Part shown: in pieces, positions 1 to 64,000 of the stretch | Position numbering within the stretch: the stretch's first letter is position 1 | Layout: every line of letters begins with the position of its first letter | DNA from: a virus | Length of the DNA stretch: 64,000 bases | IMG/VR virus record: IMGVR_UViG_3300046319_000183 | Strand: one strand, 5' to 3' | Translations under genes and position numbers: made by a program | Notes under the pieces: generated by a model | The model's database searches: none | The model's input: the letters and a program-made list of their open reading frames with translations, nothing else | Told to the model about the DNA's origin: nothing

Positions 1-82
1 CCAAAGACCAGATAAAAGTACTTATTATTATTGTACTTCAGAATATCAAGTTCCTCCAGCTCAAACACATACAGAATTTTAT

Positions 83-205
83 ATGTCTGTAAATAAAAGA
101 GCTTTTTACTGTTTTTTAGGAGCTTTTTACTGTTTTTTAGGAGCTTTTATTGTAAGTCTTATTGTATTCTTTTTTAAACCTTTTGTTCACTATTTAAATA
201 CTTAA
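83..205 (+). CDS. small hydrophobic peptide (40 aa) with internal AFYCFLG repeat; not in ORF track (below length cutoff)
   Basis: ATG at 83, TAA at 203-205. Encoded by a 21-nt tandem DNA repeat. Single predicted TM stretch. Confidence 0.2.
   Translation: MSVNKRAFYCFLGAFYCFLGAFIVSLIVFFFKPFVHYLNT
100..152 (+). repeat. 21-nt direct tandem repeat x2.5 (AGCTTTTTACTGTTTTTTAGG)
   Basis: Two exact copies at 100-120 and 121-141, then a partial third. Confidence 0.85.
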
Positions 206-208
206 TAA

Positions 209-787
209 ATGAAAACCCTTTTGTTTTTACTTTTACCTTTTATGTTGTTAGGTCAAACATATGATTCAGTAAAAAAAGATATAAAATCTTCTGCTGTAGC
301 AGTTTCTGATGTGGGAAAAGAATCTCTGACTTCTGCTTCAAAGTTTTTGAAAGAAGGAAAAGATTTTGCTGTACAAACTGTACATTCGATGGATACATCT
401 TCTGTATCAAAACAAATTTATGGTGATGTTAAGTATGTGGTAAAAGCCATTGCTACTAATCTTGGAATTGCTACTGAGAAAGTCTACATTGTTGTGACGA
501 AGAAGTTTTTTCTTGAAGGTGTTGTAGGATTAATAGGAAATTTAGCTTATTGTATAGTTTTTTTCTTTATTGTAAAATTTTTGTATAAAAGACTTAAAAA
601 TGCAATATTAGCTAATGCAGATTATAGCATACCTTTAGGTATATGTTCTTTAATATTTGTAATTGTACTTGTAGGAGCTTTAGGCTCTAATTTAGGAAGT
701 TTTTCTGAAAATGTAGGAAAAACTTTTAATCCTGAATATTACACAATTCAGTTCATAATTGATAACCTTAAAACTTTAGTGAAATGA
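209..787 (+). CDS. hypothetical membrane protein (N-terminal signal/TM, C-terminal TM segments)
   Basis: ORF track. Hydrophobic N-terminus MKTLLFLLLPFMLLG and C-terminal hydrophobic stretches. Confidence 0.5.
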   Translation: MKTLLFLLLPFMLLGQTYDSVKKDIKSSAVAVSDVGKESLTSASKFLKEGKDFAVQTVHSMDTSSVSKQIYGDVKYVVKAIATNLGIATEKVYIVVTKKFFLEGVVGLIGNLAYCIVFFFIVKFLYKRLKNAILANADYSIPLGICSLIFVIVLVGALGSNLGSFSENVGKTFNPEYYTIQFIIDNLKTLVK

Positions 788-1155
788 TAAATTATAAAGT
801 ATTATTAAAATCTATGACTTACTTAATGCTTCCTACTTTAGTAGTTTTCTTTTTGGTATTTTGTTGGTTCTTGGATTGGGAAGCTTATAAACAATTTTGG
901 CTTAATCGTGAAGGTTGGGCTGGATTCTTGAGAATCTTTATTGTTGGCTTAGAAGTTTTGCTTGTTTGGTATGTATATGACCAGAACATTAAAGAGCTTA
1001 GGATAGAAAATCCTGAAGGAAGAGCTAAGCTTATTTATAGTTCTTCTAGAGCTTCTGATTTGTACCAACCTCTTAGTCAAGCAACAGAAGGTACAGATGG
1101 TAAGTATAAAATGTATAAAATAGAAGAAAATAAATTTCTAATAGAATACAAATGA
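784..1155 (+). CDS. hypothetical membrane protein
   Basis: ATGA overlap with upstream gene. Hydrophobic segments LMLPTLVVFFLVFCWFL and FLRIFIVGLEVLLVW. Confidence 0.5.
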   Translation: MINYKVLLKSMTYLMLPTLVVFFLVFCWFLDWEAYKQFWLNREGWAGFLRIFIVGLEVLLVWYVYDQNIKELRIENPEGRAKLIYSSSRASDLYQPLSQATEGTDGKYKMYKIEENKFLIEYK

Positions 1156-1412
1156 AAAAGTTTATAATTTTTTGTTTTCTTTTTGTAGCTTGTACTTCAA
1201 CTTCAAAAAGTGAAGTTAATGAGTTTTTGCCTGTTAAAAATCGTACTATTATTATACCTTCAACAGAAAAATTTATAACTATCAGTTGGAGAAGTACTAG
1301 TAGTGCTTGGATTTTAACTAAAGACCTACATAAAAATGTTTATCATTTTAGAGAAGTAAAAGCTTCTTCTATGCTTGATGAAATACATGATTCAATAATT
1401 ATTAACAATTAA
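1152..1412 (+). CDS. putative lipoprotein
   Basis: ATGA overlap. Signal peptide followed by Cys (FLFVAC-TS), lipobox-like. Confidence 0.4.
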   Translation: MKKFIIFCFLFVACTSTSKSEVNEFLPVKNRTIIIPSTEKFITISWRSTSSAWILTKDLHKNVYHFREVKASSMLDEIHDSIIINN

Positions 1413-1420
1413 AAATAACT

Positions 1421-3514
1421 ATGACTAAGAACACGATATTATTACAAAAATTTCTAGTCAATTTTACAGATTCGGGCCAGAATAATCTAGCTTTAGCTAT
1501 GTCTTGTCAAGGACAATTGATGCACTACGGATTTCTCCTAACGCAGGAGGCATTTGAAATGCTTCAAAAAGCAGAAGAAGCTGAAATCATTAAGTTCTAT
1601 AATGAAACTGTAAATTGGCTCAAGATTCAAACAGGAGGAAAGCTCGATTTTCAATCGTTGTACAAAAATTTCCCTCAAGATGTAATGTCTCAATCCTTGC
1701 AGGAATTATACATGAATCAATTACTTCATTACTGGGGTGTAAAAACCTTTAAGCCTTATGGTAAACAAAAGATTGAAGGTTTTGAGCATGTTTCTTACAA
1801 AGAAGTGTATCCTTGTACTGAAGATGAATTTCTAGCAATTTTCACTCGCTTACTTAGTGTAGGAAACTCTTTAACTCCTACTGATACTAAAGTTATCAAG
1901 TGGTGGGTAGAGTCAGGCTATGAATGTAGGTATCCTAAAGATATTCCATTCAAAGAAAACTTAGCTGTTATAGCTGCTTTATGTCCTACTTTCACAGTGA
2001 AGACTGTAACTGATTGTCTTAGAGTAGCTGTTGGATTTTCTGGTGGAGATGTTTCATTACCTGCTGTTCCTAAATCTTTAAAGAAACAAGGACCTAAATG
2101 GGCTGCTAGAGAAGAAGAGCGTAAAGCATTTCGATTTAAGCTTAATTCTGCTCAAAAACTTAGAGTTCTTCAATTGCTTGAGTCTTCTAATCTTGATATA
2201 AGAGATATGCAACAAGGTTCAAAGTACTCAAGATGGATTAGATTATTTGAAGTACTTGTTGTGCAAGCTCATAAAGAGACTCATCCTAAGACTTTCCAAG
2301 CTGCCTTTACTCTTCGTAATCAATTACGGAAAAGTAAACCTACTGGTGTACCTAAAGTTAGAACATGGCAATCATTGGTAGAGAGTGATTTTAAAGCCTC
2401 TTTTGAAGCTGGAGTTTTAAGACTTGCAGAGAGACCTGGAGTATTTATTCGTAGACTTGATGAACTTGTTCGTAAGAACCCTAAGAAGATTAACATCATC
2501 TTTGATGCTCTTTTGAAGAATGTAGATAAGACTTCTTCTAAAGTTTTGTTTGAAGCTTTTGGACATTTTCAAGAAAGACTTAAGCCTGTTCAAAATAGAA
2601 GTATCTTTATTAAAGGTGCTAGGCAGAGAACTCCTTTGCCAGATTTGAAAGCTTTGTCTCAAGAAGTTGTTGATACTTGTAGTGGATTTATTTGGGATGC
2701 TTTAGCTCGTAAATATGCTGAACTTCCAGCTATGGGTAAATGTTGGATAGATGAAAATCTTAAAAACATACCACTACCTACCAATATGAGGTCAATGTCA
2801 GAATCTCTTGTTCCAGTTGTGAGAGGGCAAAGAATTGCTATGGGTGTAACTAAAAGAGTTATTCGTCCATTTGTTCATTGGAATGATGTTCAAGGTTCAG
2901 AAGATATTGATATGCATGGTTTTCTTTTAGCAGAAGGTAAAAGAGCTACACAGTTTGGATTTAATGGAGAAAAAAGAGCTAACTATGGTTGTTATTCAGG
3001 AGATGTAAGACGTAGAAGAGGTGCTTGTGCAGAATATGTAGATATTGATGTAGAGAAAGCAGTTGCTTTTGGATTTAAGTACTTTGTCATGGTTTTGCAT
3101 AATTTTCAACAAAAACCATTCTCTTCTTTAAATGATTGCTATACAGGTTTTATGGAAAGAGATGATGCTTTGGTAAACTCTTCATGGACTCCTTCTTCTG
3201 TAACAAATGCAATGAGATTAAACTCAGAAGCTCAGTATTGTTTAGTAGGAATGTATGACTTGGAAACAAGAGAGTATATTCATTTAGACTTAGACTGGAA
3301 TATCTTTCAAAGAACTGTTGGTTCTGGTGATGCTTCTGCTTTGTTAAATGAGTTAAAGCCTTATTGTGAGCCACCTAAGCTTTCAGTCTACGATTTAATT
3401 CGATTACATGTAGAAGCTAGAGGCCAAGTTAGTTCTTTGGATGAAGCTGAAACTTTCTTCAAAGAGGAAGACTTTAGATATTCATATCAAAAAACTTTAG
3501 AGCTAATAGGATGA
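1421..3514 (+). CDS. large hypothetical protein (697 aa), function unknown
   Basis: Long uninterrupted ORF. No motif recognised with confidence. Confidence 0.6.
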   Translation: MTKNTILLQKFLVNFTDSGQNNLALAMSCQGQLMHYGFLLTQEAFEMLQKAEEAEIIKFYNETVNWLKIQTGGKLDFQSLYKNFPQDVMSQSLQELYMNQLLHYWGVKTFKPYGKQKIEGFEHVSYKEVYPCTEDEFLAIFTRLLSVGNSLTPTDTKVIKWWVESGYECRYPKDIPFKENLAVIAALCPTFTVKTVTDCLRVAVGFSGGDVSLPAVPKSLKKQGPKWAAREEERKAFRFKLNSAQKLRVLQLLESSNLDIRDMQQGSKYSRWIRLFEVLVVQAHKETHPKTFQAAFTLRNQLRKSKPTGVPKVRTWQSLVESDFKASFEAGVLRLAERPGVFIRRLDELVRKNPKKINIIFDALLKNVDKTSSKVLFEAFGHFQERLKPVQNRSIFIKGARQRTPLPDLKALSQEVVDTCSGFIWDALARKYAELPAMGKCWIDENLKNIPLPTNMRSMSESLVPVVRGQRIAMGVTKRVIRPFVHWNDVQGSEDIDMHGFLLAEGKRATQFGFNGEKRANYGCYSGDVRRRRGACAEYVDIDVEKAVAFGFKYFVMVLHNFQQKPFSSLNDCYTGFMERDDALVNSSWTPSSVTNAMRLNSEAQYCLVGMYDLETREYIHLDLDWNIFQRTVGSGDASALLNELKPYCEPPKLSVYDLIRLHVEARGQVSSLDEAETFFKEEDFRYSYQKTLELIG

Positions 3515-4053
3515 GACAAAACTTTGGGTATAAGATTTTAAAAACTTTACCTTTAGCTGCTTTAGAAAATTTTAAAAAACACAGGAGATTACAAGTATTT
3601 TTTTATAAAGGATGTACTTGTGTTTCCTGTGGAAAAGTAGGAACTCATCTTGCATTAGGAGAAGATAAACGTGGAGGTAAACATTTAGATTTGTATGATG
3701 ATGAAGGTAATGCATTTACTATAGATCATATCTTACCCAAATCTAAAGGAGGACCAAATACTTTAGATAATCTACAACCAATGTGTAAAACTTGTAATGA
3801 AGATAAAGGAAATGGTGATAAACCTTTTAGACCAACTAATAATACTTTCCTACATAAATCTTTATTTATTCAGAAAGAATTAGCACCTGGTGATGTGGTT
3901 TATAAAAAAGTAAGTCCTTCTAAACTAAGATTGTTAGGTACTGTAAAAAGTATAGAACCAAATCCTTATCATCCTGAAAACAAGCTAGGAGTTAGTATTT
4001 TAGAATTGCCTAAAAGCATTTATTTTCTTCAAAGACTTTACGTAAAGAAATAA
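3511..4053 (+). CDS. HNH endonuclease
   Basis: CxxC ... HILPKSKGGPNTLDNLQPMCKTCN, a His-Me finger motif. ATGA overlap with upstream gene. Confidence 0.7.
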   Translation: MRQNFGYKILKTLPLAALENFKKHRRLQVFFYKGCTCVSCGKVGTHLALGEDKRGGKHLDLYDDEGNAFTIDHILPKSKGGPNTLDNLQPMCKTCNEDKGNGDKPFRPTNNTFLHKSLFIQKELAPGDVVYKKVSPSKLRLLGTVKSIEPNPYHPENKLGVSILELPKSIYFLQRLYVKK

Positions 4054-4058
4054 TTTTT

Positions 4059-4150
4059 GTCAATTTTTCATAACTAACATACTTCTAACAAAATACAAGT
4101 AACGAATCATCTGGTAACCCCAAATGCTTGTTAGTTAATTTAAAAAATTG
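4059..4150 (+). repeat. stand-alone copy of the tRNA-leader element: GTCAATTTTT fused to CATAACTAACATACTTCTA, with distal arm TGTTAGTTAATTT
   Basis: It shares the GTCAATTTTT and ATAACTA..TACTTCTA boxes with the leaders in front of tRNAs at 5510-8566. Inverted repeat ACTAACA (4075-4081) / TGTTAGT (4129-4135). Confidence 0.6.
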
Positions 4151-4227
4151 TACTATGGGAAATATCTCCTTAAAGGGTTGCAGAAAAGGATATTCTTTTC
4201 TAACTGGATGTTCACAAATTTCAAACC

Positions 4228-4258
4228 GAGGAGTTACGAGAGTAGCTCCTCATTTTTA
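4228..4258 (+). terminator. rho-independent terminator-like hairpin plus T-run
   Basis: GAGGAGTTAC..GTAGCTCCTC stem with one mismatch, followed by ATTTTTAG. Confidence 0.5.
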
Positions 4259-4277
4259 GAAACCAAATTTTATTAAT

Positions 4278-5243
4278 ATGTTTACTATTATTTTATTATT
4301 CTTACTTGTTTTGTTTGTAGCTCTACGTTGGATTCTTTTTAAAAAAGGAATTATTTCTTATGAAGTAAAAGATGATAAACCTTATTCTTCAAAAGTTTTA
4401 AGTGTTAATTCGAAGTATCTCTTTGGCATTATTGTTGTAGCTCTTGTAATTACTTTCCAACCTTTTACTATTGAACGAATAGATTCTGGTGCAGTGGGGC
4501 TTAAAGAAAATCTTACTGGCACTTCTAGAGGTATTCAAGGTGTAGAGTTTGCTTCTGGTTATCAGATTTATAATTCTTACACTCAGAATATTCATGAGAT
4601 TGAAACTGATGCAAAAAATGTTGATTATGGTGAAAGTGCTCTTACTGTAAAAGGTGGATATCCTTGTCCTATACATCTTACATTTAATGTTAAAGTAAAA
4701 CCTAAAAATGCCAATAGATTTTTTGTAGAAGTTAGACAAATGTTTAAACAAGGAGGGTTACCTCATGTTTTAGATACTTGGGCAAAAACATCTATAATGG
4801 GTTCTGCTAATCATGTTGCAAACAGATATGAGCCTGATTACATTTTTAATAACCAGCAAAAGTTTGAAGCTGAGATTTATTCAGAAGTTAATAAAAATCT
4901 TGGAGAATTTTTAGAAGTAACTCAAATGAAGACAAATATTAGACCTTCAGAGGACTTAGCTAAAATTATCTCAGATAAAATAAAGACTATTCAAGAGACT
5001 CAGAATGCAGAACTTAATGAGGTAAAAGCTTTAGCAGTTAACAAAACTAAAGTAGCTAATGCTCAAGGTGATTATGATGCAGCTATACTTACAGCCAAAA
5101 AGAATGATATTTTATCACAACCAAAAATGCTAGAACTGTATAGAGCAGAAACTGAGAGAAAATGGGCAGAAGCTAAAACTTCTCCTTGGGGTACTAATAA
5201 TGTTTTTGGTTCTATGCCTGGAATGTTGCTTCAAAGAAAATAA
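4278..5243 (+). CDS. membrane-anchored protein, possibly SPFH/band-7 (prohibitin/HflK-like)
   Basis: N-terminal TM helix. Central region and C-terminal coiled coil resemble SPFH-domain proteins. Similarity is weak and motif-level only. Confidence 0.4.
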   Translation: MFTIILLFLLVLFVALRWILFKKGIISYEVKDDKPYSSKVLSVNSKYLFGIIVVALVITFQPFTIERIDSGAVGLKENLTGTSRGIQGVEFASGYQIYNSYTQNIHEIETDAKNVDYGESALTVKGGYPCPIHLTFNVKVKPKNANRFFVEVRQMFKQGGLPHVLDTWAKTSIMGSANHVANRYEPDYIFNNQQKFEAEIYSEVNKNLGEFLEVTQMKTNIRPSEDLAKIISDKIKTIQETQNAELNEVKALAVNKTKVANAQGDYDAAILTAKKNDILSQPKMLELYRAETERKWAEAKTSPWGTNNVFGSMPGMLLQRK

Positions 5244-5270
5244 TTTCGTACATTTGTAAAAAATTCTATT

Positions 5271-5504
5271 ATGTGGTTTAACAAAGAGGTAGCACCTAAA
5301 ACAGCTAGACAAAAAGCATCAGAAGCTATATCAGGTTTTGAAAATGCTCAAAAACTTTTACTTGAAGCAAATACTGAACTTGTTGAAGAACAAGCAAAAA
5401 CTACTGCTGAAATTGAAAGATTAGAACTTCAAAAAGTTCAAACTCAAGAGCTTATTGGTAAAAATGCTAGAATAGCTGATAAAATTGGCGAAATCATAGC
5501 ATAA
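5271..5504 (+). CDS. hypothetical coiled-coil protein
   Basis: ORF track. Charged, helical composition. Confidence 0.35.
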   Translation: MWFNKEVAPKTARQKASEAISGFENAQKLLLEANTELVEEQAKTTAEIERLELQKVQTQELIGKNARIADKIGEIIA

Positions 5505-5509
5505 TAAAC

Positions 5510-5582
5510 TTTATGACTACCATACTTCTAAAAACCACAGCCTCACAGGCTGTTACAATAACCATTGGTAGTCAATTTTTTT
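5510..5582 (+). repeat. tRNA leader element copy 1: TTTATGACTACCATACTTCTAAAAA, then hairpin ACAGCCTcacAGGCTGT, then TTGGTAGTCAATTTTTTT
   Basis: Inverted repeat GACTACCA/TGGTAGTC brackets the element. It lies immediately 5' of the tRNA at 5583. Confidence 0.7.
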
Positions 5583-5653
5583 GCAGAAAGTGGTGTAATG
5601 GCAACACGTAAAAGGGAATTTTTAAACTTTAGGTTCGAATCCTAGGTTCTGCA
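5583..5653 (+). tRNA. tRNA-like gene (about 71 nt), atypical anticodon arm; isotype not assigned
   Basis: Acceptor GCAGAAA/GTTCTGC (6 bp plus one mismatch). D-arm GTGT-AATGGCA-ACAC. T-arm TTAGG-TTCGAAT-CCTAG. Confidence 0.45.
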
Positions 5654-5656
5654 CTA

Positions 5657-5715
5657 TTATGATTAAGTTACTTCTATTTTTGATTAAAAATTATTTACTT
5701 AATCAATTTTATCTT
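5657..5715 (+). repeat. tRNA leader element copy 2: TTATGATTAAGTTACTTCTATTTTT ... TTACTTAATCAATTTTATCTT
   Basis: Inverted repeat ATTAAGT/ACTTAAT. The sequence differs from copy 1 but pairing is maintained (covariation). Confidence 0.65.
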
Positions 5716-5800
5716 GGAGATATAGCTCAATTGGTAGAGCATTTTATAGTCTATTTAGTTTGCTGTAAAAAGGTTAGTGGTTCGAGTCCATTTATCTCTA
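5716..5800 (+). tRNA. tRNA (85 nt) with about 12 extra nt in the anticodon loop; isotype not assigned
   Basis: Acceptor GGAGATA/TATCTCT. D-arm GCTC-AATTGGTA-GAGC. Anticodon stem TTTTA/TAAAA enclosing a 19-nt loop. T-arm AGTGG-TTCGAGT-CCATT. Confidence 0.55.
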
Positions 5801-5894
5801 CTTTATATTATACTTATAATGTGACCTCTATAAGTTCCTAATTAAAAAACAAATTATATTATAAATAGCTGGTATATGTTATTTCTTAATTTGT

Positions 5895-5963
5895 CTTATA
5901 ACTAATCTACTTCTAAAAAACAAAGGTTGTAGTAAAAATGATTAGTTAATTTGTTTATTCATC
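5895..5963 (+). repeat. tRNA leader element copy 3: CTTATAACTAATCTACTTCTAAAAAAC ... ATGATTAGTTAATTTGTTTATTCATC
   Basis: Inverted repeat ACTAATC/GATTAGT (covarying arms). Confidence 0.65.
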
Positions 5964-6071
5964 GGGATGTGGTGTAATGGTAACACAGTTTATTTTCTCA
6001 GTTAATTCTAATAACTGTGATACTTCTAGCATCAGGAGCAGCTGTTCCAGGTTCGATTCCTGGCATCCCCA
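5963..6071 (+). tRNA. tRNA (about 108 nt) carrying a roughly 37-nt insertion in the anticodon region; isotype not assigned
   Basis: Acceptor GGGATG/CATCCC. D-arm GTGT-AATGGTA-ACAC. T-arm CCAGG-TTCGATT-CCTGG. Insert contains hairpin CAGTTA-attctaa-TAACTG followed by TGATACTTCTAG. Confidence 0.6.
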
Positions 6072-6128
6072 CTATAAAATATGCTTAATTTATTTGTAAG
6101 TTAGGCATATTTCTTTTATCTTTGTACT

Positions 6129-6572
6129 ATGAAAGACAAAGTAAAAAGAACAAATTGGAAACAATACAAAAACACTTTTAAAAGAGATGGTAAAAAATAC
6201 TTATGTATTAATTGTAATGCAGAAGCTCCTTCTCAAAGAAAGTATTGTAATGTTTGTGTAAATAAAGAAAATCCTAAAAGAAGTATTGCACATTTAAAAA
6301 CATTAGAAGAAAATTCTTCTAGCTCTTCTTCCCCACAAAACAAGTATGGGAAAATAAGAATGCAAGCAAGAGCTATTGCATCTGAATATTATGTTAAAGA
6401 ATGCTACAATTGTGGCTATGACAAACATGTGGAATGTTGTCATATTAAAGGAATAGGAACCTTTTCTAAAGAAACTTTAATAGGAGAAATTAACAATATC
6501 AAGAACTTAGTCTTTTTATGTCCCAATTGTCATTGGGAATTTGATAAAGGATTATTAGTCATAACTTCTTGA
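6129..6572 (+). CDS. HNH endonuclease (free-standing, inside the tRNA cluster)
   Basis: CYNCGYDKHVECCHIKG...NLVFLCPNCH, an HNH motif. Confidence 0.7.
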   Translation: MKDKVKRTNWKQYKNTFKRDGKKYLCINCNAEAPSQRKYCNVCVNKENPKRSIAHLKTLEENSSSSSSPQNKYGKIRMQARAIASEYYVKECYNCGYDKHVECCHIKGIGTFSKETLIGEINNIKNLVFLCPNCHWEFDKGLLVITS

Positions 6573-6583
6573 TAATGAACACT

Positions 6584-6648
6584 TTATAATGACTATCTTA
6601 CTTCTAAAAATTCTATTTGAAAAAACCTTTAAACAGTCAATTTTTTAT
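6584..6648 (+). repeat. tRNA leader element copy 4: TTTATAATGACTATCTTACTTCTAAAAA ... AAACAGTCAATTTTTTAT
   Basis: Same boxes as copies 1-3. The arms GACT..../....AGTC pair partially. Confidence 0.6.
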
Positions 6649-6757
6649 AGTGGGGTCGTATAGTGGCTAATACGCTTATTGCTTGATTAATTTTTATAAT
6701 TTAGCTACTTCTACTCCTGTCACGAGAGAGACCTAGGTTCGAATCCTAGCCCCACTG
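6649..6757 (+). tRNA. tRNA (about 109 nt) with a roughly 37-nt insertion in the anticodon region; isotype not assigned
   Basis: Acceptor AGTGGGG/CCCCACT (7 bp). D-arm GTAT-AGTGGCTA-ATAC. T-arm CTAGG-TTCGAAT-CCTAG. Insert contains TTAATTTTTATAATT..CTACTTCTA. Confidence 0.6.
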
Positions 6758-6795
6758 CTTTTTTTATTTTTAATTATTAAATTTATTTCAAAATC

Positions 6796-7098
6796 ATGGC
6801 AAGAATGAGAGTGCTTACAGATGAACAATTAGCTGAACTTTTAGCTACAAAAAACAAACAAGAAAGAATTAAACTTGCAATAAAGTTTAATATAGGTTCT
6901 CAATCTATTTTTAACTTATATCAATATTATAAGCATAAGCCAAAAAAAGTTGAAGAGCTTATGAAGCAGCCAGACTTTAGTCCACTACAAATGATAATGA
7001 TGCCAAATTTAGAACCAAATGAAATAAAAGTCAATGGTACTAAAATGGAATTTCCAAGTAATAGAGCTGTTATTCAAGGAATAGAATTTTCTTGGTAA
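6796..7098 (+). CDS. hypothetical protein
   Basis: ORF track. Confidence 0.4.
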   Translation: MARMRVLTDEQLAELLATKNKQERIKLAIKFNIGSQSIFNLYQYYKHKPKKVEELMKQPDFSPLQMIMMPNLEPNEIKVNGTKMEFPSNRAVIQGIEFSW

Positions 7099-7099
7099 T

Positions 7100-7600
7100 A
7101 TGTATCAACCTACTGACCATAAAATACAAATTAGAGAATTTGTAAAAAATTTTCTAAAAAGTTGTAAAAATGTTTTAACACTACCTAATCTTTATTTTGA
7201 CTTAGAAGAATTTTTAGCAAAAACTGCAAAAGTAGTTTGTTTCGAACAAAATAGAGTAGTGTTTAAACAGCAACAATTAGTAGCTCCTCTTAACGTAGAA
7301 TTAAATTGTGGGAATGTATTAAATGCAGAATCTTCTTTGTATGATGGTATGTTCTTAGATTTCTGTGGCCCTTTTCCTTTTAAACTTTTAAATTTTTTAA
7401 GAAATGTTAAACCAAACTCTAAATTAGTTTTAACATTTTTAGCTGCACGAGAATCAAGAACAATTCAAAAGTTTATAGATATAAGCAACAGACCTCAGAG
7501 TTATGCTCTGCTTTTCAAACATCTAGGATTTAGAACTATAAGCTATGTAGAATATCAATCGGGGTCTCCGATGATTGTTTTTTTTATTATTAAATTGTAA
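7100..7600 (+). CDS. hypothetical protein
   Basis: ORF track. Starts 2 nt after the upstream stop. Confidence 0.45.
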   Translation: MYQPTDHKIQIREFVKNFLKSCKNVLTLPNLYFDLEEFLAKTAKVVCFEQNRVVFKQQQLVAPLNVELNCGNVLNAESSLYDGMFLDFCGPFPFKLLNFLRNVKPNSKLVLTFLAARESRTIQKFIDISNRPQSYALLFKHLGFRTISYVEYQSGSPMIVFFIIKL

Positions 7601-7604
7601 AATT

Positions 7605-7955
7605 ATGTCTATCAAAACACCAGAAAACCTAAAAGGCACAGAAGCCTTTAAATTGTTAGTAAATAACAAAACCCCTCAAGAAAGGGCTTCAGAGTATGTT
7701 TCATCTGTGAAGAGAAAACTTGTTGAAACAGTAATCTCTCCTTTGCAAGACAAAGTAGAAAGTCTTCGTGACAAAATTGCAGACAAAAAAGAGTTTACTT
7801 TAAAAACTGACCATAATCTAGGCTTAAAGCTCATGACTAGAGAAGATGCCACAGCTCGGTTCAAAGAGATTATAGACTTAGAATATGACCTTAAGCTTGC
7901 CGAGCTTGAGTTAGAATGTAAAGTAAAGTCATTTGAAACTTACTTTGGAGCATGA
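7605..7955 (+). CDS. hypothetical coiled-coil protein (start moved to ATG at 7605, just after the upstream stop)
   Basis: The track ORF 7575-7955 overlaps the upstream gene. An in-frame ATG at 7605 follows the TAA at 7598-7600. Confidence 0.45.
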   Translation: MSIKTPENLKGTEAFKLLVNNKTPQERASEYVSSVKRKLVETVISPLQDKVESLRDKIADKKEFTLKTDHNLGLKLMTREDATARFKEIIDLEYDLKLAELELECKVKSFETYFGA

Positions 7956-8500
7956 AATGTTACATTTCTTGTCCGATGTCAATTCCACAATGGCAGCTTG
8001 ATTTAGTTCAAAAACGTCTACAAGATGCTGGTAATGCAGCTGTATTTTGGGAAAGAGGTACAACATATGGTGATAAAGAGAAAAATTGGATTAACACTTG
8101 TGATGCTTTTGTTATAGTGTTGCCTGAATTTGCTTGGCAATATGTAAGAACCAGTCTTCCAAAAGGGTGTAAAACAGAACTAGAACAAGCAGTTTTTCAA
8201 AACAAATCTATTTATATTGCATATAGGACTCAAACAAATAACTCTCTTGCTGTGTATAAAGCAGATCTTTCTGTGAATGCACATATCAGAGGAGTTCCTC
8301 AAACTTATGACTCTTTAGGTCAAAGTAGTTTAAAAGCTATGTCTTTTGAAAAACCAGTAGGAAAGCCTTCCCAATTAATGCAGCTTTCAGAAGTTGTTAA
8401 AATGCATGACACTCTTGAAGATTCAAAAATAGTAGAGTATTGTTGTACATTCGAATTCGAATTTCATTCATATGATAGAAGGCTTCTTCTATTAATGTAA
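7952..8500 (+). CDS. hypothetical protein, weak nucleoside 2-deoxyribosyltransferase-like (NDT-fold) resemblance
   Basis: ATGA overlap. The segment CDAFVIVLPEF...TELEQAVFQNKSIYIAY recalls the NDT/Rcl fold. The call is weak. Confidence 0.3.
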   Translation: MKCYISCPMSIPQWQLDLVQKRLQDAGNAAVFWERGTTYGDKEKNWINTCDAFVIVLPEFAWQYVRTSLPKGCKTELEQAVFQNKSIYIAYRTQTNNSLAVYKADLSVNAHIRGVPQTYDSLGQSSLKAMSFEKPVGKPSQLMQLSEVVKMHDTLEDSKIVEYCCTFEFEFHSYDRRLLLLM

Positions 8501-8504
8501 TAAT

Positions 8505-8566
8505 CTTTATGACTGTCTTACTCCTAATTTTAGTGGATAAAAAACTTAGACAGTCAATTTCTTTAT
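8505..8566 (+). repeat. tRNA leader element copy 5: CTTTATGACTGTCTTACTCCTAATTTT ... TAGACAGTCAATTTCTTTAT
   Basis: Inverted repeat GACTGTCT/AGACAGTC, 8 bp and perfect. Confidence 0.65.
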
Positions 8567-8567
8567 G

Positions 8568-8677
8568 GGAGGTGTAGCTTAATGGTAGAGCGGGAATTAC
8601 TTGGTCAATTTTTATGACTAAGTTACTTCTATCAATTGTTAAATGACCAGATGTGGGTTCGAATCCCATCATCTCCC
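8568..8677 (+). tRNA. tRNA (about 110 nt) with a roughly 39-nt insertion that is itself a contiguous copy of the leader element
   Basis: Acceptor GGAGGTG/CATCTCC. D-arm GCTT-AATGGTA-GAGC. T-arm GTGGG-TTCGAAT-CCCAT. Insert reads TGGTCA-ATTTTTATGACTAAGTTACTTCTATCAATTGTTAAA-TGACCA, bracketed by a 6-bp inverted repeat. Confidence 0.6.
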
Positions 8678-8678
8678 C

Positions 8679-16339: not shown

Positions 16340-17202
16340 AAGAACTTACAGAAGTCTTTAAAAAAACAAAGTATCCTGATGGTACTTTTTATGCTACAAA
16401 ACTCGAAGACATTTCACATGGGATTTTTAATGTGTATTTAAACTCCTACGAAGACTTATGGTTTTTAGCTCAATGTGCAAGTTTAATTGATGCTTCAAAA
16501 AGTATCATAAAAATTAATTGCATGATAGACCAACAAGCAGACAGACAGTTTGAACCAAATGAAAGTTTCAATCTTAAGATTGTTGCAAATTTTTTGAATT
16601 CTTTGAACTTTGGTCAAGTTATAATTTTTCATCCTCATTCAGATGTAACTCCTGCTTTAACTAATAACTCAGTAATTTTGGATAACTCGCTGTTTATAAA
16701 GCAAGTATTAGACATTATTACCAGCCCTCAAGCTTATGATGAAGAAGGAAAAAAAGTACCTTTGACTATGTTTGAAGGAGATTATACTACTAGAGATACT
16801 AAAAACTTAATTTTAGTGTCTTCTGATGCTGGTGGAAACAAACCTTTGCAGAAACTTTGTGACAAACTTGATTGGAAAGGAGAAACATTTTCAGCTTTGA
16901 AAGCTAGAAAATATGTTCATGGAAAATCTGAACTTACACAAGAAGTTTTAAGGGACAATTTTGAAGGTAAAGATTTACTCATCGTAGATGACATGTGTTT
17001 ATATGGAGGAACATTTATAGGACTTGCTAAACTTTTTAGAGAAAGAAATATAGGTAAATTGAACTTAGCAATAAGTCATTTAACTGTCCCTAATCCAAAT
17101 CCTTTGTTGTTTGAACTATATGACAAAATTTTTACTACAAATTCAAAACAATTAGAATATGTAGTTCCTTATCAATTTCAAGATAAACTTGTAATTTTAT
17201 GA
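16336..17202 (+). CDS. ribose-phosphate pyrophosphokinase (PRPP synthetase)-like protein, possibly ADPR-PP synthetase (Adps)
   Basis: PRPP-binding motif LLIVDDMCLYGGTF. Prs-like NLILVSSDAGG. Length 288 aa. Confidence 0.6.
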   Translation: MKELTEVFKKTKYPDGTFYATKLEDISHGIFNVYLNSYEDLWFLAQCASLIDASKSIIKINCMIDQQADRQFEPNESFNLKIVANFLNSLNFGQVIIFHPHSDVTPALTNNSVILDNSLFIKQVLDIITSPQAYDEEGKKVPLTMFEGDYTTRDTKNLILVSSDAGGNKPLQKLCDKLDWKGETFSALKARKYVHGKSELTQEVLRDNFEGKDLLIVDDMCLYGGTFIGLAKLFRERNIGKLNLAISHLTVPNPNPLLFELYDKIFTTNSKQLEYVVPYQFQDKLVIL

Positions 17203-17588
17203 CACTTGTAGAGATTTTTTCAATAATCTTTATACATTTTGTAGCAGATTTCATATGTCAAGATGAAGAGTGGGCTTTAGGTAAGTCAAAAAAATTTGAA
17301 CCTTTAATTACTCATACAGTAGTTTATTCAGCAGTATGGTTATGGGTAGGATTAGCTTTTATGTTTAATGGTAAATTTAAACCTTTAGATGTAGCTGCTT
17401 TTGCTTTTATAACTTTTGTAGCACATACAATAACTGATTATTTTACTTCTCGGTTAGTTGCAGAAAAGTTTGATAAAAAAGAACTAGGTTCTGCTGTTCC
17501 AAATTTTGGAGCATTTACTTATATAGGGGCGGATCAAGTTTTGCACTATTTACAATTATTTTTAACTTATTATTACTTATGCCATTAA
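17199..17588 (+). CDS. hypothetical membrane protein
   Basis: Multiple hydrophobic helices. Confidence 0.4.
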   Translation: MTLVEIFSIIFIHFVADFICQDEEWALGKSKKFEPLITHTVVYSAVWLWVGLAFMFNGKFKPLDVAAFAFITFVAHTITDYFTSRLVAEKFDKKELGSAVPNFGAFTYIGADQVLHYLQLFLTYYYLCH

Positions 17589-17875
17589 TATTTTTAGGTT
17601 CTCTAATTATCTTAATGTGGTATATATCACATTATCAGATAAAACCAGACTATGAAGACTATGAAATAGTAGAAATTCAAAGTCTAAATAGAAAATCTTT
17701 AGTTATGTACAGCCAGTATTCTATTTTCTATACTATTAGAATTTGTGGTATTTTATCATACAAAGAAAGATTTAGAAATGAAGTAGATGCTTATTTATTT
17801 CCTTCAAAAGAGCAAGCATTGTCTCAATATAATCACCATATAACCCAGAAAAATGAGCATATTCACAGCACCTGA
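17579..17875 (+). CDS. hypothetical protein
   Basis: ORF track. Confidence 0.3.
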   Translation: MPLIFLGSLIILMWYISHYQIKPDYEDYEIVEIQSLNRKSLVMYSQYSIFYTIRICGILSYKERFRNEVDAYLFPSKEQALSQYNHHITQKNEHIHST

Positions 17876-18314
17876 ACCAATATTTCCAAAATTAACTGTA
17901 TTCTTAGGTGGTACAATAGATGATGGTAATTCTACAGATTGGCAAGACAAATTAGTAGAAAGATGGAAAGATTTAAATCTTGACATATACAATCCAAGAA
18001 GAAAGCAATGGGCTTCAAGTGCTTCTGATGAAGAAATAGACAAGCAGATTGATTGGGAATTAGAAGCTATGCAAAAATGTGATATTATCATTTTAAACTT
18101 TTTGCCAGATTCTAAAAGTCCAATTAGTTTGTTAGAATTAGGTTTACATGCTAACTCTTTGAAATTGTATGTTTGTTGCCCACCAGAATTTTATAGATAC
18201 AGAAATGTGTTAAAAGTTTGTGAGAAATTTGGTATAGTTCATACTCATGAACTTGAAACTTTGTGTATGTTAATAGAAGGTCATGTTTACGTAAAAACTG
18301 AATTAAATGGATGA
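17853..18314 (+). CDS. nucleoside 2-deoxyribosyltransferase-like (NDT/Rcl fold) protein
   Basis: KLTVFLGGTIDDG ... KCDIIILNF ... SLLELGLHA, typical of the PF05014-like fold. Confidence 0.45.
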   Translation: MSIFTAPEPIFPKLTVFLGGTIDDGNSTDWQDKLVERWKDLNLDIYNPRRKQWASSASDEEIDKQIDWELEAMQKCDIIILNFLPDSKSPISLLELGLHANSLKLYVCCPPEFYRYRNVLKVCEKFGIVHTHELETLCMLIEGHVYVKTELNG

Positions 18315-18738
18315 ATTTTTAAAACCAAATGCTCAATTTAAGAGATTGTGGGAAGAGTACCATAAACATAAAGGACTTATTATAGCTGTAGATTTTGACT
18401 CAACATTATATGATTTTCATAAAAAAGGAGAAACCTATGAAATGATGTTTCAACTAGTTAGAGATTTACATAAAATAGGATGTCACATTATTATATGGAC
18501 TGCAAACAAAAATACAGAGTTTATAAAAACATATCTAGCAGAAAATAATATTCCATATCATTCGATAAATGAGGAAAGTCCTGCTGGCCTAAAGTTTTTA
18601 TACAATTCAGACTGTTCTTTAATACCTAGAAAGCTATATGCGAATGCTTATCTCGATGACAGAGGAGGACTCATACAAACATATGCAGAACTAGAATTAC
18701 TAGTTTGGCTATTACTCAATAAATATACTTATGTTTAA
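18307..18738 (+). CDS. HAD-superfamily hydrolase (small)
   Basis: Motif I IAVDFDSTL (DxDxT). Confidence 0.5.
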   Translation: MDEFLKPNAQFKRLWEEYHKHKGLIIAVDFDSTLYDFHKKGETYEMMFQLVRDLHKIGCHIIIWTANKNTEFIKTYLAENNIPYHSINEESPAGLKFLYNSDCSLIPRKLYANAYLDDRGGLIQTYAELELLVWLLLNKYTYV

Positions 18739-18768
18739 CTTATTTAAAAACAAAAATTCCAAAAGATA

Positions 18769-20511
18769 ATGGAAAAACTAGAAACAATGTTTCGCATAAA
18801 TCCTTTGTATGAAGCAGATGGTTACAAACCAGGGCATAAAGAAATGCTTGCTCCTGGAACAAACAAAGAGTACTTTACATGGATTCCAAGAAATCTTAAG
18901 TACATGCCAAAAAGCATAACAAAAATCATGTCTGCTGGTCAACAATTTACTTGGAGATACATTCATTCAGCTTTTTCTGAATGCTTTTTCTTTACAGAAA
19001 AAAGAAAAACTTTTAGAAAAGAAACTTTAGCTTGGCATAAACATAAAAATCAAGCTTTAAAATTTGCTGAAGATTTAAGTTTCTACTTTGGTATGCCTTA
19101 CGATGGAGAACATTTTGCTGCACTTTGGGATTTAGGTTATTTGCCTGTAAAAATCAAAGCTTTGCCAGAAGGTATGTTTACTCCTCCAAATATTCCACAT
19201 ATGACAGGTATCAATACTGTTGATGGATATGCTTGGTTAGGTTTGTTCCTTGAGACTTTGGTATCAAAGCTTTCGTGGCAAATGCCAATTGCTGCTACTC
19301 TTGGATTTGAATTTAAGAAAAATGCAGTAGAATGGGTAAACAAAACAGACCCTGAAAATTTATGGCTTGCAGATTACATGTGTCATGATTTTCATTCAAG
19401 AGGAGGTAATCCATTTACCTCAATAGCAGTAGGTCTTGGTCATGCTTTGTCAAATTCTGGTTCTGATACACTTAATGTAATTCCAGCATCTCGTTACTAC
19501 TATGATGTTGCAGATGATAAAGTTCTTATCAATTCAGTTTTGGCTTCAGAACATTCTGTTACTTGTACTGGAATATTTTACTATGAAGCTAAGCTAAAAG
19601 ATGGTAAACTAGACCAAGAGATTAAAGACTATTATGCTTTTGATGCTCCTTCTGAAGGTTCAGTCGAAAATCCCGACTATCTTGCTATAGCAGAACTCTT
19701 GAATCTTAGAGATTGGCTATTGAAATTTCCTAAAGGCATTTTGTCAGTAGTTTCTGATACAATGGATTTATGGAAGTTGATTACGCATATTCTGCCTAGA
19801 TTGAAATCTTTGATTATGGCTAGAGATGGAAAACTTGTAATTAGACCTGACTCTGGAGACCCTGTAGAAATTACTTGTGGAATAGGAAATAGAACTGAAT
19901 ATACTAAAGATGGTATTACTACCTACTTTAGAGATGAAGCTATGACTCAAGAAATCTCTATAAATGAAAAGAAAGGAGTAATTGAGTTGCTTGCTGATAT
20001 TTTTGGTACAGTTGAGACTTCTACTGGCTATAAACGCTTAGACTCGCATATTGGAGCAATCTATGGTGATTCAATAACTTTAGAAAGACAAGTACAAATT
20101 TACTCTAGACTTGCAAATAAAGGCTTTGCTGCCACAAATATTGTTCTTGGCATAGGTTCATACACTTATGTGTATATGACAAGAGATACAGCAGGTTTTG
20201 CAGCAAAAGGAGCTTGGTTTCAAGTTCAAGAAGTAAAAGAACCTACTGGTTATGGAACATATCCTGGTTTAGAAACAACTTCTTACAATATCTACAAAGA
20301 CCCAGTAACAGATGATGGGACTAAAAAGTCTTTGAAAGGAATGTGTGCTGTACATAACGATTATGAAGAACCAGAAGGTGACACCTTAATTGTTAAACAA
20401 GAATGTACTGAAGAAGAAGAGGCTCAAGGTCTACTACAAGTAATATATGAAGATGGAAAATTCTTCAACCAGCAGACATTTGAACAAATTAGAGCAAAAA
20501 TAAACAAATAA
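18769..20511 (+). CDS. nicotinamide phosphoribosyltransferase family protein (NadV/NAMPT-like, or Namat)
   Basis: N-terminus EADGYKPGH matches the NAMPT tDSYKvtH segment. Length 580 aa. Confidence 0.65.
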   Translation: MEKLETMFRINPLYEADGYKPGHKEMLAPGTNKEYFTWIPRNLKYMPKSITKIMSAGQQFTWRYIHSAFSECFFFTEKRKTFRKETLAWHKHKNQALKFAEDLSFYFGMPYDGEHFAALWDLGYLPVKIKALPEGMFTPPNIPHMTGINTVDGYAWLGLFLETLVSKLSWQMPIAATLGFEFKKNAVEWVNKTDPENLWLADYMCHDFHSRGGNPFTSIAVGLGHALSNSGSDTLNVIPASRYYYDVADDKVLINSVLASEHSVTCTGIFYYEAKLKDGKLDQEIKDYYAFDAPSEGSVENPDYLAIAELLNLRDWLLKFPKGILSVVSDTMDLWKLITHILPRLKSLIMARDGKLVIRPDSGDPVEITCGIGNRTEYTKDGITTYFRDEAMTQEISINEKKGVIELLADIFGTVETSTGYKRLDSHIGAIYGDSITLERQVQIYSRLANKGFAATNIVLGIGSYTYVYMTRDTAGFAAKGAWFQVQEVKEPTGYGTYPGLETTSYNIYKDPVTDDGTKKSLKGMCAVHNDYEEPEGDTLIVKQECTEEEEAQGLLQVIYEDGKFFNQQTFEQIRAKINK

Positions 20512-20517
20512 ATAATT

Positions 20518-21609
20518 ATGCAAATTATTAAAACAGGTAAAGAATACAGTTTCTACGAAAATATTGAGACTTTTGACTTACTTCCTACCAAAGAATACAA
20601 ACTTCAAGAAGGAGCTTTTGGAAGACTTTTTTTAGAAGAATCAGAGCCTCAAACTTTGCCTGATAAAATTTATTCTAATGACAAACTTTTTATTGAGCAT
20701 GTTCAAAACGTATTCTCAAAGAGTGATGATTCATTAGGCATTATGCTTTATGGTAAACCTGGATTAGGTAAGAGTTTCACTGCCAAAGTTTTAACTCAAT
20801 CTTTAAATCTACCGATTGTGCATATTACAAAAAATACGCATTCAGGTATGTTTGACTTGCTAAACAAGATTGAGAATCCTTTTGTAGTTTACATTGATGA
20901 GTTTGAAAAAATTTTTCATGATGAATCTGAAAAAGTAAGTCAAATGGAATTTTTGAGTTTTTTGGATGGAAACAACAAAAGCAATACAAAGAAGTTGTTT
21001 ATCATCACTTCAAATGCAAAAATTGAAACTCATTTCTATAACAGACCTTCTAGATTACGTTATGTTCGTAGTTACTACAAACTTGACCAAGCTGTGATTC
21101 AAGAAATCATAGATGACAAGCTACAAGACAAAGCTTTTGTAGATGATTTAATTGAAAATTTGGATGTAGATACTTTAAACATTGACATACTTGTCAAAAT
21201 TATAGAAGAAGTTAATTTAACTGGATGTCCTTACAGTCAGTTCAAATCTTTCTTCAACTACATTGTTGAGAGAGCTACATATCATATTCATCATTTGGAA
21301 AGTAAAGAGCCTTTTAAACTTGGAGCCAAAATTGGAACTAAACATTACACTGATTACAACTTTGAAAGTTATTTTGAAGATTCTTCTAATCTTGAACAAG
21401 GTAATTACTTTCATCAAGAACGTAAAAAAGATTCAAATATCTACTTGTATGGTCTTGAAAGAATGGGTTTTTTTGAAGGTGGAGAAGTAGTTAAAGGCAT
21501 GAAAGTTACCAGAAGCTATGACTCTAAAACTGGTGATGAAATAAATAAAACAGAAGAAGCTTTATTTTATCTAGAAAGAAGCTTCAAGAACATTCAATAT
21601 GTATTATGA
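20518..21609 (+). CDS. AAA+ ATPase
   Basis: Walker A GKPGLGKS. Walker B VVYIDEFE. Confidence 0.55.
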   Translation: MQIIKTGKEYSFYENIETFDLLPTKEYKLQEGAFGRLFLEESEPQTLPDKIYSNDKLFIEHVQNVFSKSDDSLGIMLYGKPGLGKSFTAKVLTQSLNLPIVHITKNTHSGMFDLLNKIENPFVVYIDEFEKIFHDESEKVSQMEFLSFLDGNNKSNTKKLFIITSNAKIETHFYNRPSRLRYVRSYYKLDQAVIQEIIDDKLQDKAFVDDLIENLDVDTLNIDILVKIIEEVNLTGCPYSQFKSFFNYIVERATYHIHHLESKEPFKLGAKIGTKHYTDYNFESYFEDSSNLEQGNYFHQERKKDSNIYLYGLERMGFFEGGEVVKGMKVTRSYDSKTGDEINKTEEALFYLERSFKNIQYVL

Positions 21610-22025
21610 GAATTTTGTGGCTTGATGATTTGAGAGACCCTTTAACATCTCCTTGGATTAGATTAATATTTCAAGCTGCTCCAGAAGTTTCACTCAGCGA
21701 CATAGGCTGGGTGAAATCTTTTGAACACTTTGTACATGATATATCTACCTTGGGATTACCAGAAGTTATATTCTTTGACCATGATTTAGGAGAAAAAGCT
21801 ATGAATCATGCTATAGAGCAGGACTTTAAAGACTTTGACTACTCAAAAGTCCAAGAAAAGACTGGATATGACTGTGTTAAGTGGCTTATAAACTACTGCG
21901 AAGAAAACAATTTACCATTACCTGTATATTATTTTCAAACAGCAAATCCTGTTGGGAAAGAAAATATGCAAAAACTTTTAGAAAATTATGATAATCATAA
22001 ACGGAGTCAAATATCAGGGCAATAA
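21606..22025 (+). CDS. hypothetical protein (possible receiver-like/flavodoxin fold)
   Basis: ILWLDDLRDP ... VIFFDHDLG. Weak resemblance to a CheY-like fold. Low certainty. Confidence 0.35.
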   Translation: MRILWLDDLRDPLTSPWIRLIFQAAPEVSLSDIGWVKSFEHFVHDISTLGLPEVIFFDHDLGEKAMNHAIEQDFKDFDYSKVQEKTGYDCVKWLINYCEENNLPLPVYYFQTANPVGKENMQKLLENYDNHKRSQISGQ

Positions 22026-22344
22026 TGTTCAGATAATCAATAACAATGTTATAATTGATGGAAAGTCTCAATCATTACCAAGTGACAAAGAGATTCATAT
22101 CAAAATAGATACAATAAATTCTTTGCATGTAGACTATGCAGCAAGTATTTCTGTTGAAAATGCTAAGGCTATTACCAGTACTTCTGGAGATATTCAAGCA
22201 GGTCTTGTTGAAGGAGATATAAAAACTACTTCTGGAGATGTGAATTGTAAAGATGTTGGAGGAAATGTTACTACAGTATCTGGAGATGTTCAAGCCCAGA
22301 AAATTTTTGGTTCAGTTAAAACAGTATCAGGAGACATATATTAA
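21988..22344 (+). CDS. repeat protein, bactofilin-like beta-helix repeats (TSGDI/TSGDV every 10-13 aa)
   Basis: SGDIQ, SGDVN, SGDVQ and SGDIY repeats rich in G/V/T. Confidence 0.35.
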   Translation: MIIINGVKYQGNNVQIINNNVIIDGKSQSLPSDKEIHIKIDTINSLHVDYAASISVENAKAITSTSGDIQAGLVEGDIKTTSGDVNCKDVGGNVTTVSGDVQAQKIFGSVKTVSGDIY

Positions 22345-22886
22345 TGAGCCCATTACAACAACAAATTGATTGGCTTATAGGGCTACATGAAAAGACTAAT
22401 CATTTTTATGATAAGTACTTACCTTATAAGTTTCATTTACAAATGGTAGCACAAGTAGCTGAAGATTTCATGCATTTGTTACCTATAAACACTTTTATAG
22501 ATTCTTTTTCTGGAGTAGATATAACAGCAAGAACTATTTACTTAGCTTGCTATGGACACGATTCTATAGAAGATACAAGAGCTTCTTACAACGACGTGAA
22601 GATGCAATTAGGTTCTGATATTGCTGATATTATCTTTGCTTGTACTAATGAGAAAGGTAAAACAAGAGCAGAAAGAGCCAATGCAAAATACTACAAAGGT
22701 ATAAAAAACACAAAAGGTGCAACTTTTGTAAAACTTTGTGATAGAATTGCCAACGTACAGTATTCAAAAATGACTAAATCAAGGCAGTTTGATATGTATA
22801 GACAAGAAAATGAACATTTTACAAGAAGTGTGAATGCAAAAAAATATCCAGAAATGTTAAATTATTTAAACAATTTATTTTTATGA
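22344..22886 (+). CDS. HD-domain phosphohydrolase (DatZ/YfbR-like size, 180 aa)
   Basis: KFHLQ ... CYGHDSIEDT ... CDRIAN, the H/HD/D metal-binding pattern. Confidence 0.55.
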   Translation: MSPLQQQIDWLIGLHEKTNHFYDKYLPYKFHLQMVAQVAEDFMHLLPINTFIDSFSGVDITARTIYLACYGHDSIEDTRASYNDVKMQLGSDIADIIFACTNEKGKTRAERANAKYYKGIKNTKGATFVKLCDRIANVQYSKMTKSRQFDMYRQENEHFTRSVNAKKYPEMLNYLNNLFL

Positions 22887-23089
22887 ACATCTACGTAAAT
22901 AACACAAAAGTAGGAAATTCTTTTAAAACTGTAAAAAGAAAAGTAAGAAGATTTCAAAAAGATTTAAGTTCAGGTTCTATAATCGAACTGCGTTACAAAA
23001 AATCTGTAGTAAAATACAAAATTGAAACTACTCTGAAAGATTCTAGAAAAACAAAAGGAAACTTAAACGTAAGATTTATACTATTATGA
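22883..23089 (+). CDS. small basic hypothetical protein
   Basis: ATGA overlap. Lys/Arg rich. Confidence 0.3.
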   Translation: MNIYVNNTKVGNSFKTVKRKVRRFQKDLSSGSIIELRYKKSVVKYKIETTLKDSRKTKGNLNVRFILL

Positions 23090-24315
23090 TTTTTGGTCAA
23101 AATTTTTTAGACTTCTTAACATATTGTCCAACAGAAATTGGACAATATATCTTTAGTTTTGCAAAAGACTCAGGTTGCAGTAGCTATTTTGACAGTTCTA
23201 AATATAAATATTTTGAGGTAAAAGATTCAAAACTTTATTATTTAGCTAAAAATAGAACTTTAAAAATTTTTGAATCAGGAGAAATAGATTTTTCTAATTT
23301 TCAAACAGGAAAACCTGGAAAAATTATAAGAAGCTTTTTAAGTCCAACAGGTTTAGAAAATTTTGATGATGATGATATTGAACAATTTAATAATTGTTTT
23401 AAATCTAATTTTTCAGCACAAGATTTAACTTTCAAAAGACATAGAGATTTTGCAGATACCTATCAGAGAAATGTAAGAAAATCAGGGACAGTTTTAGAAA
23501 GAAGTTGTATGCAAGATAAAAGCACTGCTTTATTTGATTTTTATAAAGAAATTCCAGAATGTTCAATTTTAGAATGTAATGAAGATGGAGATCTTGTAGG
23601 TAGAGCTTTAATTTGGGAAATTGATGGAGAAACTTATATGGATAGAATTTATGCTGAAAGCCCTTTAATTCTAGAAGAATATTACAAATATGCAATAACT
23701 AATAAGTTTTATAGAAAATGGGCTCAAAATTACAGTGATACTCAATATTGGATAAGTCCTGAAGGTACTCCAATACATAAAGTTTTAAAAATACAGGTTG
23801 AATTTACATGCCGATTTTATCCTTATCTTGACACTTTTAAATATTACGAAAATGATTCTAAAACTTTAAATAATGGTGTAGGATTTGTAAGTAAAGAATT
23901 TATCCGAACTAGTGGAGGATACGAAAATAGATGCAGTCAGTTTAAACCAATAGTTGAAACTACATATTGTAAACTTACAAATACTTGGGAAGACCCTTCA
24001 GAAGTAGTAAAAGTTACTTTAGGTGCGTATGCAGGAACTTTAGTAAATAAAAAACATACTCTAATAACTTTATCAGGTGTTTATTATGTAAAAGATCCTG
24101 TAGTTGGATTTTTTTATAACCCAAGTGCTTATAGTGCTAAATATTATTTAATTGACCCTACAAAGAAATTAGCTCACTTTAATGGTTATGTTATGTATTT
24201 AGATGAGCTTTTGCATGAGTTACAAAAAGAAAGTGCTACTATTTATGGTTCTAAGCCTTTACACGAAAAATTAAATTTAATTATTAATCAAAAATGGACT
24301 ACTACAAACGCTTAA
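23086..24315 (+). CDS. hypothetical protein
   Basis: ORF track. Confidence 0.5.
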   Translation: MIFGQNFLDFLTYCPTEIGQYIFSFAKDSGCSSYFDSSKYKYFEVKDSKLYYLAKNRTLKIFESGEIDFSNFQTGKPGKIIRSFLSPTGLENFDDDDIEQFNNCFKSNFSAQDLTFKRHRDFADTYQRNVRKSGTVLERSCMQDKSTALFDFYKEIPECSILECNEDGDLVGRALIWEIDGETYMDRIYAESPLILEEYYKYAITNKFYRKWAQNYSDTQYWISPEGTPIHKVLKIQVEFTCRFYPYLDTFKYYENDSKTLNNGVGFVSKEFIRTSGGYENRCSQFKPIVETTYCKLTNTWEDPSEVVKVTLGAYAGTLVNKKHTLITLSGVYYVKDPVVGFFYNPSAYSAKYYLIDPTKKLAHFNGYVMYLDELLHELQKESATIYGSKPLHEKLNLIINQKWTTTNA

Positions 24316-25283
24316 AGGTTAAATTACCTAAACTAAAAAATGTAGAAGAATTAGCATTAAATATTGATGTTCCTTTACTAGTTACTTTATGTAAGCAACA
24401 ATCTCCTTCTTATTCTAAAGCTCAATTAGAAAAAAGAAATTTTTTAAAAACTTGGATTTCACAAAACATAGAAAATGTAAAAACATCTATTGATTCTTAT
24501 GGAAATCTATATGTTACTAAAGGAAAATCAAAAATATATCCATGTATCGTATCTCATTTGGATATAGTTCATGATATTAGGCCTTTATTTCAAGTATGTC
24601 AGAGTGGAAATATTTTGTTTGGATTTGATAATTTGACTGGAGAACAAACAGGAGTTGGTGGAGATGACAATTGTGGTATTTATATTTGTTTAGAACTTTT
24701 AAGATTATGCGATAAAATCAAAATTGTTTTTACTCTAGATGAAGAAGTAGGTATGATTGGTGCTAGAGAAGTTAATTTAAGTTTCTTTAAAGATTGTTCT
24801 TTTTTAGGACAACCAGATAGGAGGTCTGACACTGTAGATTTTATTAACTTTACTAATGGAATCCAAACTTGTGATGAAAAATTTACAGATTTGATTACAA
24901 AAGAGCTAAATGAATACGGATATAAGATAACCAGGGGTTTAGCTACAGATGTAGGACAATTGAAATATAATCCAGAAGTAACTATTCCAGCCTTTAATGC
25001 TACAAATGGTTCTTATAGGGAACATAGAGATAATGAAATAATTCTATTAGACTTTGTTCGACTTTCTTTGAACTTTTTTTATGATGTTATCCAAAAAGTA
25101 GGATATAAAAAGCATCATTATGTTTCACAAATTCCTGTATATCCTGTTACAAAGTATAAGTCATATGATAGTCTTTTAGATTATAATTTATGTCCTGCCT
25201 GCTTGACTGAACTAACACCTCTGTCTAAATTATCTGCAGAATGTACTTCATGTAATAAAAAGTACTGGAATATTTACAATTAA
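24294..25283 (+). CDS. M42/M20-like metallopeptidase-fold protein
   Basis: VSHLDIVHD ... GGDDNCGIYICLELL ... DEEVGMIGA, resembling M42 aminopeptidase motifs. Confidence 0.4.
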   Translation: MDYYKRLKVKLPKLKNVEELALNIDVPLLVTLCKQQSPSYSKAQLEKRNFLKTWISQNIENVKTSIDSYGNLYVTKGKSKIYPCIVSHLDIVHDIRPLFQVCQSGNILFGFDNLTGEQTGVGGDDNCGIYICLELLRLCDKIKIVFTLDEEVGMIGAREVNLSFFKDCSFLGQPDRRSDTVDFINFTNGIQTCDEKFTDLITKELNEYGYKITRGLATDVGQLKYNPEVTIPAFNATNGSYREHRDNEIILLDFVRLSLNFFYDVIQKVGYKKHHYVSQIPVYPVTKYKSYDSLLDYNLCPACLTELTPLSKLSAECTSCNKKYWNIYN

Positions 25284-25286
25284 ACT

Positions 25287-25991
25287 ATGGAAATATATGA
25301 AATAGGAGGGTCTATTAGAGACAGATTACTTGAGATTCAATCTAAAGATAGGGATTTTGTAGTAATTCCTACTGCAAGTACTATAGATTTAGCTTGGAAA
25401 GAAATGACTACTTACCTAGAATTACAAGGGTATCAAATTTTTCTTGCAACTGAATCTTGTTATACAGTTAGGGCTAAGTTTCCTACCATTCATGAAAATG
25501 CAGGTCTTGTAGCTGATTTTGTTCTTGCAAGAAAAGAATTAGGATATTATCCTAATACAAGGCAGCCTATTTTAGCTCCTGGAACTATTGCAGACGACGT
25601 TTGGAGAAGAGACTTTACAATCAACACTTTATTTGAAAAAGATGGAGAAATCATAGATTTAACAGGTAGAGGTATAGAAGATTTAAAATTAAGACTTATC
25701 GATACTCCTTTAGATGCTTATATAACTTTTAAAGATGATCCTCTAAGAATTTTCAGAGCTATAAGATTTTCTATAACCAAAAAGTTTAATTTGTCAGATA
25801 ATGTAGCAGACGCTTTACATTATTCTTATGATTATTCTACAATAAGTATTGAAAGAGTTAGAGAAGAACTTTACAAATGTTTTAAGTTTAATACAATGGC
25901 AACTTTAAAAATGCTTTACAAATTTGAAGCTTTGCAAAAATATGCTTTTGACCATACAGGACTCTGGCTTAAACCTACTACAGAATGTTAG
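25287..25991 (+). CDS. tRNA nucleotidyltransferase / poly(A) polymerase head domain (CCA-adding enzyme family), minimal 234 aa
   Basis: YEIGGSIRDRLL...DRDFVV matches the Pol-beta-type NTase head of CCA-adding enzymes. RRD-like motif WRRDFTIN. Confidence 0.6.
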   Translation: MEIYEIGGSIRDRLLEIQSKDRDFVVIPTASTIDLAWKEMTTYLELQGYQIFLATESCYTVRAKFPTIHENAGLVADFVLARKELGYYPNTRQPILAPGTIADDVWRRDFTINTLFEKDGEIIDLTGRGIEDLKLRLIDTPLDAYITFKDDPLRIFRAIRFSITKKFNLSDNVADALHYSYDYSTISIERVREELYKCFKFNTMATLKMLYKFEALQKYAFDHTGLWLKPTTEC

Positions 25992-26371
25992 AAACTGAAA
26001 AAATAAGAAGGATTTGTTCTAGTGTAGTTCAAAAAATGAATTTTTACATTTCAGAACAAGGTTTACCAAGAACTGAAGAACATGCTTTTGCTTTAATTTT
26101 AAATTTTATGCAACCCTTGAGGTTACATGTAGGTCACCATGTCTATAAGTTTTTTAAACCTAGATGGTTAAGTATAAGGTTGACTGAAGAAGGTTTACAA
26201 AAACTTTCTTTTTTTTCTTGTGAAGACACTGCTTTCGAAAGTTGTAGACTAATAAATAGATTTTTAGAAGAAGCAATATCTAATAGTCCAAAAGTTGAAG
26301 ATACTAGGGTTAAAACTCTAGAAGGCTTTAATAAACATATAAAAAATTTATCAAATTTTAAATTTCAATGA
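25985..26371 (+). CDS. hypothetical protein
   Basis: ORF track. Confidence 0.4.
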   Translation: MLETEKIRRICSSVVQKMNFYISEQGLPRTEEHAFALILNFMQPLRLHVGHHVYKFFKPRWLSIRLTEEGLQKLSFFSCEDTAFESCRLINRFLEEAISNSPKVEDTRVKTLEGFNKHIKNLSNFKFQ

Positions 26372-26781
26372 CAGAAGAAGTTCAAAACCAACAAAATGAC
26401 AATGACAAAGTATCAAAACAGTTTGATGCTAACTTTTCAAAACTAGTAGCCCTTTTAGGAGGACAGTCTATTTTTAAAAAACCTAAAGTCTCTAATTCAG
26501 AAGTTGCATCTCTAGTAGATGAACTTGTAGCTGAACAAAAAGAAGCTGTAATCGTACAGTTTAAAGAAAAAGCAAGAGCAATCTTAAAGAAGAAAACAGA
26601 ATTTGATAAAGAAATCAAAATTGCTGAAGAAAACTTGAAGAAACTTGTTGTACAAAAGAAAAAAGAATTTTCTGAAGAAATGAAAGGTCTTTTTGGAATT
26701 GTAGAAAATATTCAAGAAATTGAAAATCAATACAATGCTTCAATCACAGAAGCTCTAAAAAATGACCCAGAAACTCTTTAA
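26368..26781 (+). CDS. hypothetical acidic coiled-coil protein
   Basis: ATGA overlap. Confidence 0.4.
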   Translation: MTEEVQNQQNDNDKVSKQFDANFSKLVALLGGQSIFKKPKVSNSEVASLVDELVAEQKEAVIVQFKEKARAILKKKTEFDKEIKIAEENLKKLVVQKKKEFSEEMKGLFGIVENIQEIENQYNASITEALKNDPETL

Positions 26782-27832
26782 GAAAGATTCGTCAGGAAAA
26801 ATCAGGTATCTCCTATTCTCTGTAGTAGGAGATACCATTTTACAATCCTCAGGAGTACTAGGTACTCCCAACGAAGTCACACATCAAAAAAGAGCTACTC
26901 CTAAAAATGTAGGAAAAGCAAATGAAACTACAGGAGCTGAGCAAGCTTTAAATGAAGTACAATCTTCAATAAAGGAAAAACTAACAGAAGGTTATTTCTT
27001 AACTCAAGAAGAAGCAGAAACTACAGAAGTAATTCTACCAATGCTTGCTAAAGATTTTCACAAAGAATCTAAAAAAATTGATTGGAATAACTGTTATGCT
27101 CAACCTAAACTAGATGGGATGCGTTGTCTAGCTTTTATTAACAATGGTGAAGTTAGACTTATGTCTAGAGATGGTAAGGAAATTCACAACATGGACCACA
27201 TTAAAGAACTTTTCAAAAACTTAACAGGTGTTTTTATTCTTGATGGAGAGCTTTATAATAAAGATTTAGGTGGATTCCAATCTCAAATGAAAGCTATCAA
27301 AAAATATTCAGCTAAATCAGAGCAAATAAATTACAATGTCTACGATATGATTCTCCCAAAAGAGTTTAGAGTAAGATGGTTTCATCTAAGAGATGTTGTA
27401 GCTAAGGTTAATCATCCTAATTTAAAGTTAGTTGATACTTATACTTTACACTCAGAAAAACAACTAAAAGAACTTCATTCATCTAATATTACTGAAGGAT
27501 ATGAGGGTTCAATTGTTAGGTGGGGAGATGAACCCTACAAAGTTAATGGTAGAAGTTCTAACCTGCTTAAATACAAAGATTTTCAAGACATCGCTTTGCC
27601 TATAATTGACATAGTACCAGCAGACCAAAGACCAGAATGGGGTAAACCTATCTTTGAGCTTAATGGAAAACAGTTTTCAGCTGGAATGAAATATTCCCAT
27701 GAAGATAGAATTGATTTTTTAAAAAACAGAAAGGATTATATTGGAAAAACTGCTGAAGTTAGATTTTTCGAGTACACAGATGGAGGATTGCCTCGCTTCC
27801 CTATTATGTGGGGTATTAGGTTAGATAAGTAA
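26762..27832 (+). CDS. ATP-dependent DNA ligase
   Basis: Motif I KLDGMR. Motif III ILDGELY. Motif IV EGSIVRW. Motif V LLKYKDF. Confidence 0.75.
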   Translation: MTQKLFKKDSSGKIRYLLFSVVGDTILQSSGVLGTPNEVTHQKRATPKNVGKANETTGAEQALNEVQSSIKEKLTEGYFLTQEEAETTEVILPMLAKDFHKESKKIDWNNCYAQPKLDGMRCLAFINNGEVRLMSRDGKEIHNMDHIKELFKNLTGVFILDGELYNKDLGGFQSQMKAIKKYSAKSEQINYNVYDMILPKEFRVRWFHLRDVVAKVNHPNLKLVDTYTLHSEKQLKELHSSNITEGYEGSIVRWGDEPYKVNGRSSNLLKYKDFQDIALPIIDIVPADQRPEWGKPIFELNGKQFSAGMKYSHEDRIDFLKNRKDYIGKTAEVRFFEYTDGGLPRFPIMWGIRLDK

Positions 27833-27868
27833 AATAATTACTGGAAAACTCATTTTTTTCTATTATCT

Positions 27869-28468
27869 TTGCCAGTAATAAAATATCTAATTATTATGAA
27901 GCGAATTGAAATGGAAGGGAAAATTTTCCCACAGGGAACTAAAGTTTTATCTTTTCTTTATTGTAAAAATGACCAATCTTACTATATGTGTGAATGTAGT
28001 ACATGTGGACATAAATTTAGGCAGGATGGTTACTCTACTAGATTAGGTAGGCAAGGTTGTAAGTATTGTAGAACTAAGGCTATTTGGAACCCTTTAGTAG
28101 CTAAAGAACCTTATGAGGTAGGAAAATTAACTAGACTTTGGTGGGCAAAAAGAGTAATTGCAGTAGTATATAAAAGAAGAAAAAAGAATCCTAAATTTGA
28201 AATGGAGATTGATATGCATTACGCTTGGCAAAAATTTTTAGAACAAAATGGAAAGTGTAATTATACTGGATTAAAGTTACAATTCCCTGATACAGGTTCT
28301 TTAGGAGGTACTGCATCACTAGATAGAATAGACAGCAGTAAAGGATATATCAAAGATAATATCCAATGGGTACATGCTGTTGTAAATAACATGAAAAGTG
28401 ATTTAGATTCAAAAGATTTTAAAAACTATTGTAAATTAGTTACAAAACATACAAAATTAAATAAATGA
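27869..28468 (+). CDS. HNH homing endonuclease (AP2/HNH_3-like)
   Basis: NYTGLKLQF...SLDRIDSSKGYIKDNIQWVHAVVNNMK. Confidence 0.6.
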   Translation: MPVIKYLIIMKRIEMEGKIFPQGTKVLSFLYCKNDQSYYMCECSTCGHKFRQDGYSTRLGRQGCKYCRTKAIWNPLVAKEPYEVGKLTRLWWAKRVIAVVYKRRKKNPKFEMEIDMHYAWQKFLEQNGKCNYTGLKLQFPDTGSLGGTASLDRIDSSKGYIKDNIQWVHAVVNNMKSDLDSKDFKNYCKLVTKHTKLNK

Positions 28469-28755
28469 AAACACAAACAATAGTAGATTTTAGTGAAATA
28501 TTTCATTTTGCTGAAAAAGCACCTTTTAATGTTTCTTGGAATCAGTGCAATGACATATTCTTCAGAGAAGAATTCTTGACATATAAAGGTAGTGATGAAA
28601 TAAATAAAAAGGAACTTGTTGAAGAATTAAAATATGATAAAACTGATACTGAAAGTAGATACCTTCCTTCAGAAAAATATATTTTAGCTATAAAAGTTTT
28701 AATTGCTTTTATGGAAGCTCATAAATTAGAAGAAATGTTAGTATTAAACGACTAA
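28465..28755 (+). CDS. hypothetical protein
   Basis: ATGA overlap. Confidence 0.4.
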   Translation: MKTQTIVDFSEIFHFAEKAPFNVSWNQCNDIFFREEFLTYKGSDEINKKELVEELKYDKTDTESRYLPSEKYILAIKVLIAFMEAHKLEEMLVLND

Positions 28756-28756
28756 A

Positions 28757-29005
28757 ATGAAAAAATTATTAGTATTATGCTTGTTTCTCACAGGATGTGT
28801 AGAAAAAGCTCAAGAATCAGTACAGAATGGAAATTTTCAAGTAGATTTCCTTTTTGAGCAGAATGGTTGTAAAATGTATAGATTCATGGATGGTTCTAGA
28901 TATATCTATTGGTCTGATTGTGCGGGTAAAATTCAATCTGATTACACTACAAGGTCTGGTAAACATTCTACTACTCACTACGAAGAAACTATTACTACAC
29001 CATGA
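28757..29005 (+). CDS. putative lipoprotein
   Basis: Signal peptide plus lipobox LTGC. Confidence 0.4.
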   Translation: MKKLLVLCLFLTGCVEKAQESVQNGNFQVDFLFEQNGCKMYRFMDGSRYIYWSDCAGKIQSDYTTRSGKHSTTHYEETITTP

Positions 29006-29241
29006 CAGCTAGAGAGTATATAAAGAAATACCTCTATGTAACAAAGGATGGTGTAGAAGATGTGCATGATTCATTAGGAGCTGTAGAAAATGTTTTAATT
29101 GAGTTTGCTAAAATGCATGTCAAAAAAGCTTTAGAAGCAGCTTTAGAAGATTCTCCTCATGGTTCATCTACAGATATACCTACATATGAAGATATGAAGT
29201 TTGCCATTCTAGGAGCTTACCCAGATTCATTAATCAAATAA
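29002..29241 (+). CDS. hypothetical protein
   Basis: ATGA overlap. Confidence 0.35.
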   Translation: MTAREYIKKYLYVTKDGVEDVHDSLGAVENVLIEFAKMHVKKALEAALEDSPHGSSTDIPTYEDMKFAILGAYPDSLIK

Positions 29242-29243
29242 GT

Positions 29244-29444
29244 ATGAAGTATTTTGTTTGTTGGAGGACTTGGAATAGAGATTTACCACAATGGAGACCT
29301 ATTCTTAAATTTCAAAGATGTAAAACTTTAGAGAAAGCTGAAAGAATGAAAAAAAATCTTGAAATCATAGAAAGATTAGGATTTGACCCAATTTTGTCTT
29401 TTAGAGGACATCAAAGAAAAATAAAAACAAAAAATTATGAGTAA
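29244..29444 (+). CDS. hypothetical protein
   Basis: ORF track. Confidence 0.35.
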   Translation: MKYFVCWRTWNRDLPQWRPILKFQRCKTLEKAERMKKNLEIIERLGFDPILSFRGHQRKIKTKNYE

Positions 29445-29709
29445 AACTCAAATAGTTTATATTCCAGATCCAACAGAAATTGAAGAAATTGACAAATGGT
29501 GTCAATTTGATTTGACAAAAAAAGAACTTATTGTGTTTACTCCTGAAGAATTTGAGGACTTTAAACATAGAGTTGCAGATAAAGCAAGAGCTATTTTAGA
29601 GTATGATTATAATTATTGTGGAAATACAGGAAGTGAATATCCTGGAGACGCAGTTGCAAAAGTTGATAAAGCATCAATTTATAATACATTTTACGAATTA
29701 GAACTATGA
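29437..29709 (+). CDS. hypothetical protein
   Basis: ORF track. Confidence 0.35.
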   Translation: MSKTQIVYIPDPTEIEEIDKWCQFDLTKKELIVFTPEEFEDFKHRVADKARAILEYDYNYCGNTGSEYPGDAVAKVDKASIYNTFYELEL

Positions 29710-29933
29710 ACTCAGTAACTTATAAATATAATATAGGAGAATCCGTTTGGGGTATAGATAAAAATAAAATTTTCTGTGCAGTAGTAGGAGATGTAAATAT
29801 ACATGTTTCAAAAGCTGGATTTAAAGTTAATTATGGTTTACTCCTTGGAGAAGACTCTTTTTCTTATGCAACTATATTTAAACAAGAAGGAGATTTATTT
29901 TTAACAAAACAAGACTTAATTAAAAATTTATAA
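29706..29933 (+). CDS. hypothetical protein
   Basis: ATGA overlap. Confidence 0.35.
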   Translation: MNSVTYKYNIGESVWGIDKNKIFCAVVGDVNIHVSKAGFKVNYGLLLGEDSFSYATIFKQEGDLFLTKQDLIKNL

Positions 29934-30244
29934 TGGAAGACGAAGATTTGCTAGTATTAGCAGCAAAAAACAATACTACAGAGTGGAACACTCTAAAATT
30001 TGCAGAAGAGCTTTTTGAATGTGGAGAAGCTGTAATAAAATATTCTACTAAAAAAGGTTCAAATAAACCTAGCTTAGAAAATATGGCTAAAGAATTTATA
30101 GATGTAATGTTAAGAGGAACTATGTTTTTTGCAAAAGAGTTTCCTGATGATGAAATAGATAAAATTCTAGAAACTTATCTTGAGAAAAAAGAACAAGGAA
30201 TTATAAATAGATTCCAAAGTAAACCAGGAGCTAAAGATGCGTAA
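29933..30244 (+). CDS. hypothetical protein
   Basis: ORF track. Confidence 0.35.
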   Translation: MEDEDLLVLAAKNNTTEWNTLKFAEELFECGEAVIKYSTKKGSNKPSLENMAKEFIDVMLRGTMFFAKEFPDDEIDKILETYLEKKEQGIINRFQSKPGAKDA

Positions 30245-31370
30245 GGTATTTCTAGTCTACGTAGATGCTTCTGATACAACTCAGAATAACAAATACTACA
30301 ATATGGAAGAATTGGGAGCCCAATTCAAAGTAGAGTATGGAAGAATTGGTTCTACTAAAACAGAATTATTTTATCCTATAAGCAAATGGAATTCTACTTA
30401 TTCCTCTAAAGTTAAAAAAGGCTACAAGGATATTTCTGACCTAAAAGAAGCAAAAACTGTTGTAAGTTCAGGAAGTGGAAACTCTGCTTTTGATGAATTT
30501 TATGACACTTTTCAAAAATATACAGGAGCTTCTGTTAGGCGTAATTACGTAATAGAAAGCTGTACTCCACAACAAATTTTACAAGCACAAACTTTATTAA
30601 ACCAAATTGTACCCCTTACAGATTTAGAACAGATTAACAAACTTTTATTGGAACTCTACAAAGTAATTCCAAGAAGAATGAGTAATGTAAGAGACTATCT
30701 TGTTACAGATACAGCTCAGATAAATCCAAGAGTTTCAACAGAGCAAAATGCTATTGACTCTATGGATAGTTCTAACATTACTCAAGTGTCTAATCCATTC
30801 TTAACTTTAGGTATAGAATTTGAAGAGATTAAAAACCACAAAGAAATTGAGAATTTCATATATTCTACTATGTCTGGTAAGAATTTGAAAATTCATAAAA
30901 TCTTTAGAATACTAAAACCCGAACTCAAGACACAACATGATGCTTGGGTAGAAAAACAAGAAGACAAAAAAATACAACTTTTAATTCATGGAACAAGGAA
31001 TCCTAACATCTTTAGTATTTTAAAATCTGGTTTATTAATTAGACCTACAAATGCTGCTGTAATTTCAGGTGCTGCATATGGAGAAGGTACTTACTTTTCT
31101 CATCATACTGCTAAGTCTTTGGGATATACAGGCTCAGACCAAGATAAAATCTTTATTCTACATGATGTTCATGTAGGAAAACAATATACCTACAAAGGCT
31201 GGTATAGAGAAGGTAAAGACATATCTAGGAGTGAGATGAATTATAGAGATTTAAAAAAGAGAGGGTGTGACTCTTTATATGTAGAAGCTGGTGATGGTCT
31301 TTTAAACTCAGAATACATAGTTTACAACACAGAACAATATTTTTACAACTATTTAATTTGGATGAAATGA
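30237..31370 (+). CDS. PARP-like ADP-ribosyltransferase: WGR domain plus H-Y-E catalytic domain
   Basis: WGR-like EYGRIGSTKTELFYP...KKGY. Catalytic LLIHGTRNPNIFSILKSGL (H-G-T), GEGTYFS (Tyr), NSEYIVYN (matches PARP1 NEYIVYD catalytic Glu). Confidence 0.7.
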   Translation: MRKVFLVYVDASDTTQNNKYYNMEELGAQFKVEYGRIGSTKTELFYPISKWNSTYSSKVKKGYKDISDLKEAKTVVSSGSGNSAFDEFYDTFQKYTGASVRRNYVIESCTPQQILQAQTLLNQIVPLTDLEQINKLLLELYKVIPRRMSNVRDYLVTDTAQINPRVSTEQNAIDSMDSSNITQVSNPFLTLGIEFEEIKNHKEIENFIYSTMSGKNLKIHKIFRILKPELKTQHDAWVEKQEDKKIQLLIHGTRNPNIFSILKSGLLIRPTNAAVISGAAYGEGTYFSHHTAKSLGYTGSDQDKIFILHDVHVGKQYTYKGWYREGKDISRSEMNYRDLKKRGCDSLYVEAGDGLLNSEYIVYNTEQYFYNYLIWMK

Positions 31371-31867
31371 ATCAACAAAAAATTCAAAAAGTACTCTCAA
31401 CAATAGGAGCTCTTTTAACCACTAGTGCAACTACTACAACTCTTGATGTGAAGAATGCATTAAGAAAATCTGATCCTAAAGATAAATGGTATCAAGATGA
31501 TATTCATGACATTATGGAAGACCTTGCAAAACAAGGACAACTTACTTACACAGACCAAGGTACTTATAGAATTTATTCAAAAGTTCCTGTGGCAACACCT
31601 ACAAACACACAAACGACTTCTTCTTTAAAAAAACTGTCAAGAACTCAAGTAGTTCAAGCTATTAGAGACTCTGGCTATAAATTTATAACTGTAACTTTTG
31701 TCAAAACAGACAATACTACAAGAGTTATGAACTGCCAAGTTTCTAAAAATGATTTTATGGACAACCTTGGTTACATTAAAGCTCATACAAAAGATGGTCT
31801 TAAAAGAGTGAATCCAAAAACTATCCAGACAGTTAAAATTAAAGGAGAGGTTTTACAAGTTAAATGA
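31358..31867 (+). CDS. hypothetical protein
   Basis: ORF track. Confidence 0.45.
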   Translation: MDEMNQQKIQKVLSTIGALLTTSATTTTLDVKNALRKSDPKDKWYQDDIHDIMEDLAKQGQLTYTDQGTYRIYSKVPVATPTNTQTTSSLKKLSRTQVVQAIRDSGYKFITVTFVKTDNTTRVMNCQVSKNDFMDNLGYIKAHTKDGLKRVNPKTIQTVKIKGEVLQVK

Positions 31868-32556
31868 TAAACTACAAACACATCTTACGTTTTCTAACAA
31901 AAGAAGGAGTAGGGATTTCCATTGAGGAATTCTTATTCCTTTTATGTGTTAGATTACATCATGAAGAACCTGCTGCAGACTGGCCAGAGGTTAGAACTTA
32001 TATTCATACCTACTATGCTCAGAATAAGCATTATGGTAAAGAGATTTTACCTCATGATTTAGCTTTAGCAACATCTTGGGGAAAAATGATAGATAAACTA
32101 GTCTTACAAGGTTATTTAGTAGACTATAGAAAAGACAAAAGTATTGTTTCTTTTACACAACTTGCTGTTACAGAAACTTTTACAGACAAAATTTGGACAA
32201 ATGATAAAGAAGCTGTTTGGAAAAGGCTTACAGAATTTGTCTTTGAAAATTGTGGTACTGCTATGATGCTTCCTACAGGAAAACAATTAGGTTATTTCTT
32301 TGTAAATCAAGGAGATCCTATTATAAATAATCCTGAGAAACTTAAAGATTACTTTTGGTGTAACATTTGTAATTATGGAACAAAGTTTGAGATAGAACAA
32401 TTCTTTCATGATTTTGAAATATATTTACAACAAAATAAACTACAAATGAAAATCTCTAATTTTTTAATTAATTATCATGCTGGCACACTGAAAAGTGAAA
32501 TTCACATGATAAAAAACAAGGCTGATGAAGTAGGTTCAATATTTAAAAGAAGATAA
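31864..32556 (+). CDS. hypothetical protein
   Basis: ATGA overlap. Confidence 0.45.
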   Translation: MINYKHILRFLTKEGVGISIEEFLFLLCVRLHHEEPAADWPEVRTYIHTYYAQNKHYGKEILPHDLALATSWGKMIDKLVLQGYLVDYRKDKSIVSFTQLAVTETFTDKIWTNDKEAVWKRLTEFVFENCGTAMMLPTGKQLGYFFVNQGDPIINNPEKLKDYFWCNICNYGTKFEIEQFFHDFEIYLQQNKLQMKISNFLINYHAGTLKSEIHMIKNKADEVGSIFKRR

Positions 32557-33596
32557 TGAGTTTCAAAAATTCCCTAAAATTTATAAAACAAAGACAAGCA
32601 AACGAGATTAATGGTATTCCTACCAAGTTTGAGACTTTAAAAAGAGTCTTACCTGCTTGGGATATAAATACTACTACTATTCTTGCAGCTGCAACTGGAG
32701 CTGGAAAGACTTCTTGGGCTTGGAGACATGCTGTTCTAGATGTACTTGACTTTGTAAAAGAACATCCAGAGATAGAAGTAGAGATTTATTATTTTTCTTT
32801 GGAACTTGTAAGATTAGAATTAGACATCAAAGTCTTTTCTTCTCTGTTGTATGAGAAATTCCACAAAACCTACAACAAAACTATCTTTACAGGGCTCACC
32901 GATGAGCGATTGACTAAAGAAGAGTTGGACTATCTGAATAATGAATGTAGAGAATACTTGGAATTTCTTGAATCTAAAGTTCATATAATTGATTCTGCAA
33001 ACACACCTAATTCAGCTTTTGCATATCTAGTAGAAAAAGTAGCAAAGAAAGCAGGTTACAAATTCATTATTATAGATACAGTTAATGCATTTTCTGCTGA
33101 TGCTGGAGAGAATAAAATGGATTCTATTAAAAAGTGGAATCAAGATTATGCTTTGAAAGTATTTAGGAATCAATTTGATTGTACATTGGTGCAAGTCTCA
33201 CAAATCGATAAATCTTCGACAACTAGACAATTTTCTTCTAAAGGAGAATCAGTATATGAAAAGTATATTCCTACTCTTGAGGGATTGGGTAATGATAAAG
33301 AAGCTTCAAACTCAGCTAGTCTTGTTTTGGGTTTACTAAATCCCTTGACATATCATATTCCAGAAGTAGATGGTTATCATCCTGCCAAATTTGAAGGAGG
33401 TTTTAGAATGCTCTATGTTTTAAAAAATAACTTTGGAGATTCTAACTTAGCAATACCTTATTACTTTGAAGGAGTAACAAATACTTGGACTGAAATTCAA
33501 GAAGACCCAGTAGAATTTAAAGACCCTAAATTGTACGAAAAGTATGTTAAAAAAGATTTAATTTTACCTAAAATTATTAGTAATTTTATTAGGTAA
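32556..33596 (+). CDS. RecA-fold ATPase, DnaB-like helicase C-terminal domain type
   Basis: Walker A AATGAGKTS. Walker B FIIIDTVNAF. Confidence 0.5.
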   Translation: MSFKNSLKFIKQRQANEINGIPTKFETLKRVLPAWDINTTTILAAATGAGKTSWAWRHAVLDVLDFVKEHPEIEVEIYYFSLELVRLELDIKVFSSLLYEKFHKTYNKTIFTGLTDERLTKEELDYLNNECREYLEFLESKVHIIDSANTPNSAFAYLVEKVAKKAGYKFIIIDTVNAFSADAGENKMDSIKKWNQDYALKVFRNQFDCTLVQVSQIDKSSTTRQFSSKGESVYEKYIPTLEGLGNDKEASNSASLVLGLLNPLTYHIPEVDGYHPAKFEGGFRMLYVLKNNFGDSNLAIPYYFEGVTNTWTEIQEDPVEFKDPKLYEKYVKKDLILPKIISNFIR

Positions 33597-33649
33597 AAAG
33601 CTTATAATTAGCTATCTTTGTATTATAATAATAACAAAAACAAAAACAC

Positions 33650-34486
33650 ATGAAGTTAGAATTAGCCTCGAAAAAACAGGTAAAACTAAAGCTCCAAGTA
33701 GGTGGAGCATCAGGTAGTGGAAAGACTACAGCTGCCCTACTTATAGCCTATGGCTTAGTAGGAGATTGGTCTAAAATTGCAGTAGTAGATTCTGAAAATG
33801 GTTCAGCATCTTTATATGCAAACAACGAAGAATTAGGAATTGGACAGTTTTATATCATACCAATGGTAGAAGCTTCTCCAGAAAATCAAATCAAAGCTAT
33901 GGATATATGTGCAGCAGCAGGTATTGAAGCAGTTATCATTGATTCTGGTACACACACTTGGGAATGGTGTTTAGATTACAACTCTAAACTAGCAGGAAAT
34001 AGCTATACAAACTGGGCTATTACTGGAAAAAAATACGATGCTTTCAAAAAGAAAATGCTTCAAACTCCAATGCATGTTATCATGACTGTAAGAAAGAAAG
34101 AAGATTATTCTATGGAGCAAGACGACAAAGGTAAAACTAAGATAGTAAAACAAGGATTGAAAGAAATTTCAAGAGAAGGTATGTCTTATGAATTTACTAC
34201 AGTCTTTGATGTAGATGCTACACACTTAACAACAGCTTCTAAAGACAGAACAAATATATTTGTAGACTTATCTCCTTTCAAGATAACAGCAGATACAGGG
34301 AAAAAAATTCTAGAATGGTGTAATTCAGGAACTGCACAAGAAACAGAAGATATTTCTGTAGCAATAGCAGAAGTTCTTGAAACAGACTCACTAGAAAAAT
34401 TAACAGAGGTTTATAAAAAATATATACACCTTGCAAAACAACCAGATTTTATTACAGCACTTAAAACTAAAAAAGAACAGTTCTAA
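33650..34486 (+). CDS. AAA_24/Sak4-like recombination ATPase
   Basis: Walker A GGASGSGKTT. IAVVDSENG. AVIIDSGTHTWEW. Confidence 0.5.
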   Translation: MKLELASKKQVKLKLQVGGASGSGKTTAALLIAYGLVGDWSKIAVVDSENGSASLYANNEELGIGQFYIIPMVEASPENQIKAMDICAAAGIEAVIIDSGTHTWEWCLDYNSKLAGNSYTNWAITGKKYDAFKKKMLQTPMHVIMTVRKKEDYSMEQDDKGKTKIVKQGLKEISREGMSYEFTTVFDVDATHLTTASKDRTNIFVDLSPFKITADTGKKILEWCNSGTAQETEDISVAIAEVLETDSLEKLTEVYKKYIHLAKQPDFITALKTKKEQF

Positions 34487-35094
34487 TGGATTTATCAAAT
34501 TTCAAATTTTTACCACAAAAAAACAGACAAAAAGGAGCTATCACAATTGAAGACTTCTTACAAGCAAAAGTAGAACCAGTTATTAATTGGTCTATTAAAA
34601 GAGACATTGCTAAAACTACAATTTTCTTTAAGAAAGCTAATTTCTTATTTCAAGATGATTGGGGTTATACAGCAGCTATTGATACAAACAATGATTTATT
34701 CTTGTTTAGAACCAAAGTAGAGAATGAAAACCCTTTACTAGAGCCAAAATTCTTAATTGGTGCTGATGCTACTCCTTTTACAAAATCTAATTATTTGGAT
34801 TTTATGTTTGAACTTGCATTTCCAGGAGAAACTTTGTTTCAAACTGAAATAGTTTCAGACAATCAATGGAAAATTGTAAAAGCAAAAGTAGAAACTCCTG
34901 CAATAGAAGAAAGAAAAGCCGATGCTTTTGCTATACTACCTGTTGCTGATATTGTAGATTACAAACCTACATTAACAGAAGTGATTCCAGCTTTTGTAAC
35001 AAAGACAGGTACTAGTGAAATAGACCTTTCAAATATCGACCTAAACGCTTCAAAAATATTTTCAGAACCTCAATCAATTTCTCAATTTCTTTAA
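34486..35094 (+). CDS. hypothetical protein
   Basis: ORF track. Confidence 0.45.
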   Translation: MDLSNFKFLPQKNRQKGAITIEDFLQAKVEPVINWSIKRDIAKTTIFFKKANFLFQDDWGYTAAIDTNNDLFLFRTKVENENPLLEPKFLIGADATPFTKSNYLDFMFELAFPGETLFQTEIVSDNQWKIVKAKVETPAIEERKADAFAILPVADIVDYKPTLTEVIPAFVTKTGTSEIDLSNIDLNASKIFSEPQSISQFL

Positions 35095-35103
35095 TAACAA
35101 TAT

Positions 35104-35781
35104 ATGCAAATTTCAGATTATTTCGAAAACACAAACCAGAATTCTTCAGACAAAACTGGTCTTTTAAAAAGCATTTTACCTTTTGCTTTTGAGTACAACA
35201 AAGATACTCAAGAGATTGAAATCAAAGGTGTAGCTGTCAACATAGCTTTAGACTCATTTGTAGTGAATGAAAAAGGAGCTTTAGTTGTAACTTTTGGGTT
35301 TCAATCTCCTACCAATGCTGAGAAGAGGTACACATTCCCTTATTACATTAATGACTGTTTTGCTCCAGGAGCTTCTGAGAAATCAGTATTCCCTACCATT
35401 TTGAACTTGTCAGCTATTGTAGAGACTTTCTTGGGTAGAAAATTACAGTTGACTGCTGGTGGTAAAGACGTATTTTCATTTAACTCTTTCCAAGAGTTGT
35501 ATATGGGATTCTTGTCAAAAATCACTGTACCAACAGAACCAATTGCCAATGTACTAGTTGAATTCTCTAAAGAGCTTAATGCTTATGCAAACTACAGAGT
35601 TTACAACAACAGATGTGCATGGATTTCTAGAAATGTAGATGATTTGTCTGTGGACAACATCGCACAAAAGAAAATGACTTTGTTAGTTCCAGATGCACCT
35701 GCTGCTGATGCTCCCTCTGAGGCAGCTCAAGAAGCTCCTACAGTAGTAGAAGATGTGGATTTGGATGCATTACTAGGTTAA
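35104..35781 (+). CDS. hypothetical protein with Ala/Asp/Glu-rich C-terminal tail (SSB-like position in the replication module)
   Basis: Ends ...EDVDLDALLG. Followed by a terminator. Function not established. Confidence 0.4.
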   Translation: MQISDYFENTNQNSSDKTGLLKSILPFAFEYNKDTQEIEIKGVAVNIALDSFVVNEKGALVVTFGFQSPTNAEKRYTFPYYINDCFAPGASEKSVFPTILNLSAIVETFLGRKLQLTAGGKDVFSFNSFQELYMGFLSKITVPTEPIANVLVEFSKELNAYANYRVYNNRCAWISRNVDDLSVDNIAQKKMTLLVPDAPAADAPSEAAQEAPTVVEDVDLDALLG

Positions 35782-35786
35782 TAACA

Positions 35787-35812
35787 GGAGGGGAAACCCT
35801 CCTTTTTTCTTT
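35787..35812 (+). terminator. rho-independent terminator (AGGAGGG-gaaa-CCCTCCT plus TTTTTT)
   Basis: Perfect 7-bp stem plus a T-run. Confidence 0.65.
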
Positions 35813-35814
35813 TT

Positions 35815-36804
35815 ATGGAAACTTCAGAATTTTTATTTCTTACTAAAGATTACATACTAAAACACAAGGACGAAGAGGATTTATTTTCTTATTATTTTGA
35901 TGAAAAAATAAGCCTTTCAAGAAAATTTAAAAATCCTTTAAGAAGTGATACAAGAGCTGATTGTACTTTCCATTATGGCACTGATGAGTTAATTTTTAGA
36001 GACTTTGCTAAAGGTAAAGTTTATAATGTTTTTCAATTTGTTGAAGAAAAATATGGATTAACATACAGAGATGCATTAAAGAAAATAGCAATAGATTTTA
36101 ATATACAAGCTCCAGAAACCTCTGCTGACTTTTATCTAAATTCCATACAAAAAAAAGAGGTTGCTAAAAACAAACTCAAAAAAACTAATAAACTTTTAGA
36201 TATAATTGTTTATCCAGTACAATATACTAAAACACATTTAGATTATTTCAGTACTAATGATTATCAGATGACTACTGAAGTTCTAAAGCGTTTTAGAACA
36301 GTAGGAATTAGAGGTTATTCATTAGTATTTGAAAACTATCAAAAAGATGTAAATGCTAACTTAGGATTTGCTTATTTTTTTGATAAGGAGCTAAAATATA
36401 AGCAAGTATATATTCCTTATGCAGAGCAAAAAGATAAGTTTAGACAACTTATTAGTTCTCCTATAGTAGGAATAGAATACCTACGCAAAGATGAGCCTGT
36501 TCTCATTACTAAATCATATAAAGATTTTCAGATTTTACAATTAGCAGGATTTAATGCCTGTTGTATTCTGTCTGAAAACTATAAACTTACACCACAAGAC
36601 TTAATGTTGCTTATGAGTTTTGGTAAGCTTTACACCTTGTTTGACAATGATTCAACAGGTTTGCAAGCTTCAGAACTATGGCATAAAACCTACTTTACAA
36701 ATCCTTTGTTACTTTCAGTAGAAATGAAAGATGCATACAAGCATTATAAAACATTTGGATTAGAAGATTTAAAAAACACTTTAATAAAACAAATGTGCAG
36801 TTAG
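35815..36804 (+). CDS. DNA primase-like protein with TOPRIM domain
   Basis: C-terminal ...LFDNDSTGLQAS, a TOPRIM DxD motif. N-terminal region of T7/T4 primase type. Confidence 0.45.
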   Translation: METSEFLFLTKDYILKHKDEEDLFSYYFDEKISLSRKFKNPLRSDTRADCTFHYGTDELIFRDFAKGKVYNVFQFVEEKYGLTYRDALKKIAIDFNIQAPETSADFYLNSIQKKEVAKNKLKKTNKLLDIIVYPVQYTKTHLDYFSTNDYQMTTEVLKRFRTVGIRGYSLVFENYQKDVNANLGFAYFFDKELKYKQVYIPYAEQKDKFRQLISSPIVGIEYLRKDEPVLITKSYKDFQILQLAGFNACCILSENYKLTPQDLMLLMSFGKLYTLFDNDSTGLQASELWHKTYFTNPLLLSVEMKDAYKHYKTFGLEDLKNTLIKQMCS

Positions 36805-37187
36805 GACCAATACAAACACAATGGGTGGAAAACTTAAAAGCATACCCAGAAAGACAAATGAAAGACTTTCTTGGACAAGGTTCACCTGAAGAATACAAAG
36901 CATGCTGTCTTGGAGAATTACTTTTATGTAAATATAGAGCTCAAAAGAAAAAACTACCTTTTATAGGAGGAGAATTATATTCGGGAAAAAGTGAAGATGC
37001 TGTAGCTTGTTTAGACAATTATAAATCTTTAGGATTACTTTCTAATACTGGAGAAATTAGAGCAGATGTTGCAGACACTTATCCAGAAGGGACTTTAGCT
37101 GAACTAAATGATTTAACTTCTACTTGGCCTGAAATAGCAGCTTTTGTAGAAGCTAATCCAGACCATTTCTTCACAAAATCAGTATGA
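36795..37187 (+). CDS. hypothetical protein
   Basis: ORF track. Confidence 0.4.
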   Translation: MQLGPIQTQWVENLKAYPERQMKDFLGQGSPEEYKACCLGELLLCKYRAQKKKLPFIGGELYSGKSEDAVACLDNYKSLGLLSNTGEIRADVADTYPEGTLAELNDLTSTWPEIAAFVEANPDHFFTKSV

Positions 37188-38374
37188 AACAGTATTTAGA
37201 ATTATTAGAAAAAATTCAAAAAAAAGGAACTTATAAACCTGCTGCTAGAACCAATATGCCTGGAACTTTAAGTCTATTTGGAGAACAACTAAGATTTGAT
37301 TTACAAGAAGGGTTTCCTATGGTGACAACTAAAAAAGTTTCTTTCAAAAACATAGTCGTAGAACTTTTGTGGTTTCTCAAAGGAGATACAAACATCAAGT
37401 ACTTAGTAGATAATAGTTGTAACATCTGGAATGAAGATGCATACAATTATTATAAGAAAATATTTAAAGGACATGAAGGAGTACTTCCTTCTTTAGAAGA
37501 GTTTATTCAAGAAGTTAAAACAGGTACAAGAGAATCAAATCTTCCTAACTATACTTATGGAGATTGCGGTAAGCAATATGGCTGGCTTTGGAGAAGGTGG
37601 GAAAACCCTTTTATTGAGTATGGAAATTATGTTGCAAATAATGCAATAGACCAACTCAAAGACTTAATTGAAGGATTAAAGACTAATCCTATGTCTCGTA
37701 GGCACGTTATAACAGCTTGGAACCCAGCTACTCTTGATGATATGGCTTTGAATGCTTGTCATGCTTTTGTACAGTTTAATTGTAGACCTGTTTATGGTAA
37801 GTCAGACTTTACAGAACATAATGGTAAAAAATATTACAATCTTAATGAACGTAATTATCAAAGATTAGAAAGTTTTAAAGAATTTTACCCAGAACTATAC
37901 AACAAAATTGGTAGGCAATCTGGTATAACTCCTTATGAAGAGATGTTAAAAGATAAAAAAACAATGGATGATTTGAATATTTCTTCGTATTATCTTGATT
38001 GTCAGCTTTATCAGCGTTCAGCAGATGTAGTCTTGGGTGTACCTTACAATATTGCTTCATACGCTTTGCTTACAGAAATACTTGCAAAAATTTGTAATAT
38101 GATTCCTGGAGAATTTGTTCATACTTTTGGTGATGTACATATCTACGAGAACCATCTTGAAGCAGTCAAAGAACAATTAGAAAGAGAACCTAAATTTTTA
38201 CCTACTTTAAAAATAAGTGAGGAATGGTTAGATTTTGATACTATTAATTTACTAAAATCTTCAGAACATTTAACAGCATTATTTCATTCTACGTTATTAA
38301 GTGATTTTTCTTTAGAAAACTATAATCCTCATCCCAAATTAAAAACAGAAACTAAACTATCAACAGGATTATGA
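37184..38374 (+). CDS. thyA: thymidylate synthase (ThyA family) with large insertions (396 aa)
   Basis: MKQYLELLEKI...GFPMVTTKKVSFKNIVVELLWFLKGDTNIKYL. Active-site ACHAFVQF. LYQRSADVVLGVPYNIASYALLTE. About 80-aa and about 25-aa insertions relative to 264-aa ThyA. Confidence 0.85.
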   Translation: MKQYLELLEKIQKKGTYKPAARTNMPGTLSLFGEQLRFDLQEGFPMVTTKKVSFKNIVVELLWFLKGDTNIKYLVDNSCNIWNEDAYNYYKKIFKGHEGVLPSLEEFIQEVKTGTRESNLPNYTYGDCGKQYGWLWRRWENPFIEYGNYVANNAIDQLKDLIEGLKTNPMSRRHVITAWNPATLDDMALNACHAFVQFNCRPVYGKSDFTEHNGKKYYNLNERNYQRLESFKEFYPELYNKIGRQSGITPYEEMLKDKKTMDDLNISSYYLDCQLYQRSADVVLGVPYNIASYALLTEILAKICNMIPGEFVHTFGDVHIYENHLEAVKEQLEREPKFLPTLKISEEWLDFDTINLLKSSEHLTALFHSTLLSDFSLENYNPHPKLKTETKLSTGL

Positions 38375-38589
38375 AAACATGTACAAAATGTAAAAATGAC
38401 TTAGAAGAACAGCTATTTTACAAAGGAAAGAGTGTTTGTAAAGAGTGTTTTAAATCTTATGTAACTTCAAGAAGACCTATATATGTTCCAAAAGAAACTA
38501 ATTTAGAACCTATACCAGAAACTATAAAAACAGTTCCCTGGAAATCACAAGTAAACCATGAACTATATCAACACTTATTAAGATTATGA
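38371..38589 (+). CDS. small zinc-ribbon protein
   Basis: CTKCKN...CKEC. Confidence 0.35.
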   Translation: MKTCTKCKNDLEEQLFYKGKSVCKECFKSYVTSRRPIYVPKETNLEPIPETIKTVPWKSQVNHELYQHLLRL

Positions 38590-38807
38590 CAAAAAGAATA
38601 GATTACTCTAGAATAGTAGATTCTCAAGCTATGAGTAAAAGTCCTTATCAATCAGGATTATTTATAAGTAAAACCGCTATAACAGCAGATGCTGTTAGAA
38701 TACAAGCCATTAATCCTAAAACTAATACAGTAACTTCTCATTTATATATGGAAATACCTTTTGAAAATATTCCAGAAGTAATACAAGCATTACAAGAATT
38801 ATTATGA
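38586..38807 (+). CDS. hypothetical protein
   Basis: ATGA overlap. Confidence 0.35.
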   Translation: MTKRIDYSRIVDSQAMSKSPYQSGLFISKTAITADAVRIQAINPKTNTVTSHLYMEIPFENIPEVIQALQELL

Positions 38808-39139
38808 CAGTAGAAAAACAACTAGAACTATTAGAGGAGCTGGACTCTAAATTACTTGGAATTATACGTTCCAAATCAGCAGACTACGCAGGTATTGATG
38901 TTCTTAGTAACTTTAAAATAGTTGCTGAAATCATAAAACTTGCAAAAATAGATACTACTACTCCAGAAGGTTTTGCAGCATTAATGCAAGTTTTGAAAAT
39001 AGTACGTATCTGGAATTTAAAAGCAAAAGGAGCAAATCCAAATAATGAGTCACTAATAGATTCTTATGAGGATATGATAAACTATGCTAAACTTGGTTAT
39101 CTTATTGAACTTGAAAAAACAATCCAACCCATATTATGA
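38804..39139 (+). CDS. hypothetical protein
   Basis: ATGA overlap. Confidence 0.4.
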   Translation: MTVEKQLELLEELDSKLLGIIRSKSADYAGIDVLSNFKIVAEIIKLAKIDTTTPEGFAALMQVLKIVRIWNLKAKGANPNNESLIDSYEDMINYAKLGYLIELEKTIQPIL

Positions 39140-39375
39140 AACAACTTAGATGTATAAATGCAGACCCTTTAGAAGGTAATGTATATGGTCCTGCTCTTGT
39201 TAAAGGAAACCTTTATGAAGTAAAAGAAATCATTATAGATTCTAAAGGACACTTACATTATGATGTAGGTCTTAAATCTGTTTTGAATTATGTAAGAAGC
39301 TATGAAACTAAAGAGGAACTTCCAAGAGGTAATGAAATCCATTGGTGTCACCCATCTAGATTTGAAGAAGCATGA
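39136..39375 (+). CDS. hypothetical protein
   Basis: ATGA overlap. Confidence 0.35.
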   Translation: MKQLRCINADPLEGNVYGPALVKGNLYEVKEIIIDSKGHLHYDVGLKSVLNYVRSYETKEELPRGNEIHWCHPSRFEEA

Positions 39376-39584
39376 CAGTTTACTATGTACAAAGTTATCA
39401 GCATGAGATAAATGATGATTCATCTTGGCTTACAGGACAAAAAGACATTACTTTATATATGATTCAAGAAGGAAAACTTCAAGCAATAGGTGACTTATGT
39501 ATAAAAAATGAAGATAATACTTTGTATCATATTGGAGATTATTTTGGTGATTTTTTTACACAAATCCAGTTAATAGAACTTTAA
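39372..39584 (+). CDS. hypothetical protein
   Basis: ATGA overlap. Confidence 0.35.
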   Translation: MTVYYVQSYQHEINDDSSWLTGQKDITLYMIQEGKLQAIGDLCIKNEDNTLYHIGDYFGDFFTQIQLIEL

Positions 39585-39708
39585 AAAATAAAACTTTATA
39601 TTGAAAAAAGGTTTATAGTAAGAGGATAGACAAGAAACCTTGAGATAATATCAATACCCATTAAGATCGTCTTTAACTACCTCATAAAGTTTTATAAAAA
39701 TTTAAAAT

Positions 39709-40134
39709 ATGTGGACATACCAAGGAAAAGAATACAAAGAAGTACATGACTCCTCTTTACAGGGTTTCATTTACAAAATTACCTACACAGACCCAAAAAC
39801 AAAAGAAGAGTTTCAGTATATAGGCAAGAAGCAATTTTTTGCTAAAAGAACTGTAAAAAAAGGAAAGAAAGCCCTTGCAGCAATGACTGATAAAAGAGGT
39901 TCAAAAAAAGTTACAACAGTAAAAGAATCTGATTGGAAAACCTACCAGTCTTCTAATCAATTCTTAAAGAAAATAGACCCTAAATTTCTGAAAAAAGAAA
40001 TTATAAGTTTTTGCCAAGATGCTATGCAATGTACTTATCTTGAAGTCAAGTATCAAATGACTCATGAAGTTTTGGAAAGCTCTAAATGGCTAAACGGCAA
40101 TATTTTAGGTAAACTATTTAATCAATACAAATGA
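39709..40134 (+). CDS. GIY-YIG nuclease domain protein
   Basis: GFIYKITYT...EFQYIGKK, the GIY...YIG motif. Confidence 0.5.
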   Translation: MWTYQGKEYKEVHDSSLQGFIYKITYTDPKTKEEFQYIGKKQFFAKRTVKKGKKALAAMTDKRGSKKVTTVKESDWKTYQSSNQFLKKIDPKFLKKEIISFCQDAMQCTYLEVKYQMTHEVLESSKWLNGNILGKLFNQYK

Positions 40135-40487
40135 GCATACTACAAGAAAAAATAGATTTATTTTACAGACAAAAAGAAGTTCTTTTTGAAGAATTTAAAG
40201 CTTATTGTCAAGACTTAAGTATTCCATTTGAAATAAGATGGGAATTTTTGATAAACAACTCTGAATTTGGAGAATTATCAGATAGAACAGACTTTGGTTT
40301 AGATAGAGATGATGAATTTCTATATGACGGACCTATGTATATGCAGAAATATGAAGTAAGAGATGTAAAAGGTATATTATACTCTCTTATGCAAAATAAA
40401 AACTTTGCAATAACTGAAGATGAAATAAAAACTTTCAAGCAATACTGTCTAGATGAAGGAATCACTAAAATGAAATTTGACTGGTGA
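40131..40487 (+). CDS. hypothetical protein
   Basis: ATGA overlap. Confidence 0.4.
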   Translation: MSILQEKIDLFYRQKEVLFEEFKAYCQDLSIPFEIRWEFLINNSEFGELSDRTDFGLDRDDEFLYDGPMYMQKYEVRDVKGILYSLMQNKNFAITEDEIKTFKQYCLDEGITKMKFDW

Positions 40488-40704
40488 TCCCTTTAAGAGA
40501 GTTTTTAAAACAAGTAAAAATCTTGTAAAAGAACATGGTACAGACATATTAGACTATCCTTTAGTTTATGCTTCTGATGATGAAGGCAATGATTTTTATG
40601 AAGTTATTTCACTACCAGATGTCTGTACTGTTCAAGATTTTAAAGAAAGAAGTCTAAGCTTGATGTTTAGACAGAAAGAAACTAATGCAATAATTATCAA
40701 TTAA
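40477..40704 (+). CDS. hypothetical protein
   Basis: ORF track. Confidence 0.3.
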   Translation: MTGDPFKRVFKTSKNLVKEHGTDILDYPLVYASDDEGNDFYEVISLPDVCTVQDFKERSLSLMFRQKETNAIIIN

Positions 40705-40910
40705 TGGAAACTAAACCTGTAAATGCCTTTAAAAGAGGCTCTACTATACTAGTAGGAAGTTATAAAGATACAAGAGAAGCTAATAGAATGTTATTTAATA
40801 ACAACTGGCAAAAGCTTACACAAATTAAACATAATCTCACTCGCCATAGAAGAAGTCCAGTGGAACATCCTGAACATGGTGAATTATATTTTAGATATGC
40901 TCAAAATTGA
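40704..40910 (+). CDS. hypothetical protein
   Basis: ORF track. Confidence 0.3.
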   Translation: METKPVNAFKRGSTILVGSYKDTREANRMLFNNNWQKLTQIKHNLTRHRRSPVEHPEHGELYFRYAQN

Positions 40911-41433
40911 ACAAGGAGACTTATTTCAAAGAGCTCTCAAAGGAGAGTTTGATGTAATAGGTCATGGAACTAACTGTTTCTGTACCGCACCATATGGAGG
41001 TATAGCAGCATTATTTGAAAAACATTTTGTTATTTCAGATATGGAAGGAGAAAATCCTATGTACAGAGGAAAGTACAATAAAATGGCTTCAGTAGGAATG
41101 AAAAAGGTCTACATACATGAAGTTACCAAACAGCTTATTCAGCAAAAAGACTTCGAAGCTTCGCTTATACCTCAAATGTACAAACACTTGGTAGTAGCTA
41201 ACTGTTATACTCAATTTAATGCTGGTCCAGATTTAGATACTATAGCTTTGCTTATGTGTCTAAAGAAATTAGCCTACTATTGCAAAGCAAACAATTCGAA
41301 GTTAGCAATTCCTTTAATTGGTTGTGGTATAGCTGGAGGAGACCCAAAAGTTATTGTACCATACATGCAGAAGCTTCTCGCAGAAGTAGATGCAACACTT
41401 ATTGTTTTACCAGAAGATTTTAAAAGGATATGA
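40897..41433 (+). CDS. macro domain (ADP-ribose binding/hydrolase) protein
   Basis: DVIGHGTNCFCTAPYGGIAALF and IPLIGCGIAGGDP resemble macro-domain Gly-rich motifs. Start placed at ATG 40897. Confidence 0.5.
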   Translation: MLKIEQGDLFQRALKGEFDVIGHGTNCFCTAPYGGIAALFEKHFVISDMEGENPMYRGKYNKMASVGMKKVYIHEVTKQLIQQKDFEASLIPQMYKHLVVANCYTQFNAGPDLDTIALLMCLKKLAYYCKANNSKLAIPLIGCGIAGGDPKVIVPYMQKLLAEVDATLIVLPEDFKRI

Positions 41434-42053
41434 AAATTAAATATCCTAAAACATTCCACGTCCCTTCTTCTTTAGGTTGCACTTCAGATGATAAAAAGTT
41501 AGAAAGTATAGACTCATTAGAACAAGGTCTATACTTGATAACAGAAAAGATGGATGGAGAAAACACTACTATGATGAAGGATTGTATTTATGCAAGGTCT
41601 TTGGATAGTAATAATCATCCTTCTAGAAACTATGTTAAAGGTATTTGGGGCAATATCTCTTATCGAATCCCTAAGAATTGGAGAATTTGTGGAGAAAATC
41701 TGTATGCTAAACATTCTATTTACTACAAAAATCTAGTTGGGTACTTTTATGTGTATTCCATATGGAATGAAGAGAATGTGTGTTTGTCTTATGTAGATAC
41801 TAATATGTGGTGTAACGAACTTAATCTACATCATGTTCCAGTACTAGGCATGATTCAGAAAGAAGAACTTGTTACATATGAATTTAAACTAGATTTAAAT
41901 GAACATGAAGGGTATGTGGTTAGAAACACAAAAGCTTTTCATTTTAATGACTTTCAGAAAAATGTAGCAAAGTGGGTTAGACCACAGCATGTACAAACTG
42001 ATGCACATTGGATGCAGTCAGAAATTGTACCAAATCAATTAATATATGGATGA
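41430..42053 (+). CDS. RNA-ligase-like nucleotidyltransferase (Rnl2-type KxDG motif), minimal 207 aa
   Basis: Motif I ITEKMDGEN. Motif III-like ICGENLY. Motif IV EGYVVR. Motif V KWVR. Confidence 0.5.
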   Translation: MKIKYPKTFHVPSSLGCTSDDKKLESIDSLEQGLYLITEKMDGENTTMMKDCIYARSLDSNNHPSRNYVKGIWGNISYRIPKNWRICGENLYAKHSIYYKNLVGYFYVYSIWNEENVCLSYVDTNMWCNELNLHHVPVLGMIQKEELVTYEFKLDLNEHEGYVVRNTKAFHFNDFQKNVAKWVRPQHVQTDAHWMQSEIVPNQLIYG

Positions 42054-42080
42054 TGAAGAAAATTTAAACAAACTTGTATT

Positions 42081-42311
42081 TTGTATTTTTGTTTTCCTTG
42101 TACTTCTTATAGCACTTTACATATTATGATATTTTCAATAACATTATTTTTAACAATTAACTACATCCTTGCTTATTTTGATTTTAAATATTTTAAAATA
42201 CAGGTAACAAAAAATGGAAAAACTAGAATATCAATTTGGTTTTTCTTAGCAACACTTTGTAGTTTACTTTACCAAGTTTATTTTTGGTTTCATTATTTTC
42301 AAATCATATGA
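42081..42311 (+). CDS. small hydrophobic hypothetical protein
   Basis: ORF track. May be non-coding. Confidence 0.2.
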   Translation: MYFCFPCTSYSTLHIMIFSITLFLTINYILAYFDFKYFKIQVTKNGKTRISIWFFLATLCSLLYQVYFWFHYFQII

Positions 42312-42685
42312 TATTGGATGCATTATTTTTAACAAAAGAACAGCTTCAAGAAAGAAAAGCTGTTGAAGCTGAAAAGAAGCTTCGAAAAGAAGAAGAAAGA
42401 CTTAAAAAGGAAGAAAAAAATATAGAAGTGTTTTTTGAAAAAGTAAAAGTATATAAAAACATAACTTTACTCAATTCAAATTTTGAACCTTTTTATGTTT
42501 GGGGTATTAAAAAATCTGAAAAAAAAGTTTTGTGTATTTTCCCAGATGATTTACCAGGCTATTGTACAAAAGTAGACTATGATATAAGCTGGTTAGAAAG
42601 CTGTAAAAAAAGATATTTAAAGCTTACAGAAGATATTAAAATTTTAGAACAAAAGAAAAAAGAAGATGAGCAGGAAAAATCTTAA
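42284..42685 (+). CDS. hypothetical Lys/Glu-rich protein
   Basis: ORF track. Confidence 0.4.
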   Translation: MVSLFSNHMILDALFLTKEQLQERKAVEAEKKLRKEEERLKKEEKNIEVFFEKVKVYKNITLLNSNFEPFYVWGIKKSEKKVLCIFPDDLPGYCTKVDYDISWLESCKKRYLKLTEDIKILEQKKKEDEQEKS

Positions 42686-42770
42686 AGTCTTAATACTCAT
42701 TGGATTACCTGGTTCAGGTATAGTTTTTTAAAATAAATAATAGGTTTTCCTGGGTCTGGAATTAATTTTT
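42676..42770 (+). repeat. two degenerate duplicated copies of the 5' (P-loop-encoding) segment of the downstream polynucleotide kinase gene
   Basis: AATCTTAAAGTCTTAATACTCATTGGATTACCTGGTTCAGGTATAG (encodes LILIGLPGSG) and GGTTTTCCTGGGTCTGGAAT (GFPGSG). Compare 43521-43575, AATCTTAAAGTATTGATTCTAGTTGGGTTGCCATAACTAGGTTCTGGTAAAAGT. Confidence 0.6.
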
Positions 42771-42799
42771 ATGTATATTTGTGAAAACAAATTATATAA

Positions 42800-43528
42800 A
42801 TGAGCAAAACAGATTTAGGTAGAAATTGTCCTAAGTGTAATAAACTAATTACATATAAACATTATGCTTCTTATTTTCAAGCAAATAGAATAAATTCTTT
42901 ATGCAAACAATGCATGGTAAATAAAGGAAAATTTAAATTAGGTCAAGAATGTCCAAATAAAACAAGCTTTATCACTTGCTGGGTTAACAAATTTGGTCAA
43001 GAAGAAGCTTCTTCTAAATTATTATCTTATAAAGAAAAACAATCTATAGCTAATACAGGAACTAAAAATAACATGTATGGAAAACCTGCTCCTCAAGGTT
43101 CTGGAAATGGGTGGTCTGGTTGGTATAATTCTTGGTTTTTTAGAAGCTTAAATGAATTAGCTTTTATGGTTAGAGTTATAGAGAGATTTAACTTTTCTTG
43201 GGTCTCCGCAGAAAAGAAAGAATTAAGAATACCTTATATTGACTATAAAAATAGCCAACGCACTTATACAGCGGATTTTTTGCTAAATAACAAATATTTA
43301 GTAGAATGTAAACCAAAAAAATTATTTAATTCTCCTCAAAATTTAGAAAAAAAGAAAGCAGCACTTTTGTATTGTAAAGAAAAAAACTTTATATATAAAC
43401 AAATAGAAACTGAAAAACTAACTTATGAGGAAATTAATAATTTAATTGAGTTAAAGAAATTAAAATTTACAGATAAATATAATGAAAAATTTAAACAATT
43501 CAACAGCAACCCAACGAAAGAATCTTAA
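42800..43528 (+). CDS. zinc-ribbon plus PD-(D/E)xK-like nuclease (putative free-standing homing endonuclease)
   Basis: CPKCNK...CKQC. ...YTADFLLNNKYLVECKPKK (D...E.K). Confidence 0.4.
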   Translation: MSKTDLGRNCPKCNKLITYKHYASYFQANRINSLCKQCMVNKGKFKLGQECPNKTSFITCWVNKFGQEEASSKLLSYKEKQSIANTGTKNNMYGKPAPQGSGNGWSGWYNSWFFRSLNELAFMVRVIERFNFSWVSAEKKELRIPYIDYKNSQRTYTADFLLNNKYLVECKPKKLFNSPQNLEKKKAALLYCKEKNFIYKQIETEKLTYEEINNLIELKKLKFTDKYNEKFKQFNSNPTKES

Positions 43529-44417
43529 AGTATTGATTCTAGTTGGGTTGCCATAACTAGGTTCTGGTAAAAGTACATTTGCTAAAGAACATTTAGCAAA
43601 AAATCCAAATTGGACTAGAGTTAACAGAGATGATTTTAGAGGAATGCTTCAGAATCAACAAATCTGTGAACCAAAAATAGAAGCTATGATTAATGAGTTG
43701 CAAGACTTCACAATCATACAAGCTTTAAAAGCAAAGCAGAATGTCATAATAGACAACACAAATCTTAAGACTAAGTGCATAGAGCATTTCTGCCAACTTG
43801 TAGAGGATAAAGCTGAGGTAGATTTTTTATTATTCAATACTTCTATAAAAAAATGTATTGAAAGAGATAAAGAAAGAACTAATCCTGTAGGAGCTGTCGT
43901 AATTGAGCGTATGCACAAAGATTTAGAAATACTTCTAGATGCTCATGATTTTTCTCATAGACCTGTTAAGCCTAAAATCTATACAAATCCTACACCAAAC
44001 CTTCAGTTGCCCAATTGTTATGTATTCGACATAGATGGTACTCTTGCTCATATGAATGGACACAGGGGCCCATTTGATTGGTCTAAAGTAGATAGAGATG
44101 ATTATGATTTGGCTGTAGTAGCAACTTTAAGGAAATTATCTCAAACAGATAAAATAATTCTACTTTCTGGTAGAGATGAAGAAGCTAGAGAAAAGACCTT
44201 AGAATGGCTAGAATTTTACATGATACCATTTGATGCTTTGTATATGAGACCTAAAGGAGACTTTAGAAAAGATACAATAATCAAAAAGGAATTGTACAAT
44301 CAGCATTTGAAAGATAAGTTTAATGTTATAGCCGTTTTTGATGACCGCACCTCAGTAGTTCAAATGTGGAGAAAACTTGGTCTTAAATGTTTTGAAGTAG
44401 AACATCATGATTTTTAA
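43482..44417 (+). pseudogene. T4-type polynucleotide 5'-kinase/3'-phosphatase (Pnkp/PseT homolog) interrupted by an in-frame TAA inside the P-loop
   Basis: Frame reads MKNLNNSTATQRKNLKVLILVGLP*LGSGKSTFAKEHLAKNPNWTRVNRDDFR...VFDIDGTLAHMNGHRGPFD...VFDDRTSVVQMWRKLGLKCFEV. It is collinear with T4 Pnk (GCPGSGKST, NRDDYR, DVDGTL, DDRTQVVEMWRRIG). Stop TAA at 43554-43556. The phosphatase half (track ORF 43644-44417) is intact. Confidence 0.7.
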
Positions 44418-44444
44418 GAAAAAAGACCTTGGATTTTATGAATT

Positions 44445-45542
44445 TTGTGTAGTAGTCATACTATGCTTAGCAACAATAATATTGACCTTTACAGGTCTTC
44501 ACTGTTTAATTTATCATTAATGTTTTGGAAAAAAATAAATAAGGCTTTATCATTAGATGAAGAGCCTACACTAGTAGTACCAGGATTTACACCTCCTACT
44601 ATAGAGTTAGAACCTTTTGGTTCTAATCCATCTAAAAGTTTTGAACCAATTGAGGTTTATGAGGAAATGACAGAAGAAGTAATTACTTCTGCAACAATAC
44701 AAAAAGACATATCTTACACTTTAGATAATCTTTTAGAAGAGATGTCAAAACCTTATACCATAGAAGAGAATTTGACTTTACTTAAAGCTACAAAAGAAAA
44801 TTTTGAAAGAGAAAACAAAGAACTTTCTGACAAGATTCAAACTTTAAAAGATTTAGGATTTGACAATACTCCTTCTGTAAAGGTTACACAGACTAACTTA
44901 GATTTAGTAAGAAAGAGATATGAAGATAAATCTAAAGAGTTGGAAGACTCTTTAAAGTATAATGCTGACATTCTTAGACTTACTCAAGAATATGCTTTAA
45001 AGTATCCAAGCTTTAAGTTTGTGCCTAGAGAAGTAATGATGCAGATTTTAAAAAAATATGGATTAATCTTGGGAGAAGCTAGAATGTATGGAAAAGAAAT
45101 TCCTACTAAAGCTTTGGAAACTATTTCTCAGTTTTCACAACAGATAAAAGATTCTTCTATAAATATAATTGCAAGAACTAGAGGTGATTATATGACTCAT
45201 TATGTAGATTTTTTATATACAACAGAGACAGCAGAAGAACTTCAAAGAGAAATACGACTTGATGCATTAACTGCACGCTATAATACAAGGCATAGTCTTG
45301 TTACAACTGTAACCATGTTAAAAATGGTAGCTCCTTTAGAGCACTTTACAAACAGGAAAAATTGTGTTATAACTAAGGAAAATATCCTTGAATATTCTTC
45401 TAGAGAAATGAATGCTGAAATTGAAAAACGTAGATTAGAAGACCCTATTGCTTGCTTAGAAGTTCCTATGGGATACATAATTCTTGCAGCTTGGGACAAA
45501 GAAGCAGAAATTCCTGAAATCAAGAATCCTCTGAATAACTAA
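44445..45542 (+). CDS. hypothetical protein
   Basis: ORF track. Confidence 0.45.
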   Translation: MCSSHTMLSNNNIDLYRSSLFNLSLMFWKKINKALSLDEEPTLVVPGFTPPTIELEPFGSNPSKSFEPIEVYEEMTEEVITSATIQKDISYTLDNLLEEMSKPYTIEENLTLLKATKENFERENKELSDKIQTLKDLGFDNTPSVKVTQTNLDLVRKRYEDKSKELEDSLKYNADILRLTQEYALKYPSFKFVPREVMMQILKKYGLILGEARMYGKEIPTKALETISQFSQQIKDSSINIIARTRGDYMTHYVDFLYTTETAEELQREIRLDALTARYNTRHSLVTTVTMLKMVAPLEHFTNRKNCVITKENILEYSSREMNAEIEKRRLEDPIACLEVPMGYIILAAWDKEAEIPEIKNPLNN

Positions 45543-45811
45543 TGGGAAGTACAGGTTCACATATTAGAGATATGGAAGAAGACTATGAATTCTACTGTAA
45601 GCAATTAAAAGTCACTCCTAGAGGAATTAACTCCATACACTATGATTGGGTAGAAGCTTTTTATAGAAAAGAAACTACATTGACTTATGAGGAGTATTTC
45701 AGAATAGCAAGAAAGAAATTACTTGAAAATGAGTTAATTCACTTAGGATTCAAAATAGAAGAACTTCAAAAAAAAGAAGCAGAGTTAATTCTAAAAATTG
45801 CAGCATTGTAA
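45542..45811 (+). CDS. hypothetical protein
   Basis: ORF track. Confidence 0.4.
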   Translation: MGSTGSHIRDMEEDYEFYCKQLKVTPRGINSIHYDWVEAFYRKETTLTYEEYFRIARKKLLENELIHLGFKIEELQKKEAELILKIAAL

Positions 45812-45847
45812 TTTTTTATATAAAAGGTATAATTAGCTAAAAATCTT

Positions 45848-46222
45848 ATGAAGAAAATAACCTACGAAGTATGGGTTGATCAATACAAACCTTTGAATAA
45901 TCCAGATACTATAGAAGGTTCTTATGAAAACAAATTTTTTCAAATAAAAGAACATCTTTTTAAAGATGATAAATATATATGGACTTTGGTTTCAGGAGAA
46001 AATGAAAACATGTGGATTATTCCTGGTTTTCATTATGTAAATAGAGAAGGATACTTTCTAACTGAGATTCCTTGGGAATCTGAAGACATTGAAGTTAATG
46101 ACAATGAAATGCTCACAATAGGTGATGCAAAGTACATGTGTAAAGACTTCATAGAAGAAATTTTGGACATCACTTTAACAGATGCCCAAGAAGATTTATT
46201 ACACAATTATTTTGTATTATGA
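45848..46222 (+). CDS. hypothetical acidic protein
   Basis: ORF track. Confidence 0.45.
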   Translation: MKKITYEVWVDQYKPLNNPDTIEGSYENKFFQIKEHLFKDDKYIWTLVSGENENMWIIPGFHYVNREGYFLTEIPWESEDIEVNDNEMLTIGDAKYMCKDFIEEILDITLTDAQEDLLHNYFVL

Positions 46223-46476
46223 AAGAAGGAGATATTATTCTAGGTTATTTTAGTGGTATTTTTAAAGTAACAAAAGTAACTGCTAGACCAAACATTGCAC
46301 CATTAATTAGTATGGTAAAAGTCTTTAATTCTAAATTTGAGCCAGTACATAGTAAGAAAGAATATTCGTGTGATGCAGGTTATTGTGTACACATAGAAGA
46401 ATATTTAGAAAATGAGCTACTAGCTCTAGAAAAAAGAAAAAAAAAGCTTTTAGATTTTAAAAGAGAAAATTTATGA
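46219..46476 (+). CDS. hypothetical protein
   Basis: ATGA overlap. Confidence 0.4.
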   Translation: MKEGDIILGYFSGIFKVTKVTARPNIAPLISMVKVFNSKFEPVHSKKEYSCDAGYCVHIEEYLENELLALEKRKKKLLDFKRENL

Positions 46477-47774
46477 ACTTAAAGATTAGCGAGAATTCGC
46501 AGAATTATGCAGCCACTGTGATTGAAATTAAAGAGATTTTCAATATAGAAGGAGCTGATAAAATAAAAAGAACTGTTGTAGAAGGTAACAGTATAGTAGT
46601 AGGGCTTGATGTACAAGTTGGTCAACATATGATTTGGTTTTGTGCTGGAACTCAATTGGCTCCAGAATTCTGTAGAGAAAATGATTTGTATGACCAACCT
46701 CTAGAAAATGATGATGTTACAAAAAGAGGATATATTTCTTTTAAAAAAAGGCTTGTAAAAGCTATCAAACTAAGAGGTATAGAATCTAATGGAATGTTGT
46801 TACCTTTGAGTTGCTTAAAGTATCTACATGAAACTCCAGAATCCTTCTTAAAGCTAGGAGATGCTTTTACTGAGTTGGACGAAAATACGATTTGTCAAAA
46901 ATATGTAGTTCCTGTAAGACTTCAAAACTCTGTAAGTTCTGGACAAAAGAAACAAGTAAATAAAGTTCAAGAGCATTTAGTAGATGGGCAGTTTAAATTC
47001 CATGAAGAAACCTCTCATTTTGCAAAAAATATGCATAAATTTGATTGGAATACACCTATCGTAATCACTAGAAAAATGCATGGTTCATCAGGTATTGTCT
47101 CTCATTGTTTGATTAAAAAAGATTTGACTTGGAAAGACAAAGTAGCTAAATTTTTCAAAGTAAAAGTTGAAGAAAAAGAATATGGCTTTGTATGGTCTTC
47201 TGGTAAACCTAAATCAAAAATACCAAAAGGTTTAATCTCTGATTCTAAAAATTGGAAGACTTCAAATCAATCCTACTACACCAATGACATTTGGTTAAAG
47301 GCTTACGAATTGCTTAAAGATAAAACTGAAAAAGGAATAAGCTTGTACTTTGAGATTGTAGGACAAGGAATCCAAGGCCCTTCATATACATATAACCAAG
47401 AGTATGGTATTTACATATACAGAATAACTTCTACCAATCCTGATGGAAACACTTTGGAGTTTTCTTGGAATGACATAAAGGTTTACTGTGAGAAATATGG
47501 ATTGCAGACTGTTCAAGAGTTCTATCAAGGATTATTCTCTACTTGGGGTAAAGCTCAAAAGCTAGTACCTTCTAAGTTTGGTAGCTTTGATAAAGTCCTT
47601 GAGAAACTTGGAGAAGTTTACCTAAACAAATCATTTCCAGACTGTGAAGTTGATGAAGGTATTTGCGTAAGGAACGAACTAACCAAAGAAACTTTTAAAC
47701 TTAAAAGTCCTAAATTCTTAGTTAAAGAATCTGCTGATTTAGAACTTGGTGTAGAAAATATTGAAGAACAATGA
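46473..47774 (+). CDS. putative RNA ligase family nucleotidyltransferase (Rnl2-like KxHG motif) with N-terminal extension
   Basis: Motif I ITRKMHGSSG (compare T4 Rnl2 KIHGTN). Motif III/IV-like LYFEIVGQG. Confidence 0.4.
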   Translation: MNLKISENSQNYAATVIEIKEIFNIEGADKIKRTVVEGNSIVVGLDVQVGQHMIWFCAGTQLAPEFCRENDLYDQPLENDDVTKRGYISFKKRLVKAIKLRGIESNGMLLPLSCLKYLHETPESFLKLGDAFTELDENTICQKYVVPVRLQNSVSSGQKKQVNKVQEHLVDGQFKFHEETSHFAKNMHKFDWNTPIVITRKMHGSSGIVSHCLIKKDLTWKDKVAKFFKVKVEEKEYGFVWSSGKPKSKIPKGLISDSKNWKTSNQSYYTNDIWLKAYELLKDKTEKGISLYFEIVGQGIQGPSYTYNQEYGIYIYRITSTNPDGNTLEFSWNDIKVYCEKYGLQTVQEFYQGLFSTWGKAQKLVPSKFGSFDKVLEKLGEVYLNKSFPDCEVDEGICVRNELTKETFKLKSPKFLVKESADLELGVENIEEQ

Positions 47775-47956
47775 TAACTGTTGCACACCAAGATTTTCCA
47801 GAGATAGATTGGGAACAAGGAGATTTTCAAGAAAGTCATGACCATGAAAAACACTATTCAGCTGTGGGAATCTCAGAAGATGGTAGAGAATGGGTTGGAG
47901 TTTGGATAGAAATTGACAACAATGAAGTTGACATTGAATACATTGAAGCAGCATGA
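47771..47956 (+). CDS. small acidic hypothetical protein
   Basis: ATGA overlap. Confidence 0.3.
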   Translation: MITVAHQDFPEIDWEQGDFQESHDHEKHYSAVGISEDGREWVGVWIEIDNNEVDIEYIEAA

Positions 47957-48351
47957 TTTGGTTTAAAAAGAAAAGAATTGAACTGGGTAAAGGACATATT
48001 ATCCAGTTCACTTTATTTGAAAACAAGTATTTTGGAGGAATTTGGTTGTATAATTGGAAAACAATAGAGCAGAACAGATTTCATACTCATGCTTTTAAAT
48101 CTGTATGTTTTTTACTTCGAGGCTCATATGAAGAAGAAGTTATGGTGGAGGATAAAATAGAAAAGAGAACTGTAAATCAGTGGCTTAAACCTAGATTTCT
48201 ACCTTACAACTACTGTCATAGAGTCCTAAAAGCTGCACCAAATACCTGGACAATTGTCTTTTTTGGTAAATGGTTACCAACTTGGAAAGAATATTTTGAA
48301 GATACAAAAACTTGGGTAGAATATACTTGGGGAAGAAAAAGAATACAATGA
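47953..48351 (+). CDS. hypothetical protein
   Basis: ATGA overlap. Confidence 0.4.
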   Translation: MIWFKKKRIELGKGHIIQFTLFENKYFGGIWLYNWKTIEQNRFHTHAFKSVCFLLRGSYEEEVMVEDKIEKRTVNQWLKPRFLPYNYCHRVLKAAPNTWTIVFFGKWLPTWKEYFEDTKTWVEYTWGRKRIQ

Positions 48352-48788
48352 AAGATAAAATACAAGAAGAGTTTATCAAAGCTTTTAAAGCTAAGGATGA
48401 ACCAACAAAAAGAGCTTTAAGTTCCTTTAAAGCAAAAATACAAGAGGCAGAGAAAGCACAAAAGAATCAGCCTCTAGACGATTTACAAACTCTACAATTA
48501 CTTTCTAAGGCAATCATACAAAGACAATTATCTTTAATGACTTACAGAGACAATGGTAGAAATGATTTAGCTCAGGTAGAAGCAGAAGAAATTGAAGTTT
48601 TAAAAAGGTTTATGCCTACTGGTATGACTCAAAGTGAAATTAAAGAAGAGTTAATCAGAATTATGGATTTCCTTCCTACTAATCTACCTGATGTTGCTAA
48701 AGTAGGAAAAGCTATTGGAATGTTTAATAAACAGTTTCCAGGCCAAGCTACTACAGATGAACTTAAGCAATATATTTCAGAATTGTAA
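48348..48788 (+). CDS. GatB/YqeY-domain protein
   Basis: MKDKIQEEFIKAFKAKDEPTKRALSSFKAKIQEAEKA... matches the YqeY-like pattern. Start at ATG 48348 (ATGA overlap). Confidence 0.5.
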   Translation: MKDKIQEEFIKAFKAKDEPTKRALSSFKAKIQEAEKAQKNQPLDDLQTLQLLSKAIIQRQLSLMTYRDNGRNDLAQVEAEEIEVLKRFMPTGMTQSEIKEELIRIMDFLPTNLPDVAKVGKAIGMFNKQFPGQATTDELKQYISEL

Positions 48789-49060
48789 TGGATGAGATAA
48801 TAGAAATAATACTACAAAGAAACAAGCCTACAGGAAACTGGGGCATACTTCTAAATGGTGTAAGAATTACTTGTAGAAGTGGTAAAGCAACTTGGAAAAC
48901 TAAAGGACATGCTCAAAGTGCTTTTACAAATCATTTAAGTTGTATGAATTTAGAATTAGATTATTACTTAAAAGACTATGGAAGTATCAGAAGAATTCCT
49001 AAAAAAATAACACAAGAATTAATAAATTCAGGAAATTTAACTTTTAAAGAATATGTCTAA
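48788..49060 (+). CDS. hypothetical protein
   Basis: ORF track. Confidence 0.4.
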   Translation: MDEIIEIILQRNKPTGNWGILLNGVRITCRSGKATWKTKGHAQSAFTNHLSCMNLELDYYLKDYGSIRRIPKKITQELINSGNLTFKEYV

Positions 49061-49919
49061 GAACTGTACAATAATGAAAAGAATGAAAGACAATTACGAG
49101 TCTAGAGCTCGTAGTTATCTTACTAGAAGAGTTCCTGTTATAATGAGATTAGATGGAAAAGCTTTCCATACCTACACTAAAAAGCTTAAAAAGCCTTTTG
49201 ATGAAGGTTTGATTGAAGATATGGCTCAAACAGCTAAGTATCTTTGTGAAAATATACAAGGAGCTAAGTGTGCATACGTGCAATCAGATGAGATTTCTAT
49301 TTTGATTACAGACTACGATACTCTTGATACTCAAGCTTGGTTTGATTATGAAGTACAAAAAATGTGTTCTATTTCAGCTAGTATTGCTACTGCTAAGTTT
49401 AATCAACTAAGATTAGAAAGATTAATGACAAACAGTGGAAAGTGGGATGATAATATTCTTTGCGAATATGGTGCTTTATTAGACTTTAGAAAAGATATGA
49501 GCACAAAATTTAGTCTTGCATCTTTTGATTCTAGAGTCTTTAACATTCCTAAAGAAGAAGTAGCAAACTACTTTCTTGCTAGACAAAAAGATGCTGTAAA
49601 AAATTCAATATCTATGCTTGCTCAATCTTTGTATTCTCAAAAAGAATTACACAAGAAAAATCAATCTGATATGCAAGAATTGTGTTGGCAAAAAGGGCAC
49701 AATTGGAATGATTTACATTGGTCTAAAAAAAGAGGTAGTTTTGTGGTAAAGAATACTTATATTAATAAAGAACTTTTAAATGAAAGATTTCAAAAATTAT
49801 CAGACAAAGTATATTTGAAAGGTTTAGAAGAAATAGTTAATCCTGTTGTAAGAAACAAATGGGAAATTGTAGAAACTCCTTTAAAATTTGAAGAATCAAC
49901 ATTTAAACTATTTATATAA
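49053..49919 (+). CDS. Thg1-like protein (tRNA-His guanylyltransferase family 3'-5' nucleotidyltransferase)
   Basis: RRVPVIMRLDGKAFHTYTKKLKKPFDEGLIEDMAQTAKYLCENIQGAKCAYVQSDEISIL matches the Thg1 core (vvRiDGrxFhxft...kPxD...aYgqSDEiS). Confidence 0.7.
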   Translation: MSKNCTIMKRMKDNYESRARSYLTRRVPVIMRLDGKAFHTYTKKLKKPFDEGLIEDMAQTAKYLCENIQGAKCAYVQSDEISILITDYDTLDTQAWFDYEVQKMCSISASIATAKFNQLRLERLMTNSGKWDDNILCEYGALLDFRKDMSTKFSLASFDSRVFNIPKEEVANYFLARQKDAVKNSISMLAQSLYSQKELHKKNQSDMQELCWQKGHNWNDLHWSKKRGSFVVKNTYINKELLNERFQKLSDKVYLKGLEEIVNPVVRNKWEIVETPLKFEESTFKLFI

Positions 49920-50245
49920 TGGAAATATGTGCAATATGTGGCTCAAAAGATATTTGGGCTAAACAATGGGTAGACCCCAATACAGGGAAGCTTGGAGAGA
50001 TGGTTTCAGATTTTGAGCAAGATGACCAGTGGTGTGACAATTGTGAAAATGCAGTAGATTTTGTCACTATCTCAGATGAACTTAGACTTTATGGGACTTT
50101 AAGAGATGCTTCTAATGTAGATACTGTAAAAGACTGGATAGAAAGAGCAGAAAAAGATGGTACAGTTTGGTCAGTTGCAGGGTTTGCTAAAGCTCACAAA
50201 AGTAATCCTGAACAATTTAAAGATTTAAATTTTAAAGTAGTATGA
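49919..50245 (+). CDS. zinc-ribbon hypothetical protein
   Basis: CAICGS...CDNCEN. Confidence 0.4.
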   Translation: MEICAICGSKDIWAKQWVDPNTGKLGEMVSDFEQDDQWCDNCENAVDFVTISDELRLYGTLRDASNVDTVKDWIERAEKDGTVWSVAGFAKAHKSNPEQFKDLNFKVV

Positions 50246-50631
50246 CAATAGCGTTCACAGGGACTAGAAATGGCATGTCTGATGCCCAGAAAGAAAAAGT
50301 AAAAAGTTTACTTATTGATTTAAAACCAGACAAAGCTCTGCATGGAATGTGTATTGGTGCTGATGAAGATTTCCATAATATCTGTAAAGAATTAGGTATT
50401 TTCATAGAAGGTTATCCTGGAAAGTCAGCAAAAGGTGACAATGAGACATATAGAGGTACATGTACTCCCGACCTAATACACGAAGAGGAAACTCACTTTG
50501 CAAGAAACAGAAAGATTGTAGACCAATGTGATATACTAATTGGCTGTCCTTTTAGTGAAATGCAAGTTGGAGGTACTTGGTACACTATGAATTATGCTAT
50601 AAAGAAAAATAAACCTTTAGTAATTGTATAG
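50242..50631 (+). CDS. hypothetical Rossmann-like protein (possibly SLOG/DprA-like)
   Basis: AFTGTRNG ... LHGMCIGADEDFH. Weak. Confidence 0.3.
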   Translation: MTIAFTGTRNGMSDAQKEKVKSLLIDLKPDKALHGMCIGADEDFHNICKELGIFIEGYPGKSAKGDNETYRGTCTPDLIHEEETHFARNRKIVDQCDILIGCPFSEMQVGGTWYTMNYAIKKNKPLVIV

Positions 50632-50633
50632 AG

Positions 50634-51014
50634 ATGGAAGAACATCTAGTATCATTTGAAACAGCTCTAAAGGCTAAAGAAAAAGGGTTTGATATATTAA
50701 TTAAGCCTGTTTATGCTTTTGATAATTGGGACTATAATCAGTGGAGATGTTTTAAAGACCCTTTAGAAGCTTATAATAATTCTGATAAAACTGAATATGG
50801 AAATATCTCAGCTCCTACTCAATCTCTACTACAGAAATGGTTAAGAGATATACATAATATAGATGTTACTGTAAAGCCTTTTATAAAAGTTGTTGTAAAA
50901 GTAGGTTATCATTATGAAATAAACTCTAAAACAGATTATGGTTCAAATATAGCTCATACTTATGAGCAAGCTTTAGAGATAGGACTACAAGAAGCACTAA
51001 ACTTAATAAAATGA
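50634..51014 (+). CDS. hypothetical protein
   Basis: ORF track. Confidence 0.4.
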   Translation: MEEHLVSFETALKAKEKGFDILIKPVYAFDNWDYNQWRCFKDPLEAYNNSDKTEYGNISAPTQSLLQKWLRDIHNIDVTVKPFIKVVVKVGYHYEINSKTDYGSNIAHTYEQALEIGLQEALNLIK

Positions 51015-51268
51015 GACAAACACTTGAAGAAGCTGTAAAGAAATACTCAGAAAAAGAATATTCAACACCTAAACCTTTAGCTATTTGTATAGATTTTGCA
51101 AGATTTGGAGCGGAATGGCAAGCTAAACAAATGTATTCTGAAGACCAAGTTAGAGAAATCATAGCAGAAACTTGGCTTAGTTGTGAAGACAATGAAGGTG
51201 AGTCTTTTACTAAAATTATGAATAGAATACTTAATCAATTTAAAAATGCAGATACCAATAATAGTTGA
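51011..51268 (+). CDS. hypothetical protein
   Basis: ATGA overlap. Confidence 0.35.
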   Translation: MRQTLEEAVKKYSEKEYSTPKPLAICIDFARFGAEWQAKQMYSEDQVREIIAETWLSCEDNEGESFTKIMNRILNQFKNADTNNS

Positions 51269-51767
51269 TGTAGAAGCAGATGGGCCAATCATAGGAAAAC
51301 ATTCTATGGTTTGTTTTGGTGCTGTTGTGTTGACTAGAGATTTAAAAAAAACTTTTTATGGGCAAACAAAGCCTATAAGTGACTCTTACGTTCCAGAAGC
51401 TTTAAAAGTTTCTGGTTTTACAAGAGCTGAACATCTTGCATTTCCTACACCTCAAGAAACCATGCTTAAGTTCTTAGAATGGCTTAAGGAAGTATGTGGT
51501 AAAAATCAGCCAGTTTTGTATTCAGATAACAATGGATTTGATGCTTCTTGGATAAACTACTATATGTTAGACCAAGTAGGACAAAACCCATTTGGTTGGA
51601 GTTCAAGAAGAATTGGAGATTTGTTTTGTGGATTTTACAATGACCCACATTATAGATGGAAAAAGCATAGGAAGACTACACATACGCATAACCCTGTAGA
51701 TGATGCAAAAGGAAATGCAGAAGCTTTACTTTACTTAATTGACCAAGGTTTTAAATTATGGAAATAA
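51246..51767 (+). CDS. DEDDh 3'-5' exonuclease (RNase T/oligoribonuclease/DnaQ-like)
   Basis: Exo I IVDVEADGP. Exo II YSDNNGFDASWI. Exo III HNPVDDAKGNAEA. Confidence 0.6.
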   Translation: MQIPIIVDVEADGPIIGKHSMVCFGAVVLTRDLKKTFYGQTKPISDSYVPEALKVSGFTRAEHLAFPTPQETMLKFLEWLKEVCGKNQPVLYSDNNGFDASWINYYMLDQVGQNPFGWSSRRIGDLFCGFYNDPHYRWKKHRKTTHTHNPVDDAKGNAEALLYLIDQGFKLWK

Positions 51768-52018
51768 TAGGGAAAAGAATTGTTCTTACAAAAGAACAAA
51801 ACCTACTTAAAGGTGCTCATCCAAATGGGATAACCGTAGGTTATAAACTACAAGGATATGTAAAAGATTTTAAGGTGGGGGAACAATTATATTTGTTTCC
51901 CTCATTAAAAGGTTTATTTATGCCTCATGCATGGACTTCTAAGGTAGTAAGCTTAGATGAAACAACAATGTTACTTACTACAGAAAATTCTGTTTACTCT
52001 TTAAAATTTGAAGAATGA
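51758..52018 (+). CDS. hypothetical protein
   Basis: ORF track. Confidence 0.35.
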   Translation: MEIIGKRIVLTKEQNLLKGAHPNGITVGYKLQGYVKDFKVGEQLYLFPSLKGLFMPHAWTSKVVSLDETTMLLTTENSVYSLKFEE

Positions 52019-52377
52019 TTTCTTGGCAAACAGTTCAGCATAAACAAAGCTTTGAACAAATATTATCAGTATTAAAAACTCTAAAAGAAGGGTTGGGCAT
52101 TAAGTCGGATTCGGTTAGTCTTATTCCTTCTGTAGCTTTGACTGGAGATGCTTCTGATTTTGAGACAATTTCTCAAAGACTTTTACTAGTTTCAAGAGTA
52201 TCTTACTATCTTTCTACTTTGCAAGGAAATGCTTTGACTTTACAGAAACAGTACAAAGCTCCTGAATTATATGGCTTGTATGAAGAAGTTTCAGAATTAT
52301 TACGAACTACTCGAAATGAAACAGATATTCTTAGGAGTATTCTAAGTTCAGAAAGAGAATTAATTAAACTACGATGA
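52015..52377 (+). CDS. hypothetical protein
   Basis: ATGA overlap. Confidence 0.4.
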   Translation: MISWQTVQHKQSFEQILSVLKTLKEGLGIKSDSVSLIPSVALTGDASDFETISQRLLLVSRVSYYLSTLQGNALTLQKQYKAPELYGLYEEVSELLRTTRNETDILRSILSSERELIKLR

Positions 52378-52706
52378 AAACATTTAAAGATTTAAGACCT
52401 GGAGATGCTTTGTATTATGATTTTAATACAGTTTTTATATATGAAATAAAAATAGATTCTCAATATGTAAATTTCACTGTAAGAACTAATAATTGGAGGA
52501 CGGGAAGTAGTTATGCTACTTATTCTGTACCTTTAAAATATTATGAAGATAGTATATACATTGATTATTATAAAAAAATATTTACAACTTCTGTTGATTC
52601 TGAAATTGTAGAAAAAGCTAAAAATCAGAAAAAAATTATTGAGATACAAAAAATTTTAGACGAAATAAAACATTTAAAACAAAAACTAAATAGCATATGT
52701 ATGTAA
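52374..52706 (+). CDS. hypothetical protein
   Basis: ATGA overlap. Confidence 0.4.
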   Translation: MKTFKDLRPGDALYYDFNTVFIYEIKIDSQYVNFTVRTNNWRTGSSYATYSVPLKYYEDSIYIDYYKKIFTTSVDSEIVEKAKNQKKIIEIQKILDEIKHLKQKLNSICM

Positions 52707-53389
52707 TAGGAGATTCACATGGTTTAGGAAGTTTACTTGATGCTTTAAAAAGGTCTAAACTTACAGGACAATCTTTTATACATGTAGGAGATGTAGGTAT
52801 AGGTTTTGTTAGAGCAGAGATAGATATTTTAATGTTAGATAGAATTACAAAACATCTTGAATCTGCAAACTCTTACTTATATCTGTTAAGAGGAAATCAT
52901 GATAATCCTAAGTGGTGGACAGAATCTTGGTATCAATCTGATAGGATTAAGCTTGTACAGGATTATGAAGTTCTTGAAATTGAAGACAGAAAAATTCTTT
53001 GTATTGGAGGAGCTTTGTCTATAGATAGATTAGTTAGAACTCCACAGATAGATTATTGGCCAGAAGAAGAAATTGTAAAACAGAGTGTTGTTACATACAG
53101 AGAGTTACAAGGTGTGATTACGCACAATGTACCTTTATTCTGCCCTCCTTTTGGTATAAATGATATAGTAAGGTACTACATAAACATGGAAAAAAGTCTT
53201 GGTAATCAATTCTTTGAAAGCCAATTACTTGGAGAAAGAAAGTACTTATCTGATGTATTTGAAGAACTTCAGCAGAACAATGATTTGAAGTTCTGGTGTT
53301 CTGGACACATGCATAAAGATGACTTTCAAGAGTACAAGGGTGTAGATTTTCACATGCTTGGTATAAACAGTATAAAAGAAATAAGATGA
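52697..53389 (+). CDS. calcineurin-like metallophosphoesterase (lambda-phosphatase-like)
   Basis: VIGDSHG, HVGDVGIG and LRGNHDNP motifs (GDxHG / GDxxDRG / GNHE pattern). Confidence 0.6.
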   Translation: MYVIGDSHGLGSLLDALKRSKLTGQSFIHVGDVGIGFVRAEIDILMLDRITKHLESANSYLYLLRGNHDNPKWWTESWYQSDRIKLVQDYEVLEIEDRKILCIGGALSIDRLVRTPQIDYWPEEEIVKQSVVTYRELQGVITHNVPLFCPPFGINDIVRYYINMEKSLGNQFFESQLLGERKYLSDVFEELQQNNDLKFWCSGHMHKDDFQEYKGVDFHMLGINSIKEIR

Positions 53390-54042
53390 TAGATAACTTA
53401 GAACTATTCAAACCTCTCCTGGACTTTAAAAACCCAGGAGATTTTTTTTACTTAATGGTGGTAGTTCGCAAGAAAGACCAAACAACTGACAGAGCTAATC
53501 ATCAGTCAGTCAGAACTATAAAAGATTATTCTATAGAATCCTTAGAATATCTTGAATCTAAATATGATGAGATACGCACACTTGCTGAAGTTTTTAAAGC
53601 AAGAGTTTATCTTGGAGTTAATAGATTAAACGATAAACAAGTTACCATCAGAATGATGAAAGAACTTATAAACAGATTAGAATCTGGAAACAATGATTGT
53701 AGAAGTCTATGGGCATCTACAGTAGGTACTTTAAGTTCACAAGATAAAAGATGGGTAGTAGATTTAGATGGTGATGATGTTTTGAAAAAAGCTGAAATCA
53801 TTGCAAAAATTGAGAGCCTAGACCCAGAAGGTACAAAATTACTAGCAGAAATTCCTACTTTAAATGGGCTGCATTTGATTACTAAACCTTTTAGAAGAGA
53901 TTACTTTGACCAGTGGTGTAAGGCAGAAAACCTTGCTATAGATGTGCAAGCTGGAACAAATCCCTCTTTACTTTTTATTCCTCAATCATTAATCAATTTA
54001 AAAAATGAACTTAATAACCAGAATTCAATTGTTAATCCTTAA
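53386..54042 (+). CDS. hypothetical protein
   Basis: ATGA overlap. Confidence 0.45.
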   Translation: MIDNLELFKPLLDFKNPGDFFYLMVVVRKKDQTTDRANHQSVRTIKDYSIESLEYLESKYDEIRTLAEVFKARVYLGVNRLNDKQVTIRMMKELINRLESGNNDCRSLWASTVGTLSSQDKRWVVDLDGDDVLKKAEIIAKIESLDPEGTKLLAEIPTLNGLHLITKPFRRDYFDQWCKAENLAIDVQAGTNPSLLFIPQSLINLKNELNNQNSIVNP

Positions 54043-54072
54043 TAATATTCCACAAGAAATAATTAACTTTAT

Positions 54073-54774
54073 ATGGAGATAAGCCATTTTATAAAAAACA
54101 ACTTACTAACAACTGGTGATAGTAATACTAAAATAGCTAAGAATTCATACCCTACGTATAATCTTAGCTTGTTGCCTCACTCAATGAATAGTAAAAAAGA
54201 AAATCTATGTACACATTCTACTACTGAATGTAGAGCTTTGTGTTTGAATATGAGTGGGAGGGGTTCCTTTCACTCTGTTCAATCTTCAAGAGGTCTTAGG
54301 ACTGAGTTCTTTATTCAGCATAGAAAAGCTTTCTTAACAGTACTTGCTGCTGAACTAGCTCGTATTAACTCATTATTTCCTAGAGTTCTTGTAAGACTAA
54401 ATACTTTCTCAGATGTAAATTGGAAAGAAGAATTTAAAACTATAAACATAAATATAGAAGATTTTATTAATATTACATTCTATGGGTACACCAAAGTTCC
54501 TGCTTATGTTTTGAATAAAGCAAAAAATGAGGAATACGTATTCTCGTATTCTGGTAAAAACTGGAAAGATTGTAAACATTTATTAGATTTAAAAATTTGT
54601 AATGTAGCAGTAGTATTTTCTGAAGTACCTACTACATACGAAGGATATGAAGTTTTACCTGGAGATGATACTGACCAACGTTTAGTTGAGACAGAAGGTA
54701 CAGGTAAAATTATAGGTTTAAGATTTAAAAAACCTAAAGGACAACAATTAAAAGCACTAACTTTCGTAGTATGA
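54073..54774 (+). CDS. hypothetical protein
   Basis: ORF track. Confidence 0.45.
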   Translation: MEISHFIKNNLLTTGDSNTKIAKNSYPTYNLSLLPHSMNSKKENLCTHSTTECRALCLNMSGRGSFHSVQSSRGLRTEFFIQHRKAFLTVLAAELARINSLFPRVLVRLNTFSDVNWKEEFKTININIEDFINITFYGYTKVPAYVLNKAKNEEYVFSYSGKNWKDCKHLLDLKICNVAVVFSEVPTTYEGYEVLPGDDTDQRLVETEGTGKIIGLRFKKPKGQQLKALTFVV

Positions 54775-56675
54775 TACAACAATATGAATCAATTGGAGAT
54801 TTTACCAAATTTAAAATTTCAGATATTGGTAAAGTCTTTAACACACTAACAAAAAATCTATATCCAAACCCCCTACTTACTGTTTTAATTGAGACTGTAA
54901 GTAATGCTCATGACTCTATGGTTATGTGTCAAAAAGGACTAGAACCTATATTTATCAAGTATAACTTGCTTACAAGTGAACTTTCTATACAAGATACAGG
55001 AGAAGGAATGTCTCCAGAATTTATGGAAGATGGCTACACAGATGTTGGTAGGTCAGGAAAAGAAAATGTAGTAGAAGCTATTGGTCGCTATGGCCTTGGA
55101 AGACTTTCAATCCTTGCATATGCTCCTCAGTATTTTGTAGATACAATTTGGGATAAAGTAAAGTACACTTATTTAATAAGTGAAAATCCTTTGAGTACTC
55201 CTGATATTGAACTGGTTAATAGCCAAACTATTGATGCTTGTAATGGAGTTACTGTACGTTTGACACTCAAGTCTAGTGATATTTCTAAAGTAGAACAATA
55301 CATAAATCAATATTTAAGATATTTTCCAACTTTAATTGTAGAAGGCTTAAACTTCAAATCTGACTTTACAGTTTACGAAGGAAAAACATTCAAGACCATT
55401 ACTAATGATGGAAATAGTTTAAAAATTCTTAATGGCTGTACTTTATTTCCTATAGATTTTGGATTAATAGAAAGACCTCGAACTGGAGCAGGGCAAGTTT
55501 TAAAATTTGATTTAAAAGAAGGTTTAGTTGCTACACCTAACAGAGCTGATTTAATTTGGACTCCTGAAACAATTAAGAAAGTTCAAGAAAAATATGATTC
55601 ATACGTGCAAGAACAACAAGATTTGTTTAATGAGCAAGTTCAGTTTTATGATTCTGCATTTGAGTACAAAAAGTTTCACAAACAACTTAAAATAGGAAAT
55701 CAAAATTACCCCATAGGTGTAAAAGAAGAAGATTATTATGCAGGAAAATTAACTTTTTCACAATTTCACACTTTTTCTTATTATTTAGCAGATACATTAT
55801 TTAGCTATAAAACTAAATTCGCAACAAGAAGTCCATATATTACATGGACTAGTGATTTATCAAAGATTGTTTTACTAACTGAACCAATCAAACCTGCTTT
55901 ACTTGCAAAATACAAAAAACAATTTTGGGATAAAATTTTTGTAAACTTTGCTTCTTATGATAGCTTAAAAGAAAAAGCTACAAACTCTAAAGATTTTTTA
56001 GATAAAGACTTGTTAGACTTCTTTTTACATGAACAAGAGTATTTAAAGAAACATCTTAAAACTATAAAAGACTTTACTTTACCTACTGCTGTTGCTGTTG
56101 TAAGAACTCCTGTTACTAAACGTAATACAAGGATTCAAGGACAGCTTTATATGGCTTGGTCGTACCCTACAAAAAGTTTTGAATCTTACTTAATTTCAGA
56201 TGTAAACAAACCAAATATTGTGTACTTTACAACTGAAGAAGACATAGATTTTAATCTAATGTTTTTTTGCAGATATAGAGTAAAAAACATAAAATTCTTG
56301 CGTTTGTCTAAAAGTCAAGCCCCTAAAATAAAATTTCTTGATAAAGCTGTATCTATGAAAGACTTTTTAAGTTCTTCACAATTTACAAGAATTTACAACA
56401 AGGCAAAGTTAGAGAGCGAATTTAAGACTTTACCTAAAACTTATTTCACATATAATAAAAGATTAGTAGGAATAGACTATAAATTAACTGTTAAGTACCC
56501 TTATGACGTTATTGCAACATTTGAAAAGTATCAACCCTTTCTATATCAGTCAGTTGTAGATAGAGTAAAAGCTAAAGCTGAGGCAGACTCTAAATTCTAT
56601 GATGAAGGTCTTTATAAATATTTATATTATAAACAAAAACAATTAAAAAATGCTAAGGTTCAAGCAATTAAATGA
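54771..56675 (+). CDS. GHKL-superfamily ATPase (Hsp90/MORC/MutL-like Bergerat fold), 634 aa
   Basis: N-box LIETVSNAHDSM. G1 box QDTGEGMS. G2 box IGRYGLGRLS. No TOPRIM motif. Confidence 0.55.
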   Translation: MIQQYESIGDFTKFKISDIGKVFNTLTKNLYPNPLLTVLIETVSNAHDSMVMCQKGLEPIFIKYNLLTSELSIQDTGEGMSPEFMEDGYTDVGRSGKENVVEAIGRYGLGRLSILAYAPQYFVDTIWDKVKYTYLISENPLSTPDIELVNSQTIDACNGVTVRLTLKSSDISKVEQYINQYLRYFPTLIVEGLNFKSDFTVYEGKTFKTITNDGNSLKILNGCTLFPIDFGLIERPRTGAGQVLKFDLKEGLVATPNRADLIWTPETIKKVQEKYDSYVQEQQDLFNEQVQFYDSAFEYKKFHKQLKIGNQNYPIGVKEEDYYAGKLTFSQFHTFSYYLADTLFSYKTKFATRSPYITWTSDLSKIVLLTEPIKPALLAKYKKQFWDKIFVNFASYDSLKEKATNSKDFLDKDLLDFFLHEQEYLKKHLKTIKDFTLPTAVAVVRTPVTKRNTRIQGQLYMAWSYPTKSFESYLISDVNKPNIVYFTTEEDIDFNLMFFCRYRVKNIKFLRLSKSQAPKIKFLDKAVSMKDFLSSSQFTRIYNKAKLESEFKTLPKTYFTYNKRLVGIDYKLTVKYPYDVIATFEKYQPFLYQSVVDRVKAKAEADSKFYDEGLYKYLYYKQKQLKNAKVQAIK

Positions 56676-57774
56676 TACTACTGTATCATTCTCTGTAGGT
56701 GGAAAGAACTTCTACCATGAAAAATTAAGTTCTACTGACATTGCATTAATATACAAATATATTAAACTTGCAAAAAATAACATAAACTACAACCCTTTAG
56801 GTTCTATTGAAAGAATTTTAGAAAAATATGAAGTTTCCATACCAAAAAAGTATAAAGATAAAAAAATTCAAAAAGGTTTAAAAAAAGCCTATGTAGTTAA
56901 AGGAGATAAGTGCTTTTTGAAAGGTTTTAATATTGAAGTACCTAAATGCTTTTTTACTAAGACTTTAGACTTATCTGAAAATTATGTAAACTTCTTGAAG
57001 CTTTTATCTCTAAATCCTATTCAAGCAATTAGAGAAAAACTTCCTAAGTATGTTATGAATAACAACTTGAGAATTACTGATAATGGCTACATTGTAGCTT
57101 GTAGACAAGTACACAAAGTAGATGCTCCAGAACATGCTTCTGCAGATTTAATAAAATCTTTGTACTTTAAGATTAAAACAAAGTGGAAAAAATCCCCTAA
57201 ACATTTTTGGATTGACCCTGCTACTGCTGAAATTGTGGCGGAAGATGATGAAAATGGAGTAAACTTACATGATGCTTATACTGCTCTAGAAGATATTAAA
57301 TCTGATGTATTTTATACTTCTAACTACACAAGATTAGAAAGGTGGCAAGTAGGAGATTTTATGGAATTAGAAGATCGTAACGTGTATAATACTGAACAAG
57401 CTTGTGGTTCTAAAATGCTTCATGTAAGAAGTAATCCTAAAGCTTTAGATGGATATGGTGATACCAATATTCTTTTGTTAGTAAACCCACAAGATGTTAT
57501 ATCTTGTGTAGAAGCTTGGAAGTTTGGTGTATGTAGATGTTACTTTGCTGCTATAATGGAGGACGATGATTTATCGTTGTTTGACAAACCTTTGCAAAAC
57601 TTTGAACATGACTTCATGGAAAAAGAATGGAGAGAAATAGAGCCTTTGTTAGACACTACCTCTCCCCAATATGTTCCAATTCACGTTAACTACAAAAAAG
57701 AACCTGTTGAGATTCAAGATTATGCAAGAATCATCAGAGAAAGAACTTATTTGTTAAAGTCCAGTCAAAATTGA
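56650..57774 (+). CDS. hypothetical protein (374 aa) downstream of the GHKL ATPase
   Basis: ORF track. Start uncertain (overlaps upstream by 26 nt). Confidence 0.45.
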   Translation: MLRFKQLNDTTVSFSVGGKNFYHEKLSSTDIALIYKYIKLAKNNINYNPLGSIERILEKYEVSIPKKYKDKKIQKGLKKAYVVKGDKCFLKGFNIEVPKCFFTKTLDLSENYVNFLKLLSLNPIQAIREKLPKYVMNNNLRITDNGYIVACRQVHKVDAPEHASADLIKSLYFKIKTKWKKSPKHFWIDPATAEIVAEDDENGVNLHDAYTALEDIKSDVFYTSNYTRLERWQVGDFMELEDRNVYNTEQACGSKMLHVRSNPKALDGYGDTNILLLVNPQDVISCVEAWKFGVCRCYFAAIMEDDDLSLFDKPLQNFEHDFMEKEWREIEPLLDTTSPQYVPIHVNYKKEPVEIQDYARIIRERTYLLKSSQN

Positions 57775-60666
57775 TTCATTAAGTTGTCCATTAACTTTTC
57801 CTGATACTTTCATAAACCTACCATAAATGGTTGTGTACTCAAGAGAAAAGTCATTGTTTGTAAGTCCTGCATTTAAATTAGGTATTACACTATAGAAAGG
57901 AGAGCCATTACCATTTAGCGTAATCTCGTATGAATTTCCTGCTATTTTTAAAGTAACAACTTGTGTCTCATCATAATTTAATGTAGGATTTATAAGCATA
58001 AATACAAATTTTTGACCTGTATATATTCCTGAACCTATCACTCCTTGTCTATTTTGAATAGCTACAGGATAAGTAAAATGAATATATTTCCAATCTGCTT
58101 GATTAGTATTAGCAAGGTCTCTTGCAAGTTGATTTAAACCATCAGTTCTATGTGTTAAACCAGAATAATTATCTAGTAAATTTTGTATAGAATTTGGGTC
58201 AGTAACAGGATACATAACAGAACCTCTTTGTGGTAGGTCATATCCATAATCTCTACCATTTTCCCACAACGATACTGCACGAATACCACTCAAATATGAG
58301 AATAATTGACAGAAGTTTAATAAACCTGCTCCAATTTGTCTACTATAAATTGAGTTACCACCTGCTGTAAACTCTTCTGTTTTTAAACGCAACTCAACAT
58401 AGTTTAAGCATTTAGCTTCTGCTTTGTATAAACTTACATCTGTTGTGTTAAACTCTACTCTTGCATTAGCTATCAAATTACACATAACTACACTGGCAAA
58501 ACCATAATAGAACTCTGTATTTAATTGAGTTTCAGGCTTCCAATCACTTGGTATTGGTCTACCCCATGAAGTGTAGCCTTGTTGTAAATATTCTGGTTTT
58601 GGAGTTGGAGAACCTGAGTGAACATTATCCCAGAATGTAGGTCCTAGAAGAGTTGCACCATCTGAAGTTCTATATAATAAGTATTTTATACCATCATCAG
58701 GAGCTCCTAAAAATGTTGTAGTTTCACCATAGATTACTTCAGTAAAGGTCGCATCATTCCAAAGTCTTTTTCCTTGATTATCAATAATAAATTGTCCATT
58801 AGACTTTTTATATTTATCATGGCTGGTAATAGTAGGCACTTTAACATAAACTCCTGAATCAAACCAATATCCTGTAGATTTAAAATCTAACAAATTATAA
58901 TTCAACGAACCTTGTAGGATTTCATTTTGAATCATTTGGTCTGTTATTAAATCTGCTTTTTGATTAGTTTGAAAAAAGAAAGACATAGGGACAGCATACC
59001 AAACAGGTTTAACTAAAGGTGCTACTGTTTTCATACCTTTGTTTATTGCTGCAAGAAATGACATTTTTCCTATACCTCCTAAACCATAAGGAATCTGTTC
59101 GTCATCTAACATATACCATGCTTTAGATTGATTGATGTTATAAGCAGGAGTTCCATAAGCTGTTGCAGGGTCTAAGCCCCAAGCTCTTTCATAAAAGACA
59201 TATTCTCCTAATTTTCTAGCTCCTTCTAAGGTAATTCCAGAATAATTTGTTCCATCCTGAGGAGAAGCTAGTAATTCTAAATTACCCCAAACCCCACCAT
59301 TATGATATGTAGAACCATATTCTGTTGGAAAAGCTCCTGCATTTACCATATTAATCATTCTTCTTGCAGCATTAGATATTAGCTGAAAAGGTTGAGTAAA
59401 TAAGTAAATATTTTCTTCAGCATACCTACCTAAATTTTTAGGATAAGCTGTAAGATTACAGGCATGTGTGTAACCAATATTTAACGCTAAATGTTTACCA
59501 TTTTGTCCTGCTGGGTCATTTGAATAAATAGGAGTTCCAAAGCCTAGAACTGCATCCATACCAGCAGGCAAGTTTACTTGTTTGTTTTGAAAATTCTCCC
59601 AAGAAATCCAGTTTTTCTGAGTCTCTTCTGGAGATAAAATTAATAAATTTTGTACATCACCTGAAGGAACTTGATTACAAGCTGTACCTCCTGCTACCCA
59701 TCTATATGTATTACAGTTAGATTTTTGATACTTTTGAGAAACATTTGATTGACATCTTGTTGGACCTAAATCAGTCCAAGTAGTTTCAACACAAGTTTCT
59801 TGTTCAGAAGCTAATAACCATTCTCCTGCTTCATTTATTACATAACCATTGGTTGTCCACCATGAAGTTGGCCAGTTTGCAGAGTTTTGAGCATTAAGTG
59901 TGCTTGTAGCAAACAAACCACCCAAAGGAGTTACAGGCTCATTTTCTAAAAGGCTTAGATTATAATCTCTTATGATTGTAACTCTTGAATCTTGCAAAAG
60001 ATTTAACCCTCTTTCTAAGTAGTAAGACCTTGTAGAATCAGTTTGTAAAAACCACTTTTCACCTTGAATAGTTTTTACTATTAAAGAATGAACTGTACCA
60101 AAATTTATTGTTGCAATTTCAATTTCTTCAGGTTCTGCTGGAGGTACTGGAACTTCTACTGGAGCTAAAGTTGTGAAAGATTGTGTTATAACTGTTGTAC
60201 AACCTTGAAGTCTAGCTTGTATTGTAGTAGCTTGACCTGTTGAAGGAGCACTTATAGTTACCCCATTGTTAGAAATTGTAGCATTTTTCCAATCTTCTAA
60301 AATAGACTTAAATTGGACTACTGAAGAACCAGCTCCAGATACAGTTATTTCAAAAACTGTATTATTTCCTACTCTAGTTTTTTGTGGATTTGGTAAAAAT
60401 GTTATAACTTTGTCACAAACATCTTCTGGAGGGTCTACCAACGAATCACAATTTTCAGTATTATGTACTGGATTTGTGACTTTCAACAATACATATTCAC
60501 CACATTTTAAAGGAATTTCTACATTAGATTTAAACAACACATTAAAGGCTGAATCTATAACAATAAATCCTTTTTGATCGTCTATAGTAATTTCTATAGG
60601 ATTGTCACACTGGATGTTATCTGAATTATCAGTTATTTTCATAAATAAAAAATTTAAATTTAACAA
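57754..60666 (-). CDS. large (970 aa) protein rich in N/G/T/Y/W; the only - strand gene in the window. Possible structural, host-recognition or carbohydrate-binding protein
   Basis: Long uninterrupted - strand ORF with convergent and divergent overlaps to flanking + strand genes. Amino acid composition is distinct from its neighbours. Confidence 0.6.
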   Translation of the reverse strand: MLNLNFLFMKITDNSDNIQCDNPIEITIDDQKGFIVIDSAFNVLFKSNVEIPLKCGEYVLLKVTNPVHNTENCDSLVDPPEDVCDKVITFLPNPQKTRVGNNTVFEITVSGAGSSVVQFKSILEDWKNATISNNGVTISAPSTGQATTIQARLQGCTTVITQSFTTLAPVEVPVPPAEPEEIEIATINFGTVHSLIVKTIQGEKWFLQTDSTRSYYLERGLNLLQDSRVTIIRDYNLSLLENEPVTPLGGLFATSTLNAQNSANWPTSWWTTNGYVINEAGEWLLASEQETCVETTWTDLGPTRCQSNVSQKYQKSNCNTYRWVAGGTACNQVPSGDVQNLLILSPEETQKNWISWENFQNKQVNLPAGMDAVLGFGTPIYSNDPAGQNGKHLALNIGYTHACNLTAYPKNLGRYAEENIYLFTQPFQLISNAARRMINMVNAGAFPTEYGSTYHNGGVWGNLELLASPQDGTNYSGITLEGARKLGEYVFYERAWGLDPATAYGTPAYNINQSKAWYMLDDEQIPYGLGGIGKMSFLAAINKGMKTVAPLVKPVWYAVPMSFFFQTNQKADLITDQMIQNEILQGSLNYNLLDFKSTGYWFDSGVYVKVPTITSHDKYKKSNGQFIIDNQGKRLWNDATFTEVIYGETTTFLGAPDDGIKYLLYRTSDGATLLGPTFWDNVHSGSPTPKPEYLQQGYTSWGRPIPSDWKPETQLNTEFYYGFASVVMCNLIANARVEFNTTDVSLYKAEAKCLNYVELRLKTEEFTAGGNSIYSRQIGAGLLNFCQLFSYLSGIRAVSLWENGRDYGYDLPQRGSVMYPVTDPNSIQNLLDNYSGLTHRTDGLNQLARDLANTNQADWKYIHFTYPVAIQNRQGVIGSGIYTGQKFVFMLINPTLNYDETQVVTLKIAGNSYEITLNGNGSPFYSVIPNLNAGLTNNDFSLEYTTIYGRFMKVSGKVNGQLNESILTGL

Positions 60667-60688
60667 ATGTACGAATAATAATTACTAT

Positions 60689-62896
60689 ATGAAATATTTT
60701 ATAGGAAATAATTTTATAGAATATGAAAATTATCAAAATTCTACAATAGAAGAATGCTTAGCTTACTGTTTAGCACAACCTGTTTTAGGTCTTGATATTG
60801 AGACTTCTAGAAAATTTAAAAAAGGATTGTATCCTGAAACCCATTACAAACCTGGATTAGACCCTTACTTATCTAGAATTTGCATGTTACAAATTGGAGA
60901 CCTTGAAAACCAATTTGTAATAGATGCAAGAGTTATACCACTTACTTTTCTTAAACCTGTGCTTGAGTCAAAAACTATCCTAAAGGTAGGACATAACTTA
61001 AAGTTTGAAGGTTTACATATTTATAAAAATTATCAAATCTCTTTAGTCAATGTGTGGGACACCATGATTTGTGAAAGAGTTTTATATAATGGTTTGAACT
61101 TATCTTACTCTCTTGAAGCTTTATCCTATCGCTATCTTGATTCTACAAAGAAAGTTCAACAAGTAGAAATGTTTTCACCTGTAGACAGTTTTGAAGAGTT
61201 TGAAGAGCTAGACGAATTATCGTTACTTGATGCTGACTTTTCTTTTGTAATTGATAAGTCCATAAGACTTGACTTTGTTGAAATAGGTGATAAACCTTTT
61301 AGTCAAAGACAATTAGATTATGCTTGTGATGATATTTTAATGCCTTTATTAATACAACAACACCAAGTAAAAGGTAGAAGTATTATAGGAGAACAATATC
61401 TTCCTACAAAAGGATTTCTTGTTGAAAATGCTTTTACTCAGACTTTAGCTAAAATAGAACTTAAAGGTCTTACTGTGAATACGCAGGGTTGGCAAGAATT
61501 GTATAAAGTTAATATGAAAAGAAGATTAGAAATAAAAGAGTTTCTAAATCAGTTTATCATTAAACATTATCCTAAGTTTGCAAATCAGATGAATTTATTT
61601 TCTCCTGAACCTACTTGTAGTATTGAATGGGAATCATCTAAGCAAGTTATTGAACTTTTTAAGCATTTAAAAATATGTCCTAAAGAGTTTTCAAAGCAAA
61701 CCAAACAAGTAGAATATACTGTAGGTGCAAAGTCTTTGTTCCGCTTACTAAAGAATGAGAATAAAGATTTCTTCTATAAAGCAGAAGTTCAAGAATTTCA
61801 AAATAAAGAAGATTATCAAGCTCTGATTATTAATTATCTTATTTACAAAAAGTATCAGCTACTTACAACTACTTTTGGACTTGAGTGGTTAAACTGGATT
61901 CATCCAATAACTCATAAAGTACACACTTCTTTTAGACAGTTAATGAATACAGGAAGAATGGCTAGCTCTAATCCTAATTGTCAACAAATTCCCTCTGGAA
62001 AAGTATGGAGAGAATTATTTATTGCAGATAAAGGTTATAAGTTAGGAGCTGTAGATTATTCTGCACAAGAAGCTAGAATTGCTTCTGAAGTCCATAATGA
62101 GGAGAAAATGCAAGACTTCTTTATTCATGGACATCCAATTCATAAAGATGATATTCACTGCTTTGTAGCTTCTGCAATGTTTGCTATTTTAAGAAATGAA
62201 CCCAATTTAATTATAACAAAAGAGCAAAAGAAAGAAAGAAATATTGCGAAAAGCCTTGGCTTCAAAATTTTGTATGGTGGAGGTGCTTTTACAATAGCTC
62301 AAGATTTAGGAATAGAACTACAAGAAGGAGAAGAATTTGTGGAAGCTTACTTAGCTGCTTTTCCAGGTTTAGCAAAATCATTTGAAGCTGCAAAAAAACT
62401 TGCAGTAGAAAGAGGTTGGGTAGAAGTATGTGGTTACACAAAAAAGAAATATTTTTTTCCTGATTTTCAAGAAATGAAAGATTTGTACGACAAAGCTTGG
62501 TCTTTCTTTCCTAAAAACTACAAAGATTTTAACACTCAAAAGAAAAAAGAATTTCGAACGGAACTTTATGCTAAAAAACCAGAAGTAAAAACTTTGTTTA
62601 TTCTTGCTGGAAAACTAAAAGGTAAATTAGAAAGAGCAGCTTTGAACTTTCCTATACAAGGAGCAGCTTCTTCAATGGTGAAATTAGCTACTATTTTGAT
62701 TGAGAAATCTAGCACATCATTAAAGGAAGGTGTAATTCTTTTAGTACACGACGAATTATTAACTCAATATCCTGAAGAACTTGCAGAAGCTTTAACTCTT
62801 GAAAATGAAAATCTAATGAGAAAAGCTGGTTTATTCTTATGTACACATGTACCTATGAATGCTGTGGGAGAAGTAGGAGACCATTGGATACACTAA
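60689..62896 (+). CDS. family A DNA polymerase with 3'-5' exonuclease domain
   Basis: Exo I LGLDIETS. Exo III YACDDI. Pol motif A DYSAQEARIAS. O-helix region GRMASSNPNCQQIP (compare Pol I RLSSSDPNLQNIP). Motif C LVHDELL. Start moved to ATG 60689 to avoid overlap with the - strand gene. Confidence 0.8.
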   Translation: MKYFIGNNFIEYENYQNSTIEECLAYCLAQPVLGLDIETSRKFKKGLYPETHYKPGLDPYLSRICMLQIGDLENQFVIDARVIPLTFLKPVLESKTILKVGHNLKFEGLHIYKNYQISLVNVWDTMICERVLYNGLNLSYSLEALSYRYLDSTKKVQQVEMFSPVDSFEEFEELDELSLLDADFSFVIDKSIRLDFVEIGDKPFSQRQLDYACDDILMPLLIQQHQVKGRSIIGEQYLPTKGFLVENAFTQTLAKIELKGLTVNTQGWQELYKVNMKRRLEIKEFLNQFIIKHYPKFANQMNLFSPEPTCSIEWESSKQVIELFKHLKICPKEFSKQTKQVEYTVGAKSLFRLLKNENKDFFYKAEVQEFQNKEDYQALIINYLIYKKYQLLTTTFGLEWLNWIHPITHKVHTSFRQLMNTGRMASSNPNCQQIPSGKVWRELFIADKGYKLGAVDYSAQEARIASEVHNEEKMQDFFIHGHPIHKDDIHCFVASAMFAILRNEPNLIITKEQKKERNIAKSLGFKILYGGGAFTIAQDLGIELQEGEEFVEAYLAAFPGLAKSFEAAKKLAVERGWVEVCGYTKKKYFFPDFQEMKDLYDKAWSFFPKNYKDFNTQKKKEFRTELYAKKPEVKTLFILAGKLKGKLERAALNFPIQGAASSMVKLATILIEKSSTSLKEGVILLVHDELLTQYPEELAEALTLENENLMRKAGLFLCTHVPMNAVGEVGDHWIH

Positions 62897-63771
62897 TGCA
62901 ATACATAAAAACAGAAATAATAAACAACCAAGTACAACTACCTTATAATGAGGTTCTAGCATTATATAATCAGAGGAAGGAAATTTTGCTTATCGATTCA
63001 TTGTCGAAAGAGCAAATGTATTTAACTCCTTTTGATTATAATGCTAGAATGTACTTAAACCCTAATGTAGAAAATCTTGACGATAAAAAATTAATTTTTG
63101 ATTTCCTACCAAATTGTAACTATGCAGACTCTACGGATTTAAGTTTTTTAGAAAAATTTCATTATACATGGTACAACGTTTTAAGAACGTATTTAAGGAG
63201 TCCTGAATTCTTTAAGATTCTTTTAGAGGTTTCTGCAAAAAGAAAAATAACTTCAGTCAGTCCACAGCAAGACTTAATGTTTAGTGAGTTCTTAGTTGAC
63301 TTACGAACCATAAAAGGAGCTTGGATTGGAGAATCACCCTACCCTTCTGCAAAGGTTGCTAATGGTAGAGCTTTTGCAACTTGGGAAAAAGAATGTCCTA
63401 AATCTTTACAAGTTTTACTTACTGGTGTAAGAAGTGATTTAAACTATGGTTTACACATTGATTCAAATGACTTAGGTAAGCTTTCTCAAAAAGGTATTAT
63501 GTTTTTAAACTATAGTTTGGCTATAGATAAAGACAAACATTTGATAGAAACTTTTAGACCTTTCATGGAAGAAATTATAAAAATTTTAAATCAAAAAGAA
63601 GAGTTTTCTACTATTTTATTTGGTAGTTTTGCAAAAAAACTAAAACCTTTATTTGCAGAACATGTGAACGTTTATTCAACATCTCATCCTGTAAGTTCTT
63701 TATATAAAGAAGAACCTTGGGATACAAATTCAGTTTTTTTAAATTTTAACAAACACATAAAACTATGTTAA
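62896..63771 (+). CDS. hypothetical protein (start at ATG 62896, TAATG overlap with the polymerase)
   Basis: Track ORF 62839-63771. An in-frame ATG overlaps the polymerase stop. Confidence 0.45.
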   Translation: MQYIKTEIINNQVQLPYNEVLALYNQRKEILLIDSLSKEQMYLTPFDYNARMYLNPNVENLDDKKLIFDFLPNCNYADSTDLSFLEKFHYTWYNVLRTYLRSPEFFKILLEVSAKRKITSVSPQQDLMFSEFLVDLRTIKGAWIGESPYPSAKVANGRAFATWEKECPKSLQVLLTGVRSDLNYGLHIDSNDLGKLSQKGIMFLNYSLAIDKDKHLIETFRPFMEEIIKILNQKEEFSTILFGSFAKKLKPLFAEHVNVYSTSHPVSSLYKEEPWDTNSVFLNFNKHIKLC

Positions 63772-64000
63772 CAATTGATTACAACAATCAAATCTTCAAG
63801 ATGTATTGGACCTATGGATTCACTACAGAAGAAAAATCTTACAAACGAGGAAATTCAACAGTGAATATTTCTACCAAAGTTAGATACACAGGGATAGTCC
63901 TACAATCTGATGAGGTTGCTCATACAGCCTACGTTAGATGTAATCCAGATGACAACTTCTCAAGAGAAACTGGAAGACTTTTAACTCTTGATAAAATTAC
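63765..64000 (+). CDS. hypothetical protein, 3'-truncated by the window end
   Basis: ATG 63765 overlaps the upstream stop (ATGTTAA). Open to the end of the window. Confidence 0.35.
   Translation, partial: MLTIDYNNQIFKMYWTYGFTTEEKSYKRGNSTVNISTKVRYTGIVLQSDEVAHTAYVRCNPDDNFSRETGRLLTLDKI

Follow-up and report, generated by a model that had tools for sequence, protein, structure and literature searches.

PARPs are central to DNA repair in eukaryotes and far less understood in bacteria and phages. Bacterial PARPs such as HaPARP of Herpetosiphon aurantiacus, CdPARP of Clostridioides difficile and those of the Cytophagales/Clostridiales 'clade 1' (Garcia-Saura et al., 2018) combine a WGR, a helical and a PARP_cat domain in about 370-450 aa and carry an H-Y-E triad. 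Both named enzymes carry out PAR automodification in vitro in the presence of NAD+ and activated DNA (PMC5966428, PMC8120803). The phage type as such is not new: it is already annotated in Cellulophaga phages, and the poly(ADP-ribose) polymerase of phage phi4:1 was listed by Perina et al. (2014). No functional or biochemical study of any phage PARP was found in the searchable literature.

The DNA analyzed here, referred to as the window, is a stretch of 64,000 nucleotides from the IMG/VR virus record IMGVR_UViG_3300046319_000183. An earlier note, made from the letters of this stretch, had proposed a virus-encoded protein with a WGR-like and a PARP catalytic domain and had joined it to a macro-domain protein, Tpt1 and NAD+ salvage genes in one ADP-ribosylation module. 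The features on which the present analysis is based are collected in Table 1.

Table 1. Features of the window discussed in the text (nucleotide positions; aa, amino acids).
Feature	Position	Strand	Remarks
Tpt1/KptA RNA 2'-phosphotransferase	14216..14713	+	PF01885 E 7.6e-34, 117.7 bits (cutoff 26)
Divergent Prs-like protein	16336..17202	+	candidate Adps of NARP1
NAMPT/NAPRTase-family protein	18769..20511	+	580 aa; candidate Namat of NARP1
cREC (cyclic-phosphate processing receiver) domain protein	21606..22025	+	
PolyA_pol-head nucleotidyltransferase (CCA-adding-enzyme-like)	25287..25991	+	phi4:1 homologue gp032 directly upstream of phi4:1 PARP
ATP-dependent DNA ligase (DNA_ligase_A_M + OB_2)	26762..27832	+	2.4 kb upstream of PARP
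103-aa ORF, function unassigned	29933..30244	+	3' end overlaps PARP start by 8 bp
PARP-family ADP-ribosyltransferase	30237..31370	+	377 aa, ATG start
PARP, WGR-like domain	30237-30431		residues about 1-65
PARP, helical (HD-like) domain	30483-30809		residues about 83-191
PARP, ART catalytic domain	30816-31367		residues about 194-377
Conserved PARP partner	31367..31867	+	166 aa; homologue of phi4:1 gp030, phrog_33401
230-aa ORF, function unassigned	31864..32556	+	between partner and DnaB-like helicase; 52% identical in related locus L006
DnaB-like replicative helicase	32556..33596	+	co-directional, tightly packed string shared with PARP
AAA_24 (RecA/Sak4-like) ATPase	33650..34486	+	within PARP gene string, before 35786
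Macro-domain protein, TARG1/Poa1p/DarG (ALC1-like) clade, BT1257/SCO6735-like subtype	40897..41433	+	start may be 40876
RNA ligase (PF09414)	41430..42053	+	immediately downstream of macro gene
Polynucleotide kinase-phosphatase, Pnkp (AAA_33 kinase + HAD_PNKP)	43644..44417	+	
Second RNA ligase (PF09414, PHA02142-type OB domain)	46473..47774	+	
Thg1-like 3'-5' nucleotidyltransferase	49053..49919	+	tRNA 5'-end repair family

Domain architecture and active site of the phage PARP

The ORF is confirmed as the WGR- and PARP-type protein of the earlier note: it is a PARP-family enzyme with a WGR-HD-ART layout and an intact H-Y-E triad. Pfam PF00644 covers residues 201-376 (E 3.2e-22, 79.4 bits, cutoff 26.7) and is matched by all 34 aligned family members; NCBIfam holds no model matching the protein. 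The WGR profile PF05406 stays below threshold on the window protein alone (16.6 bits vs 22) and is matched by 28 of the 34 members, with a best E of 3.5e-8. The WGR motif of the window protein, Y34-G35-R36-I37-G38, is conserved across the 34 sequences as [Y/W/F]-G-R-[V/I]-G, with G35, R36 and G38 invariant and with 28 Y, 4 W and 2 F at the first position. Tyrosine is likewise common at this position in bacterial PARPs (PMC5966428). Pfam PARP_reg gives a weak match, and this in three of the 34 members only, which resembles the bacterial clade 1 enzymes, whose helical domain is often invisible to the same profile and present in models.

The translation carries the segments LLIHGTRNPN, AAYGEGTYFSHH and GLLNSEYIVYN, and its active-site residues align to HGS...GIYFAD...KSANY...NEYIVY of PARP1. 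The catalytic His, Tyr and Glu had been assigned correctly: H251, Y286 and E359 are invariant in the 34 sequences, as are G252, K293, S294 and Y297 of the NAD+ pocket. The PARP1 equivalents of the triad are H862, Y896 and E988, and the profile alignment places N357 and S358 of the window protein at Y986 and N987 of PARP1.

Structure prediction and a fold search, suggested by the earlier note as a check, led to the same family. The AlphaFold2 model (pLDDT 84, pTM 0.73) consists of a beta domain (residues 1-65), helices (83-191) and an ART domain (194-377). Its top Foldseek matches are DNA-break-bound PARP1 WGR-HD-CAT chains, 8g0h_D (E 1e-21) and 4dqy_C (TMq 0.72), together with the PARP2 chain 6x0l_P, and WGR-containing PARP1/2 chains reach a TMq of 0.70-0.72 vs 0.51-0.59 for CAT-only chains. 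At the sequence level, the best PDB matches are PARP1 catalytic fragments, and the family profile finds PDB PARP1 with E 3.6e-21 in an alignment that enters the PARP1 helical domain from position 108. A diphtheria-toxin-like or other mono-ART fold is ruled out, since the top sequence and structure matches are all to PARP1/2/4 and tankyrases; neither a mono-ART devoid of WGR nor a failure to recover PARP was seen in the profile, sequence or fold searches. With human PARP1-3 the protein shares its catalytic and NAD+-pocket residues, and the HD motif FYTLIPHDFG has its counterpart in LYKVIPRRM, whereas overall identity is about 17-21%, the helical domain is shorter, and zinc fingers, BRCT domain and N-terminal extension are missing.

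A mostly viral clade

The window protein matches PHROG 23333 end to end and falls into a mostly viral clade together with the phi4:1 PARP (gp031, shared with phi17:2; AGO49444.1). The two enzymes are 52% identical over their full length and alike in size (377-383 aa), WGR-helical-ART layout and H-Y-E triad. Their surroundings are also similar: phi4:1 encodes an adjacent partner (gp030, 32% identity) with a DNA ligase next to it, a CCA-adding-enzyme-like gene nearby, a cREC protein and a member of the same macro family (gp002). The gene order is rearranged, however: in phi4:1 the ligase immediately follows the partner, and the CCA enzyme immediately precedes the PARP. The Cellulophaga phage records yielded no detectable Tpt1 homologue, and phi4:1 and the window share no similarity at the nucleotide level. 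A nucleotide search with positions 28000-34000 returned no match among deposited phages, so the genome is not closely related to any of them.

PARPs had been supposed to be rare in bacterial viruses, and tblastn found homologues in just 14 of 50,697 deposited phage records. In metagenomes the clade forms 220 clusters at 50% identity (E<1e-30), and the family numbers roughly 1,900 members. Its motifs L[IF]HGTRN[PA]N and NSEYI[VI][YF] occur at 2 loci among 185,579 species-representative genomes, which makes the clade essentially viral or metagenomic; the motifs are clade-specific and the count says little on other bacterial PARPs.

A conserved partner gene and a linked DNA ligase

The most constant neighbour of the PARP is a small gene that is translationally coupled to it, its ATG overlapping the PARP stop codon by 4 bp (ATGA). 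Homologues of about 160-210 aa directly adjoin the PARP, on either side, in every full-length locus of the clade (the window lineage, phi4:1 and the related loci L006/7, L011-L021 and L026; local-database E 1e-20 to 1e-81). No significant match to the partner was obtained in Pfam, NCBIfam or a PDB profile search. Its AlphaFold model is weak (pLDDT 67), because a word-indexed homologue search gave only 5 close relatives and hence a shallow alignment; it has a winged-helix-like N-domain (residues about 1-72), a disordered linker and a small beta-rich C-domain that is possibly WYL_2/Sm-like. Foldseek gave no significant fold match for this model, the best being to CapW (E 2e-3, poor TM). The 103-aa ORF on the other side of the PARP was dropped as a partner candidate, since it is conserved in near-identical contigs only and not detectably in L006.

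The order PARP, partner, 230-aa ORF, DnaB is conserved, and the first strong terminator-like site on the + strand lies at 35786, past the DnaB-like and AAA_24 genes. A scan for sigma-70 promoters found 84 sites vs 82 expected and gave no information.

An ATP-dependent DNA ligase gene is contiguous with the PARP/partner pair in L011-L016, L021 and phi4:1, lies within 2.4-3.8 kb of it in the window, L006 and L017, and is found less than 5 kb from the PARP in most lineages of the clade; L018-L020 and L026 showed none in their flanks. Several of the ligase-partner-PARP loci probably represent one lineage and are hence not independent, and part of the proximity could be module co-location, as phage replication genes cluster anyway. 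The distant PARPs of phages XacN1 and Klebsiella 05F01 have neither partner nor ligase next door, so that the context of the window PARP may not generalize.

Macro, Tpt1 and NAD+ genes

The genes that the earlier note had grouped with the PARP are all real (Table 1). The macro ORF alone has no Pfam match at E<=0.01 and none in NCBIfam, and three of its homologues carry PF01661. The family profile matches the solved macrodomains BT1257 (E 6.6e-18), SCO6735 (8.4e-12), TARG1 (4.5e-11), Poa1p (7e-10) and DarG (6.5e-8), and the family shares a GCG[IL]AGG loop and an N-x-x-x-Q motif with BT1257 and SCO6735. In an HMM alignment to 4j5r, the catalytic residues of TARG1, K84 and D125, fall on the invariant Q113 and A153. 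A TARG1-like mechanism was rejected because this Lys/Asp dyad is absent. The Tpt1 translation contains LRH, IRALQGH and KRHAAHL, which hold the R-H...R...R active-site motif residues of Tpt1/KptA. Upstream of the PARP, the Prs-like gene lies within ten genes of the NAMPT-like gene, the arrangement by which NARP1 is recognized in phages and for which an NMNAT is not needed (bioRxiv 10.1101/2024.02.11.579819); a NARP1 is predicted here, and no NMNAT-type match was found within the window. In Klebsiella 05F01 a PRTase lies near the PARP; considered as a relative of the Prs-like protein, it proved unrelated on comparison.

The coherence of these genes with the PARP, in contrast, is weakly supported. 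A module in which the PARP is writer and the macro protein a dedicated eraser or reader of PARP-made marks, with Tpt1 and NAD+ salvage alongside, gains some credit from relatives: macro and PARP co-occur in three lineages, including phi4:1/phi17:2 (gp002; 32% identity, E 4e-27) and Klebsiella phage 05F01, where they lie 5.5 kb apart. SCO6735, the closest characterized relative, reverses glutamate-linked ADP-ribosylation by PARP1 (PMC5087735), and the macro protein, the only ADP-ribose hydrolase detected within the window, could erase PARP-made marks. Yet members of the macro family are found in 1,034 phage records, nearly all devoid of PARP, vs the 14 with PARP. The macro gene is 9.5 kb away from the PARP in the window and beyond +-10 kb in 10 of 12 other distinct full-length loci (L006, L010-L021, L026), the exceptions on distance being phi4:1 (17 kb) and Klebsiella 05F01. 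Tpt1 is 16 kb from the window PARP, and none of the related PARP loci (20+) has it in its +-8-10 kb flanks. Homologues of Tpt1 occur in 97 phage records, whose organism tally includes no Cellulophaga, Xanthomonas or Stenotrophomonas phage, and among the 60 of these 97 that were listed LR756500.1 is the only one shared with the PARP list. The conserved neighbours of the PARP are the small partner and the DNA ligase instead, and the macro gene is assessed as outside this unit. A single module of PARP, macro, Tpt1 and NAD+ genes is therefore quite improbable.

What the macro gene does keep to is RNA repair. Its ORF overlaps the start of the RNA ligase by 4 bp and heads a cluster of RNA ligase, Pnkp, second RNA ligase and Thg1-like genes; in relatives it accompanies Pnkp, RNA ligase, Thg1 and Prs-like/NAMPT-like genes, and in the relative L029, Prs-like and NAPRTase (NARP1-like) genes come directly after a macro-Pnkp pair. 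Experimentally, Poa1p-like phage macro proteins are ADPR-1''-phosphate phosphatases that feed NARP1 (bioRxiv 10.64898/2026.01.28.702374). Phage Adpp sits in the NARP1 operon, whereas the window macro gene sits beside an RNA ligase, about 20 kb from the NARP1-like genes. Taken together, the genes for macro, Tpt1, cREC, RNA ligases, Pnkp and the Thg1-like protein most plausibly make up a pathway of RNA repair, and Tpt1 is assessed as belonging to this pathway and not to a PARP unit. The ADP-ribose-phosphate by-products of the pathway, and ADP-ribose of any source, would flow to the NARP1-like genes that rebuild NAD+. In this economy the PARP may be one consumer of NAD+ rather than the hub of a module with those genes. 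PARG (canonical or DUF2263 type), ARH and NADAR matches were found neither among the + strand ORFs of 70 aa or longer nor in the single large ORF on the minus strand of the window. A reversible poly(ADP-ribose) cycle is hence not evident, unlike in the bacteria of HaPARP and CdPARP, which pair their PARP with a PARG.

Possible functions of the PARP

The preferred reading, to which we assign a probability of roughly 0.45, is that of an ADP-ribosyltransferase activated by DNA breaks or nicks and serving phage DNA replication and repair. The WGR domain would bind replicating phage DNA at a nick or break, and binding would relieve the block exerted by the helical domain on the NAD+ site. The activated enzyme could then ADP-ribosylate itself, the co-translated partner or nearby replication and repair proteins, with short or long chains as product, and the mark may flag or regulate the site on behalf of the replisome and the linked ATP-dependent DNA ligase. 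In this scheme the small partner, with its winged-helix-like N-domain, would most likely be a cofactor or the main substrate. More speculative, and unlikely, is the extension that PARP, partner and ligase form a phage unit for nick and break sensing and sealing, a virus counterpart of PARP-dependent strand-break repair, in which modification of the partner or of the DNA 5'-phosphate would control or prime ligation and NARP1 would regenerate the NAD+.

Somewhat unlikely, too, is a role in host take-over or counter-defence, in which the enzyme would modify host RNA polymerase, translation factors or defence proteins like T4 Alt, ModA and ModB, possibly with chains, and the WGR domain would merely localize it to DNA. 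Phage PARPs have been suggested to act like phage ARTs that transfer polymers (Iyer et al., 2021; PMC7824862), and the distant phage PARPs are surrounded by accessory genes of unrelated kinds (for a vWA protein in XacN1, for ribonucleotide reductase in Klebsiella 05F01). The window is also rich in counter-defence-type functions, including the NARP1-like and RNA-repair genes. The PARP of this clade, however, sits coupled within a replication gene string, tied to a ligase and a DNA-binding-like partner, and it retains the full WGR-HD apparatus that imposes DNA-break dependence in PARP1-3.

The same linkage to a DNA ligase would suit an enzyme acting on the DNA itself, as would the minimal WGR-HD-ART architecture, which is that of PARP2/3. 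Terminal phosphates at nicks or ends would then be modified, as by PARP2 and PARP3 in vitro, either to prime sealing by the linked ligase independently of ATP or to cap and protect phage DNA ends. PARP1-3 do modify DNA terminal phosphates (PMC5861426, PMC5725667), and T4, archaeal and human ligases seal PARP3-modified 5'-phosphate DNA in the absence of ATP, although the ligated ADP-ribosylated ends leave an abnormal site in the reported system (PMC5843604). The argument is nevertheless one of analogy and gene linkage, and sequence features do not separate DNA from protein targets; nucleic acid as the target is considered improbable. PARP hyperactivation depletes NAD+ in eukaryotes, and a break-triggered NAD+ sink, shutting down the host or competing phages while NARP1 restores phage NAD+, would fit the NAD+ rebuilding genes of the phage. 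Nothing specific to the locus supports such a superinfection or abortive device, which would run counter to the investment of the phage in high NAD+; the linkage to ligase and replication genes favours a constructive role, and the sink is very improbable.

With the window, a diverged member joins a PARP clade whose size in metagenomes far exceeds what the literature would suggest. Its macro, Tpt1 and NAD+ genes are to be read with the RNA-repair and NARP1 literature and not as evidence of a PARP writer and eraser. The fixed two-gene unit of a PARP and a small DNA-binding-like partner, usually tied to a DNA ligase, offers a concrete and cheap experimental entry.

Domain architecture and fold of the viral PARP

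The PARP gene has an ATG start, and the motifs quoted in the earlier note, LLIHGTRNPN, AAYGEGTYFSHH and GLLNSEYIVYN, are all found in its translation. Pfam recognizes a PF00644-type PARP catalytic domain at residues 201-376 (E 3.2e-22, 79.4 bits, cutoff 26.7); its WGR match, at residues 6-43, falls below threshold (16.6 bits, cutoff 22). A PDB sequence search returned exclusively catalytic fragments of PARP1, PARP2 and PARP3 (best E 4.6e-10). A profile built from 34 aligned homologues (identity 46-74%) matches PARP1 with an E value of 3.6e-21; this alignment begins in the PARP1 helical regulatory domain (HD; profile position 108) and pairs PARP1 'FYTLIPHDFG' with 'LYKVIPRRM' of the viral protein. 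Scanned singly, all 34 homologues match PARP, 28 match WGR (best E 3.5e-8) and three match PARP_reg weakly. Residues H251, G252, Y286, K293, S294, Y297 and E359 are invariant throughout the alignment and correspond to H862, G863, Y896, K903, S904, Y907 and E988 of PARP1. The 'WGR' motif of the family reads [Y/W/F]-G-R-[V/I]-G, with Tyr commonest at the first position, and the same form was described for bacterial PARPs by Garcia-Saura et al. (PMC5966428).

The AlphaFold2 model (mean pLDDT 84, pTM 0.73; low confidence limited to loop 268-278) comprises a beta-rich domain (residues 1-65), a helical bundle (83-191) and an ART fold (194-377). A Foldseek search of the PDB ranked highest the WGR-HD-CAT chains of human PARP1 in complex with a DNA double-strand break (8g0h_D, E 1e-21; 4dqy_C, TMq 0.72), together with PARP2 at a bridged break (6x0l_P, TMq 0.70); entries holding only the catalytic fragment scored 0.51-0.59. 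Neither a diphtheria-toxin-like transferase devoid of WGR nor a failure of profiles to recover PARP, the outcomes named in the earlier note as speaking against its WGR + PARP identification, was found. Pfam, the family profile, the invariant residues and the predicted fold agree that the protein is a compact WGR-HD-ART PARP.

Known relatives and rarity

This PARP is not new, but belongs to an already known, rare and functionally uncharacterized kind of phage gene. Along its entire length it shares 52% identity with a protein of Cellulophaga phages phi4:1 and phi17:2 that GenBank annotates as 'poly (ADP-ribose) polymerase', and its match to PHROG 23333 (E 3.6e-122) likewise spans the whole sequence. 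Four viral PARPs, including the phi4:1 gene, and their conserved H-Y-E triad were noted before (Perina et al., 2014; PMC4245714), and phage PARPs were mentioned with the Xanthomonas phage XacN1 protein BBA65562.1 as an example (Iyer et al., 2021; PMC7824862). Bacterial WGR-helical-ART PARPs have been reviewed, and those of H. aurantiacus and C. difficile carry out PARylation in vitro in reactions containing activated DNA (PMC8120803, PMC5966428). No experimental study of any phage PARP was found in the literature searched.

The proposed rarity in phages holds: homologues occur in 14 of 50,697 deposited phage records, which fall into five groups (Cellulophaga, Xanthomonas, Stenotrophomonas, Klebsiella and one uncultured jumbo phage), and BFVD holds only three full-length structural analogues. 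In metagenomes the family is large, with 1,894 representatives of 50%-identity clusters at E<1e-3 and 220 at E<1e-30, mostly 370-430 aa long. Among 185,579 species-representative genomes, the clade signature motifs were recovered at two loci only, one being a 64-kb MAG contig that carries this PARP-partner gene pair as well.

A conserved PARP-partner-ligase unit

PARP shares its first 8 bp with the preceding ORF and has an AGGAG sequence 7 nt 5' of its ATG; its stop overlaps the ATG of the partner ORF (ATGA). The first strong plus-strand terminator-like site lies downstream of the DnaB-like helicase and AAA_24 ATPase genes.

Features of the window discussed in the text
Feature	Coordinates	Strand	Remarks
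HNH/GIY-YIG-type gene	3511-4053		homing-endonuclease type
Adenylosuccinate-synthetase-like	13168-14223		351 aa, short; 3' end overlaps Tpt1 ORF
Tpt1	14216-14713		PF01885, E 7.6e-34
Prs-like	16336-17202	+	divergent
Deoxyribosyltransferase-like	17853-18314		nucleoside 2-deoxyribosyltransferase-like
NAMPT family	18769-20511	+	580 aa
cREC domain protein	21606-22025	+	cyclic-phosphate processing receiver; upstream of cluster
CCA-adding-enzyme-like	from 25287	+	upstream of cluster
PARP	30237-31370	+	377 residues
Partner	31367-31867	+	166 aa
DnaB-like helicase	from 32556	+	between PARP and terminator-like site
AAA_24 ATPase	from 33650	+	between PARP and terminator-like site
Terminator-like site	35786	+
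Thymidylate-synthase-like	37184-38374		396 aa, with insertion
HNH/GIY-YIG-type gene	39709-40134		homing-endonuclease type
Macro	40897-41433	+	cluster head; alternative upstream ATG 40876 possible
RNA ligase	from 41430	+	4-bp overlap with macro
Pnkp kinase-phosphatase	from 43644	+	kinase + HAD phosphatase
Second RNA ligase	from 46473	+	PHA02142 OB domain
Thg1-like enzyme	from 49053	+	cluster end (cluster 40897-49919)
GHKL protein and next ORF	54771-57774		634 aa and 374 aa, overlapping
Large minus-strand ORF	57754-60666	-	970 aa
Family A DNA polymerase	60602-62896

An iterative profile search of all ORFs of the fetched loci placed a partner homologue directly beside PARP in every full-length clade locus (E 1e-20 to 1e-81). 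It lies downstream in the window lineage, L006/7 (39% identity to the L006 ORF), phi4:1 (gp030, 32%), L017, L018-20 and L026, and upstream, in the order ligase-partner-PARP, in L011-L016 and L021. The homologues share an N-terminal domain of ~70-85 residues, followed by C-terminal halves of two types. The partner was modeled with modest confidence (pLDDT 67); the N-domain (pLDDT ~80) consists of three helices and a hairpin. Because its non-significant fold matches are mostly winged-helix DNA-binding domains and wHTH-WYL regulators (CapW, BrxR, DriD), and one family member matches Pfam WYL_2 (E 7e-4), the partner is tentatively termed winged-helix-like, possibly WYL-like.

In L011-L016, L021 and phi4:1 the pair directly adjoins an ATP-dependent DNA ligase gene, which in the window, L006 and L017 is separated from it by 2.4-3.8 kb; the flanks of L018-20 and L026 contain no such gene. 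Neither partner nor ligase neighbors the distantly related PARPs of XacN1 and Klebsiella. In the jumbo phage XacN1, PARP is followed by a protein with a von Willebrand factor A domain in place of the winged-helix partner (L008 7282-7932), which suggests that partners differ between PARP lineages. As far as found in the literature searched, the PARP-partner-ligase unit is undescribed. The region also shows strain-level mosaicism (window 27869-28755 versus 7038-7170 of the near-identical contig L003): the 199-aa and 96-aa ORFs that separate DNA ligase from a DUF4884 ORF are missing from L003, whose ligase is only 84% identical, whereas flanking genes are 97-100% identical.

RNA-repair and NAD+ genes

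The earlier note had joined PARP, macro, Tpt1 and NAD+ salvage genes into one ADP-ribosylation module. Tpt1 is genuine, with its R-H...R...R residues in place. The macro ORF has no Pfam match itself; its assignment is upheld by 32% identity to the annotated 'macro domain containing protein' of phi4:1 (gp002) and by family profile matches to BT1257 (E 7e-18), SCO6735, TARG1, Poa1p and DarG. Its loops N-x-Y-T-Q and GCGIAGG are those of BT1257 and SCO6735, whereas the catalytic Lys84 and Asp125 of TARG1 are replaced by invariant Q113 and A153.

The linkage tests spoke against grouping these genes around PARP. Tpt1 homologues occur in 97 phage records; among the matches listed (60 of the 97), LR756500.1 is the only record shared with the PARP list, and the organism tally of Tpt1 records names no Cellulophaga, Xanthomonas or Stenotrophomonas. 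The macro family spans 1,034 phage records, and most of these are PARP-less phages of the Felixounavirus and T4-like groups. In profile searches of more than 20 related PARP loci, Tpt1 was absent from the flanks (±8-10 kb), and macro turned up in three cases only: the window lineage, phi4:1 (17 kb from PARP) and Klebsiella 05F01 (5.5 kb).

Macro instead heads an RNA-repair cluster. Together with Tpt1, cREC and the CCA-adding-enzyme-like gene, which the window carries at other sites, this cluster amounts to an unusually complete set of tRNA-repair genes. The cluster is kept in L028 (macro, Pnkp, DUF932, RNA ligase ... YqeY, Thg1; 7001-13827), and in L029 macro and Pnkp (7001-8516) are followed by DUF932, Prs-like, deoxyribosyltransferase-like ... 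NAPRTase genes. A YqeY-like protein counts among the conserved members when window, L028 and L029 are taken together. A close analogue is the ligase, PARG and kinase/phosphatase operon of D. radiodurans (PMC11833690). The 2'-phosphate that tRNA ligation leaves behind is taken off by Tpt1, yielding ADP-ribose 1''-2'' cyclic phosphate, which is processed further by 2H/cREC and macro domains (PMC7824862); according to a prediction by Aravind's group, cREC would open the cyclic phosphates at RNA ends or on ADP-ribose. The Poa1p-like phage macro protein Adpp converts ADPR-1''-phosphate to ADPR for NARP1 (bioRxiv 10.64898/2026.01.28.702374). Such published work accounts for the macro, Tpt1 and cREC genes without any PARP. 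A cREC homologue also lies at L001 34713-35099, and the phi4:1 version is 39% identical.

The NAD+ genes are present as claimed. The Prs-like and NAMPT-family pair, with no NMNAT found anywhere in the window, fits the signature published for NARP1, a pathway in which NAD+ is rebuilt by Adps plus Namat, with ADP-ribose and nicotinamide as the starting compounds (bioRxiv 10.1101/2024.02.11.579819). The NAMPT-like proteins carry insertions (580 aa here and 863 aa in L029, versus ~465 profile positions), and the L029 pair (9547-14206) comes immediately after macro and Pnkp, an arrangement reminiscent of NARP1-AP. The single module should be replaced by two units, (a) PARP and partner, with DNA ligase, in the replication block, and (b) an RNA-repair and NAD+-recycling set including macro, Tpt1, cREC and the NARP1-like genes.

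Other genes of the window

The adenylosuccinate-synthetase-like protein scores 119 bits with PurA and 59 bits with PurZ (aminoadenine), both far below the model cutoffs. The thymidylate-synthase-like and deoxyribosyltransferase-like genes, a small ORF matching DUF1599 ('nucleotide modification associated domain 1') and a dNMP kinase carried by relatives hint at modified DNA bases. Homing-endonuclease-type genes (HNH, SegE-like GIY-YIG and a small HNH_2 ORF) are scattered among the metabolic genes. The 634-aa protein with a GHKL/HATPase_c_3 N-domain and the 374-aa ORF, which had no matches, may represent an rIIA/rIIB-like pair. The only large minus-strand ORF, without Pfam match, sits just before the DNA polymerase gene, and GC skew turns negative at 58-60 kb; the rest of the window is plus-strand.

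Possible roles of the phage PARP

The active site is intact, and family membership, architecture and gene linkage are direct observations. DNA dependence, targets, chain length and biological role we infer from PARP1-3 and the two characterized bacterial PARPs. On this analogy, the best-supported reading is a DNA-nick- or break-activated ADP-ribosyltransferase in a phage replication/repair module: a nick or break would activate PARP, the coupled partner would be its cofactor or substrate, and DNA ligase would be the downstream effector.

The phage enzyme might alternatively modify host proteins, as proposed by Iyer et al. (PMC7824862), or ADP-ribosylate DNA ends and so prime or block ligation, for which PARP3 offers a precedent (PMC5843604). 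Since SCO6735 removes Glu-linked ADP-ribose (PMC5087735), the macro protein could possibly erase PARP-made marks, as the writer/eraser module of the earlier note would have it; gene context does not indicate this, and the linkage tests go against a PARP-centered grouping. PARP might also serve as an NAD+ sink. The conserved PARP-partner-ligase unit makes the long-open role of prokaryotic and viral PARPs accessible to experiment.

Follow-up and report, generated by a model that had tools for sequence, protein, structure and literature searches.

A stop-codon insert in the P-loop of phage kinase genes: a putative homing-endonuclease cassette with a candidate short translational bypass

How can a kinase gene that is interrupted by a stop codon in the middle of its P-loop persist in dozens of diverged phage elements? 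The question is raised by a 64,000-nt stretch of viral DNA (IMG/VR virus record IMGVR_UViG_3300046319_000183; the whole stretch is referred to here as the window, and all features given below lie on its plus strand). The body of the polynucleotide kinase/phosphatase gene pnk (43560..44417; 285 codons plus stop, GSGKST… kinase followed by HAD phosphatase, Pfam AAA_33 and HAD_PNKP), which is flanked by two RNA ligase genes, is preceded by a 6-nt coding gap, TAACTA (43554-43559), inside the P-loop, and gene callers start pnk only at Met 43644, yielding a 257-aa product without the P-loop. The initial annotation had correctly recorded this interruption and left its meaning uninterpreted. The answer that we favor, with a probability of roughly 60%, is that the locus holds a homing-endonuclease cassette and that ribosomes cross its immunity insert by a short hop driven by a hairpin, a parallel to T4 mobA/gene 60; the case for it is built from sequence comparison and from this analogy.

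The duplicated sequences around the gap give the first indication of how the locus arose. Three copies of the pnk 5' segment had been reported, and all three are present, with boundaries 1-3 nt away from those first given. Copy 1 (42675-42709) and copy 2 (43518-43552) match at 77% over 35 ungapped nt, and past the gap the match picks up again (GGTTCAGGTA, 42711-42720, against GGTTCTGGTA, 43560-43569). The local alignment score of 19 was reached by none of 1000 dinucleotide shuffles (mean 10, maximum 17); the repeats are real, not the chance similarity of AT-rich sequence that the initial annotation had named as a counter-case. From the ATG at 42666, copy 1 reads MSRKNLKVLILIGLPGSG followed by IVF and a stop, and copy 2 reads …RKNLKVLILVGLP, a stop and LGSGKST; the nine differences between them comprise eight synonymous third-position changes and a single I->V replacement. 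Copy 3 (42743-42760, GGTTTTCCTGGGTCTGGA) codes for GFPGSG, and in a six-frame translation of the entire window the motif G.P[GA][ST]G occurs only twice, in copies 1 and 3. Across the region 42600-43699 (~1,040-1,100 nt), seven of eight independently assembled contigs from JGI and SRA samples are base-identical to this layout, TAA included, and the eighth (L007) differs by a single substitution at 43692, outside the element; the layout is therefore not an assembly error. Samples that contain this phage include JGI 3300046327, 3300046337 and 3300048690 and SRR3543xxxx runs.

Comparison with an uninterrupted relative identifies what has been added. The related contig L009 encodes an intact 300-aa pnk product (P0001), 95% identical, and, because its gene is uninterrupted, window positions 42720-43559 represent an insertion of about 840 bp, the flanks of which are 90% (left) and 96% (right) identical to L009. 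This insertion is polymorphic: the nuclease is present in the window and eight contigs, and the nuclease-less allele is found in L009 and L010 (about 91% nucleotide identity in the flanks). The proposal of the initial annotation, a free-standing nuclease gene inserted at the 5' end of pnk, is borne out by this comparison, and the counter-case that it named, nuclease-less relatives that keep the duplicated fragments, is not what L009 displays, as neither the nuclease nor the fragments are found there. The uninterrupted L009-type site reads …GGATTACCTGGTTCAGGTAAGAGT…, and the right junction of the cassette is ambiguous within GGTTCTGGT (43560-43568). On the left, homology to the intact gene stops at 42719/42720, within a stub (42666..42731) that runs from the original pnk 5' end into cassette sequence (the IVF and stop of copy 1). 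The first 18 residues of the stub are those of uninterrupted pnk, and, judged from this identity, copy 1 is the leftover original 5' end of the gene. Such upstream stubs are a general footprint of this nuclease family, with the stub/cassette junction differing among relatives (after P, PG, PGS or PGSG). No co-conversion gradient was found around the insertion relative to L009; single-protein searches of IMG/VR produced no close relatives, and 50,697 cultured-phage records contained neither a DNA relative nor a nuclease homolog.

Most of the insertion is occupied by a nuclease gene (42800..43528; 242 aa) that combines a zinc ribbon, a NUMOD3-like region and a TnsA-like PD-(D/E)xK domain. The zinc-ribbon and PD-(D/E)xK-like character noted earlier was recovered by a Pfam match to PF08722 (TnsA-like N, E 8e-7) and by the invariance, across the family, of C10/C13/C35/C38, E119, D159 and K171, with E169 nearly invariant. 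An AF2 model (pLDDT 84) has TnsA and I-Bth0305I as its top PDB folds (Foldseek probability 0.99 and 0.97, respectively, at 14-16% sequence identity), and most homologs carry NUMOD3 (PF07460). The catalytic domain is thus alike at the fold level to those of PD-(D/E)xK homing endonucleases (I-Bth0305I of the EDxHD family; I-Ssp6803I) and of Tn7 TnsA, but the motif is E…D…ExK (D159…E169-x-K171) instead of the EDxHD of I-Bth0305I (16% identity), and the protein differs from the intron-encoded EDxHD enzymes in being free-standing and in possessing the additional N-terminal zinc ribbon and NUMOD3-like region. The family was followed through 160 of roughly 400 metagenomic loci. Among 128 non-redundant loci with nuclease homologs, 93 adjoin the 5' end of a P-loop NTPase gene; the P-loop ORF is intact and directly downstream at 55 loci, interrupted and downstream at 24, and interrupted and divergently oriented at 14. 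Three loci (L203, L185 and L180) form a series of nuclease decay through remnants and deletions. These genomic associations suggest that the product is a free-standing homing endonuclease, with the P-loop codons as its putative target. A 16-nt perfect inverted repeat that lies between the nuclease ORF and pnk belongs to the window alone and is not shared across the family.

An insertion into a conserved motif, with exon-like sequence on both sides, might also be a self-splicing intron (42720-43559/43568) in which the stub would serve as exon 1 and the nuclease would be the homing endonuclease encoded by the intron; its length would be 849 nt (3 x 283) if the ambiguous right junction is placed in one of the possible ways. 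We consider this barely credible. The region 41500-45000 produced no match to group I or group II introns or to any other Rfam family even at E<=10, only about 80 + 30 nt of the insertion lie outside the ORF, and the stub/cassette junction varies among relatives. When every junction in the repeated GGTTCNGGT was checked by eye, none combined a final U in the 5' exon with a final G in the intron, so that group I rules are not satisfied. The intron reading is further at odds with two features of the family described below, namely, a segment just upstream of the gap that has its own ATG and a protein-like beta-1 pattern, and the occurrence of the gap in elements that lack the stub or the nuclease.

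That segment (43482..43553; MKNLNNSTATQRKNLKVLILVGLP, 24 aa) overlaps the 3' end of the nuclease gene in another frame and contains copy 2. It amounts to a replacement N-terminus of the kinase, or leader, that contributes strand beta-1 and the first half of the P-loop; every related element examined has such a leader, 19-56 aa in length, with an ATG of its own and the hydrophobic beta-1 pattern. Copy 2, which had been read, like copy 3, as a degenerate scar and a decaying duplicate, is instead a conserved, apparently translated new N-terminus. The window element is atypical of its family in several respects: it has V-G-L-P where the others have R-G-h-P, and CCA in place of CCG, and its leader ATG sits inside the nuclease ORF without an obvious ribosome-binding site.

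The layout in which a Pro codon is followed by a stop codon and 2-4 nt recurs in 49 distinct metagenomic elements. The stop directly follows CCN in all of them (TAA in 22, TGA in 18, TAG in 9), and the gap measures 5 nt in 11 elements, 6 nt in 37 and 7 nt in one. Deletion of the gap restores h-h-h-h-x-G-h-P|G-x-G-K-S/T in 49/49 elements, with a GKN in place of GK[ST] in the relative L181, and the gap-deleted product of the window would match P0001 at the P-loop. A search of viral contigs for the same DNA pattern returned 31 matches, every one a true element; in 596 Gb of cellular genomes, the 65 matches are at about the chance level, and none has the hairpin described below. At least nine elements with 1.8 kb or more of upstream sequence lack the nuclease, divergently oriented nucleases having been taken into account, and yet keep the leader, the hairpin, the gap and a complete ORF. 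This recurrence of copy 2 with its ATG, covarying hairpin and stop-codon insert in 49 distinct elements also speaks against gene-conversion leftovers, which the initial annotation had offered as an alternative.

Both sides of the gap look translated, judging from patterns of coding constraint. The post-gap codons for G-S/A-G-K-S/T vary synonymously, including AGY/TCN serine codon switches, and all 40 downstream AAA_33 kinase ORFs that could be checked are complete (115-288 aa). Ten of ten tested downstream ORFs are AAA_33 kinases that begin at profile position 9 and are therefore missing exactly the part supplied by the leader. The pnk body in the window is 95% identical to P0001 at a dN/dS of 0.06, and dN/dS among interrupted paralogous loci is 0.15-0.36; most of the purifying selection seen when the window is compared with L009 may be older than the insertion. 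The latter point, together with the annotation of the 257-aa ORF only, would agree with a plain scar or pseudogene, in which the P-loop is broken, at most a 257-aa product from Met 43644 (a phosphatase domain with a dead kinase) is made, and copy 2 and the TAA are inconsequential. Moreover, tRNA-repair functions are often dispensable to phages. Such a scar is nevertheless unlikely given that the same 'damage' is found in 49 distinct, highly diverged elements, all with the stop codon, the hairpin and the leader ATG, that G-x-G-K-S/T is kept with synonymous codon variation in complete ORFs, that the elements outlast the loss of the nuclease, and that the hairpin covaries.

The leader and the body could, alternatively, be two polypeptides, with the leader ending at the stop codon and reinitiation occurring nearby, so that the leader either complements the body non-covalently or serves as a regulatory upstream ORF. 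The invariable stop codon and the shortness of the leaders fit this arrangement, which we nonetheless rate as highly improbable. No start codon was found at the resume site, most elements having no AUG, GUG or UUG at or near the resume codon; folding is unlikely for a body that lacks beta-1 and half the P-loop; and the hairpin requirement would be left unexplained.

A hairpin accompanies the interruption in these elements. The one in the window (43506..43551) consists of a 10-bp outer stem (43506-43515/43542-43551) and an inner stem (43519-43524/43535-43540), and its final base is the first base of the Pro codon CCA (43551-43553) that precedes the stop. Its predicted dG is -25.4 kcal/mol (z -4.8; -6.7 for the 62-mer). 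The stub (dG -4.1, z 0.1) and the native L009 gene have no such structure. A hairpin is present in 49/49 interrupted elements, with dG between -18 and -29 kcal/mol and z between -3.7 and -8.7, ending 2-4 nt before the end of the Pro codon, compared with 0/51 uninterrupted controls. The control screen initially comprised 53 sequences (average dG -6, z 0.1), and the only two with z < -3.5 proved to be interrupted loci that had not been listed as such, which brought the number of uninterrupted controls to 51. Covariation is observed at 8 of 12 pairs, which change on both sides; the covariation score is 0.471, against 0.136 for shuffles (0/500 reach the observed value) and at most 0.096 when the partners are slid, the score being derived from an alignment of the arms only, in register set by the predicted fold, and accordingly leaning towards structure. 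This alignment replaced MAFFT and RNAalifold on full-length leaders, where the 5' arms were misaligned. Furthermore, the 5' arm occurs in different reading frames at different loci (…QPS…, …SPR…). A fixed-window test of cross-complementarity discriminated weakly, as its scores are raised by G-U pairs and by the GGG/CCC core that the sequences share. A 3' mini-hairpin over the gap, equivalent to an A-site 'take-off' hairpin, is found in only 23/49 elements and is not general.

Hairpins and the shift-prone tRNA(Pro) are classic stimulators of frameshifting, and each of the three gap lengths would, if decoded, add exactly two residues between the P-loop Pro and Gly, by readthrough of 6 nt or by -1/+1 frameshifting over 5/7 nt. 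We regard decoding of the gap as quite unlikely. With gaps of 5, 6 and 7 nt, no single readthrough or frameshift event fits all elements, and three mechanisms would have to operate in near-identical cassettes (L027 and L014 share the same leader but have gaps of 6 and 5 nt, respectively). Slippery sequences are absent, the 64-kb window contains no suppressor tRNA, the first Walker A position of the product would be Pro, not Gly or Ala, and structures that stimulate frameshifting normally lie 3' of the site, not 5'. The two readings predict different junctions: VLILVGLPGSGK for a hop and VLILVGLPxLGSGK for readthrough.

The gap might also be dealt with at the RNA level, either cut from the mRNA by hairpin-guided protein cut-and-religate or never put in because of realignment of the RNA polymerase. 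The phage encodes RNA ligases along with Pnk, and the ligase genes lie next to pnk; the base of the hairpin is 7-9 nt upstream of the gap end; and every target is a kinase of the RNA-repair type. This possibility appears very unlikely to us, as there is no known mechanism of such kind, the region has no Rfam family match, a repair that needs Pnk itself would face a bootstrapping problem, and the presence of an in-frame stop of any kind directly after the Pro codon would be left unexplained.

Under the favored reading, the short ribosomal hop, these features can be assembled into a single scheme. A mobile cassette (42720-43559) has invaded the P-loop codons of pnk and carries, in order, a degenerate target-site mimic, the nuclease gene and a replacement 5' coding segment (ATG 43482, beta-1, G-L-P), and the 5' end of the recipient's own pnk survives ahead of it as a dead stub. 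If T4 mobA/gene 60 is taken as the model, TAACTA would split the recognition site of the nuclease and so shield the carrier genome from its own enzyme, and the function of pnk would be kept through a short programmed translational bypass. The proposed recoding site (43551..43559) consists of the take-off Pro codon CCA (43551-43553), the stop TAA (43554-43556) and the proposed landing triplet CTA (43557-43559). The ribosome would pause when peptidyl-tRNA(Pro) occupies CCA and the A site contains the stop codon, the 3' arm of the 10-bp hairpin being inside the ribosome; re-zipping of the hairpin on the exit side would pull the mRNA through, peptidyl-tRNA would re-pair with the near-cognate CUA 6 nt downstream, and decoding would resume at GGT to give ...VLILVGLP-GSGKST.... 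One difficulty is the geometry after landing, when the base of the hairpin would be no more than 5-7 nt behind the P site. The triplet before the resume codon is a Pro codon (CCN) in 18/49 elements and otherwise CUN, ACA or UCA, near-cognate to Pro; because the inserts may share ancestry, this pattern supports re-pairing only weakly. A longer hop, with take-off at CCA 43551 and landing on CCA 43605, the next one in frame, was considered and rejected, as the GK[ST] motif would be lost.

A precedent is available in T4 mobA/gene 60. There, the mobile element consists of a homing endonuclease and a bypass cassette, the insert guards against self-cleavage, and cassettes outlive the nuclease. The elements described here likewise appear to move a homing endonuclease and a recoding insert together as a single mobile element, invade a conserved enzyme gene, carry a diverged copy of adjacent target-gene sequence, open the insert with a stop codon right after the take-off codon, and outlive the nuclease, and the insertions look recent although the element is old. 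The two cassettes share no sequence homology, however. The nuclease is PD-(D/E)xK/TnsA-like as opposed to the HNH enzyme MobA, the target is the P-loop of an AAA_33 kinase as opposed to a topoisomerase, and the old 5' end is a dead stub as opposed to a functional split subunit; the gap is 5-7 nt compared with 50 nt in gene 60, and take-off is at Pro instead of Gly, with a landing triplet that is only near-cognate. Given the gap length, the limited distribution of the 3' mini-hairpin and the different gene and nuclease families, the element falls outside the gene 60 family, although its mode of action may be similar. Its mechanism would not simply be that of gene 60 because, unlike in gene 60, there is no general A-site hairpin and no room in the gap for an internal Shine-Dalgarno sequence. 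Pairing of the mRNA that exits the ribosome has been proposed elsewhere to drive bypassing forward.

Other known systems resemble parts of the scheme. Short hops in E. coli (+5/+6 over stop codons; Weiss et al. 1987) and the 10-nt bypass in the phiHau3 terminase, for which 5' stem-loop stimulators have been proposed, share with it the detachment of peptidyl-tRNA at a slow A-site codon and re-pairing a few nt downstream. Those hops occur either at low levels in artificial contexts or in response to a rare UUA codon, whereas here a conserved natural module combines a stop codon, Pro take-off, a strong covarying hairpin and a link to a homing endonuclease. In the mobE-split nrdA of Aeromonas phage Aeh1 and other 'genes in pieces', a free-standing homing endonuclease is likewise inserted in an ORF that remains functional although neither an intron nor an intein is present, but both halves of nrdA are translated and assemble into the enzyme, in contrast to the 18-residue dead stub and the cassette-supplied duplicate N-terminus observed here.

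The chances appear evenly balanced that a Pro codon, a stop, 2-4 nt and an exit-side hairpin constitute a minimal, portable and efficient class of programmed hop, spread by homing-endonuclease cassettes among phage P-loop kinase genes as an immunity device that stays functional after the nuclease is lost. Few natural cases of programmed bypassing are available (T4 gene 60 and its homologs, yeast mitochondrial byps and the phage Hau3 candidate), and the gene 60 cassette was called unique as late as 2022; the full texts searched, those available without subscription, contained no description of the present element. If the reading is correct, these elements would make up a second family of natural translational bypassing, next to that of T4 gene 60 and independent of it, with dozens of diverged members, a much shorter gap, another take-off tRNA and a lone strong 5' hairpin as the apparent driver, and would offer a minimal natural system in which to test the model that pairing of exiting mRNA pushes the ribosome. 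Recoding would then have been recruited more than once by homing endonucleases to guard carrier genomes, making bypassing a recurrent solution, not a T4 oddity, to the problem of breaking a DNA target site while sparing the protein. Besides introns and inteins, it would be a third route for a homing endonuclease to reside in a gene, by means of a spare first exon and a hopped join. The affected kinases are currently mis-annotated as truncated genes.

A smaller point concerns copy 3 (42743..42760), which mimics the P-loop site without an interruption and precedes the nuclease ATG by ~50 nt. It had been taken for a scar, yet 14 related cassettes have a conserved motif that aligns with it (…TTGnGnGGATTnnGTGnTTTTGGATTT…), likewise some 50 nt ahead of the nuclease start and followed there by a TATAAT-like box. 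From its position, copy 3 may be an operator of the nuclease gene or a relic of an older insertion. I-TevI represses its own synthesis through an operator that resembles its homing site, and a degenerate target-site copy just upstream of a nuclease gene, beside a -10-like box, makes copy 3 a candidate operator by analogy only.

The 5' end of pnk, the polynucleotide kinase/phosphatase gene of the window (body at 43560-44417, plus strand), is found in repeated copies of its P-loop coding segment. Copy 1 (42675-42709) and copy 2 (43518-43552) align over 35 nt without gaps at 77% identity, and the match resumes beyond a 6-nt gap in copy 2, across GGTTC[A/T]GGTA; the local alignment score of 19 was not reached by any of 1000 dinucleotide shuffles (mean 10, maximum 17), which places the duplication proposed in the initial annotation beyond chance. 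Eight of the nine differences between the two copies are synonymous. Copy 1, the stub, has an ATG at 42666 and encodes MSRKNLKVLILIGLPGSG followed by IVF and a stop; copy 2, the leader, encodes …RKNLKVLILVGLP-TAA-CTA-GSGKSTFAKEH…, with the gap TAACTA at 43554-43559. Copy 3 (42743-42760) encodes GFPGSG, and a six-frame translation of the entire window contains G.P[GA][ST]G nowhere except in copies 1 and 3. Of eight independent assemblies, originating from several samples, seven are base-identical across ~1.1 kb, TAA included, and the eighth (L007) differs by a single base at 43692, outside the element.

A query made by joining copy 1 to the pnk body matched, over the full length and with 95% identity, a 300-aa protein (P0001) encoded by L009, a 115-kb contig syntenic with the window. 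L009 carries a single, uninterrupted pnk and lacks both the nuclease gene and the duplicated fragments, so that the proposed insertion of a nuclease gene at the 5' end of pnk is borne out, and this nuclease-less relative does not retain the repeats. Compared with L009, the insertion occupies 42720-43559, with an ambiguous right junction within GGTTCTGGT, and the adjacent flanks are 90% and 96% identical. Thus, a cassette of ~840 bp, consisting of a site mimic, the nuclease gene and a replacement N-terminal segment with a hairpin and the gap, occupies the P-loop codons of pnk, and the old 5' end of the gene is left upstream as the stub. That this cassette is mobile appears highly probable. The window also contains a perfect 16-nt inverted repeat (43273-43288/43591-43606; inverted repeats in shuffles do not exceed 12 nt), with one arm in the active-site codons A-D-F-L-L-N of the nuclease open reading frame (ORF) and the other in pnk, ~30 nt past the P-loop; it was not found in 15 related loci and is therefore window-specific.

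The nuclease ORF (42800-43528) matches the Pfam TnsA-like N domain (E 8e-7), and the nearest folds to its AF2 model (pLDDT 84) are Tn7 TnsA and the catalytic domain of the homing endonuclease I-Bth0305I. In the alignment with 19 homologs, the four zinc-ribbon cysteines, E119, D159 and K171 are invariant and E169 is nearly so; most of the homologs contain NUMOD3. We classified the homolog loci on viral and metagenome contigs, 128 after removal of redundancy: in 55, the nuclease is immediately followed by the start of an intact P-loop NTPase ORF; an interrupted kinase lies directly downstream in 24 and is divergent to the nuclease in 14; and neither was detected in 34. In L011, the nuclease (43% identical) overlaps the start of an intact pnk. 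The family behaves as expected for free-standing homing endonucleases directed at P-loop codons. The divergent arrangement (14 loci by the non-redundant count) was observed in L023, L026, L039, L040, L052, L062, L073, L083, L092, L106, L150, L168 and L169. The divergent gene precedes the take-off Pro codon of the interrupted kinase by ~130-150 nt, and the hairpin is therefore part of the kinase leader rather than the 3' end of the nuclease gene.

The initial annotation regarded the pnk repeats as degenerate copies, a view that does not hold for copy 2. In the loci of the closest nuclease homologs, a stop codon directly follows the Pro codon of …G-h-P, and the codons for G-S-G-K-S/T come after 2-4 nt more, as in the window; among all retrieved loci, there are 49 distinct interrupted elements of this layout. 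The gap is 6 nt long in 37 of these, 5 nt in 11 and 7 nt in one; the stop is TAA (22), TGA (18) or TAG (9), and the take-off codon is CCG (34), CCT (12) or CCA (3). In all 49, the downstream frame regains a canonical Walker A motif once the gap is deleted, and each element has a leader ORF with an ATG 19-56 codons upstream. CCG is used at this Pro in 34 of the 49 interrupted elements vs 2 of the 16 uninterrupted P-loops of the same loci; it accounts for 1 of 491 Pro codons in the phage of the window, where the take-off codon (43551-43553) is CCA. The 7-nt gap, TAAATCA, belongs to L181 (IMGVR_UViG_3300037104_000796) and is followed by GSGKNT rather than GSGK[ST]T; L181 is perhaps a member undergoing decay.

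A two-tier hairpin forms from the 62 nt that end at the Pro codon in every interrupted element (dG -18 to -29 kcal/mol, z -3.7 to -8.7). In the window (dG -25.4, z -4.8), the outer stem is formed by 43506-43515/43542-43551 and the inner one by 43519-43524/43535-43540. The x-G-h-P codons make up the 3' arm, whose last base is the first base of the Pro codon. A control screen of 53 sequences (mean dG -6, z 0.1) yielded only two outliers, both of which turned out to be previously unlisted interrupted loci, and the remaining 51, uninterrupted controls lack the hairpin; no fold was detected in the stub of the window (z 0.1) or the native pnk of L009 (z -0.7). The stem sequences diverge among loci with complementarity retained: both partners differ in 8 of 12 pairs, all four Watson-Crick pairs are seen at two stem positions, and the covariation score, computed in an alignment register that came from the predicted folds, is 0.471 compared with 0.136 in shuffles (0 of 500 reach the observed value) and at most 0.096 with slid partners. 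The reading frame of the 5' arm differs by locus (M-Q-P-S in L093, S-S-P-R in L043); hence, base pairing is conserved, not a peptide.

On coding grounds, leader and body both look translated. The leaders maintain the hydrophobic beta-1 pattern, and the P-loop codons past the gap vary synonymously among loci, including AGY/TCN switches of serine codons. The downstream ORFs (115-288 aa) are complete in 40 of 40 checkable cases. All 10 tested encode AAA_33 kinases, with a HAD phosphatase, with a tRNA-ligase CPD domain or alone, and the match starts at profile position 9, so that the missing part is exactly the contribution of the leader. The dN/dS is 0.06 between the window and L009 and 0.15-0.36 among interrupted loci, where the nucleases have diverged similarly to their kinases. 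Reinitiation after the leader stop is highly improbable given that no start codon was found at the resume site. No suppressor tRNA was found in the window; ARAGORN calls there include a tRNA-like sequence with an abnormal two-base ‘anticodon’ (ga) at 5583-5654 and a normal tRNA-Leu(AAG) at 8712-8782.

The DNA pattern of the site occurs at 31 places in IMG/VR, all 31 of them true elements. Applied to 596 Gb of genome sequence from bacteria and archaea, the same pattern yielded 65 matches, about the chance expectation, none with the hairpin. At least nine elements, each with no less than 1.8 kb of sequence upstream, lack the nuclease, divergently oriented nucleases being taken into account; in L180 and L185 the nuclease is reduced to a C-terminal remnant, and in L203 it is deleted from between the retained stub and leader. 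The putative recoding module is virus-specific and outlasts the nuclease. A plain pseudogene is an unlikely account, leaving unexplained the recurrence, the covariation, the complete ORFs and this persistence.

Upstream stubs, complete N-terminal coding copies ending in P-loop codons, are common in the nuclease family, with 11 cases among 17 interrupted loci and roughly a dozen among intact loci. The homology ends after P, PG, PGS or PGSG, a variability for which repeated break-and-join events are a better fit than a splice site at a fixed position. An intron is extremely unlikely, being contradicted by this variable junction, by stub-less elements, by the splice-site nucleotides and by an Rfam scan of 41500-45000, which gave no match. 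In L133, L019 and L080, a stub precedes an uninterrupted replacement N-terminus, with both gap and hairpin absent; thus, such a ‘spare first exon’ architecture exists without the recoding insert as well. Copy 3 of the window aligns with a conserved motif that, in relatives, precedes the nuclease ATG by ~50 nt and is followed by a TATAAT-like box; the motif itself is a P-loop site, degenerate but without interruption. Copy 3 could be a putative operator, by analogy with I-TevI, for which an operator is known, or a relic of an earlier insertion.

From the anatomy and the T4 precedent, we infer that the nuclease would cut uninterrupted P-loop sites and that the 5-7-nt insert would split its site in the carrier genome. 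Translation would then depend on a programmed bypass of the gap, to which, on these comparative data, we assign a probability of roughly 0.6. A ribosome at CCN with the stop in the A site would escape termination; Pro-stop contexts terminate poorly and tRNA(Pro) is shift-prone. With the 3' arm of the hairpin within the ribosome at that point, re-formation of the hairpin on the exit side would compete with the first codon base and pull the mRNA forward, a driver similar in kind to that proposed for gene 60. The peptidyl-tRNA(Pro) would pair anew 5-7 nt further downstream, where the triplet is Pro or near-cognate, and decoding would restart at the Gly codon. A single hop covers the 5-, 6- and 7-nt gaps, whereas decoding of the gap by readthrough or frameshifting would require three mechanisms and lengthen the Walker A motif by two residues, and is quite unlikely. 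Removal of the gap at the RNA level, which gives no reason for the obligatory in-frame stop, is very unlikely.

The closest known system to this putative bypass element is the T4 mobA/gene 60 cassette, which likewise combines a nuclease and a recoding insert in a single mobile unit, with a stop after the take-off codon, a 5' stem-loop and persistence of cassettes after nuclease loss. Every component is different, however, and the window element is therefore not of that family; we found no description of such an element in the open literature searched in full text.

The interrupted pnk belongs to an RNA-repair gene cluster (41430-42053, 43560-44417, ~46473-47774 and ~49074 onward) that includes an RNA ligase, pnk, a second RNA-ligase-like gene (433 aa), YqeY and a Thg1-like gene. 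The window and L009 share a second putative homing endonuclease gene, SegE-like GIY-YIG (141 aa, ~39709-40134), which in the window precedes the RNA ligase gene by 1.3 kb; in L009, it is followed by an additional 272-aa ORF. L009 further encodes an R2K ATP-grasp protein that is absent from the window, and the ThyA-type thymidylate synthase of the window (~37184-38374) vs ThyX in L009 (1-438) is a non-orthologous replacement.

Follow-up and report, generated by a model that had tools for sequence, protein, structure and literature searches.

An in-frame TAA that interrupts the Walker-A codons of a phage polynucleotide kinase gene probably belongs to a signal for programmed translational bypassing ("stop-hop"), brought there by a mobile homing-endonuclease cassette. 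The gene lies in a stretch of viral DNA of 64,000 nucleotides, which was analysed whole and is called the window. The arrangement is best explained by bypassing by peptidyl-tRNA-Pro, which would be like that of T4 mobA/gene 60 but far shorter. We consider it likely that such cassettes are the first family of short stop-hops known from nature: a widespread phage cassette would enter polynucleotide kinase Walker-A codons and leave the gene functional, with 5-9 nt skipped and a refolding hairpin as the main driver. No report of a natural hop this short was found in the literature searched.

A polynucleotide kinase gene with an interrupted Walker-A motif

The region 43482-44417 (+ strand) codes for a T4-type polynucleotide kinase/phosphatase (Pnk), in agreement with an earlier note on this DNA. 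It matches the Pfam kinase domain PF13671 (1.3e-18) and phosphatase domain PF25109 (HAD_PNKP, 1.3e-46) and, in the structure database, Pnkp1 (4xrp, 2e-53) and T4 Pnk (1ltq, 1.2e-35), with residues 16-311 aligned. Its N-terminal P-loop kinase and C-terminal HAD phosphatase are collinear with T4 Pnk. The translation reads MKNLNNSTATQRKNLKVLILVGLP*LGSGKST..., followed by an open Pnk frame up to the TAA at 44415-44417. The Walker-A codons are GGG TTG CCA TAA CTA GGT TCT GGT AAA, with an excess of six bases (TAACTA, 43554-43559), and an uninterrupted Walker A, GxxxxGK[ST], is not present in the DNA as written (GLP-TAA-L-GSGKST). This break, already recognised in the earlier note, coincides with a 2-residue gap that the 4xrp and 1ltq alignments both place precisely at the "*L" of the window protein. 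Walker A is restored solely when the six bases are skipped; once exactly these are deleted, the motif is canonical and the product is a Pnk of 309 aa that is collinear with both T4 Pnk and Pnkp1.

In this genome TAA serves as a normal stop codon. It ends both the upstream ORF and pnk, and the ORFs of the window are dense under the standard code, end in TAA and give no sign of TAA being read as sense. After the interrupting TAA, the first in-frame ATG/GTG/TTG is the ATG at 43644, from which, as had been pointed out, conventional translation gives a phosphatase-domain protein only; gene callers annotate the region as a 257-aa "hypothetical protein." The window also holds an RNA-repair module (two RNA ligases and a Thg1-like gene), because of which a 5'-kinase would be expected to be needed. 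A resemblance of ATAACTA at the insert to a "tRNA-leader box," suggested earlier, is due to chance, the string occurring 15 times in the window against 23 ± 4.6 expected.

Table 1. Coordinates of the pnk locus and of the putative cassette and hop signal in the window
Feature	Position	Strand	Remark
Stub of native pnk 5' end, 21 codons	42666-42731	+	ATG..MSRKNLKVLILIGLPGSG, then IVF-stop; cut within Walker-A codons
P-loop-like relic GGTTTTCCTGGGTCTGGA (GFPGSG)	42743-42760	+	Cassette 5' untranslated part
Homing-endonuclease gene, free-standing, 242 aa	42800-43528	+	3' end overlaps new pnk start
Replacement pnk 5' coding segment, 24 codons, MKNLNNSTATQRKNLKVLILVGLP	43482-43553	+	Own ATG inside endonuclease ORF
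Outer stem, 5' arm GCAACCCAAC	43506-43515	+	Individual fold
Inner stem, 5' arm AGAAUC	43519-43524	+	Individual fold
Inner stem, 3' arm GAUUCU	43535-43540	+	Individual fold
Outer stem, 3' arm GUUGGGUUGC	43542-43551	+	Last base is first base of take-off codon
Proposed take-off codon CCA (Pro; P of GLPGSGKST)	43551-43553	+	CCN in all variants
Coding gap, 6 nt	43554-43559	+	UAA stop 43554-43556 (C next), then putative landing codon CUA 43557-43559
Rest of pnk, resuming at GGT (GSGKST...)	43560-44417	+	Ends with TAA 44415-44417
Kinase motif VNRDDFR (NRDD, catalytic Asp)	43620-43640	+	Present
HAD phosphatase motif DIDGT (DxDGT)	44028-44042	+	Present

A homing-endonuclease cassette in the P-loop codons

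The earlier note missed a homing-endonuclease cassette and a native stub at 42666-42731. The six excess bases are the 3' end of a mobile cassette of ~850 nt, which inserted into the Walker-A codons of pnk and left a dead 21-codon stub upstream. The stub residues before the break match the N terminus of the endonuclease-free L001/P0001, and L001 10010-10055 aligns twice in the window, at the stub and from 43518 on. Equivalent stubs were found in L019, L020, L031, L033, L038, L049, L059, and L193, and stubs all terminate inside the P-loop, at the GGT|AAG junction. The relic GGTTTTCCTGGGTCTGGA is probably either left from an earlier host gene or a conserved cassette leader; "RGIxGFG"-like pieces precede the endonuclease start in L014, L020, L027, L031, and L038. 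The replacement segment is synonymously recoded, with ~11 of 16 shared codons differing from L001 and the stub (read from the alignment), nearly all of these differences being synonymous.

The endonuclease has a TnsA-N/T7 endonuclease I-like PD-(D/E)xK core (Pfam PF08722, 8.1e-07). Its match to PF05367 is below that family's cut-off, and T7 endonuclease I structures match it weakly. Scanning viral contigs with a single endonuclease protein gave no matches, and a profile alignment was required instead. The enzyme has 438 homologues, most with NUMOD3 (PF07460); homologues adjoin N-terminal P-loop genes. The catalytic motif is intact, D159, E169, and K171 being invariant in 26 homologues. Of 80 endonuclease loci, 24 are beside an intact Walker-A gene and about 25 beside a gapped one. 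Activity and target of the enzyme are predicted; by analogy with the 50-nt gap of T4 gene 60, which disrupts the target site of MobA, the 6-nt gap at the junction probably breaks the endonuclease's own predicted target site.

The insert in related phages

The 6-nt insert is identical in at least seven loci (L003-L009), from 17 independent contigs of several JGI and Logan samples, and the 1.1 kb around it are 99.9-100% identical across these loci, which represent one phage population and so confirm the assembly rather than being independent evolutionary observations. L010, a diverged phage of another study, also has CCA TAA CTA. A comparison of orthologues, as the earlier note had advised, was informative: L001, L002, L012, and L013 (~95% identical protein, no endonuclease) have an uninterrupted LIGLPGSGKST. 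The endonuclease gene is present in the window and in L003-L009, absent at the same place in L001, L002, L012, and L013, and reduced to a remnant in L010. Scans of viral contigs and of JGI metagenome contigs with the exact insert pattern gave no matches. As assessed by DNA similarity, none of 50,697 deposited phages matches the locus or a 22-kb stretch, and the phage has no annotated relative among them.

Between the two insert-bearing Pnk lineages (window and L010), dN/dS is 0.10 in the kinase domain. We set this value aside as evidence for a working kinase because it is confounded by cassette mobility. The L010 kinase domain is closer to that of the cassette-free L001 than to that of the window, and the divergence may therefore predate the arrival of the cassette.

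A conserved hairpin, Pro codon, stop and short gap

The same design is present in 42 distinct phage sequences of several kinase families (40 tabulated plus 2 with longer gaps), many of which share ancestry, so that counts are not those of independent events. These variants cover Pnk, kinases of 140-167 aa and longer (~195-333 aa) kinase proteins. The shared order is hairpin, GGG, NNN, CCN, stop, a remainder of 2-6 nt, and GGN. Gaps are 5, 6, 7, 8, or 9 nt long (5 nt in L020-type cassettes, 7 nt in L036 and 9 nt in L037), and their removal restores GxPG[SAC]GK[ST] and a complete ORF in every variant, in all three frames. The putative take-off codon is CCN in 40/40 tabulated variants and in both longer-gap ones, and a stop occupies the A-site position in all 42. 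Among the 40 tabulated variants this stop is TAA in 22, TGA in 12, and TAG in 6, and the base after it is C in 37. The triplet before the resume codon is always Pro or near-Pro (CCA/CCG/CCT, CUA/CUU/CUG, ACA, UCA). It is a perfect Pro codon in about 15 variants, both longer gaps included, as it is with 8- and 9-nt gaps, and a one-mismatch codon in the others; 5-nt variants would land on ACA, which matches at 2/3 positions. The CUA of the window would pair with tRNA-Pro by two Watson-Crick pairs and a central G.U only (near-cognate).

The window hairpin has a minimum free energy (MFE) of -22.9 kcal/mol for 63 nt (z = -7.4); a second fold gave -25.4 kcal/mol, with 0/200 shuffles equally good. 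The 80 endonuclease loci have 55 distinct GxGK[ST]-coding sites, all of which were scanned without bias. CCN + stop + gap was found at 19/19 sites preceded by a hairpin of -18 kcal/mol or lower and at 0/36 other sites. The mean hairpin MFE of cassettes is -23.7 kcal/mol, compared with -5.5 for 24 intact P-loops, and native stubs have values of -0.9 to -13.2 kcal/mol. A 5' stem-loop upstream of the take-off codon, with covariation, is present in all variants and absent from controls. From family to family the stem sequences vary by compensatory changes on both sides; at position -3, for instance, the pair is AU, UA, CG, or GC. Covariation was read from pair tables, made by folding each hairpin separately with the take-off codon as anchor and used in place of a MAFFT hairpin alignment that misplaced 5' arms.

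No conserved structure equivalent to the gene 60 take-off stem-loop was found 3' of the take-off codon, where there are only a small ACUAG/CUGGU hairpin and a weak window-specific pairing, CUAGUU/AACUAG. The corresponding inverted repeat CTAGTT (43539-44)/AACTAG (43555-60) was considered as a templated-mutation scar or a take-off stem-loop and rejected, since other cassettes lack it; as judged from these sequences, it appears specific to the window.

The signal is kept at loci that have no stub and either a truncated endonuclease or none (L010, L100, L107, L113, L120, and L134, and further L142, L151, L170, L180, and L181), so that a kinase is obtainable there only by decoding through the gap. 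Outside phage contigs, no instance was found in bacterial and archaeal genomes totalling 596 Gb: none of 77 pattern matches was genuine, which indicates that these features do not arise by chance. The anatomy of the cassette, its presence or absence in relatives, the recurring rule and the hairpin with its covariation are seen directly in the DNA.

A proposed mechanism and its rivals

The cassette supplied the endonuclease gene and a recoded replacement 5' end of pnk with its own start codon. In the proposed mechanism, ribosomes initiating at 43482 would read 24 codons and pause with peptidyl-tRNA-Pro on CCA and the weak-context stop UAA-C in the A site. The strong hairpin directly behind the ribosome may then refold on exit and pull the mRNA forward, a mechanistic inference, the 3' arm being inside the ribosome at take-off. 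The tRNA-Pro would pair anew with CUA, six bases 3', and GGU would serve as resume codon, giving the exact GLPGSGKST P-loop, a full-length kinase-phosphatase and the junction peptide VLILVGLPGSGK. Hopping itself, its efficiency and the role of the hairpin are what we infer from the conserved pattern.

It is unlikely that the kinase is simply dead, its P-loop destroyed by the cassette, with at most a phosphatase-only protein made from AUG 43644, or nothing. Conventional decoding does end at 43554, with the next start at 43644 and an annotated product of 257 aa, the pairwise dN/dS evidence against a dead gene is confounded, and Pnk (pseT in T4) may be dispensable in many hosts. However, both ORF halves are open in all 42 diverged variants, even where the second half occupies a different frame over 117-288 codons, and the stop is always at the same place though its identity varies. 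The covarying hairpin occurs solely with the insert, and the signal outlives loss of the endonuclease. The segment 5' of the stop preserves the hydrophobic beta-1 strand and the RG[VLI]P pattern, and 5/6 base changes between the window and L010 at 43482-43643 (counted by eye in the alignment) are synonymous. The "recent pseudogene" of the earlier note is at odds with this conservation. Decoding of the stop is less probable again. It would proceed by readthrough with a near-cognate or suppressor tRNA in frame, and by -1/+1 frameshifting out of frame, to a GLP-X-L-GSGKST product. In its favour, the 6-nt gap preserves the reading frame, UAA-C is a weak context for termination in view of 4th-base effects in E. 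coli, and the phage has unusual tRNAs. The oddity of these tRNAs is of another kind, i.e. inserts in the anticodon loop. Under such decoding, homologous elements whose gaps measure 5, 6, 7, 8, and 9 nt would need three separate mechanisms, and the two added residues would be unconserved (X-L, X-P, X-T, V-T, K-S...) in a strictly spaced GxxxxGK[ST]. The phages use all three stop codons here, the Pro-like last three gap bases are left unexplained, and the UUA-anticodon suppressor that had been suggested was not found among the tRNA genes at 5000-9500 (ARAGORN with and without intron search, Rfam). The earlier note also suspected programmed recoding; readthrough and suppression fail to account for the homologous cassettes whose 5-, 7-, and 8-nt gaps alter the frame.

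We regard splicing as very improbable. The ~850-nt cassette would be an intron, with the stub (42666-42719) as exon 1 joined to GSGKST/KST..., and the mature mRNA would lack the TAA; the stub has the native start codon and ends in the P-loop where in-frame joining is possible, and phage homing endonucleases are often intron-encoded. Yet no group I/II Rfam match was found in 42500-43800, at gathering score or at E ≤ 10, the endonuclease ORF is flanked by 80 nt + 32 nt, which is insufficient for a ribozyme core, and the 3' flank is coding-like and synonymously recoded. Moreover, hairpin, stop and gap are kept without any stub in L010, in every cassette of divergent orientation and in most of those that lack the endonuclease (not L193). 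As for a sequencing or assembly artefact, also raised in the earlier note, nothing but the oddity of the site speaks for it. The identical insert in the 17 contigs of L003-L009 and in the diverged L010 excludes an assembly artefact, and the rule holds in 40 other sequences, which makes this explanation vanishingly improbable. A pseudogene, readthrough, a suppressor tRNA and an intron are all poor explanations of the locus, and none of the four options offered earlier is the best fit.

Implications of a probable minimal bypass signal

Natural programmed bypassing has so far rested on few systems, namely gene 60 of T4 with its homologues, the byps of yeast mitochondria and one Streptomyces phage candidate. 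If confirmed, the kinase cassettes would provide a minimal signal, made up of hairpin, Pro codon, stop, 5-9-nt gap and Pro-like landing codon, in ~40 natural versions. These would allow one to test how upstream mRNA refolding drives the ribosome forward, how much take-off/landing pairing is required, and by what means selfish endonucleases can enter an enzyme's most conserved motif and yet leave the enzyme functional. If true, this would be a minimal, naturally varied model of bypassing and the second endonuclease-plus-bypass cassette known, after T4 mobA/gene 60. Because gene callers shorten or split such genes, RNA-repair kinases in phage metagenomes are systematically mis-annotated.

Comparison with known systems

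T4 mobA and gene 60 reportedly form a cassette with a 50-nt translational bypass, as described by Bonocora and coworkers (Bonocora et al.) in 2011. As there, a free-standing homing endonuclease is inserted in a conserved enzyme gene, a new start codon and N-terminal segment are provided for the downstream part, and a short non-coding insert opens with an in-frame stop right after the take-off codon. A 5' stem-loop is likewise present, and the signal is kept after decay of the endonuclease. The differences are that the gap is 5-9 nt rather than 50, the take-off codon is Pro (CCN) rather than Gly or Asp, and the cassette targets polynucleotide kinases, in their Walker-A motif, rather than a topoisomerase. 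The nuclease is PD-(D/E)xK/TnsA-N-like (with or without NUMOD3) instead of the MobA nuclease, and the displaced 5' part is a dead stub, whereas in gene 60 it is a functional split subunit. Unlike in gene 60, neither a take-off stem-loop nor a mini-SD is seen in the kinase-cassette gap; in these cassettes the main conserved RNA element, a strong hairpin, lies 5' of the take-off codon and abuts it, in contrast to the weakly conserved 5' stem-loop of gene 60. T4 mobA and the gene 60 gap are one mobile cassette, in which the gap protects against self-cleavage; a stop follows the take-off codon, and a 5' stem-loop has been proposed to propel bypassing (Manning & Atkins, bioRxiv 10.1101/2022.08.31.505936; 10.1101/2024.12.09.627546). 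A 2022 survey found gene-60-type cassettes in topoisomerase genes only, similar bypassing in other phages not being reported (bioRxiv 10.1101/2022.08.31.505936). Forward slippage is stimulated by refolding hairpins that lie upstream of the shift site and next to it (PMC6321510).

Synthetic stop-hops of +5/+6 in E. coli were obtained by Weiss et al. in 1987, and a 2016 review knew of no natural in-frame stop-hop (PMC5009743). As in these constructs, the stop would be in the A site and the peptidyl-tRNA would re-pair with a synonymous codon just beyond, so that nine nucleotides would specify one amino acid and the product would have no extra residues. The synthetic hops are engineered and of low efficiency, whereas the signal of the kinase cassettes is natural, conserved and equipped with a hairpin of its own.

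The prfB (RF2) +1 programmed frameshift site reads AGG GGG UAU CUU UGA C, and many cassettes read AGA GGG GUA CCG UGA C at the putative hop site. Both have a G-rich SD-like run ~3 nt before the P-site codon, then stop + C. However, prfB shifts +1 to an overlapping codon, whereas the kinase cassettes would have to skip 5-9 nt; the cassette G-run, unlike that of prfB, pairs with an upstream C-run, with covariation, and the window version, GUU GGG UUG, is poorly SD-like compared with prfB.

The terminase of Streptomyces phage Hau3 is a candidate for short-distance bypassing, over a rare UUA, and was confirmed in E. coli by mass spectrometry of the junction peptide (PMC10732093). It is likewise a natural phage gene in which an A-site codon that is slow to decode precedes a short gap, but this codon is a rare sense codon, the proposed role is regulatory, there is no endonuclease cassette, and the take-off codon and RNA structures are others. 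The byp elements of Magnusiomyces capitatus mitochondria are 27-55 nt long (bioRxiv 10.1101/2022.08.31.505936; PMC5009743). Unlike the kinase cassettes, they are eukaryotic and organellar and lack an endonuclease gene; their gaps are far longer, and the A site is occupied by an unused sense codon. As with byps, bypassing in the kinase cassettes would render mobile inserts in essential genes harmless, and two-out-of-three take-off/landing matches would be tolerated.

Results

The pnk gene of the window (43482-44417, plus strand) translates as MKNLNNSTATQRKNLKVLILVGLP*LGSGKSTFAKEH..., after which the frame is open up to a TAA at 44415-44417. Its product is, by homology, a T4-type polynucleotide kinase/phosphatase: it matches AAA_33 (1.3e-18) and HAD_PNKP (1.3e-46) in Pfam and the structures of Capnocytophaga Pnkp1 (4xrp, 2e-53) and T4 Pnk (1ltq, 1.2e-35), and both structure alignments open a two-residue gap precisely at '*L'. 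The earlier note had described an in-frame TAA within the P-loop, and the translation and alignments show this description to be accurate. The surplus bases in the Walker A motif are TAACTA, the next in-frame start codon after the stop at 43554 is ATG 43644, and TAA is an ordinary stop in this genome.

The site is not a sequencing or assembly artefact, one option raised in that note. Seventeen contigs, drawn from several JGI and Logan samples, carry the exact 242-aa ORF (42800-43528) and truncated 257-aa Pnk sequences. Over 1.1 kb spanning the site, identity is 99.9-100% across seven loci (L003-L009), which represent one phage population and confirm the assembly only. L010, a locus of a diverged phage from another study (SRR14877778), has the identical GGG TTG CCA TAA CTA GGT with different flanking substitutions. 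Comparison with orthologous genes, which the note had proposed, found the same stop in L010 and an uninterrupted LIGLPGSGKST, without the 242-aa ORF, in the nearest relatives (loci L001, L002, L012, and L013; proteins P0001 and P0124). P0001 is 95% identical, and both proteins fall in its 90%-identity cluster.

In L001, ~46 nt at the start of pnk align to the window twice, at 42675-42720 and from 43518 onward. Of the two pnk 5' ends in the window, the downstream one differs from the native copy in ~11 of 16 shared codons, nearly all synonymously, and has an N-terminal extension of 11 residues. This order of parts places an ~850-nt cassette within the Walker-A codons, with the "six inserted bases" forming its 3' end. 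A conserved piece encoding RGIxGFG(F/I)N..IF lies just 5' of the endonuclease start (window 42743-42799, L014 2940-3000, and loci L020, L027, L031, and L038); it may be the relic of an earlier P-loop that travelled with the cassette, or else a conserved leader/promoter serving the endonuclease gene.

Features of the cassette and its surroundings in the window
Feature	Position	Strand	Basis or remark
Native pnk start (stub), ATG..MSRKNLKVLILIGLPGSG running into IVF-stop	42666-42731	+	pre-break residues match L001 N terminus
Spacer holding second P-loop-like relic (relic 42743-42760)	42720-42799	+	DNA reading
Endonuclease ORF	42800-43528	+	DNA reading
Second copy of pnk 5' end, ATG inside endonuclease ORF 3' end	from 43482	+	DNA reading
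CCA TAA CTA, then remainder of pnk	CCA from 43551, TAACTA 43554-43559	+	DNA reading
Hairpin outer stem, GCAACCCAAC with GUUGGGUUGC	43506-15 with 43542-51		fold
Hairpin inner stem, AGAAUC/GAUUCU			fold
RNA ligase	41430-42053		around pnk
RNA ligase	46473-47774		around pnk
YqeY-like	48312-48788		around pnk
Thg1-like	49053-49919		around pnk

In Pfam, the 242-aa ORF scores above the cut-off for TnsA-like_N (PF08722) and below that for phage endonuclease I (PF05367), and a search of solved structures gave only weak matches, to T7 endonuclease I. The majority of its 438 homologues also have NUMOD3. The NUMOD3-repeat segment found in most aligned homologues is missing from the window protein, as from P0128, P0129, and P0141; the zinc-ribbon-like CxxC..CxxC N terminus and the core with the invariant D...ExK residues are kept. 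Homologues directly adjoin genes with a near-N-terminal Walker A motif, encoding an intact Pnk (L014) or an AAA_28 protein (L015-L018), and in 24 of 80 viral loci an uninterrupted Walker A begins 10 nt before to 95 nt after the endonuclease stop codon. Because of this adjacency, we infer that the protein behaves as a free-standing homing endonuclease targeting P-loop coding sequence, its nuclease activity being predicted. A second free-standing homing endonuclease, SegE-like GIY-YIG (8.5e-21), lies at 39709-40134, 1.3 kb upstream of the first RNA ligase gene, and L010 has an additional GIY-YIG ORF beside its copy. The thymidylate synthase ORF at 37184-38374 (396 aa) aligns to its Pfam model as two separate blocks, a pattern suggestive of an internal insertion; L001 has a ThyX (Thy1) gene in the corresponding neighborhood instead.

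The same oddity occurs in many further loci bearing the endonuclease, and additional cases came from a pattern scan of viral contigs, giving 42 distinct gap-bearing sequences in three gene families (Pnk, 138-167-aa kinases, and longer kinase proteins of ~195-333 aa). All 42 read hairpin, GGG, NNN, CCN (Pro), stop, 2 to 6 further bases, and GGN NNN GGN AAR. Gaps of 6 nt predominate (33 variants, including TAA CTA, TAG CTA, TAA CCA, TAA ACA, TGA CCG, and TAA CTT); others are of 5 nt (CCG TGA CA, six variants), 7 nt (TAA ATCA), 8 nt (TAA TACCA), and 9 nt (TGA AGACCG). In all cases removal of the gap gives GxPG[SAC]GK[ST] and a complete ORF, whether the downstream ORF shares the frame of the upstream ORF (0) or is shifted from it by +1 or -1. 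Among 40 variants, the A-site codon is invariably a stop of free identity (TAA 22, TGA 12, TAG 6), followed by C in 37. The triplet ahead of the codon at which decoding would resume is always a Pro codon or one step off (CCA 9, CCG 3, CCT 2, CTA 13, CTT 3, CTG 1, ACA 7, TCA 2), and gaps of 8 and 9 nt have a perfect Pro codon there. As a control for chance, the same pattern was searched in 596 Gb of genomes from bacteria and archaea and gave 77 matches, none combining the hairpin, β-strand, and ORF features.

A strong hairpin is present in every variant. Its G-rich 3' arm terminates at most 2 nt from position 1 of the take-off codon, and most commonly exactly there (20/40). Over 55 nt, the mean MFE is -23.7 kcal/mol (range -18.1 to -30.8), with shuffle z-scores of -4 to -8.2 for the first 11 variants (63-nt windows). 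The window hairpin has an MFE of -22.9 kcal/mol (z = -7.4, 63 nt) and of -25.4 kcal/mol over 94 nt, which 0/200 shuffles equaled. Controls lacked the hairpin, with a mean of -5.5 kcal/mol for 24 intact endonuclease-linked P-loops, -2 to -5.6 for L001, L012, L014, and the window's own stub, and -0.9 to -13.2 for eight other stubs. An unbiased scan of 55 distinct GxGK[ST]-coding sites in 80 endonuclease loci found 19 with a hairpin of -18 kcal/mol or lower, the same 19 that have CCN, stop, and gap. Stems vary between families with two-sided compensatory changes: the pair at -3 is AU, UA, CG, or GC, and that at -1 is CG, GC, or UA. The 5' arm thus covaries, which argues that the hairpin is under selection. 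The Gly codon two codons 5' of take-off is GGG in 39/40 cassettes; native stubs and intact genes use GGA, GGC, or GGT at this position. In the window, an inverted repeat (CTAGTT 43539-43544/AACTAG 43555-43560) would let the stop and landing codon pair with bases immediately 5' of the Gly codon; an A to G change in L010 keeps a G.U pair. This pairing competes with the main stem and was not seen in other cassettes.

Cassettes occur in three arrangements. In the first, a same-strand endonuclease follows a native stub (window, L019, L020, L031, L033, L038, L049, and L059), and all stubs end inside the P-loop, after ..PG or ..GSG. In the second, a divergent endonuclease lies 120-145 nt upstream. 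In the third, it is a remnant or gone (L010, L130, L140, L193; L100, L107, L113, L120, L134, L142, L151, L170, L180, and L181). L193 retains a stub; the rest of the third and all of the second arrangement have no upstream exon, and therefore could yield the kinase solely by decoding through the gap. In L010 (4398-4870), a deletion has fused codons 1-47 of the RNA ligase gene with the 3'-terminal third of the endonuclease gene, losing the native stub and retaining the new start, the hairpin, and the gap; its Pnk C terminus is replaced too (..RKDVCRMWHKIGLTLFRVGDPDEDF).

Discussion

These features are probably best explained by programmed bypassing, delivered by a homing-endonuclease cassette. 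That the kinase is simply dead agrees with conventional decoding, but leaves unexplained an obligatory yet interchangeable stop, Pro-like landing codons, a covarying hairpin specific to the insert, and shifted-frame ORFs intact across diverged families; the kinase-domain dN/dS of 0.10 between the window and L010 also points against it, but is confounded by cassette mobility. Readthrough or a suppressor tRNA, which the earlier note had entertained, fails to account for the 5-, 7-, and 8-nt gaps, and the search it suggested for a tRNA with a UUA anticodon found none among the tRNA genes called in 5000-9500. Nor is an intron supported, since Rfam gave no match in 42500-43800 at E <= 10, the flanks are tiny, and many cassettes have no stub.

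For programmed bypassing, ribosomes would start at 43482 and stall once peptidyl-tRNA-Pro sits on CCA and the A site holds UAA-C. The 3' arm of the hairpin, which at that point would occupy the E site and exit channel, would re-zip on emerging and draw the mRNA forward, so that tRNA-Pro could pair anew with CUA (C:G, U.G, A:U) and GGU be decoded next. A pathway such as that of the RNA-repair set around pnk is expected to require a 5'-kinase. Several tRNA genes (5583-5654, 5716-5801, 5963-6072, 6649-6758, 8568-8678, and 9165-9272) seemingly have 12-37-nt inserts in or beside the anticodon loop, some with a common box (..ATAACT/ATAATT..TACTTCTA); Rfam calls the insert-bearing genes tRNA at 85-110 nt, and in one the anticodon loop is 6 nt. 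The genome encodes Pnk, two RNA ligases, and a Thg1-like protein alongside these odd tRNAs, a combination that makes phage-encoded tRNA processing/splicing worth separate study.

Our literature search found no earlier description of this element. A 2022 survey placed gene-60-type cassettes in topoisomerase genes only and stated that bypassing of a similar kind had not been reported from other phages (bioRxiv 10.1101/2022.08.31.505936). Synthetic stop-hops are documented, and according to a 2016 review natural in-frame stop-hops were not known (PMC5009743); the nearest other natural case is the terminase gene of a Streptomyces phage, in which a rare codon is bypassed over a short distance (PMC10732093). 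Forward slippage is reported to be stimulated by upstream hairpins juxtaposed to the shift site, which mimic an internal SD duplex (PMC6321510). Components of the proposed mechanism are supported by these synthetic stop-hops, by such hairpin-stimulated slippage, and by the gene 60 system, where a stop follows take-off, codons are matched, and a 5' stem-loop has been proposed to propel bypassing (bioRxiv 10.1101/2022.08.31.505936; 10.1101/2024.12.09.627546), and its insert guards against MobA (bioRxiv 10.1101/2022.08.31.505936). If T4 is a guide, the gap is most likely there to disrupt the site that the endonuclease itself would recognize, and the cassette arrangements run parallel to the stages of decay reported for mobA/gene 60. 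The prfB +1 frameshift site consists of an SD-like run, a 3-nt spacer, the P-site codon, and UGA C. It is resembled by AGA GGG GUA CCG UGA C in many cassettes (e.g. AGA GGG GTA CCG TGA CA at 3415-3437 of L020), and because of this likeness the G-run could also act via rRNA pairing.
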